From Microthyrium microscopicum (lineage: Eukaryota): 64,000 bases of DNA. Positions within the stretch are counted from its first letter, which is position 1. Each line of letters begins with the position of its first letter. Made by a program: the position numbers and the translations under genes. The notes under the pieces were generated by a model. It searched no databases. It was not told where the DNA came from and was given only the letters and a program-made list of their open reading frames with translations. Positions 1-64,000 of the stretch are shown in pieces. The DNA lies in NCBI GenBank assembly GCA_010405405.1, contig MU004231.1:3404401-3468400 (forward strand), read 5' to 3'.

Positions 1-916
1 TAACTTCACGTTCTTCTGCAATTTAGAACTCGGGAAATTCATTCACACATGGATGGTGAAGTAGGTAATGAAGTTACTGTAGAGACTTCTTCCGTACTCC
101 ATTCTCTATGCCATGAGCAATCTATGTGAATTCTTGAATCTGTTTTTGAGACTGCTTGCCGAAAGCATGCCTGGTTCTTGCCCGCTTGGAAGTAACGAAA
201 AGTACCTAGGTACATTTCGATTGCATATAAACCAATGCTACCAATAACAGCAACATTTGCTCTCCATCATACTCGATCAGACCACTTTAGTTGGCAAGAG
301 TTGAGTGGACTTTCGTTGGGGGCTCTGCCTCGCTACTTCTTCCTCAAAACAACCTATCTTCACTGCTTTCCTCGTTTCTATGCAGGACTGATGCTATACG
401 GGCCATCTCTGCATATTCCCTCGATAACAGTTCCATTTGCAACATAAATACGCTGCGGACAGATATACCGACAGAATCTCTACTTAGAGTTATTTGGCTA
501 ATGCGTTAGGACTGGTTTGAATTTTTCATGCAGTCCAGAATAAGGACGCGATGTCTATCTTAGAGACAATTGATGCCGCCGACCCCATATTAGCTTCGTG
601 AGTCGCATCATAAGTACCTAGGTACCTAGGTATGTGAGGAGTCGTGTCTGGGAGCCTTGGCTACGATTGGACTGTCCCGGTGGTTACTCATTGCTAGTCG
701 TCTGTTCTGAAGACCTTCAAGTAAATAGCAGATTGTGAGATCATGCTCAGAGTGCGTATAGGTTAACTTCGTCCAATTCTGTCACCAGTATGCCTCTTTT
801 GTCTAAAGATCAATCGTTTCGTAGTATGCAAATGTAGGTAGTCTATCTATATTTATCTTCGATTCCCAGTGCTGGCAAAAGTTTGTCTCCGAAACACTGA
901 TTTCTCGGCTGGACTT

Positions 917-2011
917 TCACAGTTTCCATACTTCCTCATGCTTCTTGGCAAGGTAGATAGTCTGGAAATGAAACCTATCTCTTAAGGACTCTTGACTAAC
1001 TGATTGCAATGAAGACTTTCTGATAAATGCGCCAGGAGGATACCCTAGTAACGGAAGCGTAATGAGATATGACGGACGTGAGGTGCGACAGCAGTTCAAA
1101 ATTGCCTCCCACTGTGAGGCATCTGACTTCCGAATTAATTGTAGGCGTATGCGAAGACCTTTGTTGGTCAACTCGAATGGCTCATCCACCCAGTTGCAAG
1201 GAACAATGTCCGCACTTGCCTTGAAACATACTGGTGACTGTGCAAAGACTCCGAGGAGAGGTAGAGGTTCCGGATTTGACATATATTGTGCAGACCAGGC
1301 AAAAATGCTTTGATCACGGGACGCTTGTATGATGTTTTCTTGAAGGCGAATAAATGCTTTAGCTAGCCCTTCTCCATAAAGAAGCGGCAGAGTGCAGTCA
1401 AATATTCCCAGTAGGCAGTATGCAGTGTCTTCTGGTTTTGTTGTTTGTCTGGTAGAGGCCCAAGACATACGTTTTGCAATACTCTTCTCATACAGAAACG
1501 AGCTTCCAGTAAGCAACACATCTTCATCAATTTTTGTGATTTTGTAAATGTTTTTCACTAGACTCTTTCGAGTACCAAACTCTTTCCATTCTCCAGAGTA
1601 GAAGCGTACAGTAGAAGGGGCTATCAGTTCCTGCAATGTCCATCCGCGAGTGAACCAGCGACTTTTGTCGAGTGAGCTTGGGTCAGCCTCATCATAGTCT
1701 TCGAGATAAGCATAACAGACAGCCGATTTCTTGTACCACTGAAACATGGAGTTGATAGCTTCAGAAAGCTCTGCGCTGGAACTTTTGTCGATTGTGCAAG
1801 TGTCGATCCAGGCATAGGAATAACCTTCGTCAGCGGCAATCTGGCAGCACTTGACGATCTTTTGATATCCTTGCTTTTCTTGACCAGTTCCATCTCTCAT
1901 CTCAGCATAGCTGACCTCTTCTGGACCCCATGTGTGCGAGAGAATGGCGTAGGCTGGGGCCTCTCCCAGAAAATACTCTAGCTGGAGGGTCTTAGTATTG
2001 ATTAGACGCAT
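917..2011 (-). CDS. HET-domain (heterokaryon incompatibility, HET-E-like N-terminus) protein, 364 aa, no NACHT or repeat domain
   Basis: MRLINT...YAILSHTWG.EEV, WIDTCTIDKSSSAELSEAINSMFQWY, SRWFTRGWTLQELIAP, RMSWAS.RQTT..ED.AYCLLGIF...LPLLYGEG are characteristic of fungal HET-domain proteins. Confidence 0.93.
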   Translation of the reverse strand: MRLINTKTLQLEYFLGEAPAYAILSHTWGPEEVSYAEMRDGTGQEKQGYQKIVKCCQIAADEGYSYAWIDTCTIDKSSSAELSEAINSMFQWYKKSAVCYAYLEDYDEADPSSLDKSRWFTRGWTLQELIAPSTVRFYSGEWKEFGTRKSLVKNIYKITKIDEDVLLTGSSFLYEKSIAKRMSWASTRQTTKPEDTAYCLLGIFDCTLPLLYGEGLAKAFIRLQENIIQASRDQSIFAWSAQYMSNPEPLPLLGVFAQSPVCFKASADIVPCNWVDEPFELTNKGLRIRLQLIRKSDASQWEAILNCCRTSRPSYLITLPLLGYPPGAFIRKSSLQSVSQESLRDRFHFQTIYLAKKHEEVWKL

Positions 2012-3466
2012 GGGCTTGAACGGCGTATAGAATGCTCTACTTCATAGTAGCAAGAGGCGAAAGTTGATAAATTTTTACGAAGATAGACCAGGCCATCTAG
2101 GCATCAGCCCGATCTTGGTAGGCTGAAGCATTCTGCAACCTCGTTCGGTGCCGCCTTTTTGGAAAGCACGCGCAGGAATACCAGCTACAAAGTACGTGAT
2201 TGGAGCCAGGCTTGTGGTTTTCTTTTACTTGTGCAGACATACGAATCATCATAAGTGACTTGCATATATAAGTGCATCACCATTACGCCTTTTTGAGGAA
2301 ATTTAAATAGATCGTATCGCTAGTAGTATGACCTTCTGAAAACAATAGATAATACAGAGCTATTGACACTCGTAGTTTAATCATTCAATAGGTAGTTCTT
2401 GAACTTTGAGGAATGCTGTAGGGATCTTCACCGAGCATCTCGAGTTACGACTCATGTGGTGCAACCATGGCGAAAGATTCTAAGGAGAGTTGTTGAGAAG
2501 TTGAGACTCTATTGCAATCCCGCTTGCGCTCATTGAGGTTATGGTAGAAGTGCAAATAGCATTACATAGTCGCTCCCGACGTTTGCGACCAGTCTGTTGA
2601 TCCGCTGACCAACTGCATTCGACGTGATAGGCCGGCTTTAGACAACCTTGTGGGATATCTATCTCTGAATGCTCAAAAGGAAGCCGTGGTGAACATCAAA
2701 ACCAAAAGTGGGGTAAGACTTCGGAACGGATCGTAAGCGGGCGACGACCCTTGAGTGTTTTATTGGTGTTGAGTAATAGCTGATCTGCTTCATGTTGCAC
2801 ACCTACTAGGCAAGATAAGGATTGAGGAAGCACTGCTCCTCTTTAGTCGTGGGTTGGAGAGCCAACTATTGGCTGATTTGCCTTGACTTGTAAGGCTGAA
2901 TGGGGGAACAACTTCTAGTGAGCTTGAGAATCAATGACTCTTCGTTTCAAGTAATTGAACATGTGCGCACAACTCACGATTTCTCTCTTTTTTCCCTTGC
3001 GATAAATTGCTGATAGGCTGGTAACAATTGTATTGGAGCAGCGGGTATGAGAGGGCGGTGAGAAAACTACTTCTCGAGAGAAAGTCAAGGATAGACGGGA
3101 GGCCTAACCAATCTTCTTGCAGCGCTTGGTCTAGTTGCTGAACGAACTTACGCTTTCGTACATGAATGACAGCTCAAGAGTCATTGTTGTGACACGAAAG
3201 GGTTACTTAGACTCTCTCTAATTGCTCACCATGGAATGCGGAAAATGTGTATTAAACAAAATATCGTACAAATATTGGAACATAGCATATGCTGCGAAGG
3301 GGAAATCTAGTAATGTTTAGTAGTGCTCAAAACAGACTGGCACTCCACATACGATGCTGCGGTAGACAAGAAACAAAATAAGAAATAATGGAAGCTGAAC
3401 AGGTAGACAAACATGATCCATCCAAAGTTAATGCGTCCAGAGTATTATCCATACGCAAGGATATGT

Positions 3467-5344
3467 TTATGCTGACATGGAGCCTATTGATGAACCGGCG
3501 AGTGAGTCTCGGAAACGAGTCAGAGCAGCATAATCTGTCTCCCAAGCCTGGCGAAAGGGTTCTGATCGAAGCAGAAATCGAAATTCTGCAGTTTCTAGTG
3601 GGCTTCCCCTAAGACAACGGTTGAGCATGGCCTCTTCCATATGTGAAGAAAATAGTTTGTGTAGTAGCCATTTGTTGATTCTCTCATGCGTTCCATTGAA
3701 ACTGCTCAGAAGAGAGGCATCGTCCTGGAATACGTAGTCATCTATCAGAGACCTTGCGTCTGGGAGTTTCGAGAAAGGCTCAACTTCAGCTCGTGTTGAC
3801 TTCGACCCCATCTCAAGCCAGGTAAACTCGTTCCATTGCCGCGACCCCGGGTACTCAATGTCTGGAACCATATGCTTCAATATGCTAGGATGTATGTCAG
3901 TACTGGAGGATCGATAGGCCTCGTTATCGTCCCATCTAAACACGCCAGGCTGCAGATGACTGCGTAGACTTGGTGTGGGCATACGAACAGTACTTGGAAC
4001 CACTTGAGTCGGCTCTGTTTGATGTATGGCGCCAATGTAACTTGAAAATTTGTTTCCACTATCTTGCAACGAAGGCTTCAGAGCCACAGCCATATTGGAC
4101 GCATTGGAGCTATTGAGCGCTGAGCCATCGTCTTGGGAATGCGCCACTGATGAGAATATGGGCAGGTTGAAAGTCTCTGACGCTGGTCCAACGTCTGTCT
4201 CAAATGAAAAGTCTGAGGAAGTAGACTCTGATGAGCTATACCATGGATCATCCAAATTTTCAGAATAAGTGGCTTGAATCCGCTCCTGGAGCGTGGTACC
4301 TCCATCCAGTAAATCTAGCTCAAGCTTGCGTATATCAAATGATGTTCGATCAATCTCATCGTCGATTGGCCCAACTTCATCTCTAGCTGCTTGTTTCGCT
4401 TCAAAAACCCTTCGAAATTCATTCGAGTCTAGAGCAGTATTGTTAGTTGAGCTTTGCTGCATGAGATGAAGCATTTCGGTGTCAAGAAGTGCGATGTTGT
4501 CTTGCATTAATTTACGTTGCCGATGAAGCTGGTCCATGAAGGTTCGTAAGGAAATGACTCGTCTCTGTGCAAACACAAACTTCTTTATCAACCGAGTGTC
4601 TTCAAGAGGTAGCGCACGGGGAGGATCAGCGGCAGAGATCTGTTTCGTTGCAAGTAGTGGAGCAGTGGTAGCATCCGCAAGGGCTAAATCCAGAAGATTT
4701 TTGATCTCGTGGCCTGCAACTTCATCGCCAGAGAAGAGAGCATCCTTAGGCTCGACAATCTGTGAAGCACTTTCTCCAAATATTTTGTCATCATGAAATC
4801 CAGCATGTGAAGAGCGGTCTTGTCCTAATTCTTTCCCGCCAGACAAGCTAGCCACAGGCGTCGAAGGACCATCATCATTATTGCCGTCTAGGCTTGCTGT
4901 ATCAACGGAGTCCTGACACAGTATCGAAGCGGGACGAGCGGCAGTAATCTGACCATCTACTGTCCTTGTAATGAGAGACGGAGCTGGTTTCGATGGGGCA
5001 CCTCTGGAAGAATGGTCGGATAAATGGGAACTGGTTGATGAGTCCACAGTCGAACAGCGAGGTGAAGGTAGGAGTGGCCAGCTGTAATCGCTTTGTGTAC
5101 CGGGCAACAAAGTATTAGGAGTAGTGGCTAATGATTTAGAACGTGGTTTGGAGGATATAGCCACATCTTTAATTGGTATGAACAATGTAGTTTGACTCCT
5201 TGAGTGGGGCGCGCCCCTCCGTCGATCAAATCGTTTGGGTTGCGCGTTTGACGAGGTGTGGTTTGGTGTTGATGCGACGGGGCTTTTAGGAGATGTATGG
5301 GATCTTGTTCCTGGTTGCGATGTGGGTGCCTTTCTGCCCCCCAT
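3467..5344 (-). CDS. Hypothetical protein: Ser/Pro-rich N-terminus, coiled-coil middle, RINKWLLHKL motif near C-terminus
   Basis: Uninterrupted ~625-codon ORF; first ATG at 5344 (MGGRK); no family recognised. Confidence 0.7.
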   Translation of the reverse strand: MGGRKAPTSQPGTRSHTSPKSPVASTPNHTSSNAQPKRFDRRRGAPHSRSQTTLFIPIKDVAISSKPRSKSLATTPNTLLPGTQSDYSWPLLPSPRCSTVDSSTSSHLSDHSSRGAPSKPAPSLITRTVDGQITAARPASILCQDSVDTASLDGNNDDGPSTPVASLSGGKELGQDRSSHAGFHDDKIFGESASQIVEPKDALFSGDEVAGHEIKNLLDLALADATTAPLLATKQISAADPPRALPLEDTRLIKKFVFAQRRVISLRTFMDQLHRQRKLMQDNIALLDTEMLHLMQQSSTNNTALDSNEFRRVFEAKQAARDEVGPIDDEIDRTSFDIRKLELDLLDGGTTLQERIQATYSENLDDPWYSSSESTSSDFSFETDVGPASETFNLPIFSSVAHSQDDGSALNSSNASNMAVALKPSLQDSGNKFSSYIGAIHQTEPTQVVPSTVRMPTPSLRSHLQPGVFRWDDNEAYRSSSTDIHPSILKHMVPDIEYPGSRQWNEFTWLEMGSKSTRAEVEPFSKLPDARSLIDDYVFQDDASLLSSFNGTHERINKWLLHKLFSSHMEEAMLNRCLRGSPLETAEFRFLLRSEPFRQAWETDYAALTRFRDSLAGSSIGSMSA

Positions 5345-6999
5345 ACTCACTGCTGAGACTACATCGATGTCTGCTATTTAGAAAACCCAACAGCAAGCTT
5401 GACATAACCAAGCCAGTTCAGCGATTGTAAAATGGATGCACCAGGCCGCCCGAGAGTAAAATGAGGACGACACAGATGGGTAAGTGTCCAGATTAAAGGA
5501 CAGAACGAATAGAGTGCTTCCTTCATGTCTTTTGGTTGCCTTCTTTCGAATCAGGACGTGACAAGGCAACCAAAAATACGACGCGAGAAGCCGTGTTTTT
5601 CCGGCGTTTATGCAACGACCCCCAAACAATTTGATCCCTCGCTTTGACCTTGCAGGACGACCCCATCCTGTTGGACGCTCAATTTCCGGACGTTCGACCG
5701 GGAGAAATCTGATAGGCCCCAGGATTTCAGGAGCAGTGCGTATACCGGGCGAAATACATCTTGCCCAGCCAACTCAGGATGTCTACCTCCTCTAAGCAAT
5801 GGGCTCTGGATCCACGCACTATTAATCGCGACAAGAAGGCGTTCAGATAGGATCAAAAGAGCATGGATTACATGCAGGTATTCTGAGAGAAAAGAGTGTC
5901 TCAAGTCTAAGCGATCTAAGTTGATCGCTGTCATCGTTCTTGGGGGCATCCTATAAACTTCACTTAAGCTGTGCAGGAAAGGCTCACGAGGTTAACCGCG
6001 GACCAATAACCAAGTGGTGCAAGCATCGCTGCTGGCTGCTCTTCCGTGGCTCCCTAGGAATAAATACACGGATATTCCCATGTCCTAAACAGACGCCCTG
6101 CATCAGACCTGGGTCTTTTGGACTTTCAAGATGTGCACTTGATACCTCTCTCAGATAGGGTTAGTGCGGCTCAAAATGACTGGAGGACTTAAGATTGGAA
6201 TTGGTTCATTGGAGCATAAATACCGAAAACTTCTGTTAAAACGCATTATGCTAGCGTGCCTATTTAGATTAGATAAGGCTTTTTAGCTTGCGCTAGAAGG
6301 GGCAAAAAGGGTTAGGAAGAGTATTAATAGGGATAATTCTCTTCTAAATATAGATTACTTACCGTATTAACTTATTTATTAATCCTTATAAAAGCGGATA
6401 GAGATATAAAAAAGGCTTCTAAGAAACTCTTTTTAAGCTAATAACCTTAAGTTCTTAAAGCCTCTATTATAATTATTAGCCTATATAACGTCTTTATTTA
6501 GAGAATATATTATAATATAAGATAGAATTTTAAAAAAGGGAAAGATTAAAAGAATAAAGAAAAATAATTACTTTAGATAGTAATTATAAGTACTTAATCT
6601 TTTCTTATTTTCTAATAAGGACCTTAATTACTTATTAAAATAGTAAGTCTTTCTACTCTATCTTCTTAAAAAATATAAGTAAAGGAGTTTTAGCTTCTAA
6701 TAAGAATACCTACTATAAGAGTCTTTTAGAATACTTTAAATTATTACTAATATCTAAGTTATTTATATTTTAAGACATAGAAAACTCTAGCTATAGTAGT
6801 TATAGATATAATTAGTAGTAAAACTCTTATACTAGTAAAGAGAATAGAGAAGAAAGAATATTAATAGAGTATAAAAGAGTAAATCTTTATGCTTAGCTAG
6901 CAACTTGCTTAATAAATTTAGGCTTCTAGTAAATACCTTTTAGCTAAGTAAAGACTAAGTCTTAGTTACTAAATAGATAAAGATATAGAATAACTCTAC

Positions 7000-8480
7000 T
7001 AACCTACTAATTTTATAAAGATAGCTAGATATTTTAAAATATTTTTATTAACTATTTAATGCTAGTATTACTAATAAATACTTTTAAACTAGGTTCTAAA
7101 TAGAGATAAACGTATTAATTAGACTAAGTAAGAGTTCTTCTCTTCTTTAGAAAAAGCTGTTTATAATATATTTATTTAGAAGATAACTAAAGACTATAGA
7201 GTTTCTATTAATTAGTTTAAATATAAAATTTAATAATAATAAGCTATTCTTTATACTAATTAAATTAGTAATAGCTCCTTTTTAGTAAGGCTAAACCTCT
7301 TAGCTAACTAGTACTAGCTATTCTTTTAATAATATAACATTATCTAGCGCAAAGTAGTAACCTACGTTACTTAGAAAAGGCTTCCTAATTAGAGGAACTA
7401 AATAGCTTCTTTTTACTTTTTTATTAGATAAGTCTAGCATAGTATTATTACTTCCTAAGGAGTTTATTTAAATTTATCTTAACTAAAAGATATTCTATTA
7501 TATAGTCTAATACTAGATTACTTTAAGTATAATATTAATAAAATACCTATAGGCTATAAGTATCTTACTAGCTAGGTTTATACTAAAAAAGGAGTATAAA
7601 TAGTAATCTAAACTACTACTTAGAATAGCTAGGAGAAGAGATAATTTATAGTTATACTATATATCTTTACTAATAGTATATAATAAGTTAAGCCCTTAAT
7701 TATCTTTAAAGAAAAGCTAATAAACGAAACTAGCTAAATTTTTAATAAGGAAGGCAAAAACTATTTAGATAAAGTTATTATTAAGTTTAATCTAACTACC
7801 TAGAGAAATAAGAAGTTAATTCTAGAGTAGCTAAATAAGTAATACTTGCTAATTATTAAAGATTATATTCATTAGTAACTATAACGCTATAAAGAAGCAA
7901 GAGATTCTTCTTTATAGCAAAAGGCTATTCATAATGCCTTTCTTAAGTTTAAAACTCTATTTAATAAATATAATACTTAGGTTTAAGATACTTCTTAACT
8001 AAAAGATTGCCTTATTATAATTAGTATATTTACTATTCTAGCTTACTACTTACTAGAATCTTTCTTAGTTATAGACTACGCTTCTTTTTATAAAGGTCCT
8101 AAAGTTAAGTAATAGTATTAATTTTATTAGACTATTATTTATATTATTCTCCCTAGAATAACTTCCTTATTATAATCTCTAAATATTAGCTATAATAAGC
8201 TTTTTAAGGCTAAAGTTATAGACTTTATAGAAGAATAGGCCTATAATAATAATCTAAATATAGATATTACTAACTAGGAAGTTAGACCTTGCTATATTCT
8301 AATTACCTTTATTATTACTAAAGTAGATAAGATATTATATATAGATAAGAAAAAGATAATTCTTTAGTTTTTTAAATATACTAGTATTTTAATTCTAGCT
8401 AATAGCTTAGGTAATCTTATATAACTAAGTATTAAAGATATTACGCCTAGGGAGCTAGACTTCTTAGACTAGAGAACTAT
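7000..8480 (+). pseudogene. RIP-inactivated Pogo-type DDE_1 transposase (boundaries approximate)
   Basis: After reverting C>T/G>A, one frame reads YNI(DET)P at ~7528, (G)WEKRQ..V.L.IF(ADG)...KPLIIFK at ~7625-7710, LV(M)D.ASF(H)K at ~8065 and I(P)P(G).TSLL(QP)L(DV)SYNK(P)FK at ~8146-8208. Confidence 0.88.
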
Positions 8481-8709
8481 TCTTTCTTATTATTATTAAG
8501 ATGAGGAACCTAAGTAGAATCCTTTTATACTTTATAGTAATTAACTAACTAAAGACTTTTATCTAGAAGATGATAATAATAAGGATACTCTAGTAGATTT
8601 AAGAGCACTAATTCTCTTTGCTAACTAGTAAGTATTATTCTTAGATAATACTAAAGAATCTATCTCTTATAAGAATAGCACCTTAGTAGATCTAATTTCT
8701 TTTAATAAT

Positions 8710-8790
8710 AATAAGCTAGTTAATAAGCCTATTAATAAGCCTATTAAAGAGCCTATTAAAAAGCTCGTTAAAGAGCCTATTAATAAGCCT
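8710..8790 (+). repeat. 12-bp tandem repeat (aataagcctatt/aaagagcctatt), probably a former DEPV/EEPV coding repeat
   Basis: About 6-7 degenerate 12-mers; they appear to lie in the transposase frame. Confidence 0.75.
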
Positions 8791-9135
8791 AATACTAAAC
8801 TATTACTAAATTTCTAGTAGTTATTTACTAATGCTAATATTAACCTTAACTTATTTAATAATCTTTAAGAACTTACCTTTAAAATAGCTATAGCTAAATT
8901 TAGTCTACTTATTACTATTAAGGGAAAAAAATAGAAGAAATAACTAGCAAAATATAAAGTACTAGCAAAATATAAGGTACTAGTAAAAGAGTCTACTACT
9001 TAACTAGCTACGAAAAGGGCTAAAAAGGCTTCTAAAAAATTAATATCTACGTATATATATAAGGGTAGCTAATCCTAACCTTTTATAATTCCTAATGACG
9101 ATATTACTACTTTATCTTAAACTAGTTTTTAGGCT

Positions 9136-9228
9136 TCTCTCTAGTTAGGTCCTCTTTAGCTAAGTTCTCTCTAGCTAAGTTCTCTCTAGCTAGCTCCTCT
9201 CTAGCTAGCTCCTCTTTAACTAGCTCTT
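9136..9228 (+). repeat. 15-bp tandem repeat (tctctctagctaagt/cctctctagctagct)
   Basis: About 6 degenerate 15-mers visible directly. Confidence 0.75.
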
Positions 9229-11383
9229 TACTAGATAAATATATCTTTAGTAGTCCTCCCTTAACTATCTCTTCGTTAGTTAGCTAACTTTTAATTAAAT
9301 ATAGCTTTACCTCTAGTTCTAAATAGCTCTTAGCCCTTATCTTCCTATACTCTATAGAGTTATATACTAATAGTTAGCTCCTAATTCTAGCTAATAATAT
9401 ATTACTCTTTATTATATTAGTAGCTTACTAATAACTAGAACTATACTATAGGTAATAGGTTACCTAAAGGATATTATCCTACCTCGTTTTATTTATAGAG
9501 CTTAAACTAGTTACTTTAAGAAATATACGTAACTAGTTATTAAGCGCTTATTTAATAGGCTAATAATCTTATTCTTAAATCTAACTATAGTAGATAGTAT
9601 AATTATTATTAATAGAACTAGTTAAATAAATTATAATTCTATATTTAATCCTTATATGCTTATTAGTAGTTACTTGCTATAGTAGAAAGTATTTATTATT
9701 AATATAAAATATATATAAAGGAGTATAATTATAGGTTATATCTAGCTAATTTAATTTTATATAAGTTTTTAAGAGCTAGGAATACCTATAAATAATTTTG
9801 CATCTACTTTACCTACTTCTTATAATTAATGCTATTAAATCTACGTTCCTATTAATTAAGTTAGTAAAGAACTAATAATAGAGAGATTAATAAACGTTAA
9901 TAAATCTAAAGCTAAGATTAGTCCTAAAAAGAGCTAGGGAAGGATACTTTAGGAAACCTAGAAAGAGAAAGAAAAGAAGCCTTAGAATTATCTTATAAAG
10001 CTAATCTTAAAAAATATTCTATATAAATTATAAATTTAGTCTAGAACGTAAAGTATCTAAAGTTAGTAAGTTAAAGGAAATTTATTATATAATTATAGGT
10101 ACTTAGTAATTAGCAGAAGAGCTAAAGAACTATATAAGTTTAAACTAATAATTAGTCTAGAAATCCGCCTTAGTACGGAACGTTTATATTAAGATCTAAT
10201 AACTTCTATATTTACTAGTATTAAGATTAGTATTTTACTATTCTTATCTTTTCTCTTTTATTAAGGACATAAATAACGTAAAACGTTAATATTTCTACTT
10301 ACTCCCTTAAAGACCTTAGTATAGGTCTATAATTCTTAGTAATAGTTTATATAAAGTAACGTAAAATATAAAGGAGCCCTTCTTAGTATAATACGTAAAG
10401 TACTACTATCTACTAATTCTTATAATTACTACTTTATATATTTATATTCTTATTCTAAGTTTTATAATTATAACGTTTAGCTGCTAAGGAATATATAATA
10501 TTTAAATACTTAGTATATTATATATGCTTAGATAGACTTATAAATATAAAAAGTATCTACTAGCTTAAAATATTTAATTATATTCTAATATCTAAATTAA
10601 ATAAAAAGCCTTTCTTAATTCTTTCTATTTATAAATATAAGTCCTTAGTATAAGTATAATACTAAAGTATAGACTACCTAATTATTATATATTTATAAAA
10701 GAATTATACTTTAAATTAAGACCTTAAAACTAATATTAACTTAATAAAGACTAATAAATCTATTATAAGTATAATACTAATTAAAGTATAGATCTTTAAC
10801 TTCTTATATTAGTATAATAATAAGTTTATATAAAGCTTTTTAGTATATTACTTTATTTACGTTTTACTTTTAGATTAACGTATTCTATATTACTACTAAA
10901 CTAGTATTATAAGTAGTTTCTAAATACTTAGATAGCCTTAAAAAGATAATAAGTAAGACTAAACTAATCCTAGTTATTACTTTATAAGTATCTAAAGGAA
11001 TTAAGCTAAAGATAGCTATTAATTTTAAATTATATTAAAATATATTTTAAAACTAGCATCTATAGCTATATAGCTATAGATATAGAATTATAGTTACTAA
11101 ATTTACTAGAAATACTAACTTTAATACTTATATTATAGTTCTTTTTATCTTAAACTTACGTTATAAATAAGTAAGAACTAGTAATTTCTATAGCTTTCCT
11201 TTCTAATAACTAAGGCTACTAATATTAGTACTATTTACTAATCCTTTTTATCTATAACGTATATTATAAAGTACTAATAATTAATAAATTCCTAATACTT
11301 TTATCTTTAATAATTATTTACTAAGTATCTAGAAACTAAATAATAAAAAGAAAAAAATAAACTAATATTTATTTCTTTAAGGA

Positions 11384-11602
11384 ATATGTCGCCCCTATAT
11401 TTTATACTTAAAAACTAAGTAAAAATAAACCCTTATAAAATCTTTAGATATGCCGCCCCTATATTTTATACTTAGAAACTAAGTAAAAATAAACCTTTAT
11501 AAAATCTCTAGATATACCGCCTCTATATTTTATACTTAGAAACTAAGTAAAAATAAACCTTTATAAAATCTCTAGATATATCGCTTTTATATTTTATACT
11601 TA
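11384..11602. repeat. 64-bp tandem repeat, ~3.4 copies
   Basis: Unit atatgccgcccctatattttatacttagaaactaagtaaaaataaacctttataaaatctctag starts at 11384, 11448, 11512 and 11576. Confidence 0.92.
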
Positions 11603-12328
11603 AGTAGACTTAATGTAAATAGAAAGTACTAAAATATAATTTTATTTTATCTTTTAAGATAAATAAAATATAACTAATATAGAGTATTTATAATACTTAT
11701 AAGTAGAACTAAACTACTTTTTTCTTAAGTAGTTTTACTACTTACTTAGGTAGATTTAATTATTAAAGATTAATATATTACCTAGTAATCTTATAAAGAA
11801 AGTAGAATAAAATATAGTCCTAATATTAATATTAAGCTAACTAATAAAAGTTAACTAATAAGAAAATAACTTTTAAGAAAAAGTATTTCTTATAAAAATA
11901 TAAATATTTATTTCTAAGCTACCTTAAAAGGGTAAACTATAAAATATATTATATTCTTTACTAAAGACTCTAAAAAAGTTTTAGAAGTAATCTAGTAGCT
12001 AATATTATTAGGCTAGCTAGATAGTAGATTCTTATCTACTTCTTATATAAAGCTTTATAATTATATTAACTATAAGCTATATATAAAATCTAACTTAATA
12101 ATAAACTATTCTAAACTTAGGTCTAGTTTATAGTAACTAGTCTAGCTAATGCTAGATCTAGTAGAAATATATCTAATCTCTAAAAAATTAAGACTTAGTA
12201 AATATATCTCTAAACTATAGCTAAGAATAGAATTTACTTAAGAATTAACTAGAATTACTATAAGAATTAGTAAGTATAATTACTAATCTTATAAAATCCT
12301 AGCTAAATTCTTATCTTTTTTATAAAGT

Positions 12329-13418
12329 AGCTAAAAATATAATCCTTTAAAGCCCTTATAGCTTAGAGATTAGCTACAGCAAAACACCAAAATATGCCCC
12401 TACTACTATATATTCTACTATAAAGTAGCTTAGGACTTAAGAGCCTTAAGTCTATAGAGCTAGACTAATCTAGGACTAGCTTTAAATCTAGCCCTTTATA
12501 TCTAAAGAGCTAGATTATCTTATAGTAGCTACTTAAGCTATTTAAACCCATAGTATTTAATACGCAATATTAAGATCTAAGAATTACTAGATCTTAATAT
12601 TTAGATCACGTGCCGTCATGTGCCCTGTCACGTAAGATCACGTGCCCTATTACGTAAGATTACGTAATCCAGCCCTTTATATTTTTAAAGAGCTAGATTA
12701 TCTTATAATAGCTAAAAATAACGCATTTTTAGATAGTAGCTATTTTAGCTACTAATAGCTAATATTAGCTACTAGTAACTAATATTATAGCTACTATTAG
12801 CCTAAAATCCCCTTTTTAAAAAAGCTAAAAATATAATCCCTTAAAGCCCTTATAGCTTAGGGATTAGCTATAGCAAAATACTAAAATGTACCTCTACTAC
12901 TATATATTCTACTACAAAGTAGCTTAGGACTTAAGAGCCTTAAGTCTATAGAGCTAGACCAATCTAGGACTAGCTTCAAATCTAGCCCTTTATATTTAAA
13001 GAGCTAGATTATCCTACAGTAGCTACTTAAGCTATTTAAATTTATAGTATTTAATACGCAATATTAAGATCTAGGAATTACTAGATCTTAATATTTAGAT
13101 CACGTGCCATGTCACGTGCTAGATCACGTGCTAGATTACGTAATCTAGCGCTTTATATTTTCAAAGACCTAGATTATCCTACAGTAGCTAAAAATAACGC
13201 ATTTTCAGATAGTAGCTATTTTAGCTACTAATAGATAATATTAGCTACTAATAGCTAATATTATTGCTAATTTTAGGGGTGCCTAAAAATCTCTTTCTTA
13301 AAAAGGCTAAAAATACGCATTCTACTAGCCCTTATAGCTTAGGGATTAGCTATAGCGAAATACTAAAATGTGCCCCTACTACTATATATTCCACTATAAA
13401 CTAGCTTAGGAGTTAAGC
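12329..13418. repeat. ~490-bp tandem repeat, ~2.2 copies, with CACGTG clusters
   Basis: Units start at ~12329, 12823 and 13305 (gctaaaaata...agcccttatagcttag.gattagcta). Confidence 0.9.
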
Positions 13419-13883
13419 TATTATCTTTATATACCTTACTACTATATCATTATCCCTTTTAATTGTGCCCTATAGCTATTATTCCTATATTCTACTATAG
13501 TAACTATTTATCTCTTTTGATTATGCCTAATCGTTGTCCCTTTTAATCATACTATATTATTATCTTTTTTAATTATACTATATCGTTATCCCTTTTAATC
13601 GCGCTCTATAGCTATCTCTTTTGTAGGGTACGCTATAGGTACCTTTATAGGCACCTTTATAGGGGCCCCTATAGCGTGCTTTACTAAAGGGCCTATAGGT
13701 ACCCCTATAGCGTGCTCTACTAAAGGGCCCTAAAATAAGCCCCTATAGGGGCATGCTGTAGCTACTAACAGAGGGTGCAAAAGGGACAAATAATCACCAA
13801 TAGGGGCAGCGCCCGCTAAATTTAGTGGGACCGCGACCCAAATAGGCACGCTAGCATAATGCGTTTCAACAGAAGTTTTCGGT

Positions 13884-14929
13884 AGTGGTGTAGCTAGCCA
13901 TTATGAGACAGCAGTCGGTTATCCAACCAGTCAAATTCCACAACAGGATGACAACGAGGACAACGAGGGCGACGACGATGAAGATGAAGATGAAGACGAT
14001 GACAACGATGAAGATGAAGACGACGCAACAGTGAACCAAATGACAGCGCAGATGAGCGGTATGACTATTCCTACAGCTATCTCCAACAGCCTCATTCACG
14101 GATCGCAGACACAACAACAACAGGCCCTACAGGTGGTAGAAGCACGTCTAGACGCCTTATCAGTTGACAGCGACTCATCAACTGGCCAATACATACCTCA
14201 GGCTCTTGTACAGCGTCTTCCTCGAAATCAAGCTGGTATGCTTAAGCTTGCTGTTATCTACGCAGAGTTGGGTTACTGACAATACAGTAAAGTGTACCGA
14301 ACTGTCAGACGTGAGAACCAGAAGAACTTCTTTAAACCTGGTCGTGTGCGTGAGCTCTAATCGCCGACGACTTTAAGCTGACTAATGAGATAGGTCTTCC
14401 GGACCCTGTGGTTTGAAGCTCGCGGCCAGAATTTGAATGGAAACCAGGCCTTCACTGAACAAGATCTACGCCAATTAAACCTTGGATTCGCAGAGATGAG
14501 ACTCTTCATCGTCATTAAGCGAAGAAAAGAAAACTCGCTCTGCATGTAAGCTGCCTCGCCAGTCGAACTGGCTGATAATTTTCAACAATGGTTATGAAAC
14601 CTAGCTAATCAGCTCCCATCAGACCTATGCACACATATGGAGGAAGAGGATGTTCGGCCAAACCACCTGCAATCAAGGCTATGCACTCTCAAGCATTCAC
14701 GGGAAGCCGTCCACCAGCACTGCTCAACGGAGAAGCTAGCCCGCCGTTGAAGCGTCCAATACGTATCGTACCTTCGGCCGCAACCGACGCTCTCAAACCA
14801 ACCACACGAATCAATTATGGGGCGTATCATCAAGTACAGCACAACATCCCAGTCTGCCAAATAGGCAAAGTCCACGAAGATTTCATTGCGCTTGTGAAGG
14901 CTTATGTGGTCGAAGTCAACGCCTTGTGA
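13884..14929 (+). CDS. DUF6590-domain protein, 4 exons; 5' end abuts or is interrupted by the Pogo element
   Basis: Predicted exons 13884-14235, 14293-14345, 14394-14545 and 14623-14929 join to give an acidic tract, then NFFKPGRVFRTLWFEARG...MRLFIVIKR...SLCIPMHTYGGRG...KRPIRIV...RINYGAYHQVQHNIPVCQIGKV, the DUF6590 pattern. Intron 1 needs an AAG acceptor; the first in-frame ATG is at 14040. Confidence 0.8.
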
Positions 14930-15965
14930 TCTTGCGCAGCGATACACAGCAGCATATGCTACCTAACTTTTCTCTTCACGCTTCAAATGTGCTGACCTAG
15001 CTCAGCTTTTCATCTGTTCATGTTCCATTCCAATATCCCTACGTTACTGTCTACTTTACTGTAGGCAGTATTAACTCACTTTATACTAGCGCAGTTTCGC
15101 ATAGTATATAACAACACCATGTGGCAATATTGTCATCCAGTAATATTGCATCTTAACTTCATGATCTCTTCGCTTCGAATGTACTGCGTTTTGTTATCAA
15201 ACTCTGTTCTCATTATGTCGTCCGTCTCAAATTGCTACCTGTTATGTCCTTGACCTCGTATCAAAAGACGATATGGACTGTTGAGGTGTGTATGACCCCT
15301 GACTCGTGTCTACGAAAAATTGTGTGTTTCTGGACCTACTTCTTTCGAGTCGACATATTGTTACAAAGATCCTTTGTTTCCTTATCACTGCGTCTTATGA
15401 TTCGATAAGATCCAAATTGTCAGCCTCATGATGTAACGATCCAATACCTACGTGCTATATATATATACCTAGTTAACAAATTGAAAGCGACATAAATGCC
15501 TTCGCAATCGGCGAATATATGTTCATCACTCTGAAAGTATGTCTCGTGTGATGTATCGCCAATACTCGTCTGTAATGTGCATGGCCCTACCTCGATTGAT
15601 GGCCACACTTCCGTTCGAAGCATAACTTATATCAGCCAACCGATTGAGAAATTGTGACAATGACAATGTACTTTGCGATTGGAGGGTTAGGCCATACATT
15701 CAGCGTGCTCTGATGATTACCTGATCCTCCAGACATCGTGGATCTTCACGGGGAGCTTCAGTCTCTCCCATGCGCAACCAGGCAAAGTGACTCAAAAGCT
15801 AGTACAAAAACGCCATATGATGCATCATATCTACCCAAGACCTCCATCACGGGGGTATCATAACCACACCAGACTGAAGCCCCGCGACAGTCTGACCACT
15901 TGATCTTCTATCGTCTATTCTGCAACAATAGCAGCAACGCCCATTCACCAACGCTAGACCCTTCG

Positions 15966-16999
15966 TTATGAAGCAACCAACCCAGCCTTCTCACTCAACT
16001 CCCGCAACCCCGGCGCCGTCCCATTCCCCACCCTCCCATATTTACTCTTAACCTCCGCATCCAGCTCCTTCAACGCTTCAAGCATATCATTCCTCACCCT
16101 CTCCACCAGTTCTGGCACATCTTTCGCCGTCAAGCCCTTTGTCTCAACCGCCTTCAGCACCCGCACCGGAATCCTCCCACCCACAAACTTGAGCTGCTTC
16201 AAATTCAATACATGCGTATAATTCGCACACACGACTGGCACAATCGGCACCTGCGCTTGTATGGCAAGATGGAAGCCCCCTTTCTTGAAAGGGAGGAGGT
16301 CTGGGTGGTCATAGTAGGAGCGTGTGCCTTCGGGGAAGAGGAAGACGTTTTGGCGGTCGCGGGTCATGTGGGAGGCGGCGGAGGCGAAGGTTGCTAGGGC
16401 GGAGGTGTGATTTGCTCGGTCTATGAATACTGTGTTCGATGCCCACACTAGATGGAGAAGTTAGTAAGGCGGTATGTAGGAATTGGGGTTTATGGGGTGT
16501 TTACTGAATTGGCCGAGGAAGGGGTACCATTTGAGGTCGGCTTTGGCTGTTACGGAGGTGAAGGGAGGGAATATGTGGCCTAGGAGGAGGATGTCGAGCT
16601 CTCTGGTGTTCTCGTTAGTATGGTGTAAGCTTTTAGAATAGGGGGGTTGTCATACGTTTGGTGATTCCCCAGTATTACTGCCGGTCTAGTCTTGAGCGAG
16701 CCATGTGGATCGTCAACGTCCATCCAGACTTGTATGAACGGTAACATAAGCCATTTGAACGACACTGCTGTAAGGTATTGCCCCAGTCCACCATAGCCAA
16801 ATGGTTTCAGCACCAGTGAAGCTGTCACGCCGAACGTGGCGCATATCGCTAACCCAGCCAAGTATGCGAGGACGCGCGCGAAGGTTGCAGGTAGTTTTGC
16901 GTATTTTGGAGGAAGGGCAAAGGCAAGGCCGTAGAGGCTGACTACGATGAGAAACCAAGGGAGGGCCACGTAGTTGACTAGGCCAGAGAGGAAACCCAT
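15966..16999 (-). CDS. SLC1: 1-acyl-sn-glycerol-3-phosphate acyltransferase (3 exons)
   Basis: NHQT.LD and FPEGTRS motifs, FKKGGFHLAIQAQVPIVPVV; introns ~16603-16655 and 16448-16504. Confidence 0.93.
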
Positions 17000-17901
17000 G
17001 GTGGGCGGATTTGGGGTAATGGCGACAAAATGGGTATTGGTAGTGGTACGTGGCCGCGAGAGAGAAATGTAGGGCGAAACCTAATATCGTCGAGAAGCGA
17101 AGCTTTAGAAGAGTGAAGCTTTTGGTTGTTCGATAAATTTAGAGTGTTGGGATTTTTCTGGGCGATCTGGCAGGGCAAAGGACAAGGTCAACGTGGAGAT
17201 GTGGCAGGGGAGTACAGGTCTTGTACTACTTCAGAATTGATCCATACGTGAGGTCCGGAGTAACTAGTGATCGCTGGATCGACTGATAGTGTTTTGCGAG
17301 AATGATAAAGCACAAAAGTAGTTTGGCCAAAATGTAGAGTATGAAGTGAGGATCAGATGTTGTTGGAGGTTGGAGTTGTGTGAACTTGGTTGAGAAGGAA
17401 AGGGCGTTAGCGTCACATGGCCTTCAAAAATGAAGCTGTCACATGCAAGTACCTTGTTTCAATGTTCAATATCAAATGAATCCTAGGCGTCTATCGCCAT
17501 CATACCATCAATATTGTCAGCTTAAATATTATCAAGGTTGATTCTCATTGTCTTAAGACGCCCCATATTGGCCAGGTAAAGATGCTATATTAAACTCTAC
17601 TACAACCATCCGTCAACTACAACAGCTTCCAACTGTCGAATTGTTCATTCCGCCTGAAAGCCTAGAGGTTGACCACATATGCAATGCAAAACCAGCAAAC
17701 CATGAAAAAGGTTGCTCGTTCATAAACCGTAGCGCCATGCCGAAAAACCAAAACATGCCCGTACACAGCTCTTAGCCGCTTCCATTCCATAGTATGCATA
17801 TCAAGATGGCCAGGTCATTTGAGTCAATGGGAACCGCTATCCCAGACTACTTATAGTACATTCGTCTTGTCGTTACGGGTGTAGCCAAACTGCCATGGAG
17901 C

Positions 17902-20389
17902 TTAATCCATATCCTCATCATCGTCTTCGTCCATTTCTGGATCACTGTCTTCCAAGCTATCCATAGCTTCTTTGATAAGATTTGTTGCCTGCAAACAATT
18001 AGTGATGGTCCAATGTGATCCATGTAGAAACACATACCTTTGGATCCAAATTCATGGCTATCGTGTAGTTTTTAAGAGCTGCTGGAATATCACCCAGCGT
18101 CTTGTTTACTTTACCCAAAAGGAAATGCACATTGGCATCATTTGGAGCCTTGATCTTGAGAGCTTCCAATTCGTCCATTGCCTCCTGTGGTCGCCGAAGA
18201 ATAAGTAAGACTCGTGCTTTCGCAAATCTCGCCTTTGCCGACAGAGGATCCAATTCGCATGCATCGTTGTAATATTCCAAAGCTTTTAGTCGTCGTTTGG
18301 TTTTCTCTGGTACCAAACCATTGCAGGTCTTCTCCAGCACCAGGCCCATGCATACCTTGAGGACAGGATTTGTTGGGTTAATCTTGGATGCATTGATGTA
18401 GTGCTCGCGTGCGATTTCATACTTGCCGAGCTTCTCAAACACTTGTCCTAGGCCATACCAGCCATTGTAGTGTCGGTTGTCTGCTGAGATGGCATTTCGG
18501 AATGACATGAGAGCTTTATCAAATTCTTCATTGGCGACGTGTTCGTGTCCAGCCAGCGTGAAGGCATACGCAAACTTGGGATCAAGTTGTGTGGCGCGTT
18601 TGAAGCATTTTACTGCTTGATCATGTTCTCCCTGCAATGAAAACGCATTTCCTAGGACGCACCAGGCCTGGGGAGACAAGCGATCAACCTCGATGAGTTC
18701 ATGCGACAGGAACGATAAGTCTACATCTTTCTTCAGATGCCACAAAACTGTGGAATAAAGCTCCATATCTTCCGTCCGTGATGGCACATCTTGTCGGATC
18801 TTGCTAAACATCTTTTCAGCCTCCGCGTAATTGGAGTTTTCGAAGTGGGCTCGAGCTACTTGAGCTTGCACCCATGGTGTCTCCCGAAACTCTGGTTTCA
18901 GTTTTGCAAAGTACGCCAAAGCAACCTGGCAGTCGTAACGCGATAGTGCGAGATACGCTTGACCAATTTTGCTATATTGTTCGATTAAAAAGACCAATGA
19001 TTCCTTTTGCGGCGAGATATCTGGTAGCTGTGGAGGTTTGCGCTGAATTTCTTTGATGCTGCCGATCGTATTAGCAACCGAGAGAGAACGGACTTCCTTA
19101 ATGTCACGATCGCTGGGTTCCAATGGTTTTCGGTTCCCGCTAACGACTCGTCCTACAGTCGAAGTGGTTTTGTTTTTGGCACTAATTGTTTTGGCTCGCC
19201 GAATCTCCCGTTTGTCTCTCGACTCTGGGTCGCGTGAAACTGCGGCAACCATTCGTTGTGTAGTAGGGATTATTCGATTTCGAAGAAGTCGGTCACTGCG
19301 GCGTGCTGGAGCTCCGGGTGGTTCTGATGAAGTTGCGCTGCTTGGTGGAGGTTGGCCAGAAACAGTGCGCTTATGGCTCACGGGTATCGACGTAGGTCTA
19401 GACGGTGGTTCTGACGATTCCCCGTGGTCAGACTGCTTCGATTTACTTCTAGTTGTTATTGATCGCATCTTTGGGATATCCCCAGGATTGTCCTGCTGAT
19501 AACTGTACATTGGCCGAGATTGTCGCGAGGGCGCATGGGGAGCATCAGTATCATATGGTGCATCGTCCATGGTTATGTCCTCGTCACCAAGTGGACTATT
19601 TGGCGTCGGTGTTTTCCAGTCCAGAGACAAACTAAGATCGGACCCTATTCCCGAGTCGGCATAAACGCCATTAATCTGTCGAGGCTTGGGATTGAAGGGA
19701 TCATGGCCAGGAGTGGCCATACCATTGAGAGCTCCATTGACATGAGGTTGAAGAGGTAGATTCTGAGAGTTCAGATCCATAAGTGCCGAAGGGTACATTT
19801 GAGGATCCAAAGTAGCAAGAATATCCGAGGTTAGTTTGAAAAGATTCTGGGCCTTGACTTTCGCGCCTGTGTTACAGAGCTCTGTAAAGGATTCCCAGAG
19901 GAAGGGATTTATTCTCAAAGCCTCGACGAAATATTCCACGGCTTTGGTAGTGTCACCATAGGAAGACCACAGCTTTCCGAGGAGGAAGTTTACGGCAGAT
20001 GCATCAGGAGTGTGCCGTCTCGAGTCGGAGTTTCGATCTGTCTGAAACTGTGGTTTTCGAGCTGCCCAGAGCCCACGCGTACGGTCAAGTGCAGTGGCGC
20101 CTTCACCAAAGCGTTGCAACGCGAGACACGACTGCGCAAAAATATATGCACATCCCAAATGACCCCCTTGACCGCCTTTTAATTTACTGTAGTCGTATGC
20201 AGCTTTGTACTGGCCCATACGGTAGTGGCAAAGGGCGATGAGATGTGCCGAGTCAGGATTTCGAGGTTCGACACCATGCAGTCGACCAGCATGGAAGAGG
20301 GCAGTCTGGAGGAGCTCATTGTCGAGGGAATAGTAGACAAGGTTCCGCAGCTGAGCCGCTATGTAGGGATTGTCTGTAGCAGTGGGCAT
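17902..20389 (-). CDS. CDC27: Anaphase-promoting complex TPR subunit 3 (Cdc27/Nuc2/BimA)
   Basis: N-terminal QLRNLVYYSLDN; TPR array with YSTVLWHLK, SPQAWCVLGNAFSLQ, YAFTLAGHEHV; intron 17989-18037; last exon ends at TAA 17902. Confidence 0.95.
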
Positions 20390-21175
20390 GAGGGCGAGTA
20401 GACGATGAAGAGTAGAAATGTTGTGATGAGTAGTAGGCGGGGTTAAAGGGCGTCGGAGAAGGAGAAGGTGGGGGAAAGTCGTAGGGTGGTGGCTAGATAC
20501 AAGGAAGCATCAGAGGAGACGAGTATTGATCAATCTAAAGGTGTTGGGTCGGGTTGTGTCGGTTGCTGAAAGACATGAAGGTAGTGGCGCTGGACAATAA
20601 CAACACAGGAAGGGCCAAAATAACGCGCAGATGCAAGGCGCAAATGCAGTTCCAAGATGTAAATGGGTATTAGGATAGGTGTTGTAGGAAGTGAAAGATA
20701 TAAAGAACTGCCTTAGGAATGAGGGCAGATTATTAGGATCACAATGGGCGTGTTGTGACTTTGGTGGTTGTATTGAAGTTGGTGGCATAGACATGGAGTT
20801 GTGAAGGTGAGAACCACTCAAAGCAAGGATCATGATGGAAAGCGGAGGTTGGACCCTGGCCCTGGTTGGTCAACCCATCCGCGCCTGCCGCCCGCTAAAA
20901 TGAAATCCAATGTGTTCGTTCTCGTTATAATGCGCTCTCATATCGCCACGTTCTAAATTCCTAATATTATTATCTTATTTTCATTCCATCATATATGCAT
21001 CATAGTATAGCCCAAGAACAGGAGGCTGAGAAACAAAATGGAAAGGTGATGTGGGACCAATCCGTACCAGTAGCTTAGAATCACACCGAATGTTCATCAA
21101 ACGAGGGACAAGTTGACATGTCACATAGCCGCGACTTCTTTCTATATCGTGGCAAGTATGAAGCAGTAAACAGTC

Positions 21176-22075
21176 CTAGAGCTTAGCCTTCTCGGCCGTT
21201 TTCTCCTTAACCCACGCTCGATCAATCATCCAATTCCTCAACAGCGCCCATCCTCCCGACGTGATTCCAACCGGCGGACATATCAGGCACAACGTCGTCC
21301 ACCACCACGGACTCCGCGACCGTAGCTCCTCCATAACCTTATCCACGCCTTTCTTCAACTCCTCCCGCTCGCCATCATTCCACACCACCACCCCCCGTCC
21401 AGCGCCACGAGCCAGCGCACGCTCTGCCTTCTCCCGTACATCGCCTTGACTGAGTACGCGATTCTTCGCGTCTTCTTCGCTCAAATGCGCATCGCGGGCA
21501 CGTAATCGCGCCATTTGGATAGCGGGATCCTTTACTGCGACGACAAGCGCTGTGCCGCAAGAATAGTGCAATGGCCCCTCGAACAGGAGTGGGATGTCCA
21601 GCACCACGGCCCAGTGGCCCGTCATATAGTAATATAACTGCATCTCCCATTAGCAATTCACATCCCAAAAATGATCGTGACAACATACCACCTGTTTCCA
21701 CATAGCTCTCCTCACAGCAGGATGCACAATCCCATTCAACACCTTCCGCGCCTCCACCGTATCCACTCCACCCCCAAACACCGCCCGCCCAAGCGCCGGC
21801 CGATTCAACGGCCGTCCTTTGCCATTTGGCCCCATTTCCTGGGGTGCATCGTGGGTCCCGCGGGAGAGCGGATCATCTGCTGGGAGGAGTAGGTCTGGTG
21901 TGGTTGGACCAAAGTGGCGTACTATTGCTGCGTAGCCTGGTGTGCCGGGCTCGACGACTTCGCGGGCCAGTACGTCGGCGTCGATTATGGGGAGGTTGTA
22001 TGGGGCTGAGCGGAGGATGTTGGAGACGGTGGATTTTCCGGTGGCGATGGAGCCTGTTAGGCCTAGGAGGAGCAT
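21176..22075 (-). CDS. CAB5: Dephospho-CoA kinase (CoaE/Cab5), 2 exons
   Basis: GLTGSIATGKST P-loop, IIDAD.LAREVV, LNGIVHPAV, VLDIPLLFE; intron 21638-21688. Confidence 0.94.
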
Positions 22076-23045
22076 TTTTATTTTTCCCTATGTATTATCT
22101 TCAAGCTCTTGTGTTTTATTTGCTATGTTTGTAGCTTTTCGAGTGGTTGTCGATGGTTTTGAGGTAATGGTGTTGAGTTGAGGTGGTTTGATGTTGTTGG
22201 GATCTCGCAACTTCACTTCCGGGGGACTGACCGAGGCTGAAAATCCATCGACCTTCGATGGTGGAACTAATTGAGTTTTATCCAACACGGCGTTGTTGAT
22301 TTTTTATTGAAAATTTCCGGAAACCTACTGGAAGGTGAGCGGCGGCTTGTTAAATTTCGAATTTTGACCCCATCTGAAGTGTTGTGCTTGAGTAAAGCCT
22401 CAGTGACCTCCAATTGAGCGATGCTTGAACCAGAGTTTCAAGGTATCCGGTTTGAACAATTTTCAAAACTGTGGTATGTTTGATGTGAATAACGAATTCA
22501 ATTTTGATTCTTCTCGGGGTTTGATCGGGCCATACCTAGACAGTTTTCCTACACAGGTACTGCTCTTCGCTGTATCTCTCAAAGCAAGAAATGTGCGAGC
22601 TGTTCTCCATACAGGATAGGACGGTATGCAATTTTGTTCATAGTTACTGCCGTATTGAGATAGAGATTGTACTTCCGATATTCAGACCATGAGCGTTTCT
22701 CCCTAAGTAAGAGATGGCTATTTTCAAAATCTCAGGCTGAGACTGCCATAAATAGAAGTCAGCCGATTGAGTTTGCGCTTTACAGTAACTTCGATGGATG
22801 TCTTCAGATTCAAAACAACCTGGGAAAATGAGACATTCATGCTCTGAGGAAAGGGTTCACTTGCCAACCTACAATCAGAAATACTTCTCCTTCGTCTATA
22901 TGAAGCATCGAATCGAACTCTTTTCATAACACTCCATCTTGGCCGTCAAAGTCGATGGAAATGAGCTGAACCGCTTCTAGTCATCATTTGTCAATACGTT
23001 TTCAATAACAATTGCTTCCTGCTTCTATTGCCGTCAAACTCCATA

Positions 23046-23989
23046 ATGCCGTTCCTTGTGAAGGGCCACGAGCCGAGCTGGCATTTGCATGAATATGCCG
23101 ATTGGTATGAATGGATTGACTACATTCAGCGACGTGCCGTCAATATGGGTGTTTGGGAATTCGTCAAACCCGAAGGTGATGAACTACCGCCTGAAATGCC
23201 TGAGCTGCCAACTGGACCTGGGTATAGAATGAGTCTACATGACCAGATACTCTTGTACAATGCCGAGAAGCAAAAGTACGTTCTCAAGAAATAAAGACTG
23301 CTTTAGTAGCTTGGAATTGGCAATCAAATCATCGTAGTTCCAAGACAACAACTTTTTTCGCCAGGTTTCGATTCCCTAGAAAACTTGAGCTAACAGAAGA
23401 TAGTTACCTGGAAGCCAAAAACTCAATCACATCTCTTGTTCAACTTATCAACGACTCGATCCACGGCAACTTCTATCCCTACATTCACGGAGTCTTCGAC
23501 TGCCGAGAGATCCTCAAGATTCTCACAGAGAAAATGCATCCTATAACCTTCGAGGGGTGCTTCCCTGAATGTCACACATTGCTGGCTAGAGAAATGAGAG
23601 CACTTCTGCATACATTGAGCGATGGTCCTAAAGGTCAAGGACAGGACGAGAACGAAGTGCAGCTTTGGCTTCTGGGATGGCGAAAGATTATACAATTTGC
23701 ATTTGAGTTGCATGAGCAAGAATATGATGATAGCGGTGACTGGCAAGACTGGAACGAAGACTCGCTGGCGGAAGTGTTCCACAACGCGTCAAAGGTCTCA
23801 AATCCTACATTTCATCAGCTCATGGAGAAAAGCATGGATGGCAATCCCTTCGGAGAAGGATTGGATTCGGATATACCTTATCCTAGGTGCTCATTGGCTT
23901 GGTGCATCAACTTCTACTTGGTATGCTTGAAGCAGGAGAAGACAGATGCTTGGAAGAATATTCGTGATGCGCGCGGATCTAGCCACTGA
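23046..23989 (+). CDS. Copia Gag-like protein, paralog 1 (271 aa; exons 23046-23275, 23404-23989)
   Basis: GTACGT donor 23276, GCTAAC branch site, TAG acceptor 23401-23403; spliced ORF is intact and aligns end to end with paralog 2. Confidence 0.8.
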
Positions 23990-25029
23990 CCAAGATGGGC
24001 ACTGGGCACAGTATACAGCATCATTTACATGCCTCTACTGCCTATCATCGAGGGAGGATGATTTCAGGTATGGCGAATCAGAGCGAATAGAAGATCCCAA
24101 GATTCCTATATGATGCGCTGGGACAGAAAACTTGAGCACCTTCACTTTCCAATGTGGTTGTTGCTGTCAATTTTGGGAAAGCATTGTGGTCAGATAGAAA
24201 ATTGGAAAGCAATATAAAAATATACACAAAAATCCAAGGTCTTCGAGCAAACATAAGTCGAGAGATTTCTGTCTGGTAGGAAACAACCATGTCACTACGA
24301 CATTGATGGTGGTAACTACGAGCATTTCACGGTATTTAGCAGAAAGTTTAGTGACCTGGGTCGAGCCTGAGGGAAGAAGTGATCAACTATCTCGGTTTAT
24401 GTTGCGTCAGGCCAATCAAGGAATGCTCAGGAAGCCGACCAGATACAGCAAATGCAGTTCTAAAAGTGTGGTTTTGCTACCAATGGAAAGAGTCAAGGCT
24501 TCCATCCATCATAATCCATGGCATCAGCCCATTAGAGTACCTATCTAATTGGGGAGGTCCAACCAGTGCTGTCACATAAGAGGAGAAAGTCACTTTCCAG
24601 AGCGGGAGCGAATCTTTGCACACAACAAGCCATCATTCTTCAAAGAGCTATACCTCACCGCTCGAGGAGTAACTGAACGCTTGAATGTATACTTCTCAGA
24701 GACAGCCCCATATACTTCCGAGGAACTGAGGAACCAGGCTTTGAGAATTGGAGTTACTGCCCGCTGAGAGGGTAGACTCGCTTCTTGTCTTCGTCTATAT
24801 AAACCATAGGCTCGACCTTCTCACACCATCACATCTCCAGCACAACCACAAAGCTAATCTCAGAAGGCGAAACATCTCCAAGTAAGGCTTTCTTTGAACC
24901 CAGCCCAGATACTGCGATCCTCCTTCTCAGCATTCTTGCTTATTTTCTTCCAGTTTCCTTCGGGTCTGTCCTGATTCTCCGTCGCAATATTGGTCAACCT
25001 TGACACTGTCGGTTAACACACTGTTCAAA

Positions 25030-25957
25030 ATGCCACTCCCTGTTAGTAGTGGCAAACCGACCTGGTTCCTACACGACTATTTCCATTGGCAGGACTGGTT
25101 TGATTACATCAAGCGACGTGCCATCAGTCTTGAAGTTTGGGATTATGTTGATCCAGCTGGCAAGCTTGAGCCTCCTAGTATGCCCGCTGAACCTACTGGA
25201 TCCCTTACCAGTACTAGCTTGCCCAACGAGGTACTGCTCTACAACATTAAGCGAGACAGGTATGTTTCACCAACTTACTTACTTCCAACTTCCCCCATGA
25301 GATATACGCTTCACCAAGATGTGCGAAATGTCATTCTCGCAACGCGCCCGTCCGGACCTTGAAGTCAGCGTCGTTGAATCTTTTTGTAACATGCGCTCTT
25401 TCTATAGGTACTGAAGTCAGCTAACAGACTGTAGCTACATCAAGACTCAAAGCGCGATCACATCGCTTATCCAGCTCATCAACGATTCAATCCATGAGAG
25501 CTACTTTGACTGCATCAAAGAACGCTTCAGCTGCCGAGAAATGCTGTGGAGCTTGGGATCAGAATGGCGGTTTTCCTACATGAACTGCGGCATGACTATA
25601 TTTGACCTGTGTAATGATCTTCGGACCTCGCTCAAGGATGGCCCCAACCTCGAACGCCTCAGAAAGGGAGGTGCTGAAGAACAGCAAGAACTTCAGCGGT
25701 GGCTTAGTGGCTGGCGAAGAGTCGCACAGATCGAGAACGCTTCTCTCTGGCTTATGGATGAGCATGAAATGGCTCGTGAGTTTCATCAAGGATCCGAAGC
25801 TTCCAACCCTGCATTCTACGGGATGGCTCAGAACCTTTGGGCTGGAACTGCAGAAAACCAGCCATGGCATGACGTCTCTGACCTCCAAACAATTTCTTGG
25901 TGCATTCAGAAGTATGCAATATTCTACAAACTCAATGCTGAGCATGAAGCGGAATGA
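25030..25957 (+). CDS. Copia Gag-like protein, paralog 2 (250 aa; exons 25030-25259, 25435-25957)
   Basis: GTATGT donor 25260, GCTAAC branch site, TAG acceptor 25432-25434; same 230-nt exon 1 and phase-2 intron as paralog 1; shared ITSL.QLINDSIH, CRE, DGP, WL.GWR, SNP.F, WCI. Confidence 0.8.
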
Positions 25958-26454
25958 TTCACAGGAATCCGAGACTGCTTATCTCAAGGGGACTGATGAC
26001 GAACAAAAAAGGTCTTTGATCAAAGACTGATTTTGCTCTGATATTCGAGAGAGGCCGATATCGTGGACTTGATCAAGGCGTGGTCTTCGAAGTATTAGTG
26101 GAAACCCAAAAATCAATAATAAAAAGTAGCCACAAAATGATGCCTTCAAAAGATCGCTACGCTTGTTGAATCAAGCTGTTTCCAGAACGAACCACATATC
26201 TAAAGGATATTATCAGGGGCCACGTATCCAAATCGTCTCAAGTAATAGAGGAACAAGATTACTGATGGTAGTCGATTGAGACATACATTTATGGTGCAGC
26301 CAAGACATTGATTCGTTATCCTCGTCGAGCCAATCTATATTCCTTCGTGGAACTTGGCTATGGGCGCTTTTTGCCCTTCTAATATATCGATGGAATCCAA
26401 GACCACAGCTGTACCCGGAACAAGCCATCTTCAACCATTTCATAGCTTATTGTT

Positions 26455-27431
<977 letters not shown>

Positions 27432-28416
27432 TTGAGCTGATATCGCGGGGAGAAGGCGATCAATGGAAGGGAGAGAATTCGTCGATTGAAAACTATCAGC
27501 GTTGATGAAAATGCGCTTGATGTTGTTGTCAAGTGGTCGTGTGGTTGTGGTTTGATGGAGTGAGGTTCAAAATGGTTGCAAGGATCAAGCTGTGGAGGTT
27601 GGGCAACCCTTGATCCTTGACGACCACGATACGGTTTAAGTTACCATGGCGGCTGGAACCTCTCCCATCATAATTTGTGTACCTACTCGCTCATTTTTTG
27701 AAGGACTGGTATAACTTGTTCTCCCCCTCATTTTCGAGTCCGTCAGCTTAGAGCTCGAGAAGTGTACTTGGTGATTTGGCATCTCATGCCTTTCCCACCC
27801 CAGCAGCCTTCGGATTCATCAACGACTTCCCAATCAGCACCCCCTCGAGTCCTCGCTCAACACGTAGGCTGGCTCTTCATGAACTGAGCAAATTGACAAG
27901 TCGAGTTGACCCAGAGTAATCGAGATAAGAACGGCGGAACAAATCGAATAGCCTTTTGCCGAAAATCTATTCTATTAACTCCAAAATCAGACCCACGAGA
28001 TACACCATGCCAACGAGGTCTTGCTTTTCATGAAAGCTTGGTGCTAATTTAACAGCTTACAGTGCGAAATAATACTCGCGGCCAGACCCTTTTAGCCGAT
28101 ACATAAGAATATAATCATGTTTGAGAAAACATAACACCATCTGGAAAAAGTCTCGCTCTGGTGCCAAGGGAAGTTTACAAGCAAGCTTTGGTGTTGAGCT
28201 CTTTAATGCCGTAATCGGTCTTCGTGATACCTTCATCCACTTCCCAGATCTCAGCTTCAAGCTAAATATCAGTATCGCTAGCGTCCACTACTCGTAGATT
28301 CAAGGAGTTACACATATTAGATATTGCTCGAGGCTTAAATCGAGTTTTGGACCCCTGATATATGACCAGTGAGGGGCTTATTCGCGCACCAAACATCAAC
28401 GCACCTTTCAAAAGTC

Positions 28417-29081
28417 ATGGCTCAAGAGCTTGGAGTTTCCATACTACTACTGGGAGATTCGGATGTTGGGAAAAGCTCATTTCTAGCGTAGGTTCTTCCA
28501 ACGAGACAAACACTTTCTGCGCTTTGCTAATGACGTCTCTCAGGCGGCTTACACTTGGAGCACAAGAAAACAATGATGGATTACCGCCCTATGAACTACC
28601 AAGACTACTTGATTCCAATCAACCGTTCGAGTTCAACATGCACATTCGCGGTAATAGGCACAGATTCTATTTCTATGACACCTCATCGCCAACAAACTAC
28701 AGCCTGATACAACCAGACGTTGTCATCTTATGTTACGACATATCAAATAGAAGCTCGCTTGAATCACTGGGACAGAGATGGCGACATGAATTACAGACGC
28801 ATTTCAATTACGACGAAGCACTTCCCGTTATCGTTCTCGGATTGAAGCGGGATTTGCGGAGAGAGTGGACACAGGAAGAACGCGAAAAGTTGAAAGGGGC
28901 TACTATTATGCCGCAGGAAGGACTGTTGATGGCTCAGCAGATGAGATGTGATATGTATGTGGAGTGTAGTGCCATGACGGGGGAGTTGTTCAAAGAAGCG
29001 ATTGAAGATATCGCAAAAACTGCAGGGAAAAAGTGGTCTGAAGGCGGAGGCAGGACTGAAGGCGGTTGTATCGTGATGTAA
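28417..29081 (+). CDS. Atypical Rho-like small GTPase with CAAX box (2 exons)
   Basis: Exon 1 MAQELGVSILLLGDSDVGKSSFL (G1); intron 28488-28543; FYDTSSP (G3), GLKRDLR (G4), YVECSA (G5); C-terminal CIVM. Confidence 0.88.
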
Positions 29082-29350
29082 TGATATTACTTGGCTTACT
29101 CAGTAATCTGAGGCTATTGATGCTTTTGAGTTGTTATTGAGGGTGTGTTGTGGATCTGTCAATAAACGAGGCTCAAAACCCAACAAGAGACCTTCTCAAC
29201 TCAATTTACAAGTGACCAAAATCTAGTCAATAAGCTATTGAGAGAGATTGCTGCACAAAACGACCTCCTTCGACAACATGCCTCGACATCTCCTATTCCT
29301 TTTCACCACACAACCCGCATCGTTCCAGACATACACCTGACCAAGACAAC

Positions 29351-30136
29351 ATGGCATCGAAGTCTTCAAATACACAGCCTTCCACACCACTGCCTGCAGA
29401 GCCAGAGAACAGATCCAATGTCCAAGATTTGCCCGAGTATTGGAATTACCCAAACTACTACCGGGGATCAGAACAGCCGATTACGCCAGTGATACACTAT
29501 CCACGGCGAGGAGGAGTTCACCTATCTTGGCCACACTATCTTGGTCTCTGCTTCGCCATATTCTGCATGGGTTTTGTTTTGACTCTTTGGACTGCCGTAG
29601 CTCTACACCGTACCGAACCATCCTTTCAGCTAGCCACCAACTACGTTCCTCAATCCGCGCAAGGCCAGGCCGATCATCACGAAACACCTCCGCTTTGGGA
29701 ATTCAAACCCAACTTTGTGATCGAAAAGGCCCATACAGACTTCTTCACGGCAACAGTTACAGATGTGGAGACTGTGACGATTATGATCGATCCAAACGAG
29801 TCTACGTCAAGCTTTGTGCCGTCCACAACATTGATGGTTTCCGTGGAGTCGCTTTCTTCTTCTCCCACCGTCGACTCAAAAAGTCCCTTAACCTCATCCG
29901 ATACGAACTCGGGCAGCATGACAAGCTCTTCGAGCTCCAGTCCAAGCAGTCAAACCCCATCATCAAGCTTTCGTACAAGCATATCCACGAGTTCGTCGAG
30001 TCTAACGTTGACGAGCACCACAGCACCGGCTGACTCTACTGTGACGGCCAGCGTGACTAAATGGTCGATGACTACAATGCAGCCGTCCGTAAGGCCCATC
30101 AAGCCATCGACGAGACATTTTGGCATGCCCTCATGA
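29351..30136 (+). CDS. Hypothetical single-pass membrane protein with Ser/Thr-rich C-terminal region
   Basis: 261-aa ORF; hydrophobic segment YLGLCFAIFCMGFVLTLWTAVAL followed by an S/T-rich tail. Confidence 0.7.
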   Translation: MASKSSNTQPSTPLPAEPENRSNVQDLPEYWNYPNYYRGSEQPITPVIHYPRRGGVHLSWPHYLGLCFAIFCMGFVLTLWTAVALHRTEPSFQLATNYVPQSAQGQADHHETPPLWEFKPNFVIEKAHTDFFTATVTDVETVTIMIDPNESTSSFVPSTTLMVSVESLSSSPTVDSKSPLTSSDTNSGSMTSSSSSSPSSQTPSSSFRTSISTSSSSLTLTSTTAPADSTVTASVTKWSMTTMQPSVRPIKPSTRHFGMPS

Positions 30137-30254
30137 GCTGTCTAAAGACATGTTTTGAGAAGGCAGGTGTATTGGTACTGATATATGGGTCCAAGCTGTA
30201 GTAGGAAATGGTTTTTGCATAGCAATGGAAGAAAACTGCAACGATGAATAAATT

Positions 30255-30722
30255 TCAGTCGGAATTTGTGCTCGGATTGGCCATTTCCTCGGTAGTATTT
30301 AGTGCATCAGGCAGAATGAAGACCGTCTTGTCATCTCGACCTGCCTGTGAGCCAGGATTCGTCTGCGTATTGTCCAAGTGATATCCGATAACTAGATCAC
30401 ATCGTGTGCAGCGGCGCTGATATCGAGGCTCGAAACCGTCGGACCGTCGGACGACGATGGGCTTTTTATCGACGAGTGTGTTGAGCAACACAGCTCCATC
30501 GGCGGGTGATGTACTGGTGCCGTTGTCTTGTTCTTGATCGGAGGGTAGGTTCTGATGGGATCGTTGCAGGTCTTTGAGGGGAGTGAGAGGGACAATGTAG
30601 GCTTTGTCTAGTCCTTCTCTGCCGCGGCGCATGTTGCTGTCTAGAGGTTTGGCGGTCGCGAGGAGGAGCTGGGTGCATAAGCAGTGATATACCACGACTG
30701 GTGAGGTTGTAGATTCGTTCAT
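30255..30722 (-). CDS. STEEP1/CXorf56 (UPF0428) family protein
   Basis: VYHCLC..LLL, R...LDKAYI, VVRRSDGFE.RY.RRC..C.L.IGY match the family pattern; probable start ATG 30722. Confidence 0.75.
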   Translation of the reverse strand: MNESTTSPVVVYHCLCTQLLLATAKPLDSNMRRGREGLDKAYIVPLTPLKDLQRSHQNLPSDQEQDNGTSTSPADGAVLLNTLVDKKPIVVRRSDGFEPRYQRRCTRCDLVIGYHLDNTQTNPGSQAGRDDKTVFILPDALNTTEEMANPSTNSD

Positions 30723-30953
30723 TTGTGATAATTTGAGGCCAGGTTGTAATGAGCAGTAGGTTGTAAATGTTGTAGGTGAAAAGGTAAGCTTTCTGACTGG
30801 TCGTAGAATTTTTGATAGCTGGAGGATGAAGTGTCGATCGAACATTTTTTGGATCGCGATCTAGCGTCAAAGGGGCACAAGGATGACGCTTTCCCTTCCA
30901 AACATTCCCAAACACAACTCCAACTTCATCCTATCTTTCTCCATAACACAAGA

Positions 30954-31747
30954 ATGCCTCTGTCTATTACGAAGCCGATATTGTTCGGCTCATTCACCGT
31001 CACATCTCAGGTTCGCTTATGCCTTTCAACTGGGCGACAAACTATATGACGCGCTCCCAACAATTAAGATGTCTCCCATGGCGCTGCTTAATAAAAAGAT
31101 GCATCAATTCCCATCGTATTCGATCGGCATTCGACCATTTTGCGCAATCAAGGGGAAGCAAGGCACCCGATATTGAAGCGCAGCAAATGGTAGACAATAA
31201 TACTTGATGGGAGCGTGCCAGTTATTTTGTCGTCCAGTTGGTCTTTGTCACCAATATACTGCTGTTAACAACTACATAGGTCTTCCATCTTACAAGTCAC
31301 TCTTACGCATTCGTCAACCTTAAACCTATACTTCCCGGTCATGTGCTTGTCTCGCCCATTCGACGGGTCCCTCGGCTCCATGATCTCACAGCGGCCGAAG
31401 TCAGCGACTTGTTCCAAGAAGTACAACGCGTTGGTCGCATGGTCGAACGTGTTTTCCATGCATCAGCATTGAACATTGCTATTCAAGATGGTTCCGACGC
31501 CGGACAGAGCGTACCGCATGTCCATGCACATATCCTTCCTCGGAAGCCCGCTGATTTACCAAACACTGACGATATATACAAAGAACTGGATGGTCCTGCG
31601 GGAGATATTGGCCAGCATTTGGAGCATGCCCGTAAAGGCGCATTTCCAACAGTAGATGCCGACGAAGCTCGCCATCCTAGGACAGCAGAAGAGATGAATA
31701 AAGAAGCCGAGTGGCTGACTAAAGAAATGGAAAAAGAAGCATCCTAA
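30954..31747 (+). CDS. HNT2: Bis(5'-adenosyl)-triphosphatase, HIT family (FHIT/Hnt2)
   Basis: Exon 1 MPLSITKPILFGSFTVTSQ; intron 31011-31279; FVNLKPILPGHVLV; QDG.DAGQSVPHVHAHILPR histidine triad. Confidence 0.94.
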
Positions 31748-31966
31748 GCATTGGATTCTCTACTAGTAGGTGGTCATGTCTCCCTCTTTTTGGACGCGCC
31801 ACGTACGACTCTATACAGTCGGAGAACTTAAAGGTCTATGAATACATGCAAATGGTCATTTCGTCATCATGATTCATCATTGGAAAGACAACGCTGCATT
31901 ACGCCAGGAAACAACCCGGGAAAATCCGTCTTTTAGGGTGTTGTGGTTTTTACAATCTCCTCGCCT

Positions 31967-32505
31967 CTATGTCCCAGGCTTACTCTCAATCTTACCCTTA
32001 TTTCTGGCCTTTCCTTGGATAATGTCGAGAAATCTTCGGAGCTGGTCGCCACTAGTTCTTCCTTCGTCGTCGCAGGTCAGAAGCTCTAGCGTTTGCTGAA
32101 GCTTATCGTATGATTGTTGAAGTTGACTGTAATCACTTTCGAGCTCTTTGTACTTGTCAGTCACGCTGGTCAACTGCTCTTCGAGGTCCCGGGCTCGTTT
32201 CTCTTTACGCTCTCGAAATGCTCTTTGAGCCGCTCGATTTTGAGCTCGCCGTCGCTATCTTGGTTAGATCTTTCTCGAACAACCGACTCCAGATAGCTTA
32301 CACTTGATGTCTGAGTTTTATCACCTTGCTGGGTTGAAGAAGAGCTCTCTCGTCTACCAGGTGTCCACATGTCCTCGAAATCCGTTAGTTCGTAATCCCA
32401 GGAATCAAAACAGTACTTTGTCAGGATAAATTTGGAAGGTTCGCTTACATCCATAATTACTTCCGAAGGACTCATTGGAATCAGTCTCGGCGACTCTTTG
32501 ACCAT
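31967..32505 (-). CDS. bZIP transcription factor, AP-1/Yap-like basic region (163 aa, 2 exons)
   Basis: Removing intron 32255-32301 (GTAAGC..CTAAC..TAG) gives RRRAQNRAAQRAFRERKEKR followed by a leucine-zipper heptad. Confidence 0.9.
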
Positions 32506-35500
32506 TTGATTTTGATGGAAAATTGATCCTGAGCGTAAATCGTACTCGGAAGTCTATCAGCGCATCATTTAGCGGATTGCTCGTCAAGCATGAGCTGTCC
32601 CAACTCTAGAGGTTGCGCAACGCTTTCATGAGAACTTGAGACTAACCGGTGATGCGCTTATACTGGAGTAAGATCCTTCAGACGGTTGTTCAATGGTCAG
32701 ATGTTCTGAACCAGTCTCTCCGGGAAATGGCATGAACCAATTCATGTTCATGGCCTTGGTATCCATTGGTGCTGTTGTTGGCGCTTCAAAGATCGTTGGC
32801 GGTTGGTGTTCTCCGATGAAGAATGAATCGTGAATGGCAATATAGTTTGCAGATCAATACGTTGGGCATCTAAGCAGGAAGAACTGGCATACTTCACTAA
32901 TATAACAAAGAAGGGTTCACAATAAAGACAAGAGCGCGGACAAGCATCAGGGATTGGAAGTAGCTTGTTAAGACTAATGGACGATCACTGCCATTTGAGA
33001 GCACAAGCATACCCTACTGCTCGTGGCCTACGCTAATTCCGCATTCTCTACTGCAACGAAGAGGCTTGGAGCAAATCGTCGGAAACTAGCTGCGACCATA
33101 GGCAGGCATGTTACATTTCTCCGTCGTTCTAATACAGATGAGAGTGCTTGCACCTTACGAGCATGATTGGAGTACATCAATGCGCAGAACGCATACACCA
33201 ATCCTGGCATTAGGCTCGCGGGGTTTCTGGAAGATATTCAGATGTTCTGCCACGGATTGGGCAGTTGCAGGGAGACTGAGTAAGCGAACCAGGAGACTGC
33301 AATCGAGGGACTGGAGATCGCAACGGTAACCTTGCGTCAAACATGGCGAGAGAAATAAATCAGATAACGAACTTATCGGAAGCGTACGCTAGGATGGGTT
33401 TAGGCCCAGACAAAGTGGCATGGGCGGCATTAGACCTCTTCACTGGACTCAAAATAGACACGAGTTCTTCGGTTTGAGAGTTCCCAAAACTATGGAACGC
33501 TTACTACTCGAGGGATACATCGTCTGCTCGCCTGGCATTTGCATGTGGCCGTTGCTCCACTCAGCAACTTGAGCGAGAGGTTGGAGCTGCAGTTGGGCTG
33601 CTGGACATGCATCTCACAAGCCCAGAATGCACGCCAAGCTTCACATCACAAGGATTGCCTGTGAGTTGGCACGGACGGACTTCATTACTCATCCTGTCGA
33701 GCCTTAGTCAGAACTTTCTGGCTTACGTTAAGCGGCCGCCGTGTGGAATTATCGGCCGTCGCTTTGAACATCTGTCAAGGATGGTTTTAGATTGTGGTTG
33801 TATTCTTTGCCTTAGCAATATGCTGTGATATCGCCTTCAATCGAGAGGCGAGCCATACAATTCCAATAACAGAGCGGAGTGTTATTTGTCACTGGTCCTC
33901 TATTCCGTGCTTGGAATCTCCTACTGCTCAGATAGGTAAATGGTGTGGACGCTGTGCATGAAGAGAGAGGTAGCTCCATGCCAAATTCTGTATGTCCTTC
34001 AAATCTTCTCTTGGCAAGGTCTCTCTCGGAGCATTTCCGAACATTCTCCATTTCCATCAGAAAACTATCTAGTCAAACGATGCACTTCGCCCAACGTCAA
34101 TCAAGATCTTTGATACTGCTTGCAAGACCTCGCGGCTGAACAATCTAGCCCAGCGTTCTAACGACTAGTGCTCCCAGAGCTCTTCATTGCTCCCATCGAG
34201 TGCGATATCTACCACTACACTTACAAAGAGCATACTCTGTCATTCCCATCGCATCTGATTTTTCTGGAGCTCTTCTACGTCTCTGGTTGATGATAGAAGG
34301 CAACGTGCCAACTAATTTTCCAGTCCATTGGTACCTCTACCTTTCACCGTTCCAGAAGTCTTATTTCACTTAATGTCACTGAATGATTTCCTGTCTGCGG
34401 TCAAATGTGCTGACACTGCACAAGCACCAATAGCTTCAGAAAGAAGCTACTTGATATCTGGAGCTACCAGAACCTACTGGCTGAACTTGTCAAGCTGGAA
34501 ATGCCAAGCATCATGTTCTCAATGTATGCCAGTGTAAGCTACGTTAGCAATCTCGTATCCTGGCGATCTCGGCAAATGCGAAAAGGGCAACCATGATAGA
34601 TGGTGTACCTTTCGCGGGGGTAGTACTTTCAGCCATCTGCACATGCAGGGTCCAAGTCCCAAAATGTCCCAAAATGGCAATCAAGAACTCGCTTCGCCAA
34701 CCCCCGCCTTCCAACGTAGAGAACCAATCCCAGCCAAGCCAACCATGCAGATCAAGCCGAGGCTCTCCAAATGTGCAGTGGGCCATAAGTTGGAGAGTCA
34801 CTTATCTGAAGATACTCCACGTAGGTAACCAGAAAATATTCATACTAGAAAGTCACTTGTACTCTTAGCTCGAAACGCCAGAATAACTTGCCAATGACAG
34901 GAAGGGCTTGAAGGCAGTAGAGCAACCTTGCATGGGAGTCATGTAGACCCAAGTCAAGTCCAACACGTTGCAATATGTTGTTCTCCAACCGATTACTTTG
35001 GCGTGGAACATGGTTGATGAGCCTTATGGGTCAGGCTTCTCCTCCATGCCTGCAGTAGTAAAGCACAGGTTTCGATCAGACTCCCTCAGGCTATCTCGTA
35101 TTGCCACTACCTCTCCTTCTAGAAGAATCAAACATCATCCGATTCCAATCTCATGGGGCAAATGGTTATCCCTTCTTGGCGCGTGAGAACTTTAGTAGGT
35201 CGTCATTTTGTGAGAAGTCTACTCATACCTGACCCTGAATTTCTAGTATTTGTTATCAGATCATCATCACAGTTTCATATATTGGGCAGGAGGCACTGGA
35301 TTCACAGTCTATCTGTAGATATCAGCTCACTATATGGCTAATGCTCTACTTATAGTCTCTAGATAACATGCGTTATCCTGATATACACTACCTACCTCCT
35401 ACTCAATTAGATAGTATCACTCGATGAGCTTCAAGTTAGCCTAATTTTCTAGTACCAACTATCCTGAGTCATTCCTGTTCAATGGTAGGTAACAATTAGT

Positions 35501-37072
35501 ACTCAACTGAAATCATCAAGTTCTAATACTAGACACTTTGATATCTTCCCAACGTGTAACTTCACATCTTTGAACCTGTACTTCCTTGGCAATCTTAGCG
35601 AGCTCTTCAGGGTCGACCTTATTACCAGGGCCGATCGACCCAGCTACTTGGCATGCCGACGGCACCGGAAAGGGCGTTGTAGTAAATGCTTGTCTATCCG
35701 CATCCAAAGAACCATGGATTATTAAGCGATTGCCTGATTAAATGCACTTGTCATACGATGTTGTCTGATCGCATGGGTCGGAACTTACCATACCCCATGA
35801 ACACTTTCCGACTTGGTAGGCAGTTCTAGAACTATAACAACTTCGTTAGCAAATTGGCTTCGTGATTGGCGAGATGGTGCTTTATTGTAGATAGAGTTGA
35901 CAATTAACGTACAAGGTGTTGATCACAGCGCATATATTCTTGAGGTCCTTTCTACCATTCTTCTCATTCAGCACGGGCGAAGCTATCTGTCGGATACGAT
36001 TTGGTCTTCTTCACGCGAGTGGACATCTATATCAGAACCTCATAGAGTTGCTAGCCAGTAACTCGGGTACAGCTCCAAAGCGAGCAGATGGATGCGCTTC
36101 TCGCGAACCTTCTCTTGGATTAATGCACAGTCTTTGGAACACCTTTCAATAAGCAGCAAGGCTAAGGACAACGTCGGCCCCATGAGGTTTGAGCAGTCTG
36201 AAGTTGGCAACTTCGTCTTCCTTGAACCGTGAAAGCTTGGCCGACAGGCTGAGAACCACGGATGTTGACAACGATTAGGCTGGTGTATCAACTGTCTCTG
36301 CGGAGACAATTCCGAATATCCCAGCAGTCCAGCTGCATGAAACATGTGCTCGAGCATTTATATTGGACAGGGGGGTTTCAATGTTTTTAAACAGACAGTA
36401 AACCAAATGGAAAAATGAATGGCGTAGCCGTATCAGCTGCAATAGCTCCCAAATACTCTTCTGTATGGTCGACTGCTTTATAACCTATGAAGGACGTTCA
36501 GCATGGAAAATTTATCGGATATAATGGCAATGTAATATCTTTGGTTTATTAGCTTCGATGATGATGGGATTTGGTCGTTATTCTGCCATCTACATGGTAG
36601 CCTTTCAATCGCTCATCTGCCAGGCCAGTACTATGTAGTGCTCTATCATAAGCAACTATGTTTCTAAAATAGTTTGCTACGAATCTAGATTATAGTCTCC
36701 ATTTCGCTCATCTCCGCTATTTCAGCGAACAAGGATCCTAGGATGGAGAAAGCTGGCTTACTAGATACCTAGATCATAGGATAAAGTAGAGTCTTGAATA
36801 TTATCTTCAATCAGTCTAGTGTCATAATTGATTGTGCTCGAGAATTTGTGAGACAGCAATAAGGCTGAGAAGACAAGGCTGAAGCTTTGGCTTGTCTGTT
36901 GTCCAATCATAGCTTCTAAACGCAGGCGTGATGTCACTTCAAGCGGAGTTCGGACACGGAGTTGGACCGCTTGCGCCAACTCCGATCAACATTCTCCTGC
37001 GTTTATCGTATTAGGCAGACGGCATTCAACTGTTTATCTAACTATTCTGACCTAACATCAAGGTCTTCAACA

Positions 37073-39544
37073 ATGCAAGAAACGGAATTGGATCAGATCG
37101 ATATCGAAAACGACCGTTCGTCATACGGGCAAGCTTGTTTAACATGTGTGCGGTCTAAAACGAAATGTACTGCGGCAAGGAGTGGAGTGAAATGCGAAAG
37201 GTATGAAAGTTGAAAAGCAAAACCATTTAATTTATTGACTTATTTCCTTCCGCGGATGTTTTTGATATCGTACCAGCCTCCTACTAGAGTAGTCGCCAAG
37301 TTACATAAGAACTCAAACTACTATCTTGTTTGCTAGCCGCTTGATTGTTAAGCGGTCTAGTAGTTCTTCAAATGTCTCCAGCTACCGGGCTATCGATAGC
37401 ACTCCTTGAGCTTACACCCACGTCATTTTCTTCTTATCAATTTCAGAGCTGTTTGCTATTATTCTCTGGACTCAGCTAACAATGACTGTTCAGGTGCCGG
37501 CGACTCAAGAGAGAGTGCCAATCTGCGCCCTCAGTACGTAAATTGCGTGTCTCCAAGAATGCAAAGACTTCAGTAAATTCGACGAGTCGTGGCAAGAAAA
37601 CAACGTTAGAGGAGAAACTTGATGGCATTGTTGAATTGTTGCATCGCAATCAAGTGCAATCTCAGACCGCCTCAACTCAACCGCTCCTGCAGGACACCGG
37701 CATTGGCCAATCGCAGATTCAACTTCAAGCAAATCACCTTAGGTCAAGTCAACCGCAGGTCAACAACTTAAACTCCAGTACAGTGTGCTCCAATGTGAGC
37801 GCCAATCTTCTCACAGTTCCTCAATACAGTCGTCCGTTCACCATGGCTGCCGGGAGTCCTCCAACACCCTCGCCATCAGAATCCATTGGTTCAGTGCCTA
37901 CACCCGCCAATATGGACTCCTTCAATCCTGCACCATATGCCAATTATGAGACATATAGCCTTGAAGACGAAGATGAATGTCAAGAGTATCTCGATACGTA
38001 TCGGACCAAAATGAGCCCATACTGCCCAATGGTTATCATCAAGCCCCAAGTCACGCTGGTTGAAATGCGAGAGCAAAGTCCTTTCCTGTGGCTAGTGATC
38101 AGATCTATTTGCAGCAAGAACGTTATACGACAGATCGCACTGGGTCAAGAAGTGAAGAGGATGGTTGCAAAAGAAACTCTTCTTGAAGCAACCAGGAGCA
38201 TGGATATCTTACAGGGCATTCTGGTGTTTGTGGGCTGGTATCATTTCTATGTTTGTAGAAAGCCTATCCATACCTCGATGACCTACCTCGCCATTTCCCT
38301 CGCAGCGGATCTTGGTATTACCAGAGCCATTCCGGTGGAGCCTTACGGTGTAATGCTGAATTATACCAGCCAAGGCTGTCCGAAGCCACCACATCTACAA
38401 AACAGAGGGCCTAGAACGATAGAAGAGAGGCGAACAGCTGTGTCACTCTTCTACATTTCCGCACTGTAATAACATTCCGTTTTATTCTTGATCTGTTCTA
38501 ATCATTACCAGTGTCTCTCACTTCTTCCAGAGAATTGATCCTGTGAACTGGACACCATATATGGAAGAATGTTTGTCGATCTTGGAGGAGGAGAAAGATG
38601 CACCTACCGATTTATTGTTGGTATATCAAGTACGAATCGCATTGATTCGTTCTAGGATAGCCACCGTAAGCTGGGCCGACACCTTTCCCGTCGGCGAAGG
38701 AGGGAAGCAGTTCCCTAGAGATTTCTACATCCAAACTTTCAGTGCACAGTTGAACGAGCTGAGGGCGGCTATTCCTGTCGAGCTGTCAACAAGTCGTAAG
38801 CATACCTGGCTCTTCACTAGTGCATTACTAACGTATTGTACAGAGGTTCTAGAGATGCATTTACACGAAGCGACGCTTAGTATTCATGAGTATTGTTTAC
38901 TCGTAACTCCAACGAAAGAAATTTCTTTCGATCCGGATGGACAAATGCGTCGAATGGAAAATCTCTACACCGTATTCGCCTCTGTAAAAGCCTGGTTTGC
39001 CCTGTTCAATGATCTAAGTGTCTTCCCACTCACAGACTACCCAAATTTCTCGATGTCCCTCTACACTCAACTTCCACACGCACTAGTCGCTTTATACCGT
39101 CTATCCACATTCAATTCTCCTGACGTACCATGGGACCGCCTACGTGTAGTTCAAGAGCTACACTTTGGCAACCTGATCCGCGAAATCATCCAGCGGTGGA
39201 AGGAGGTGCCTAAAGCAGCTGGCCTTGATCTGAGAGGCAGCAACGACGTCAACGAGACTACATGGATCTATACGAGCAAAAAGCTGGCAGTCCTTGTGGA
39301 CTTTTGGGAGGCGACAATCGAGCCCAAGCTGACAGCTGAGGCATTGAGAACCGGTCGTAGTGTAGCTGGCCGCAACGCAACGTTAGAGGGCACAGCGTCG
39401 GCTGAACCTTTTGATCCCTTGGATCCAAGCCACAACATTGAGCCGATTGACTTTTCGGCTATGAGTCTGGATTTCATGAATGATGATTGGATGCGAGGAG
39501 TATTGGGCCCCAACTTTGATCTTTTACAAGAACCGTATTGGTAA
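37073..39544 (+). CDS. Zn(II)2Cys6 fungal transcription factor (4 exons)
   Basis: ACLTCVRSKTKC...CER|CRRLKREC across intron 37201-37493; further introns at ~38466-38512 and ~38796-38844; middle homology region. Confidence 0.93.
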
Positions 39545-40188
39545 AGCATGGCAATGCTTATTAGCTTTGATGGCGGCGCTAGCACGGCTCGAATTATAGA
39601 CACGACTTCAATGATGTGATAGACCTAGGGAATGATACGTCTTAAGAGAATGATACGAAGCAGGAGTATGGGCTTAAAGGTGTTTAAAAACAGTCATCTA
39701 TGTGACCACGCATGTACACGGGTCAATTGCCTTTTATCATTGGACTCTTAGGATGAGCGAAACTTGATCTGGCGTTGCCATGATAGTCCTCAGAACTTTT
39801 CCCTTTCGCTTCTAGGTTGTGATTAAATACTGCAGGTAGACATGTATAACGCCATGGTTCAATAAGGCTGACAACACACTGGCCATCTCGCCACGAAGAC
39901 CAGCACAACTGCCTCGACTCATATCATGCGGCGAATCTTATGACTAGGCTTTGAAATGAAACTGTAATTGAATCACCAAATGTTATGACATAGCGAAAAT
40001 ATCATAATTGCAAGGTTTTCGATTTTATCGAAATCCAGCCTCTTCTCGTTACGCGACAAGGCTGACCCCAGCCACCACTTCCAACTTCAGCTCCACCAAG
40101 ACTTGATCTGACATGTCTTTGTTTGCATCCTTCTACTCTTATCTTTTATCTTTCATACCATGCGCAGTTGAACAAGAACTTCTGCGTC

Positions 40189-41620
40189 ATGTTTGGTCTA
40201 TCTCAATTCCTCTCCTTACCGTTGCCAGTGCTGCTGCTTATCCTCTCAACGTCCGCAAATCCGTCGCCAACCGCCGCGCCAGAATGGCCGTACAATCTAC
40301 CTGATGGGACAAAATACTACCCTCAAGATGAAAAAGTGGTCAAACGTGCCCTCGCGGCTCACTCAAGAATTGCTCACGACGTCATAACACCCGTCGGTAT
40401 GCGCCGGTTAAGTCCAGATCCCAATGAAATGTTTTATCTCGACTACTGGACATTCGACGATGACTATGCGCAACCAGCGAACGGCACTGCCAATGGCCTC
40501 TTACCACCGTTACTTCCTCATATGACGTCGCCAAATCCTCAATATCGATCAGGCATGGGTCTCTTTGGATCCTATGCAGCTATCGCGAAACGCGATTTTC
40601 AGTGCCCATCCGGATATAGCAATTGCGCGTCGATTGGACGACAATATAGCTGTTGCGCTTCAAGCAGCTCATGCGTTATCGTACAAGATACTGGACTCGG
40701 AGACGTTGGTTGCTGTCCGTCTGGTGCAGCTTGTGGTAATTCGGTGGGGAGTTGTAGCAATGGTTACAAGAGCTGTCCAGGTAGTTCCAATGGCGGCTGC
40801 TGTATGCCAGGCTTCGACTGTCTCGACGTTGGATGTGAGTACACCATGCTCATACGCTCCCTCTCCTTTCTAACACTTTCTAGGCATCTCCGTGTCTACG
40901 ACAACAACTACGACAACGCTCCCCATCTCCACCGCCCAAGCCAGCTGCACCAACGGCTTCAAAACCTGTCCCGCTTCTCTCGGCGGCGGCTGCTGCGCAT
41001 CCTCGCTAACATGCGGTTCGTCTAACGCGTGCGTAGGCGCCAGTACATCCACACAAACCGTAACGCCCACCACAACCGCCACAGCCGTCGTCCCCGTACG
41101 CCCAACCACCGACTCATCCTCTAACTCCTCGCTCCCCGCATCCACGACCCCGACCATCATAACCACCGGCACGCAATTGGTAGCCATCTGCCCTACAAAC
41201 TACTACTTCTGCTCCGCCTACTACCGACCCGGCTGCTGCCAGATTGGCCGCGACTGCGCCATGACCAATTGCCCTGCTGCGACGGCTAGTAGCACGTTTG
41301 TCAGCAACGGCGTAACAGTCGTGGTGCCAATTGGTGGAAGTACGGGCGGAAGCACATATGTGACGACGGCGATTATCACGGGAACGGGCGCGGCGGCGAC
41401 GTTTGGAGGCGGGCCCTGCGCTGACGGGTGGAATAGCTGTGCGCAGAGTATTGGCGGAGGTTGTTGTATGGGCGGATTTACATGCGGAGCTAGCTGTACT
41501 GGTGGTGCGCAAGCAGGGACAACGAGTATTGTACCGAAAGTTGCGCCAGGAGGAGCTGGTTTGGTGAACGTGAATGCATGGATCCTGGGAATTGGATTTT
41601 CATTGATCTTATTGGTATAG
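40189..41620 (+). CDS. Secreted Cys-rich, probably GPI-anchored protein (2 exons)
   Basis: Signal peptide MFGLSQFLSLPLPVLLLILS; KR site before DFQCP; repeated C...GGCC modules; T-rich linkers; hydrophobic C-terminus; intron 40835-40883. Confidence 0.88.
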
Positions 41621-41955
41621 TCGTTATGATCATGACAGCGATTTTGGGTATTGCGAAGGCCTTGGATATGGGTCACTTAATGAGTAATGAGACACGGCAA
41701 ATGCGTTTATAAAGTATAATTGATATACGATAACGATATTGATCTATCTAGAGTTCTAATATCAAGCTCTCTCAAATACGTGGCAATGCTCATAAAGCAT
41801 TCACCATCTGTCCAGAACCAAAAATCATGAGCCAAAAAGAGAAACTCTGCAATCGCTCAAAGCAATGCTAAATGCGCTAACAAGAAACAAATGTTGCCTA
41901 GTAACTCCCAAGCTAGAAATCGCAAATGGTGGGTCCATCAAGGACCGTAACTCCA

Positions 41956-42180
41956 TTACATCTCGTCCAGTTGGTACTCCAGTGAGTAATCCTCCGAGCA
42001 TTCGCTGCAGTAGTAACTGGAAAAGCCTTCGCACTTGACGGTGATGTTTTTGCACATGTCGATACTCCAGGCGTCGTAGCTGTAGCCGGATAATAGGCGG
42101 TTTGTGCAGATTTCGATACTGCTCCCGTGGATGAATGTGTCGTGTGAGCAGCAGTAGAACGAGTAGGTGTAGCCGCACAT
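41956..42180 (-). CDS. Small Cys/His-rich protein (74 aa)
   Basis: MCGYTYSFYCCSH...C...C...C...CSEC; CA-rich leader upstream (caagcatcaacATG). Confidence 0.6.
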   Translation of the reverse strand: MCGYTYSFYCCSHDTFIHGSSIEICTNRLLSGYSYDAWSIDMCKNITVKCEGFSSYYCSECSEDYSLEYQLDEM

Positions 42181-44647
42181 GTTGATGCTTGTGTGGTGTT
42201 TTCTTTGTTTGTGTGTGGGAAACTGATTACAGTCGGTAGGAAGCTGAGATTGTTGTATCTGGCTGTTTTTGTTCTTGTGTTGTAAATGGGTGTGATGGTG
42301 GAAATGTAGAGATGTGTTCGACCTGGTTCGTATTGTGTACTTCGAACAGCCAGCAAACAAGATGGGAAAAGAGTAGTTGACGAAAGACGAGAGACGATAG
42401 CGTAACAGGCAGGAGCGAGCGGAAGATACGGTATTTACAGTGAAAGCACCTACATGTCGAGTCGAGGTCGAGACCACGATTGTCAGCCTTCGGGTGAAGA
42501 CACGAAGCACAGACAATCAATATCAGTTGTAATCATCCGGTCTTCGGAGCATCGTACAAGGACAAGGGGGCGGAACAATGAGGGTTCAAAGGAACAAGTC
42601 TCGTCTATTGGCGATCAATGGGTCTTGGAGCTTCTAGAAAGAGCCGTTCATTGGGTGGGTGAAGCAGTTCTAGGCGATAAAGGGGGACAAAGGGAACGCG
42701 GAACTTTTGACACGCGAGACCCTGAAGTCGCTCGGGATGCATGTCAAGGTGCGGTCTGGGATGGTCTAGCCAATGCCGTATTGGTATCAATTACTTTCTG
42801 CGAGAGGCCGCCGCAAGAACAACGACTGCAGATGGATGCGTACGATCCAAGACCCACCGCGCAGATGTTTCCCCTGGAAGATGGGGGAACAAGTCCGGTC
42901 ATCCGTGGCCTCATGACAGTCACAGAGTTGACTATAAACTCGACTTGATCGCCAATTCGAAAGTTGAGATGGTGGAACTCAACACCATGAAGGACCAGAT
43001 CTCAACAGGTTGGAAGTTGAAGCTAAAGGGAATATGCACAATAACCAGCACGGACTTGAAGTTGGCTGCAGGCCCGTTGCTGCATAACTCTCGCTTCGCA
43101 TATTGCGCGGACCCTGATCAACACCACCCGACCAATCACCCAAACTTCTCATCCTATCCCCAGGCACCACCTTTTCCGGTCCAGCCGTGAGCTCTGCCAG
43201 CATCTCCACCGCCATTTCACGATAAGCTCATCCAGCTGCAACGTTGAGCTTCAAGGTGGATTCTAGCCGCCGGCCGACACATAACGCCAATCCACCCACC
43301 GATCGCGCCACTGAACGCAATCCGAACGGTGTGCGAAGCCGTGATAACTAGCATGAACCTCAAAGACATGTCTTGGAATGTTGACAGCGCACAGGGTAAA
43401 GTATTTGAAGTAATCCGTGTGAAGTCGGCCTAGACCCCGAACAGCAAGCAAACCATTGTGGCCAATATGGCGTGCACAGCAGGGTCGAAAATGCCTGTGG
43501 CAAAGATAATGTTGTTCTGTATCACCACCGGTAGTCCGAGGTCAACATTGAATGTCTTGCCATTGATCGACAAAAGGGTCACACAGGGTCCAATCCGCCA
43601 TTGCGGAGATACCTCCGATCAGAGATCCTTGACAACTCTATCTCAGCGCCCATAGATACGGACCGCTAGAAAACGGGACTCGGCAACACCAGACCACATG
43701 GAGATTTCGATGTCATGTGAGCGTCTGCATCGAACCATCATATCTTGCAAAGGATAAGCATTGGCCGTCGGCACCTCTTCTAACATGATCGCTGTATCGG
43801 TATCATTTCTCCCAGTAGGTTCGCGATCCGGGGTACTTCGCCAGCAAGGTCAATCTATGCTTGCCTTGTTGCTTCACCCACTGCTTTGGCGCCTTGTCGA
43901 TCCCCATGCTGCGCTGTCTCTCTAGTAAGGGGCGAGTCTCTTGGAACCCGCTGCTGTCCATTAACCATTTCCAGATAAGAAGGCATGACTCATCCTGTCG
44001 ACACTTGTGCCAAGTTCGTCTTCAGCCGAGCCAGTGTCGCCCGCGGCAGCACACACATAGCGAGTACTGTCAGAAGCCTGGCATATACAGACTGGTAGCG
44101 AATGACCAGCTTAAATGCATTGACAGGCACCAGCCTGTTGGGCGCAGGAGCTCGGCAGTGCACCATCAAGCCAGACTTATAGAACAGTTCTGTAAGAACA
44201 GTCAGCCATCTCATAGCATTGTTGTCCAACGAGATTCACAATGGGAACATATTACAAAGCTTGTATTTGGTGCTCTCCATTGCCCACAGAGGGTGCTGGC
44301 TCTGATTTGAGTACGCCTGCCTCGGGTGTCTCTCGAATGGGTCGTCTGATCAAAAGGGGTTGTCATAGTCTTGTTGATAGCTCCAGTAGCGAATGCGCAG
44401 TTGTATAGCGCACGACGCAATGAGAGTCTGGATGTCGCGAAGTAGCCACTGTCGCATCTCTGATCTCGTAGCTGTTCTTGGAGCATCTGGGATTTTGGTA
44501 TAAGATATAAGATAAGGTCATTACATCAAGAGGTAGGAAAGAAGAACACGCAATGCTATTATGCTACGGTAGCCACTTTTGGTTACCCCTGAATTCTTTG
44601 ATGGCTATTTTTAGAACAACAATGAAGTTATCCACGCGCTTTTCTTT

Positions 44648-46697
44648 TCAGACCTTTGTCTTACACCTATTGTAGTACGTCTCCGTAGCCTTTTCGACTA
44701 TCAGCTTGACTTTTGCTGGGTCCAGCTTTGGTACTCTGTTGAAGGTATACAAGCCATTCACCTCTTGCTCTATGTCTGTCCTGGACAAAAAAATCAGTAC
44801 AGAAAACGACCAGCTCTGGTCGCACTTACAGTTGTGTATACACAAAGCCACAAGTTATACCTTTGGCAATTCCCATGAACAGATTCTCTAGCATGCCAAA
44901 CAGCTCGTCGGGATCAGTCGCTGTGATATAGCCCCAGTCGCCCTCTTTGGTCGCTTCTCCCTCCTTTGGGGCAATGTTGATACCACCAAACTCAGTACAG
45001 ATTACTGGTGCGCCATCTCGAACCTTTCCGCCCTCGTCTGGATTCGATGAGTCTTCGATTGCCGGCACAAACATCACTCTATCACTCTTTTTGCCAAGAG
45101 CCCCTTCTATGCTGGCACACGATTTTGTGAGCACCGATGCATCGCCATAATCGTGGAATGTAAAGAGATCGGTGAGGACACTTTCCCATCCACAATTGTC
45201 ATTGATCGGCCTAGTGGGATCAAGAGTTCTATGGTAACGTCAGCAACATGTTATCCTTATGTCAAATGTCCTCACTTTGTCATATAGTAAAGCGATCGAA
45301 GATGATTTCTCTGGATCACCGAATTTGTCAAGTCAGTATAGCCCCAACTCTCGTTGCCCGGTGTCCAAGTCACAACACACGGATGGTTGATATCTCGTCT
45401 GACAGCTTCCATCCATTCTTGATTGAAGCGCTCGACATAGACATCGTCGAATTTATACGCGTTCGCCATCTCTCCCCATACCAGATAACCCAGCTTATCT
45501 GCCCAAAATAAGAAGACAGGGTCCTCAACTTTCTGATGCTTCCGACATCCATTGAACCCCATCGCTTTGGATAGCTCAATATCTTTGCGGAGACTTTCCT
45601 GGGAAGGCGGAGTAAGGCCAGTCTCTGGCCAATAGCCCTGGTCCAGAACAAGAGCTTGAAAATACGGTTTACCATTTAAGAGGAAAGCTTGGTTGCCATT
45701 TGTCCAATTTAGGGAACGCATACCAGTGGTGGTGATCACAGAGTCAATACAATCCCCTGCAGAATCGTATAGTTTGATGCTCAAATCGTAGAGGTGTGGG
45801 GTTTCTGGTGACCATAATGCCAGTTCACCGTCAGGTTTGGCCATGGGGACTTGGACATTGACAACTCCGAGTTTTGATACGTCAGACTTAGTCTTGCCGA
45901 TGGTTTTACCGTCCAAACTTGATTCTATCTCAACGCTCGTGTATGTTCCAACAAGATTGCCTTGGAGTTGAATCTTGCAATGAAGTTTTTGAGACTCAAT
46001 GTCGTTGGATCGAATGATTGTCTACGCGTCTGTTAGCAATAATTCTCCAACTAGTATCAAAAGAGTAATATTTAAACGCTCAGCTCCAACTCACCCCTGA
46101 GGAACCATCTCCAATCCTGAGCAGAGGCACACTCTCAAGCCAAACGCTCTGCCAAATGCCACTTGTCGGTGTGTACCAAATGCTTTTTGGTTGAGGCTCC
46201 CAGTATTGTTTACCTCGAGGCTGAGTCAGGTCATGCGGTGAGTCTCGAACTCTCAAGACTAATTGGACCTCATTCTTTGATGTCTGAGCATTTAAAGCAT
46301 CAGTGAGATCCAAGTCGAAGCCAACGTGTCCACCACGATGACTTCCAACGAAGTGTCCACCCAGCCAACCATCTACCTCATAGTCAACCGCGTTGAATCT
46401 TGCTATCAGCCTGTGCCCTTTGGTGATCTCTTCTTTAGTTCGAATATCCGAGATGCCATGGCGGTACCAGATGACCTCATGGGCCCCTCGATCGTTGATG
46501 CCAGAGGCTGCAGTCTGAAATGCGAATGGGACTTTGATCTGCTTTTCGGCAGGCCCTAAAGCGCCAGAGTTGCAACCTTCTTTCAACCCAATGTTCTGGT
46601 CATCAAAATAAAAGTCCCATTTCCCATTGAGGCTTTGCCAATTGAGACCTGGTCGAACCCAATCTGGGCGAGGATATGGGTGAGCATCAGCAGACAT
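44648..46697 (-). CDS. Glycoside hydrolase family 2 (beta-galactosidase/glucuronidase-like), multi-exon
   Basis: YPRP...SLNGKWDF, QPRGKQ, WYTPTSGIWQSVWLE, LDQGYWP, RKHQKVEDP, RDINHP.VV.W...NESWG, TEFGG, TDIEQEVNGL. Confidence 0.93.
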
Positions 46698-47095
46698 ACT
46701 TGCCAGTTGGGAAGACGACTTGAGGATGGGGTACTACAAGAGGTATCAATGGAAGCTTATGTTCTTCATGACTTGATCAATCAACTTGGAGTCAAATTTA
46801 AAAGTGACGTTGCGAATTGGTGTTGGAAGCAAAGCCCCGCGACTTGAAACCACATCCGATTCAGTTGAGAAACAACACGGACACTTATAGTAGGGACGAC
46901 ATACTCTACTTTAGTAGAAGTATCTAGACGGATATTTCTAGATAGTGACTGTAAGACTCGCTTAGAGGATTGAAAGCTTCGTGCTTAATATTGGTAGTGG
47001 CGGATTTACGGAATGTGGAGACATTATAATTTGGTGATCACATTGTCCCCTATACAGGAAGAATCTAACCACTTGATGGTACCTGGTAAGTATAA

Positions 47096-48139
47096 CTATG
47101 CCTTAGACGAGATGCTCTCCATCTTGGGATTTTTTAGACGATCTAAAACCCATTCCCAACCTTCTTTGAGCTCACTATTGAAGGTCGCAAAGCCTGCCAT
47201 CAGAATCCAACAATGAAACATGCCCTCCCAAACCAGCCATTCACCCTGAACACCATTTTCAATCAGCTTATCTCGAAAGAGAAGCGCATCAGGAGATAAA
47301 ATATCGTGTGTTCCAAAGACACAATGTACATGAATTCCCCTATCACGCAGAGTAACGAGGTTTGTTGCTCTGATGGGCGAAATTCTCGCATCTGTTGCTG
47401 GGTCCCAGTCGCCAGACCACTCCTTTCCAAACTTTTTGGAGTATTCCAGGATAAGCACTGGATCAACCCTTGCGACTGCCTCAATAGCTGAGTTGGAATA
47501 CGTCAAGTCCATTGTCGGGCTGATCAGCACAAGTGCTTCTGGTGCTGGACAGTCAGGTTGTTGTCGGAGAGCCTCGAGGACGAGACATAGTGCGATATTG
47601 CCACCAGATGAATCCCCCGCTATAATGACTGATTCATTGTGCTCGAGCGCGTGGGCCATAACATCATTGTATAAGTCTAGAAGCGCTGGAAATGCTTTAG
47701 GAGCAGGGAAATTGAGAGCAAGAGGGTGAGAGACTACTGAAATAACAGTATTACTGGGAAGATCCTTCACAAGACGCTTGAGAAATCCAAAGTGAGCCGA
47801 TTGAGGGGGCATTTGCCAGCTTCCTCCTGCGAAATATAATATTCTTTTAGAGTGCTCATTTTGGCTTGTAGTTTTAGCCTTTTTTGAAGATAGATCGTAG
47901 ATTCGTATGTTGTGAACAGTTCTTTCTTCAATCCCGAGAGCTTTTTGGATAGGAGTTGGAAAGGATATTTCTTCGGAAAAGTTTTTCGAATGGTCGCTTG
48001 GTGGTTTGCTGAGCAATCGTTTCAGCGGTTTGATGAAAGCTTTAATAAGTCGAGTGTCGATTGACAGGCCGGATCGCTGCGTTGTCCTAATAGACGGTTG
48101 AGATTCTGGTTTCGTATCTTCCGTAGAACTTGACTTCAT
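47096..48139 (-). CDS. Alpha/beta hydrolase, HSL-like esterase/lipase
   Basis: GDSSG nucleophile motif; FAGGSW at the HGGG position; GTHDIL (Asp) and GMFH (His). Confidence 0.9.
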   Translation of the reverse strand: MKSSSTEDTKPESQPSIRTTQRSGLSIDTRLIKAFIKPLKRLLSKPPSDHSKNFSEEISFPTPIQKALGIEERTVHNIRIYDLSSKKAKTTSQNEHSKRILYFAGGSWQMPPQSAHFGFLKRLVKDLPSNTVISVVSHPLALNFPAPKAFPALLDLYNDVMAHALEHNESVIIAGDSSGGNIALCLVLEALRQQPDCPAPEALVLISPTMDLTYSNSAIEAVARVDPVLILEYSKKFGKEWSGDWDPATDARISPIRATNLVTLRDRGIHVHCVFGTHDILSPDALLFRDKLIENGVQGEWLVWEGMFHCWILMAGFATFNSELKEGWEWVLDRLKNPKMESISSKA

Positions 48140-48938
48140 TGTCCATAGATACTGTTTGCTAGAACCTCTGGATATACTGGACGAATGGGCTAAAATGTAT
48201 GATTTCTTACTGCAAGATCTCCCAACAATACAAGCATAACAACTACTACGGCCAATGGTACACTAAGTTGGCGCCGCCTACGTCACCATTTAAACAAGTT
48301 GGCATACGGTATGGTTTGCCAACTCATTCTTTAAAAGGTGCTCTCAAGGTTATCATTTCGATCGATATGAAATAACCCACAAGCGAAACCGCCCTGGGTA
48401 AATTTACTGGGCGTGGCCCCAGAGTCGATCTTAGGACGTTGGTGATACGGCGCTAAGCAGACAAGAACCTCAGTCAGGCAATACCAGTACAAAATAAATG
48501 GCGCTCACCCGTCCAAATCCAACCGCGATGGCTACCATCGTACTTCAAAATAAAACTGCGATCACGTTCCAGCCAAATTACTTCAGGGTGGACGACGCGT
48601 ATTATAATAGTTGCGACCGGTGAAGCAGTTCATTTGTCGGACTGCAACGGCTGTCACTTACCAGGCTGACACCTAAAGCTTTAGTTAGATTATCTATAAA
48701 CTAATTGATTAGTTTGTTCTGAGGTAGAATGTCTGTACTTTTGGTGATAGTGCTCGTTGGCGCGGTGTCAATAATAGGTATACTGTTCATTAAAAATTAC
48801 AAACATATCTCTTGCTTTCATCTCGCATCTTTGACCCTATTGCTGCCTGTGCCACCCACTGACGGCGGAGCCTTTTTCCCAGGTTCGAATGCGAAGTGGG
48901 GAATATAATAGAATGTGACCATGATCGTTATGAGATCT

Positions 48939-51129
48939 CTAATCTTTCAGACCGAGACTAATTCCTAAGCCACCTACATTGACACCAACCGCAACCCCCG
49001 AGGGACTCAGATTGACATTGACTCCACTAGTCTTTGTGGATGCTGACGTCGAGTTCTGCAACTGCGATAGGATGACATCTGCTGCTTTCTCACCGACCAT
49101 ATATGTCGAAACTGCAGTGAATGTTCCGGGAATGCGTGGATAGACTGAAGCGTCCACAACACGCAGACCTTGAACACCGCGGACTCGAAAGCTGGAGTCT
49201 AGAACAGCCATTGGATCGTCATCAGTTCCGATAGCACAGGTGGACGAGCAGTGATGGCTCCATGCATTATTTTTTACGAAGTCGACAACTTCTTGTTTGC
49301 TAGTTCATGTCCTGTTAGTCTAGTCCGATCATATACTTGTAGCTACTAACCTTTGTAATTGCGAGCCTGGTAAGACTTCCGTGTAAGGTATTGGCTGTCG
49401 TTTGAAAGCATCTCTAGTCAGAATAATGCTCTCGTACATGGCCTCGAGATCCTCGTCGCCGCCATCTTGGAAGAAGTTGAACAGGATATTGGGGGTATCC
49501 AGTGGATCGGCAGTTCGAAGCGTCACAGAGCCAGCTCTGTTTCTTGGATGAGACTTGAGAAGTGCCCATGACCAGTAGTTGTGGTTGATAGTCGCGTTCA
49601 CCGAATAATTGGGAAAGTACCCTCGAAAGTTGACTGGACCACCAAATGCAAATACATCATAGTTGCCATCCGGTGATGTAGTGCTCTTGAAAAACATTGA
49701 TCCCGCGAATCCAGAGGAATCGTAGGTGACGCCCAGACGTGGCTCGACCTTCCATCGATCAAGACATGGATCTGGTTGTCCGTAAAAGCCGAAAGTGCAA
49801 CCATCGAGAATTGTGAAGTTAGAGGGAAATGTGCTCTGAACGGATATCTCATCTGCGTGGATTAGCCTTCAAGTGATGAGTTCATATTCTTGTCACCTAC
49901 AATGATCTTGAAGATTGCCTCCTACACCCGGCAAATCCTTGATAACAGGAATACCGAATTGACGAAGCTCTGCTGCGGGACCAATACCGCTAAGCTTCAG
50001 GATCTGAGGCGAGTTGTACGAGCCACCCGATATGATGACCTCACGAGATGCTTTTGCCGAACCTGGTGTACCAGAACCATTACTTCCCGCTCGTTTGCTG
50101 GCACGATACAGGTACTTTCCGTCCAGAAATTCTACCCCAGTAGCTTTTGGTGTGGTCGAATTATCGAAAGTGACTTTGGTTACATGGCAGTTCATTCGGA
50201 CATCGAGGGGGAATGCTTTTGAGCCGTCTGCTTTCTTAGCATCGCGAACCTGAAGAATAAATTCTCGAGAGCCGTTACGGGTCCTATTCCTGGTAGCGAT
50301 GGGGATCTGGTAGAGTGCGGGAGTTCTATTGGGGTGTCAGTATACATATCGGCTGATCCGGAATAAAGGAGACATACGAGTCGCGCAGATCACCATCTGC
50401 ATTTGCGTCTCCTGCCAAAAGCGTAGCAAGGTTGACTACAGTGCCAGTATAATTGCCCAGCGCAAAAGAAGCACCCAGCAACTGACTAGTAAGCTGCAAA
50501 TCCTCAAGAGCCAAGTCGATTGGCGCTAAAGCATCGCCAAACCAGCCATCATAGCCGTGACCAGTAACATCAAGTGAAACGTAGCCTATGCTTTCCATTC
50601 GAATGAAATATTTCCGCATATTGTCCGGCAACCACGACTGATCTCCAGTCAAATCTGCCAGATACTGGAAATCATCTCGATCTGGATAAATAGTGACGAG
50701 GGCATTGTGAGCGGTACAACCTCCCAGTGTCGCTGAGCGAGGATACAGAATTCCTTTGATAGTCGATCCAGGAGGAGGATTGAGTCCTGTGTATTCGCCA
50801 CCATTTGGGGTATTGTATGTCAGCTTATAGTCCTTCTTTTGTTGGGTATCGTTGGCATAGTGTCTGACGAAAAAGTCCCAGGCCATTGAGGGATCCTCGG
50901 TGGATTTCGCTTGGTATGCTGGAACAGTGTAGTTGTTATTCGATCCTTGATCATCACCTGCCTCGATCAAGAGTGTCTTGTGTCCAGCGAGGGCGAGTCT
51001 TGCTGCTAGAGGGCCGCCGCCAGCGCCAGAGCCTACTACTATAAATTCATAGTCAAGATCTTCGGCATAACTGACGCCTAAAAGGTTGAAGCACGTCGCG
51101 AAGGCGAACAAAGCAAAGCGCAACAACAT
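48939..51129 (-). CDS. Secreted GMC oxidoreductase, multi-exon
   Basis: Signal peptide; [12 protein letters not shown]-binding motif; [21 protein letters not shown]...[21 protein letters not shown]. Confidence 0.94.
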
Positions 51130-53299
51130 GTTCGCGAAGATATGTGAAGCAAAAAGAAATGCGCCAGAGAGTGTATGCTAGGATTTGACCATATAATGAA
51201 CGAGACCAGAAACAAATTGTTGATTCTCCTAAAAGAGCGTAGAGGTTGGCGTTGTTGACTTTCGAAAAGCCATCGTTGGCGGCACCGCCCAATGTTATAG
51301 CCTCATCGTTCCATGGCCACAATACAGATTGCCATCTTTGAGAAATTGAGAATGCCATTGAAAGCTAGGAAACCCATGGTTCGACCGTTGCATTGCGATC
51401 GACATTGATCGTGAGACCCACATACTCCACGCAGTTTGTTGGTGTGCTCCTAACCCCTAAAGTGGCTGTTCGTTGACTGCTCTTGCTTCCTTCATATTTT
51501 GTCTTGTCAACTCCAGCTAGGACGACGCGCAATATAATAAGAGTATGTTTTTCCGGCTTTGGGGGAGTGCAACTACAGTTAGAATAGTGTGGACACACTG
51601 AAGCGAGGACCAAGGTGAGAAAGCCACTCAGTTCGCGTCAGTGTTGGAACTCGAGTTAGTATAGTCGAGTACTAGTACTAGTACGGCTAGTATAGAATTA
51701 TTTTAATACTTACTCAACTAGACTAGTCTAATCAAGATCTAGGACTAGTACTAGTACTATACTAGTCTAGAAATATATAATAAATACTCTACTAGTACTT
51801 AAGTACTAGTACTAGTATTACTAGTATACTAGTACTAGTTTTATATATAGATTAGGGTTAATATTATAGGGTTATTTTTATATTATTTAATTTAGAATTT
51901 TATATAGATTACAATAGTGTTATTAGTTTTTTAATAGCTAGTCTTATTCTATAGTTATTATACTTTAAATATAAAGTTATTTAATTATATTATATTTTTA
52001 AAGGTTATTTAGTTATATAGTACTTAATATTATAAATTACTTAATAATATTTTAGATTTAGGGTTCTAGATTTATAATATATACGAAACTATAAAAATTA
52101 GAGCTAAATATACTAATAATTAGTTTAAATACTAATAATTAGAAGTTAAGAGTATAAAACAATTAAGAAAAAGAGATAAATCTTAAAAATTTATATAAAT
52201 AACTTAATAGTAGTAGATTTTAAGATAAATATATAAATTATTATATATTTAGATTTATTAAAGTATAAGGAAAATAGCCCTAGAGTTAGTTTTTTAATAA
52301 GTCGCTTATATACTAATATATAGTAGTATTTAAGAGTTTTTAATAAATATATTAATAAAAGTTTAAGGTTTATATTTTAATACTAAATAAATAAGAAGTA
52401 TTATAAGTTATTAAAGATCTTATATATATATTAGTATTATATATATACTATAATCTAGATTTAAGATTTTATCTAAGCTTAATAAAGATAAAAAATAATA
52501 ATAAAGATAATAATTAATAATAATAATATTCTAAAAAGAAATTATATTTAAGACTTTAAACCTATATTATAGTAAAAACCTTAGTAGTAGATATATATTA
52601 GTCTTAATTATATTATATAAATATACTAAAATAGCTATATAATCTTAAATTTAAGATTATATTTAAGATTTATAAAATAAGAATTTAAAATATATATCTT
52701 TTAAATAATTATTTTATAACTTAAATATAAGTAGCTATATAATAGTAATATATATAAATATATATACTAAAATATTCTAGATTTTACGATCTATCTAATG
52801 CTATAAGTCTTAAAGCTTATTTAAGTCTAGTTTTAATACTATTACTAATAATACTATTTTATTTTTAATAATTATAATTTACTTAATAAGCTAGAATAAA
52901 GGTTTTGTTATAGTATACCTAGAGTAAAAGGTATAACTATTATAATTATCTATATTTTAATTTATTTTATAGTATACTAAATACTAATACTTATATTTAA
53001 GTAATAAAATTCTATATATTCTTAAAATCTTTATTTATTTATATTATATTTAATTCTTTTATTCTACTTTTTATAATATACTATTAACGTCTAATTTCTA
53101 TATAAATTCTAATACTACTAACCTTATATCCTATAAACTACTATTTAACCCTTTATTCTAATTTAAATAATCTACTTTTATTTAATATAAATACTTATTT
53201 TAAGTTAAAATAACATTTTTTTATTTCTTTTATTTAAATATAATCCTAACTTTACTAACGCCTAAATAATAAATATAAATAATTTAACTTCTCTAATAA

Positions 53300-56200
53300 T
53301 TACTTTCCTCCTTACTATTACTATCGCTATTACTACTATCCTCTTCTAGTAAATATAATAAAGACTTTTATAGCTTTTTAATACTAGGCATTTACTAATT
53401 TTTTAACTAAATAATTTATTTAGAAGTTTTAACTAAAAACTTATTTCTATTATTAGAAATAATATTACTACTAATATTAAATATACTTTTAGTACTAACT
53501 AAAGTAGTAAGTATTATTAAGTATTTCTTAGCTAAGTAAAATAAAATAAGAAATTCTATTTATTTTATATTCTAGTATTTTAAAGGAGATATTTTAGGAT
53601 TAATAACGCGTATTTCTCTTAAATAACGAATAAATTCCTCTTCTATAGGAGTATTCTTACTAATTAGAATAAAAAACTTGTTTTATTATTCATTAAGAAT
53701 AATAATAGGAATATTACTATTTTAAGTACCTAAAGAACTAGGATTTAGCTTTCTAAAAGCTATATAATACTTATCTTTAAATAGTTTAGATATATTACTT
53801 AGAATATCGTTATAATAATATAATATACTATAAGGCATATTTTTAAAATGCTTTATTTTATATTTAGGATCTAGAATTAATACTAGAATAAAAGGTTTTA
53901 ACTTTTTTATCTATTCTAGATTATAAATCTTATAAGGATAGTACTCTTCTAGCTTTTTAATACCTACTTTTATAGCTTTAATAAAGTATTTATACTCTAA
54001 ATAATTAGCTAATAAAATAGATCTACATCGTGAAAAAATTATCATTGATTTGAGTTATCTAATAGCACTAATAATACCTATGACTATTATACGTAGTGCC
54101 TTATCTGAGGAGTTAGAAATAACTTTAAAATAACTGCGATAACCTACGATAACCTTAAGATTAATAAAATAGATAAAAGGATTTTAGTAAAGTCGTAAGT
54201 CTAATAACTAATTAACTAATCTAGCTAGGCGCCTAAAGACCTTGCTATAGGCTAAAATATAGGGTTTAGTACCTTTAGTTTAATCTAGAATTAAAACGGT
54301 GGAAGAACCATAGAGTTAGCAAGGATTCTAGAAATAAATAAAAAAAGGAACATTAAAGTCCAAAAAACGTTTTTTGGCTGCAACTAGTAACGACTAGATA
54401 ATAAATTCTAATTTAAATTATAACTTACTTATCTAAACGAGGGCTATCTAATGGTGTACTTTTTATTATTATAGCAATTATATTTAAAAAGTTATTAATA
54501 AAAATCGAAGAATAAAAAATGTATTTATCTTTAAACAATTATAACTTAATCAACTTTTAAGATATAAAAATAATAAAACTATATCTAGATAGAGCTCAAC
54601 AAGCTCTAAATAGTAATATAAAAATTATACCTTAAAGTTGCTTATTTAGGTTCCGATGTCTCCGATAACCACGATGGATTTCAAATAACTATGATAGATT
54701 TTAAATAACTACGATGGATTTTCGATGTATTTAAAATAACTACGATGAGTTTAAAATAACTAGAATAACTCGAATTATTTAGTACTTTATCTAATGCACA
54801 TTCGATGCGCATCTAATATCTTTGAAATAACTAAAATAACCGTTTTACCGTCAGATACGTAGTCCAATTTGCGATGCATGATAATTTTTTCACGATGTAA
54901 TAGATATTAAAAATTTAAGTATCTTTTCTTTTAATTTATTAAATAAAGAATAAATATATAAAAGCGTTTAATTTAATATAGTATAAATTTATCCTTATAA
55001 AGTAACTATAGGTATATTAAAAAACTTAAGAATATCTTTTAAATTCTTTAGTACTAACTAATTAGCTTCGTTAAAAGTAAACTTCTTTTTAAAGTTTTTA
55101 TCCTTAGTATTTATAAAGACATATTTAACGTATAATTTAAGCTTAAAAAGATACTCTAAAGTATAATATATAGAGTTCTATCTAGTATTATTATCTATAG
55201 GTACTTTAGTAATTTATACCTCTTTAGGAATTAATCCTTATTTAAGATAAAGCTTTCTAGATAATTTAAAGTTTTTTTAATATTCTATCTTATATTTAAT
55301 ACCCTTTACTACTCTTTTAAGTCTACCTATAAGACTTTTAGAAGCTATATTATCTAGAATAGCTTCTAGTTTAGCTAGTATAGTATTTATATTAATAAGA
55401 GTAGCTCTTTCTTTAGTAGATTTTATTTCTTTATTATAATTAATTAAAAATACTCTTAAAATAGTTTTAGTAACTAGATTAATTATATATATAATATATT
55501 AAATATTATAAAAATCTATAGTAGAGTCTTATAGTTTTTTTTTAGCTTTTAGCTATTTAATAAGTATAGTATTATTACTAGCGTTATCTTACGAAAAACT
55601 AATAATATTATTAAGACTTAAATTAAAAGACTTAATAATTCTATTAAATATACTATAAAGATAAATACTAATATAATTAGAAGTTAATCTTTTAAATCCT
55701 AATAGCCTATACTATATTTTATAGTCTTTACTAATATAAACTGCTATAATACCTAAAAAGGCATACTAATTAGAACTACTAGTCTAAGCATCTAGCGCAA
55801 TTATAAAATAATTATTTCTAGATACTATAGCTTTTAATTTACGCTTTAGCTTCTCTTTAGCAATATTATAAGTAGAATATAGTAAATTCCTTATATTTTT
55901 ATAGTTAATTATAAGACTATAATAATTATAATACTTTAGTAGTTCTTTAAAAGAATTAGAACTATAAGTATTAAAAGAAAAATTATTTTTAACTATAAAT
56001 TTTACTATTAAGTATATAGCACCTTTATTAATAAATTCCTAATTAGTATTAGCTTTTACTTGTTTATTACTAGTTATAGTTATAGAAAAAGGAGTATTAT
56101 TATTTTTAAATTTAATTCTAGCGCGATATTCCTTAATAGTCTCTTTATTAGTTTTATCGTTCTTATTTAAAGTAACTATTTTATAGGCTACTTTATAGTG

Positions 56201-56500
56201 TTTAATAAAGTTAGATATTTAAAAACCTTCTAATTTAACTATAAGACTATAGAAACAAAGAGTACATCTAACTCTAACTTCTCTATGCTTAGTAATATTA
56301 ATAAGAAGTAGTTCTCTAATAAATAGCTTATTAAAAAGAGTATAAGCTTTAGAATTTCTATTATTTAATTAAAAGTACTATTTATTATACTTATAATAAG
56401 TATAACTAACATTACTAGAGATATTAAACGTACTATCTTTAGGTACTATAGAATTAGCATTTAATACTTAGCTAGCTCCTAGCATATTATTACTATCTAT
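53300..56500 (-). pseudogene. RIP-inactivated hAT transposase (boundaries approximate), split by a MITE
   Basis: Minus strand: BED finger CTLC..SNFIKHY (~56190-56270), ALDA(W)TS (~55785), DNASNN (~55580), (C..H)IINL (~55480), DNNTR(W)NS (~55175), KLEEYY/ILDPKYK (~53860-53960), dimerisation domain LAKKYL.I(PA)T(S)...F...LKN(W) (~53395-53535). Confidence 0.92.
54026..54897. mobile_element. 872-bp MITE or non-autonomous Tc1-mariner-type element nested in the hAT transposase
   Basis: Perfect 20-bp TIR catcgtgaaaaaattatcat at 54026-54045 and 54878-54897; TA flanks at 54024-54025 and 54898-54899; excision restores the hAT frame. Confidence 0.92.
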
Positions 56501-56886
56501 TATTTTAAAGAATAGTAAACTTCTAAAAAAAAGAAATCTATAGAATAATACTTAAAGCTAAATAAGCAAAAGTAAAGAGATAGTTCTTATTATTTATATT
56601 AATAGATAAATAGTATAAAATAACTAATCTTAAATACTAAAACTAAGTATAGCAAAAAATAAATAAGAAAATATTTTTTTTCTTTATTTTAAAGATTTTA
56701 AAGATTTTTAGATATTTTTTTAGATATAAGTAAATCTAATAGTAAAATTACTAAAATAAGAGTAAACTAGATATAAGATAAATAGTTAAAATAAATAAAA
56801 AAATTATAAAGCTATAATTAAAATAAAAGCTTAGAAAAATACTAGAAAAATAATAAATAATCTAAATATTCTAATAGTAGAATTAG

Positions 56887-57177
56887 CTAAATAAACTAAT
56901 ACTAAAGAGTAAGAGTAAATAAAAGCTAAAGGCTATAAAAGCTAATCCTAAGAATAGAATAGTATAGAAATATATTATATAGTAATAACTTTTATATAAA
57001 AAAATACTTAAAAAGTAGTTTTTAACTAGAATTTTTAGTAAAATACTAACTAAATAAACTAATACTAAAGAGCAAAAGTAAATAAAAGCTAAAGGCTATA
57101 AGAGCTAAACCTAAAAAGGGAATAGTATAGAAATATATTATATAGTAATAGCTTTTATATAAAAAAATACTTAAAAA
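56887..57177. repeat. Direct duplication of ~128 bp (period 163) inside the hAT element
   Basis: ctaaataaactaatactaaagag...tatataaaaaaatacttaaaaa at ~56887 and ~57050. Confidence 0.85.
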
Positions 57178-57398
57178 AAAAAGTAAAAAAGTTAAAAAAT
57201 ATAAATACTATATAGTAAGTATAAAAATAAGATTTAGGGTAGTAAAAAAAAGTAGACTAGCTATAAATAATATAGAGAGTAATAGCTATAGATAGTAGTT
57301 TAGCTTATAAAAAAGAGGAAATATCTAAAAAACTAAGAATTCTAAGTAGAATTCGCCTCTATAAGTATATACATAACGCTAAATTAATATATACTAAT

Positions 57399-57782
57399 TA
57401 CTATTATATTTAGTAGGTTTAGAGCTACTAAACGCTATTAAGATTACCTCTTTTAGACTAGTATTACGAAAATTATAAGTAATAATAATAAGGAGTAATA
57501 TTAAAACTATAAAATAGTCTATTATAATAGAGTAAACGTATAGTAGTAAATATGATTTTAAGGGGCTAAACCTTATAAAATAACGCTAAATAGGGGTATA
57601 AATACTAAGAGTTTTAATAGTTAATATATTATTAACCTTTTTAATAATACTATTTATATAGCTTATTTACTTTGTTTTAATATTACTCCTTATTATTATT
57701 ATATATAACTTTCGTAATACTAGCCTAAAATAGGTAATCTTAACAACGTTTAGTAGCTCTAAACCTACTAAATACAATAGTA
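57399..57782. repeat. Long inverted repeat (~109-bp arms, ~166-bp spacer), foldback/MITE-like
   Basis: 57399-57507 is the near reverse complement of 57674-57782 (tttagtaggtttagagctactaaacg...aggagtaatattaaaac). Confidence 0.88.
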
Positions 57783-59342
57783 CTATTTAAGTCTTTATTA
57801 TGAGTCGTTATTATATATATATCCTTTAGTTACCTACAAAGAATTTACTTTTTAATAATCTACTTATTACTTCTACTTTCCTATTAAGGACTATATTTTA
57901 ATAGTATTTAGAAGTAGCCTTAGAAGCTATTTCTACTTATCTTTTACTTTATTTTATGCAATATCTCTTAGTAAGAATTCTTTTTCTTTGTTTTTTTTTT
58001 TTTTTTTTTTTTACTTATTAACTTTCTAGTCTCTATATCTAATCTAGTATACTTTTATACTAGTTTTTAGTACTATTTAAATTAATAAATTCTTCTTTAT
58101 TAAATAGTATAGCTTTTATATTTTTATTAGCCTTATAGCATAAGTTATTTATTACTTTTTAACTTTTTTTTTTTTTACTTATTATTTATTATAGAGACGT
58201 AGTAATTGCTAGATATTTTAAAAGTAAGTTTCCCCTACTCCTTATTATAGCCTTAACTAATTATTATTTTTTATAGAGCTATTTCTTACTGATTCTTATA
58301 TTAAACTATAAAGATTCTTAAATAAATTCTTAGGTTATAAAAACGCCCTTTTATCTAAAAATAAATTAAACTATAATTCTTAGATACTATAATGTAAATA
58401 GGTAAGAAATTAGGAATTTAAATATATTATTTATATTTACTAAGAATATAATCTACGATGTATATATCTTAATTTCTTACTCCTTTTAGAAGAAAGAAAC
58501 GTTAAATCTTTTATAGTTTATTTCGTCTTAGAAATTAAGTAAGTTAATTATAAAGCTATATTCTTATATAATAGTAAGGAAACTACTATTCCTATTACTT
58601 ATAAGCTTATTGCTATCTAGTCTTCTTGTAATTCTAAAATAGAATTATCTTTACCTAAATTGGTAATTAACTAAAAAGGTCTTAAAGCTAATTAGTTAGA
58701 AGCTACTTTTAAACTAGATCCTATAACACTTAAGTAAGCCCTTTATACTTCTTTTTATTTAAATTATATACTAACTCTTTATAGTAGTAAAGATTATATA
58801 TAAAAAGTATATAAATCTAACCTAAAATAGAATTCTAAGCTAAATACTTTTTACGCTATAGAACGTTAAATTAAGTATTAAAAGCTACTAGATAACTATG
58901 CCTTAGCAAAGAAGGAATGAGTAGCTAAATAGAAGCTAAAGTATCTTCTTTAAAAAGTTAGTAATATTACTTTTATTTATTTTATTTTACTAATTTTTAA
59001 TAGAAACTAAAGCTTAAAAAAGCTATAGATTTATAAGAATCTAGCCCTATCCCTAGTGCTACTTCTAATTCTATATATATAAATAACGCTAGTGTTAATA
59101 CTTCTAATCTAGATATAGATTATGACCTAGATTATTTCTTTTAGTTAGATTTCTATATTTTTTTATTAAAGTTAGGATTTCCTTACAAAATTACTTATAT
59201 AATTAAAAAAATATATCTACTATCTTCTAGAGCTAAATTTTCTTATTTAAACGCTATATTTATTATATCTTAATTCTTAGTATTACCTATAGTATTTAAT
59301 AAATAAGTTTTTTTAAAATTAATAATAAATATAAAAAATAAG

Positions 59343-59608
59343 AAGTAAATAAGAAAAACTACTATTACTACCTTCTAGAGCTAGTAATAAGGATTATAAT
59401 AATATATAGAACTTATACTAAATATAACTAATAGCTATTATAACTTTATATTTAAAGGTTTTAATTAGAATATAAAAGTAAATAAGAAAAACTATTACTA
59501 CTACTTTCTAGAGCTAGTAATAAGGATTATAAATATATATAGAACTTATACTAAATATAGCTAATAGCTATTATAACTTTATATTTAAAGGTTTTAATTA
59601 GAATATAA
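59343..59608. repeat. ~133-bp tandem repeat, 2 copies running into the assembly gap
   Basis: aagtaaataagaaaaacta...ttaattagaatataa at 59343 and 59476. Confidence 0.88.
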
Positions 59609-60528
59609 NNNNNNNNNNNNNNNNNNNNNNNNNNNNNNNNNNNNNNNNNNNNNNNNNNNNNNNNNNNNNNNNNNNNNNNNNNNNNNNNNNNNNNNNNNNN
59701 NNNNNNNNNNNNNNNNNNNNNNNNNNNNNNNNNNNNNNNNNNNNNNNNNNNNNNNNNNNNNNNNNNNNNNNNNNNNNNNNNNNNNNNNNNNNNNNNNNNN
59801 NNNNNNNNNNNNNNNNNNNNNNNNNNNNNNNNNNNNNNNNNNNNNNNNNNNNNNNNNNNNNNNNNNNNNNNNNNNNNNNNNNNNNNNNNNNNNNNNNNNN
59901 NNNNNNNNNNNNNNNNNNNNNNNNNNNNNNNNNNNNNNNNNNNNNNNNNNNNNNNNNNNNNNNNNNNNNNNNNNNNNNNNNNNNNNNNNNNNNNNNNNNN
60001 NNNNNNNNNNNNNNNNNNNNNNNNNNNNNNNNNNNNNNNNNNNNNNNNNNNNNNNNNNNNNNNNNNNNNNNNNNNNNNNNNNNNNNNNNNNNNNNNNNNN
60101 NNNNNNNNNNNNNNNNNNNNNNNNNNNNNNNNNNNNNNNNNNNNNNNNNNNNNNNNNNNNNNNNNNNNNNNNNNNNNNNNNNNNNNNNNNNNNNNNNNNN
60201 NNNNNNNNNNNNNNNNNNNNNNNNNNNNNNNNNNNNNNNNNNNNNNNNNNNNNNNNNNNNNNNNNNNNNNNNNNNNNNNNNNNNNNNNNNNNNNNNNNNN
60301 NNNNNNNNNNNNNNNNNNNNNNNNNNNNNNNNNNNNNNNNNNNNNNNNNNNNNNNNNNNNNNNNNNNNNNNNNNNNNNNNNNNNNNNNNNNNNNNNNNNN
60401 NNNNNNNNNNNNNNNNNNNNNNNNNNNNNNNNNNNNNNNNNNNNNNNNNNNNNNNNNNNNNNNNNNNNNNNNNNNNNNNNNNNNNNNNNNNNNNNNNNNN
60501 NNNNNNNNNNNNNNNNNNNNNNNNNNNN
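59609..60528. other. Assembly gap (920 N)
   Basis: Run of N. Confidence 1.
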
Positions 60529-61380
60529 CTTTATAACTTTATAACTAATAGAGCTATACTAAATCTAAGACTAGATCTAGATTCCTTAAATTTAGAGCTA
60601 TAAAAAAGTATATTATATAAGTTTAATATTACATAACTAGTATCTTAGCAAGTACTCTAGTATACTCTAATATTACTATACTAAACTTAAGTATTAATTA
60701 ATTACTACTAGTACTAACTCGTTCTAAAAAAATTCAATACTAGTACTAGTACTAGACTAGTTAGATTATTTAAAATACTAGACTACTAGTACTTGAGTAC
60801 TAGTATACTATACTAGACTAGTTTTAGTACTAACTCGAGTGCCAACACTGGTTCGCGTTCAAGGAAGATCGAAGATCTGAAGTTGTGCAGACGCTAAACA
60901 AGCCACAAAAAGGATCCGCTCAAGGGGGCACTTGTGGGCTTCCAAACATAGCAGCCATGGTGATATAAAAGCACCCAATCAGCATGAGGATAGAGACCCA
61001 ATATATAGCATTTTGGCGAATTGACAACTAAGTAGACACTCCTTACCCTCTGCCAGCCTTACTTTGATAAGTGGATCGACTCCCAACTTGAATCATCGTT
61101 GGCATGTAGATATTTACATCATTGCAGGCTGAAGGAAAGGAAAAGGTATCGTTAGTTCGCACAACACAGACACAATTGTACTTATGGGCAGGCATAAAAA
61201 GACGCCGAGGTTGAACCTGTATGAACGAGGCGCGTATCGACACACTGGTCGATAGACTCCTGCTCTTCTGGCTAGGCGGTCAGGCCATAATGCCAGGTCA
61301 AGCTGGCGGAGTATGGGCTGGGTGTGGTCGACTATTAACGAAGTCGACAGAATATTGATTGAGTTGTACGTAAGCCCAAA

Positions 61381-62512
61381 TTAACCCATGAGTTGCAAAT
61401 GATCATCAGGTGGCCATCTAGTCTGCGCGAAACTCAGGCAACGTTTTATGCTTTGGAGGTATTTCCGCGTGGTTTCATCACTCATAATGTGTGCGGTTTT
61501 GTCGCTCTCGTGGAGCTTTTCTCGAGCTGAACGTTCGTGAATACCAACCATGGTAACGCCTATTGGCCATGCACTGCAACAAATGTTAGTATGTTTACTC
61601 AGAATAGCTACTTGTGGGGATAACATACGCTTTGCCAATGCTGAGTCTGAGATATCCATCATTTGCATCGACGTATCGTCTCTCTTGTGCGGCATGAACG
61701 ATCTCAACTACGGGATCGAGCACAGAGTCGTCTATATCTCCCTTCTCCAACTTTTTGAAGAAAGGCCGCAGGTGTTCTCGCGCTTGTATCATGGAGTTGA
61801 GAGCGGCTTTGCCTTGATAGCTGTCTTTGACCTCAGGATCTCGTTCTGCTAGAGCTGTGCCCCATTCTTCCAATACCATGGTGAAATATGATGCGAGTTG
61901 ACGGAAGAGGAACTTCTTGTCTGTCTCAGACTTTGGTGCTTTCGCAGGTACCTTCATCTCTGCTTCTTGTACAAGCTCAAGATATGTCGGTATTGGACCC
62001 GTGGTCAGCACAGGCTGGGCAGACATTTGACCAGTTAACTGCCGCCATCGTTGTATTCGTTGTGTCTGAGTCTCCCCGAATAATCGGATGGGTTCGTGAA
62101 GCTTTCTCAGATCGTCCACCAGTATGTTCTCATCAACGTCCTCTTCGGCGCCTGACTCATCATCGTTCTTAGGCTGCTCCTTTGGCAGATCAGGTAGACC
62201 TAATCTCTTGCGCCGTGCGCGCTCTTCTTGTTCCTGTTCCTGTTCTCTTATCACTTTGCTCTCCTCCGCCAGACGCCGTTTCTTTTCTTCTCGTTCTAGT
62301 TTGCGCTCGGCTTCGTCTTCTTCGGCTTTCCGTTTTCGGTCGAGCTTTTCGCGGCGCTGTTTCTCTATCGAGTCTTGACTGGCGCGATAGGCAGCTTCTC
62401 GTTGAGCTTCAATCTCGGCGCGTTTGAGAAATTTCTTGTCTCTGGGTTCTGATTTGGAGGGAGTTTTGCTGGAGGCAGCAATTTGCGATTTCATTAGAGA
62501 CGCAAAGTCCAT
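61381..62512 (-). CDS. PRP18: Pre-mRNA splicing factor 18 (2 exons)
   Basis: MDFASLM start; LRKLHEPIRLFGET; YVDANDGYLRLSIGKA|AWPIGVTMVGIHERSAREK; intron 61574-61628. Confidence 0.95.
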
Positions 62513-62889
62513 GGCTGTGGTTGTGGATCGATCCAGTATGATTCTTCCCGGCTTCCGATGATGCCTGATTTTCTGAAAGTCAGTATCGAGGTTTTGAGAG
62601 CAGTTCTGAGTCGATGAAGTTGTTGACAAGACCTTCCGAAGAAGTTGTTGGTTGAACAAGTGAGAGGGGCGAGATGCTGGTTGAGGTCGCAGTTTGAGCC
62701 AAAGCTCCTTGATGCTTGGGTGCGCACTTTTCGTCAACCACCAAGTTCACTGGCTCTAACTTTACAAATTCTACTCCGTACTAATATCACCTTCATCCCG
62801 CCCCTTGAAAAACGTTTAGTCAAGTCTTGCTGAATCCTCTCATTTGACTCATTGCTTTGCCTCTCCATCTACTACGCGTCGACATCATA

Positions 62890-63654
62890 ATGGCAGAGCT
62901 ACCACCCATCGACCGCCAAACAACAACTCCATTTCTCTTGCGACTCTTCTATCGAAATGGCTCCTTTCATCGGTAAGTATTCAAACCTGTCCTTACGTTG
63001 ATGTATAACGTATTACCTGACCACAGTAAGCTAATACAATTCTTCAGTCCCGACGAATTCGCCCCAAACTCATCTCTTCCTCAACACGTCCAAATATACA
63101 CATGGCCAACCTGCAGCCTCAAAGAGCTTACTCAACTGCTGACTACAGCCATTCCGAGTACCCTTCCTTCGCCCTCAGTCGGCACGCGACTCTGTTTTCG
63201 CCTCATGTACCCCAATACACACTCTGTCGGCCAAGGCGCAGGCCGATATCTCATAAAGGAAGTAGGCACTGTCGTCATAGGATCTGAGGACGCGCAGGAA
63301 GACGCGCCCATTGCAGAAAGACTAGAAGGGGATCCAGAGAAGACATTGCGGGATGTGCGCTTTGTCATTGGCGACTACGTGTCGTGTGCTATTTTGCCGC
63401 CTCTCCCTAATGGTGATGTCGCGCCAATACCTGCTCGCGGACCTGGGCCAAGACCTCCTCCGACTGTTCCTCGTGGCGAGAATGGTTTTGGCGGTGGATA
63501 TGGCGGTGGTGGTCGTCGAGGAAGCGGTCGCTTTGATGGCGGGCGTGTTCCGCAAGGAGAATGGAGACGAGGAGACGTGCCACCTCCTTCCATGGGCGGA
63601 TATGGCGATAGGGGAGGGGGTGGCAGAGGACGAGGACGAGGAAGAGGCTGGTGA
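62890..63654 (+). CDS. SAP18: Sin3-associated protein 18 with RGG tail (2 exons)
   Basis: IDRQTTTPFLLRLFY..G.FHR|PDEF, QIYTW..CSLKEL, KTL.D.RFVIGDY; intron 62973-63047. Confidence 0.92.
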
Positions 63655-64000
63655 GCTGCCGGTGAACATGATGACTTTGTCTAACCTGCGCGATGCCATG
63701 CGAACGTCGCTAGCTCAACAAGCATCATCTCCATCAGGTCTTGATCGAGAACTGGCTAATGCCTACAACATCCTGAGTCAGGTAAGATGAGCAAAATGCT
63801 TTATTTGGCTGGCTCATTGGTTTCTTCAGATAATAATATGACGACTGAATTCAACAAAGATACGGCGGCTTTAGAAACCATGTCAATCGAGAAGCTTACC
63901 CTTTCCAGGACATCACAAAGTCCAGGACAGATATCTGGAGTCCAGCGTACTAGCGTGTTCGTCTTATGCATTGAGCGAATGCGGGTGGGCAGCCCGGCCT

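Follow-up and report, generated by a model that had tools for sequence, protein, structure and literature searches.

A tandem pair of two-exon genes in the analyzed window of Microthyrium microscopicum (the whole 64-kb stretch of DNA) probably derives from the CA portion of a Ty1/Copia gag gene, has been kept by purifying selection and serves the host. The homology of both genes, gene 1 (23046-23989, plus strand) and gene 2 (25030-25957, plus strand), to Copia Gag is supported by comparisons of the predicted proteins. From the locus and its conservation in frame, we infer that both genes are in the service of the host.

Two tandem genes carry an intron at the same codon

The exons and introns of the two genes, the TATA-like boxes upstream of them and the flanking genes are located as follows.

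21176-22087, minus strand: CoaE/CAB5 dephospho-CoA kinase, upstream neighbor (Pfam CoaE, E 3.6e-25 and 5.1e-09, two ORF pieces)
22890-22919, plus strand: TATA-like box of gene 1, CTTCGTCTATATGAAGCAT..., 156 nt before the ATG
23046-23275, plus strand: gene 1 exon 1, 230 nt (76 codons plus 2 bases)
23276-23403, plus strand: gene 1 intron, 128 nt, phase 2, GTACGT...GCTAACAG...TAG, predicted to be spliced
23404-23989, plus strand: gene 1 exon 2, 194 codons plus stop
24789-24818, plus strand: TATA-like box of gene 2, CTTCGTCTATATAAACCAT..., 241 nt before the ATG
25030-25259, plus strand: gene 2 exon 1, 230 nt
25260-25434, plus strand: gene 2 intron, 175 nt, phase 2, GTATGT...GCTAACAG...TAG, predicted to be spliced
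25435-25957, plus strand: gene 2 exon 2, 173 codons plus stop
26455-27023, minus strand: NUDIX_2 family protein (CFIm25), downstream neighbor (Pfam NUDIX_2, E 1.2e-28 and 6.1e-14, two ORF pieces)

The predicted proteins are 271 aa (gene 1; 76 + 1 + 194) and 250 aa (gene 2; 76 + 1 + 173) long. In both genes the intron falls between the second and third bases of a codon, and this position is identical in the alignment; both reading frames run into early stops if the intron is left unspliced. The two introns share 66 of 128 aligned bases, and a CTAAC-type branch site and the TAG acceptor are kept in each. This confirmed the gene structure proposed in an earlier note on this DNA, which had described two paralogs of these lengths with a 230-nt first exon and a phase 2 intron at one shared codon. 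Both genes are presumably expressed and spliced. Furthermore, the TATA-like boxes of gene 1 and gene 2 form a direct-repeat family (D2; 30 nt, 80% identity) and may have a promoter role.

Exon 1 of gene 1 encodes the N-terminal Gag/CA motif DW..W...A....VW..V.P..PP..P..P, and Copia polyproteins match this exon with their N-termini. Exon 2 of this gene encodes the remaining CA-like region and ends before the position at which the zinc knuckle of mobile relatives is found.

For gene 1, the public annotation (P0005, BT63DRAFT_467241) gives 284 aa, with 13 additional residues due to an in-frame acceptor located upstream (CAG, 23362-23364). We favor the 271-aa model, because the branch site and the TAG are conserved across both paralogs, and because the 13-residue insert is missing from a third paralog of the family and shows a pLDDT below 50 in the AlphaFold2 model of P0005. 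Gene 2 is present in databases as unspliced ORF pieces only (P0006 and P0007), and no named spliced protein corresponding to it was found in the protein databases searched.

The predicted proteins are related to Ty1/Copia Gag

A HMMER profile of gene 1 and gene 2 was compared to 1.84 billion representative proteins at a cutoff of E≤0.001. It retrieved 52 proteins, three of which are the window's own; apart from these and P0008, the third paralog mentioned above, the matches cover profile positions of approximately 14 to 140. The longest relatives are Copia polyproteins, in which the Gag end is the part matched. Copia-type domains (Pol_BBD, gag_pre-integrs, rve, RVT_2 or SH3_retrovirus) were detected by Pfam in 4 of 50 scanned relatives (P0019, P0037, P0041 and P0054; 713 to 920 aa), where they are located downstream of the matched N-terminus. 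These four polyproteins matched the paralog profile at E values of 5.8e-06 to 8.7e-04 among the 1.84 billion proteins. For 41 of the 50 scanned relatives Pfam returned no family at all, and a Retrotran_gag_2 match was observed in a single case (P0034), where it was weak and below the cutoff (E 0.0075).

Many of the library relatives are short gag-only fragments, and in P0014, P0017, P0026 and P0053 the aligned region is followed by a CxCGxxH....C knuckle. The ESM Atlas cluster labels, and only these, suggest a fungal origin of the relatives P0009 to P0056. One retrieved protein, the MADF protein P0009, was rejected as a spurious relative, its match being located at profile positions 257-289 and split into four stretches. 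P0009, P0018 and P0051 were excluded from the family alignment and the tree.

When the Microthyrium trio was aligned by hhalign to eight such Gags, a probability of 99.2% and an E value of 1.1e-19 were obtained over 218 columns (query 11-249, template 8-236). The eight Gags had been chosen among the matches to the query profile; the aligned columns extend into the C-terminal half, which played no part in this choice. In the 45-row family alignment, L14, W20, W23, A31, W37, P42, P52 and P55 (P0005 numbering) are nearly invariant, and the hhalign columns agree with these residues. The earlier note had recognized a Copia-Gag-like identity from the order of motifs, and both the profile search and the hhalign result are in line with it: DW..W...A....VW..V.P, the I..L...I..SI helix, WL.GW and F....P.F align column by column with Copia Gags.

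The comparison with Retrotran_gag_2 and UBN2 that had been proposed in the same place came back blank. At E≤10, Pfam gave no match for the four exon pieces (0/4) or for full-length P0005 and P0008 (0/2), and this includes Retrotran_gag_2 (PF14223), Retrotran_gag_3, DUF4219 and UBN2. Sequence profile searches of the PDB with the 3-row and the 45-row alignment returned no Gag; the best matches were XIAP (E 0.033) and designed binders (E 0.12).

The predicted fold is all-helical

Using the family alignment, AlphaFold2 predicted an all-helical protein with confidence (pLDDT 82.7, pTM 0.60); the model from the single sequence was unusable (pLDDT 35.6). Foldseek against the PDB ranked the Drosophila Copia capsid first (8vvw_A; probability 0.75, E 0.57, TM 0.30/0.42, which is below significance). 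The PDB matches that followed had probabilities of ≤0.15, and there was no Foldseek match at E≤0.001. The structural check suggested in the earlier note, AlphaFold followed by Foldseek, thus pointed to the Copia capsid at a subthreshold level only. The Drosophila Copia capsid is described as a helical CA with an NTD (1-90) and a CTD (91-186), followed by a zinc-finger NC (bioRxiv 10.1101/2023.12.20.572708); compared to it, the Microthyrium CA region is approximately 50 residues longer, and the NC is absent.

In the BFVD search, ranks 1, 4 and 7 were caulimovirid coat proteins or polyproteins and rank 2 was unnamed, all at E≥0.24. Among the ESM Atlas structure neighbors, Retrotran_gag_2 or DUF4219 appeared in 5 of 10 rows. 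The ESM Atlas named-cluster scores were all below 0.9 and serve as leads only. A two-copy complex prediction for P0005, run without alignment input (score 0.01, mark 0.32), weighs neither way on self-association.

The genes lie among ordinary genes and lack RIP, LTRs and pol

The CoaE and NUDIX_2 matches of the neighbors agree with the housekeeping flanks, CAB5 and CFIm25, that had been named previously. The GC content of the pair (0.46 for gene 1 and 0.485 for gene 2) is similar to that of the neighboring genes, and the RIP composite index (-1.03 and -0.84, respectively) indicates that RIP is absent, upholding the claim of normal GC content without RIP. The same window harbors strongly RIP-like blocks at approximately 6-14 kb and 51-61 kb. 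As a home of the parent Copia element, these blocks yielded no polyprotein match at E≤0.01, and no similarity was found when the two were compared with each other.

At 18000-31000 there are no LTR-size repeats, the longest direct repeat being 30 nt. Neither a CCHC knuckle (C..C...H....C) nor a D[ST]G[AS] motif was found in the six frames of 22088-26454, and no pol sequence was found in the window: tblastn with five Copia polyproteins or fragments matched exon 1 of both genes only. With the repeat and motif searches blank and the tblastn matches confined to exon 1, the previous statement that LTR, knuckle, protease and pol are missing held.

A third paralog is located elsewhere in the same genome

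Gene 1 and gene 2 share 45% identity in exon 1 (E 4e-26) and 29% identity in exon 2 (E 2e-23), and at the sequence level their paralogy is far above chance. No further loci of this family were found in the 64-kb window by tblastn of the exon pieces, all other matches having E>1. A third, more distant paralog (BT63DRAFT_419341; P0008) is located on another scaffold of the same Microthyrium microscopicum genome and matched the profile of gene 1 and gene 2 over its whole length (E 2.5e-15). The tree pairs gene 1 with gene 2 (SH-aLRT 96) and joins P0008 to this pair in one group (SH-aLRT 87).

From this genome, the protein libraries contain only three family members. A word-based search of 5.8 billion proteins with exon 2 of each gene and with the trio profile returned only proteins of the genome itself, and in the protein searches (1.84 and 5.8 billion) no relative outside Microthyrium microscopicum was better than E 1e-8. 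An ortholog in other species was not found in the searches of protein collections. Cross-species conservation is the usual criterion for co-option, including in Wang and Han 2021 (PMC8321522), where same-locus orthologs in several species and a gene tree matching that of the hosts are asked for besides purifying selection and expression; the present family has so far been seen in one species.

Open reading frames argue for purifying selection

Between gene 1 and gene 2, synonymous differences are saturated (pS 0.743; pN 0.415), and dN/dS is therefore unusable for this pair. In exon 1, identity at the first, second and third codon positions was 0.59/0.72/0.41, and the corresponding values for exon 2 were 0.54/0.59/0.35, a pattern typical for coding constraint. 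Of 20000 neutral simulations with 0.3 substitutions per site, the frame survived without a stop in 4 for gene 1 and in 14 for gene 2. Saturated synonymous sites combined with two open frames argue for long-lasting purifying selection on both genes.

A captured gag is favored over immobilized element leftovers

The observations are probably best explained by the following route. The ancestor would be the CA portion of a Ty1/Copia gag, from which the LTRs, the nucleocapsid zinc knuckle, the protease and pol were lost. The captured gag would then have gained its own promoter and a phase 2 spliceosomal intron, and a later duplication in place would have given rise to the tandem pair of gene 1 and gene 2. 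Purifying selection may have maintained the open frames of all three copies for a very long time. Gag capture, intron gain, duplication and retention had been put forward in the earlier note, and the proposal fits the lost LTR, pol and knuckle, the TATA-like box and splice signals conserved between the copies, and the open frames at saturated synonymous sites.

We consider it rather unlikely that the genes are immobilized Copia leftovers (solo-gag or nonautonomous) devoid of host function, with frames kept open by recent element-level selection or by luck. The fact that the family is known from one genome only, with three copies, the failure to find orthologs in protein searches and the lack of gene 2 in the public annotation would suit such leftovers, as would the abundance of short gag-only fragments among the library relatives and the evidence, in the same window, that repeats now degraded by RIP invaded this genome. 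However, neither LTRs nor pol remnants are left at the locus, and in both copies gag is interrupted, at one shared codon, by a frame-breaking intron with conserved branch site and acceptor. This intron counts against a mobile element, because an autonomous element could not bear it in its genomic RNA. The tandem arrangement with a TATA-like box common to both copies also speaks against leftovers, as does the absence of RIP, since RIP targets duplicated DNA. Finally, luck would have to account for open frames despite saturated synonymous sites, for which the neutral expectation was 4 and 14 in 20000.

The pair differs from published co-opted and from mobile Copia gags

In a systematic survey of capsid co-option, Copia-type events number four in eukaryotes, two of them fungal, with a function known for none (PMC8321522). 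The same survey describes Crtg12 and Crtg13 as Dothideomycetes genes co-opted from Ty1/Copia gag (Wang and Han 2021, PMC8321522). Since Copia-gag co-option has already been published at other loci, we regard the Microthyrium pair as a candidate addition to this described type. As far as they are described in that survey, Crtg12 and Crtg13 resemble the pair in fungal class, Copia gag source, gag-only content, similar size, surroundings of ordinary genes, and lack of LTR and pol.

The locus is a different one: Crtg13 sits between PTZ00376 and ACPS genes and Crtg12 adjoins an AbiEii gene according to Table S3 (PMC8321522), whereas the Microthyrium genes lie between CoaE and NUDIX_2/CFIm25. In the same source, Crtg12 and Crtg13 contain a recognizable Retrotran_gag_2 or Retrotran_gag_3, in contrast to the Microthyrium proteins with no Pfam match. 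The published fungal co-opted gag genes are given there as single copy, unlike the tandem pair with its third paralog, and Crtg13 is conserved across orders, whereas members of the Microthyrium family have so far come from a single species. Among the published fungal genes listed, an intron within the gag-derived region is given for Crtg14 only (PMC8321522).

The mobile Ty1/Copia Gags (P0019, P0037, P0041 and P0054) share approximately 220 homologous residues with the Microthyrium proteins, in the same motif order and with the same core residues. In the mobile forms a CCHC knuckle follows, and then protease, integrase and reverse transcriptase, whereas the Microthyrium genes end before the knuckle, carry an intron and have no LTR.

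Possible modes of action

Ty1 p22/p18, Fv1 and enJS56A1 are Gag-derived restriction factors. Ty1 p22 is a Gag with a truncated N-terminus that is produced from within the element, and Fv1 and enJS56A1 originate from mammalian retroviruses. Like these factors, the Microthyrium proteins are Gag-derived, lack enzymatic parts and could act on related capsids. Because the core Copia CA residues are kept and the RNA-binding knuckle is absent, an action via CA-CA contacts would be expected. The simplest role would be coassembly with a related Copia Gag and poisoning of that Gag, as in Ty1 p22 or Fv1, and by analogy to these factors we infer that this is the most likely mode of action. Only very tentatively, we propose the more specific version that a duplicating, capsid-only Copia Gag family acts as a trans-dominant blocker of Copia particle assembly alongside RIP, with paralogs diverged by conflict.

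Arc, dArc and PEG10/RTL are animal genes derived from Ty3/Gypsy, for which self-assembly has been demonstrated. They are similar to the Microthyrium pair in being host genes built from retrotransposon capsid domains, but their descent is from Ty3/Gypsy, whereas the Microthyrium relatives carry the Copia-type domains Pol_BBD, gag_pre-integrs and RVT_2. In the survey, they are listed as Crtg2-5 (PMC8321522).

By analogy to Arc/PEG10, the co-opted CA genes might have a job unrelated to transposons, in capsid-like or scaffold assembly, which appears quite improbable to us. The evidence from homology and selection is the same for an assembly role as for the preferred reading, the CA region is of full length with no truncation, and a known link to transposon control is likewise missing for Crtg12 and Crtg13 in the survey (PMC8321522). 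Against this, the RNA-binding zinc knuckle is missing, and fast duplication and divergence within a lineage would suit genes driven by conflict better than conserved machinery.

Hardly credible is a third alternative, an unrelated lineage-specific helical family resembling Gag by chance or composition: it could draw on the blank Pfam result, on structural matches all below significance and on PDB profile searches with weak unrelated matches, but a Copia polyprotein at E 5.8e-06 among 1.84 billion proteins, the hhalign probability of 99.2% across 218 columns, the reverse tblastn, in which five Copia polyproteins or fragments matched these two genes alone in 64 kb, and the Copia capsid as the sole PDB structure standing out all contradict it.

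As probable host genes of Copia gag origin, gene 1 and gene 2 would represent a separate candidate event in a short list of Copia-capsid host genes. Should the proteins turn out to bind or poison Copia capsids, capsid-based restriction would exist in fungi besides RIP; should they self-assemble, they would be a fungal counterpart to Arc-like genes. The locus is suited for experiments, as it offers two tandem genes with another paralog elsewhere in the genome, an intron that marks lost mobility, and a genome in which RIP has destroyed ordinary repeats. Since the Microthyrium genes escape Pfam screens, surveys relying on Gag domain models probably undercount such genes.

Gene structure of the tandem pair

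The earlier note had described two paralogous two-exon genes with 230-nt first exons and a phase-2 intron at the same codon, and this was confirmed from the DNA. The source organism, Microthyrium microscopicum, belongs to the class Dothideomycetes.

Features of the gene 1/gene 2 locus and its neighbors
17999-20509, minus strand: APC3/Cdc27-type TPR protein, ordinary gene, upstream neighbor
Upstream of gene 1, minus strand: CoaE (dephospho-CoA kinase), neighbor
23046-23275, plus strand: gene 1 exon 1, 230 nt, read from DNA
23276-23403, plus strand: gene 1 intron, predicted from DNA
23404-23989, plus strand: gene 1 exon 2, predicted product 271 aa
25030-25259, plus strand: gene 2 exon 1, 230 nt, read from DNA
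25260-25434, plus strand: gene 2 intron, predicted from DNA
25435-25957, plus strand: gene 2 exon 2, predicted product 250 aa
Downstream of gene 2, minus strand: NUDIX_2 (CFIm25) gene, neighbor
28359-29081, plus strand: Ras-family GTPase piece, ordinary gene
30255-30860, minus strand: STEEP1-domain protein, ordinary gene

Both predicted introns start with GTAYGT, contain an internal GCTAACAG and end with TAG about ten bases further, and in both genes the break falls behind the second base of one shared aligned codon. If left unspliced, the frame of either gene ends early. The NCBI protein BT63DRAFT_467241 (P0005) is identical to gene 1 exon 2, and this public model has 284 aa because an upstream in-frame acceptor (CAG at 23362-23364) is used, adding 13 residues. 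We favor the 271-aa model of the earlier note, since its branch site and TAG are conserved across genes 1 and 2, while the 13-residue insert is absent from gene 2 and the third paralog and is modeled with low confidence by structure prediction. Gene 2 seems to be absent from the public annotation; in the protein libraries it is present only as the unspliced, unnamed ORF pieces P0006 (138 aa) and P0007 (110 aa).

Homology to Copia Gag

When the four exon pieces and two full-length proteins (P0005 and P0008) were searched against Pfam at E ≤ 10, no family was matched; the proposed check against curated Gag profiles (Retrotran_gag_2/UBN2) was thus negative. PDB sequence profiles gave no relevant match, and word-based searches of 5.8 billion proteins returned only M. 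microscopicum's own proteins. A HMMER profile built from the two paralogs retrieved 52 proteins (E ≤ 0.001) from 1.84 billion representatives. Three of these came from the window itself and one, P0008 (BT63DRAFT_419341), was a third M. microscopicum paralog on a different scaffold, matched at full length (E 2.5e-15); the others aligned to the N-terminal ~125 profile positions. Pfam analysis of 50 of the 52 matches revealed four Copia-type polyproteins (713-920 aa) with Pol_BBD, gag_pre-integrs, rve, RVT_2 or SH3_retrovirus, in which the matched region was the extreme N-terminus, which corresponds to Gag. One further match had a weak Retrotran_gag_2, four had unrelated weak or spurious Pfam matches, and 41 had no Pfam family. 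Several mid-sized matches terminate in a CxCGxxH....C knuckle, and one runs on into a DSG motif.

In a 45-row alignment, for which the nearly invariant residues are given for gene 1 (P0005), the window proteins aligned over their full length with the retrieved Gags. Furthermore, profile-profile comparison of the gene 1, gene 2 and P0008 proteins with eight knuckle- or pol-bearing relatives yielded 99.2% probability (E 1.1e-19; 218 columns; query 11-249, template 8-236); the eight were chosen from the profile matches, and the C-terminal half of the alignment lies outside those selecting matches. Together, the matches to polyprotein N-termini and this alignment indicate that the similarity to Copia Gag recognized in the earlier note is real homology.

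AlphaFold2 with the 45-row alignment predicted an all-helical structure (pLDDT 82.7; pTM 0.60). In the structural check, the Drosophila Copia capsid 8vvw_A ranked first in the Foldseek search of the PDB (probability 0.75; TM 0.30/0.42), but its E of 0.57 is below significance, and no PDB match was found at E ≤ 0.001. The remaining PDB matches had probabilities of ≤0.15 each. The leading BFVD matches (ranks 1, 4 and 7; rank 2 unnamed) likewise fell short of significance and were coat proteins or polyproteins of caulimovirids; ESM Atlas neighbors pointed in the same direction, at the level of a lead. Copia Gag has been reported to comprise the capsid (CA) domains CA-NTD (1-90) and CA-CTD (91-186) and a disordered nucleocapsid with a zinc finger (bioRxiv 10.1101/2023.12.20.572708). 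Compared with it, the window proteins span the CA part and end ahead of the knuckle.

Paralogy and selection

Genes 1 and 2 are divergent paralogs, as had been claimed, with 45% identity in exon 1 (E 4e-26) and 29% in exon 2 (E 2e-23); no further copies were found within the 64-kb window. For exon 1, identity at the three codon positions was 0.59/0.72/0.41; the corresponding values for exon 2 were 0.54/0.59/0.35. The introns are identical at 66/128 aligned bases, and the 300-nt flanks (identity 0.49 and 0.41) are near the random level (random-pair mean, 0.42). Synonymous divergence is saturated (pS 0.743; pN 0.415), and in simulations with 0.3 random substitutions per site the frame stayed open in 4/20000 (gene 1) and 14/20000 (gene 2) cases. 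Saturation and rare frame survival argue that the duplication is old and that both frames have been kept by selection, as judged from the sequences. In a quick maximum-likelihood tree (48 rows; P0009, P0018 and P0051 omitted, library rows trimmed to 300 residues), genes 1 and 2 were sisters (SH-aLRT 96) and joined with P0008 (SH-aLRT 87), and Copia polyproteins were scattered across the tree.

Genomic surroundings and origin

Both flanks named in the earlier note, CAB5 (CoaE) and CFIm25 (NUDIX_2), were identified, and its description of normal GC content and no RIP also held: GC is 0.46 for gene 1 and 0.485 for gene 2, comparable to neighboring genes, with RIP composite indices of -1.03 (gene 1) and -0.84 (gene 2). 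In line with the reported lack of LTRs, zinc knuckle, protease, integrase and RT, we detected no direct repeats >30 nt in 18000-31000, the six frames of 22088-26454 contained neither a CCHC knuckle nor a D[ST]G[AS] motif, and matches of five Copia polyproteins or polyprotein fragments to the window were confined to exon 1 of both genes. A plain retrotransposon relic is argued against by the missing LTRs, the escape from RIP and the frame-breaking predicted intron inside gag, which is hard to square with a replicating element.

The upstream regions of both genes share a 30-nt TATA-containing box (at 22890 and 24789). About 45 nt 3' of the gene 2 stop lies an imperfect 21-nt palindrome (26001-26038; 81% complementary, overlapping arms), with AATAAA beyond it at 26118. 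Two AT-rich blocks (~6001-14000 and ~51001-61000; GC 0.11-0.38) show heavy RIP-like decay (composite index +0.6 to +1.7). They have no similarity to each other and no Copia polyprotein matches at E ≤ 0.01; both are probably old RIP-degraded repeats. In the second block, a 920-N assembly gap (59609-60528) accounts for the ORFs that appear open in all six frames there.

The simplest account of the locus is that a Copia gag was separated from the remainder of its element, that the solitary gag acquired a promoter and the intron and was then duplicated in place, and that the tandem pair would have been kept, along with the third paralog at its separate site. For genes 1 and 2, descent from Copia Gag and a gene-like state are supported, and their domestication is likely on the basis of one genome. 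By analogy with Ty1 p22 and Fv1, the proteins might act by CA-CA contacts, in the simplest form by interfering with the assembly of related Copia particles.

Comparison with published gag co-options

According to the available text of Wang and Han (PMC8321522), who screened for genes conserved beyond a single family, fungi have three gag co-options. Of these, two are Copia-derived, both in Dothideomycetes: the single-copy genes Crtg12 and Crtg13, with Retrotran_gag_2 or Retrotran_gag_3 domains, located at AbiEii (Crtg12) and at PTZ00376 and ACPS (Crtg13). Going by that text, this kind of gene is therefore already known; M. microscopicum is in the genome list, yet without any listed Crtg gene. 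In contrast to Crtg12 and Crtg13 as described there, the Microthyrium genes are at another locus (CoaE-NUDIX_2), are tandemly duplicated and are more divergent, with a gag-internal predicted intron. Our literature search found no paper on them. The locus is thus a separate, more divergent candidate among co-opted Copia gag genes.

Many relatives among the library proteins P0013-P0049 are just 95-166 aa long and end around profile position 110-140, which would fit a common breakpoint in many Copia gag copies of fungi, where the gene may be broken or interrupted by an intron or frameshift.
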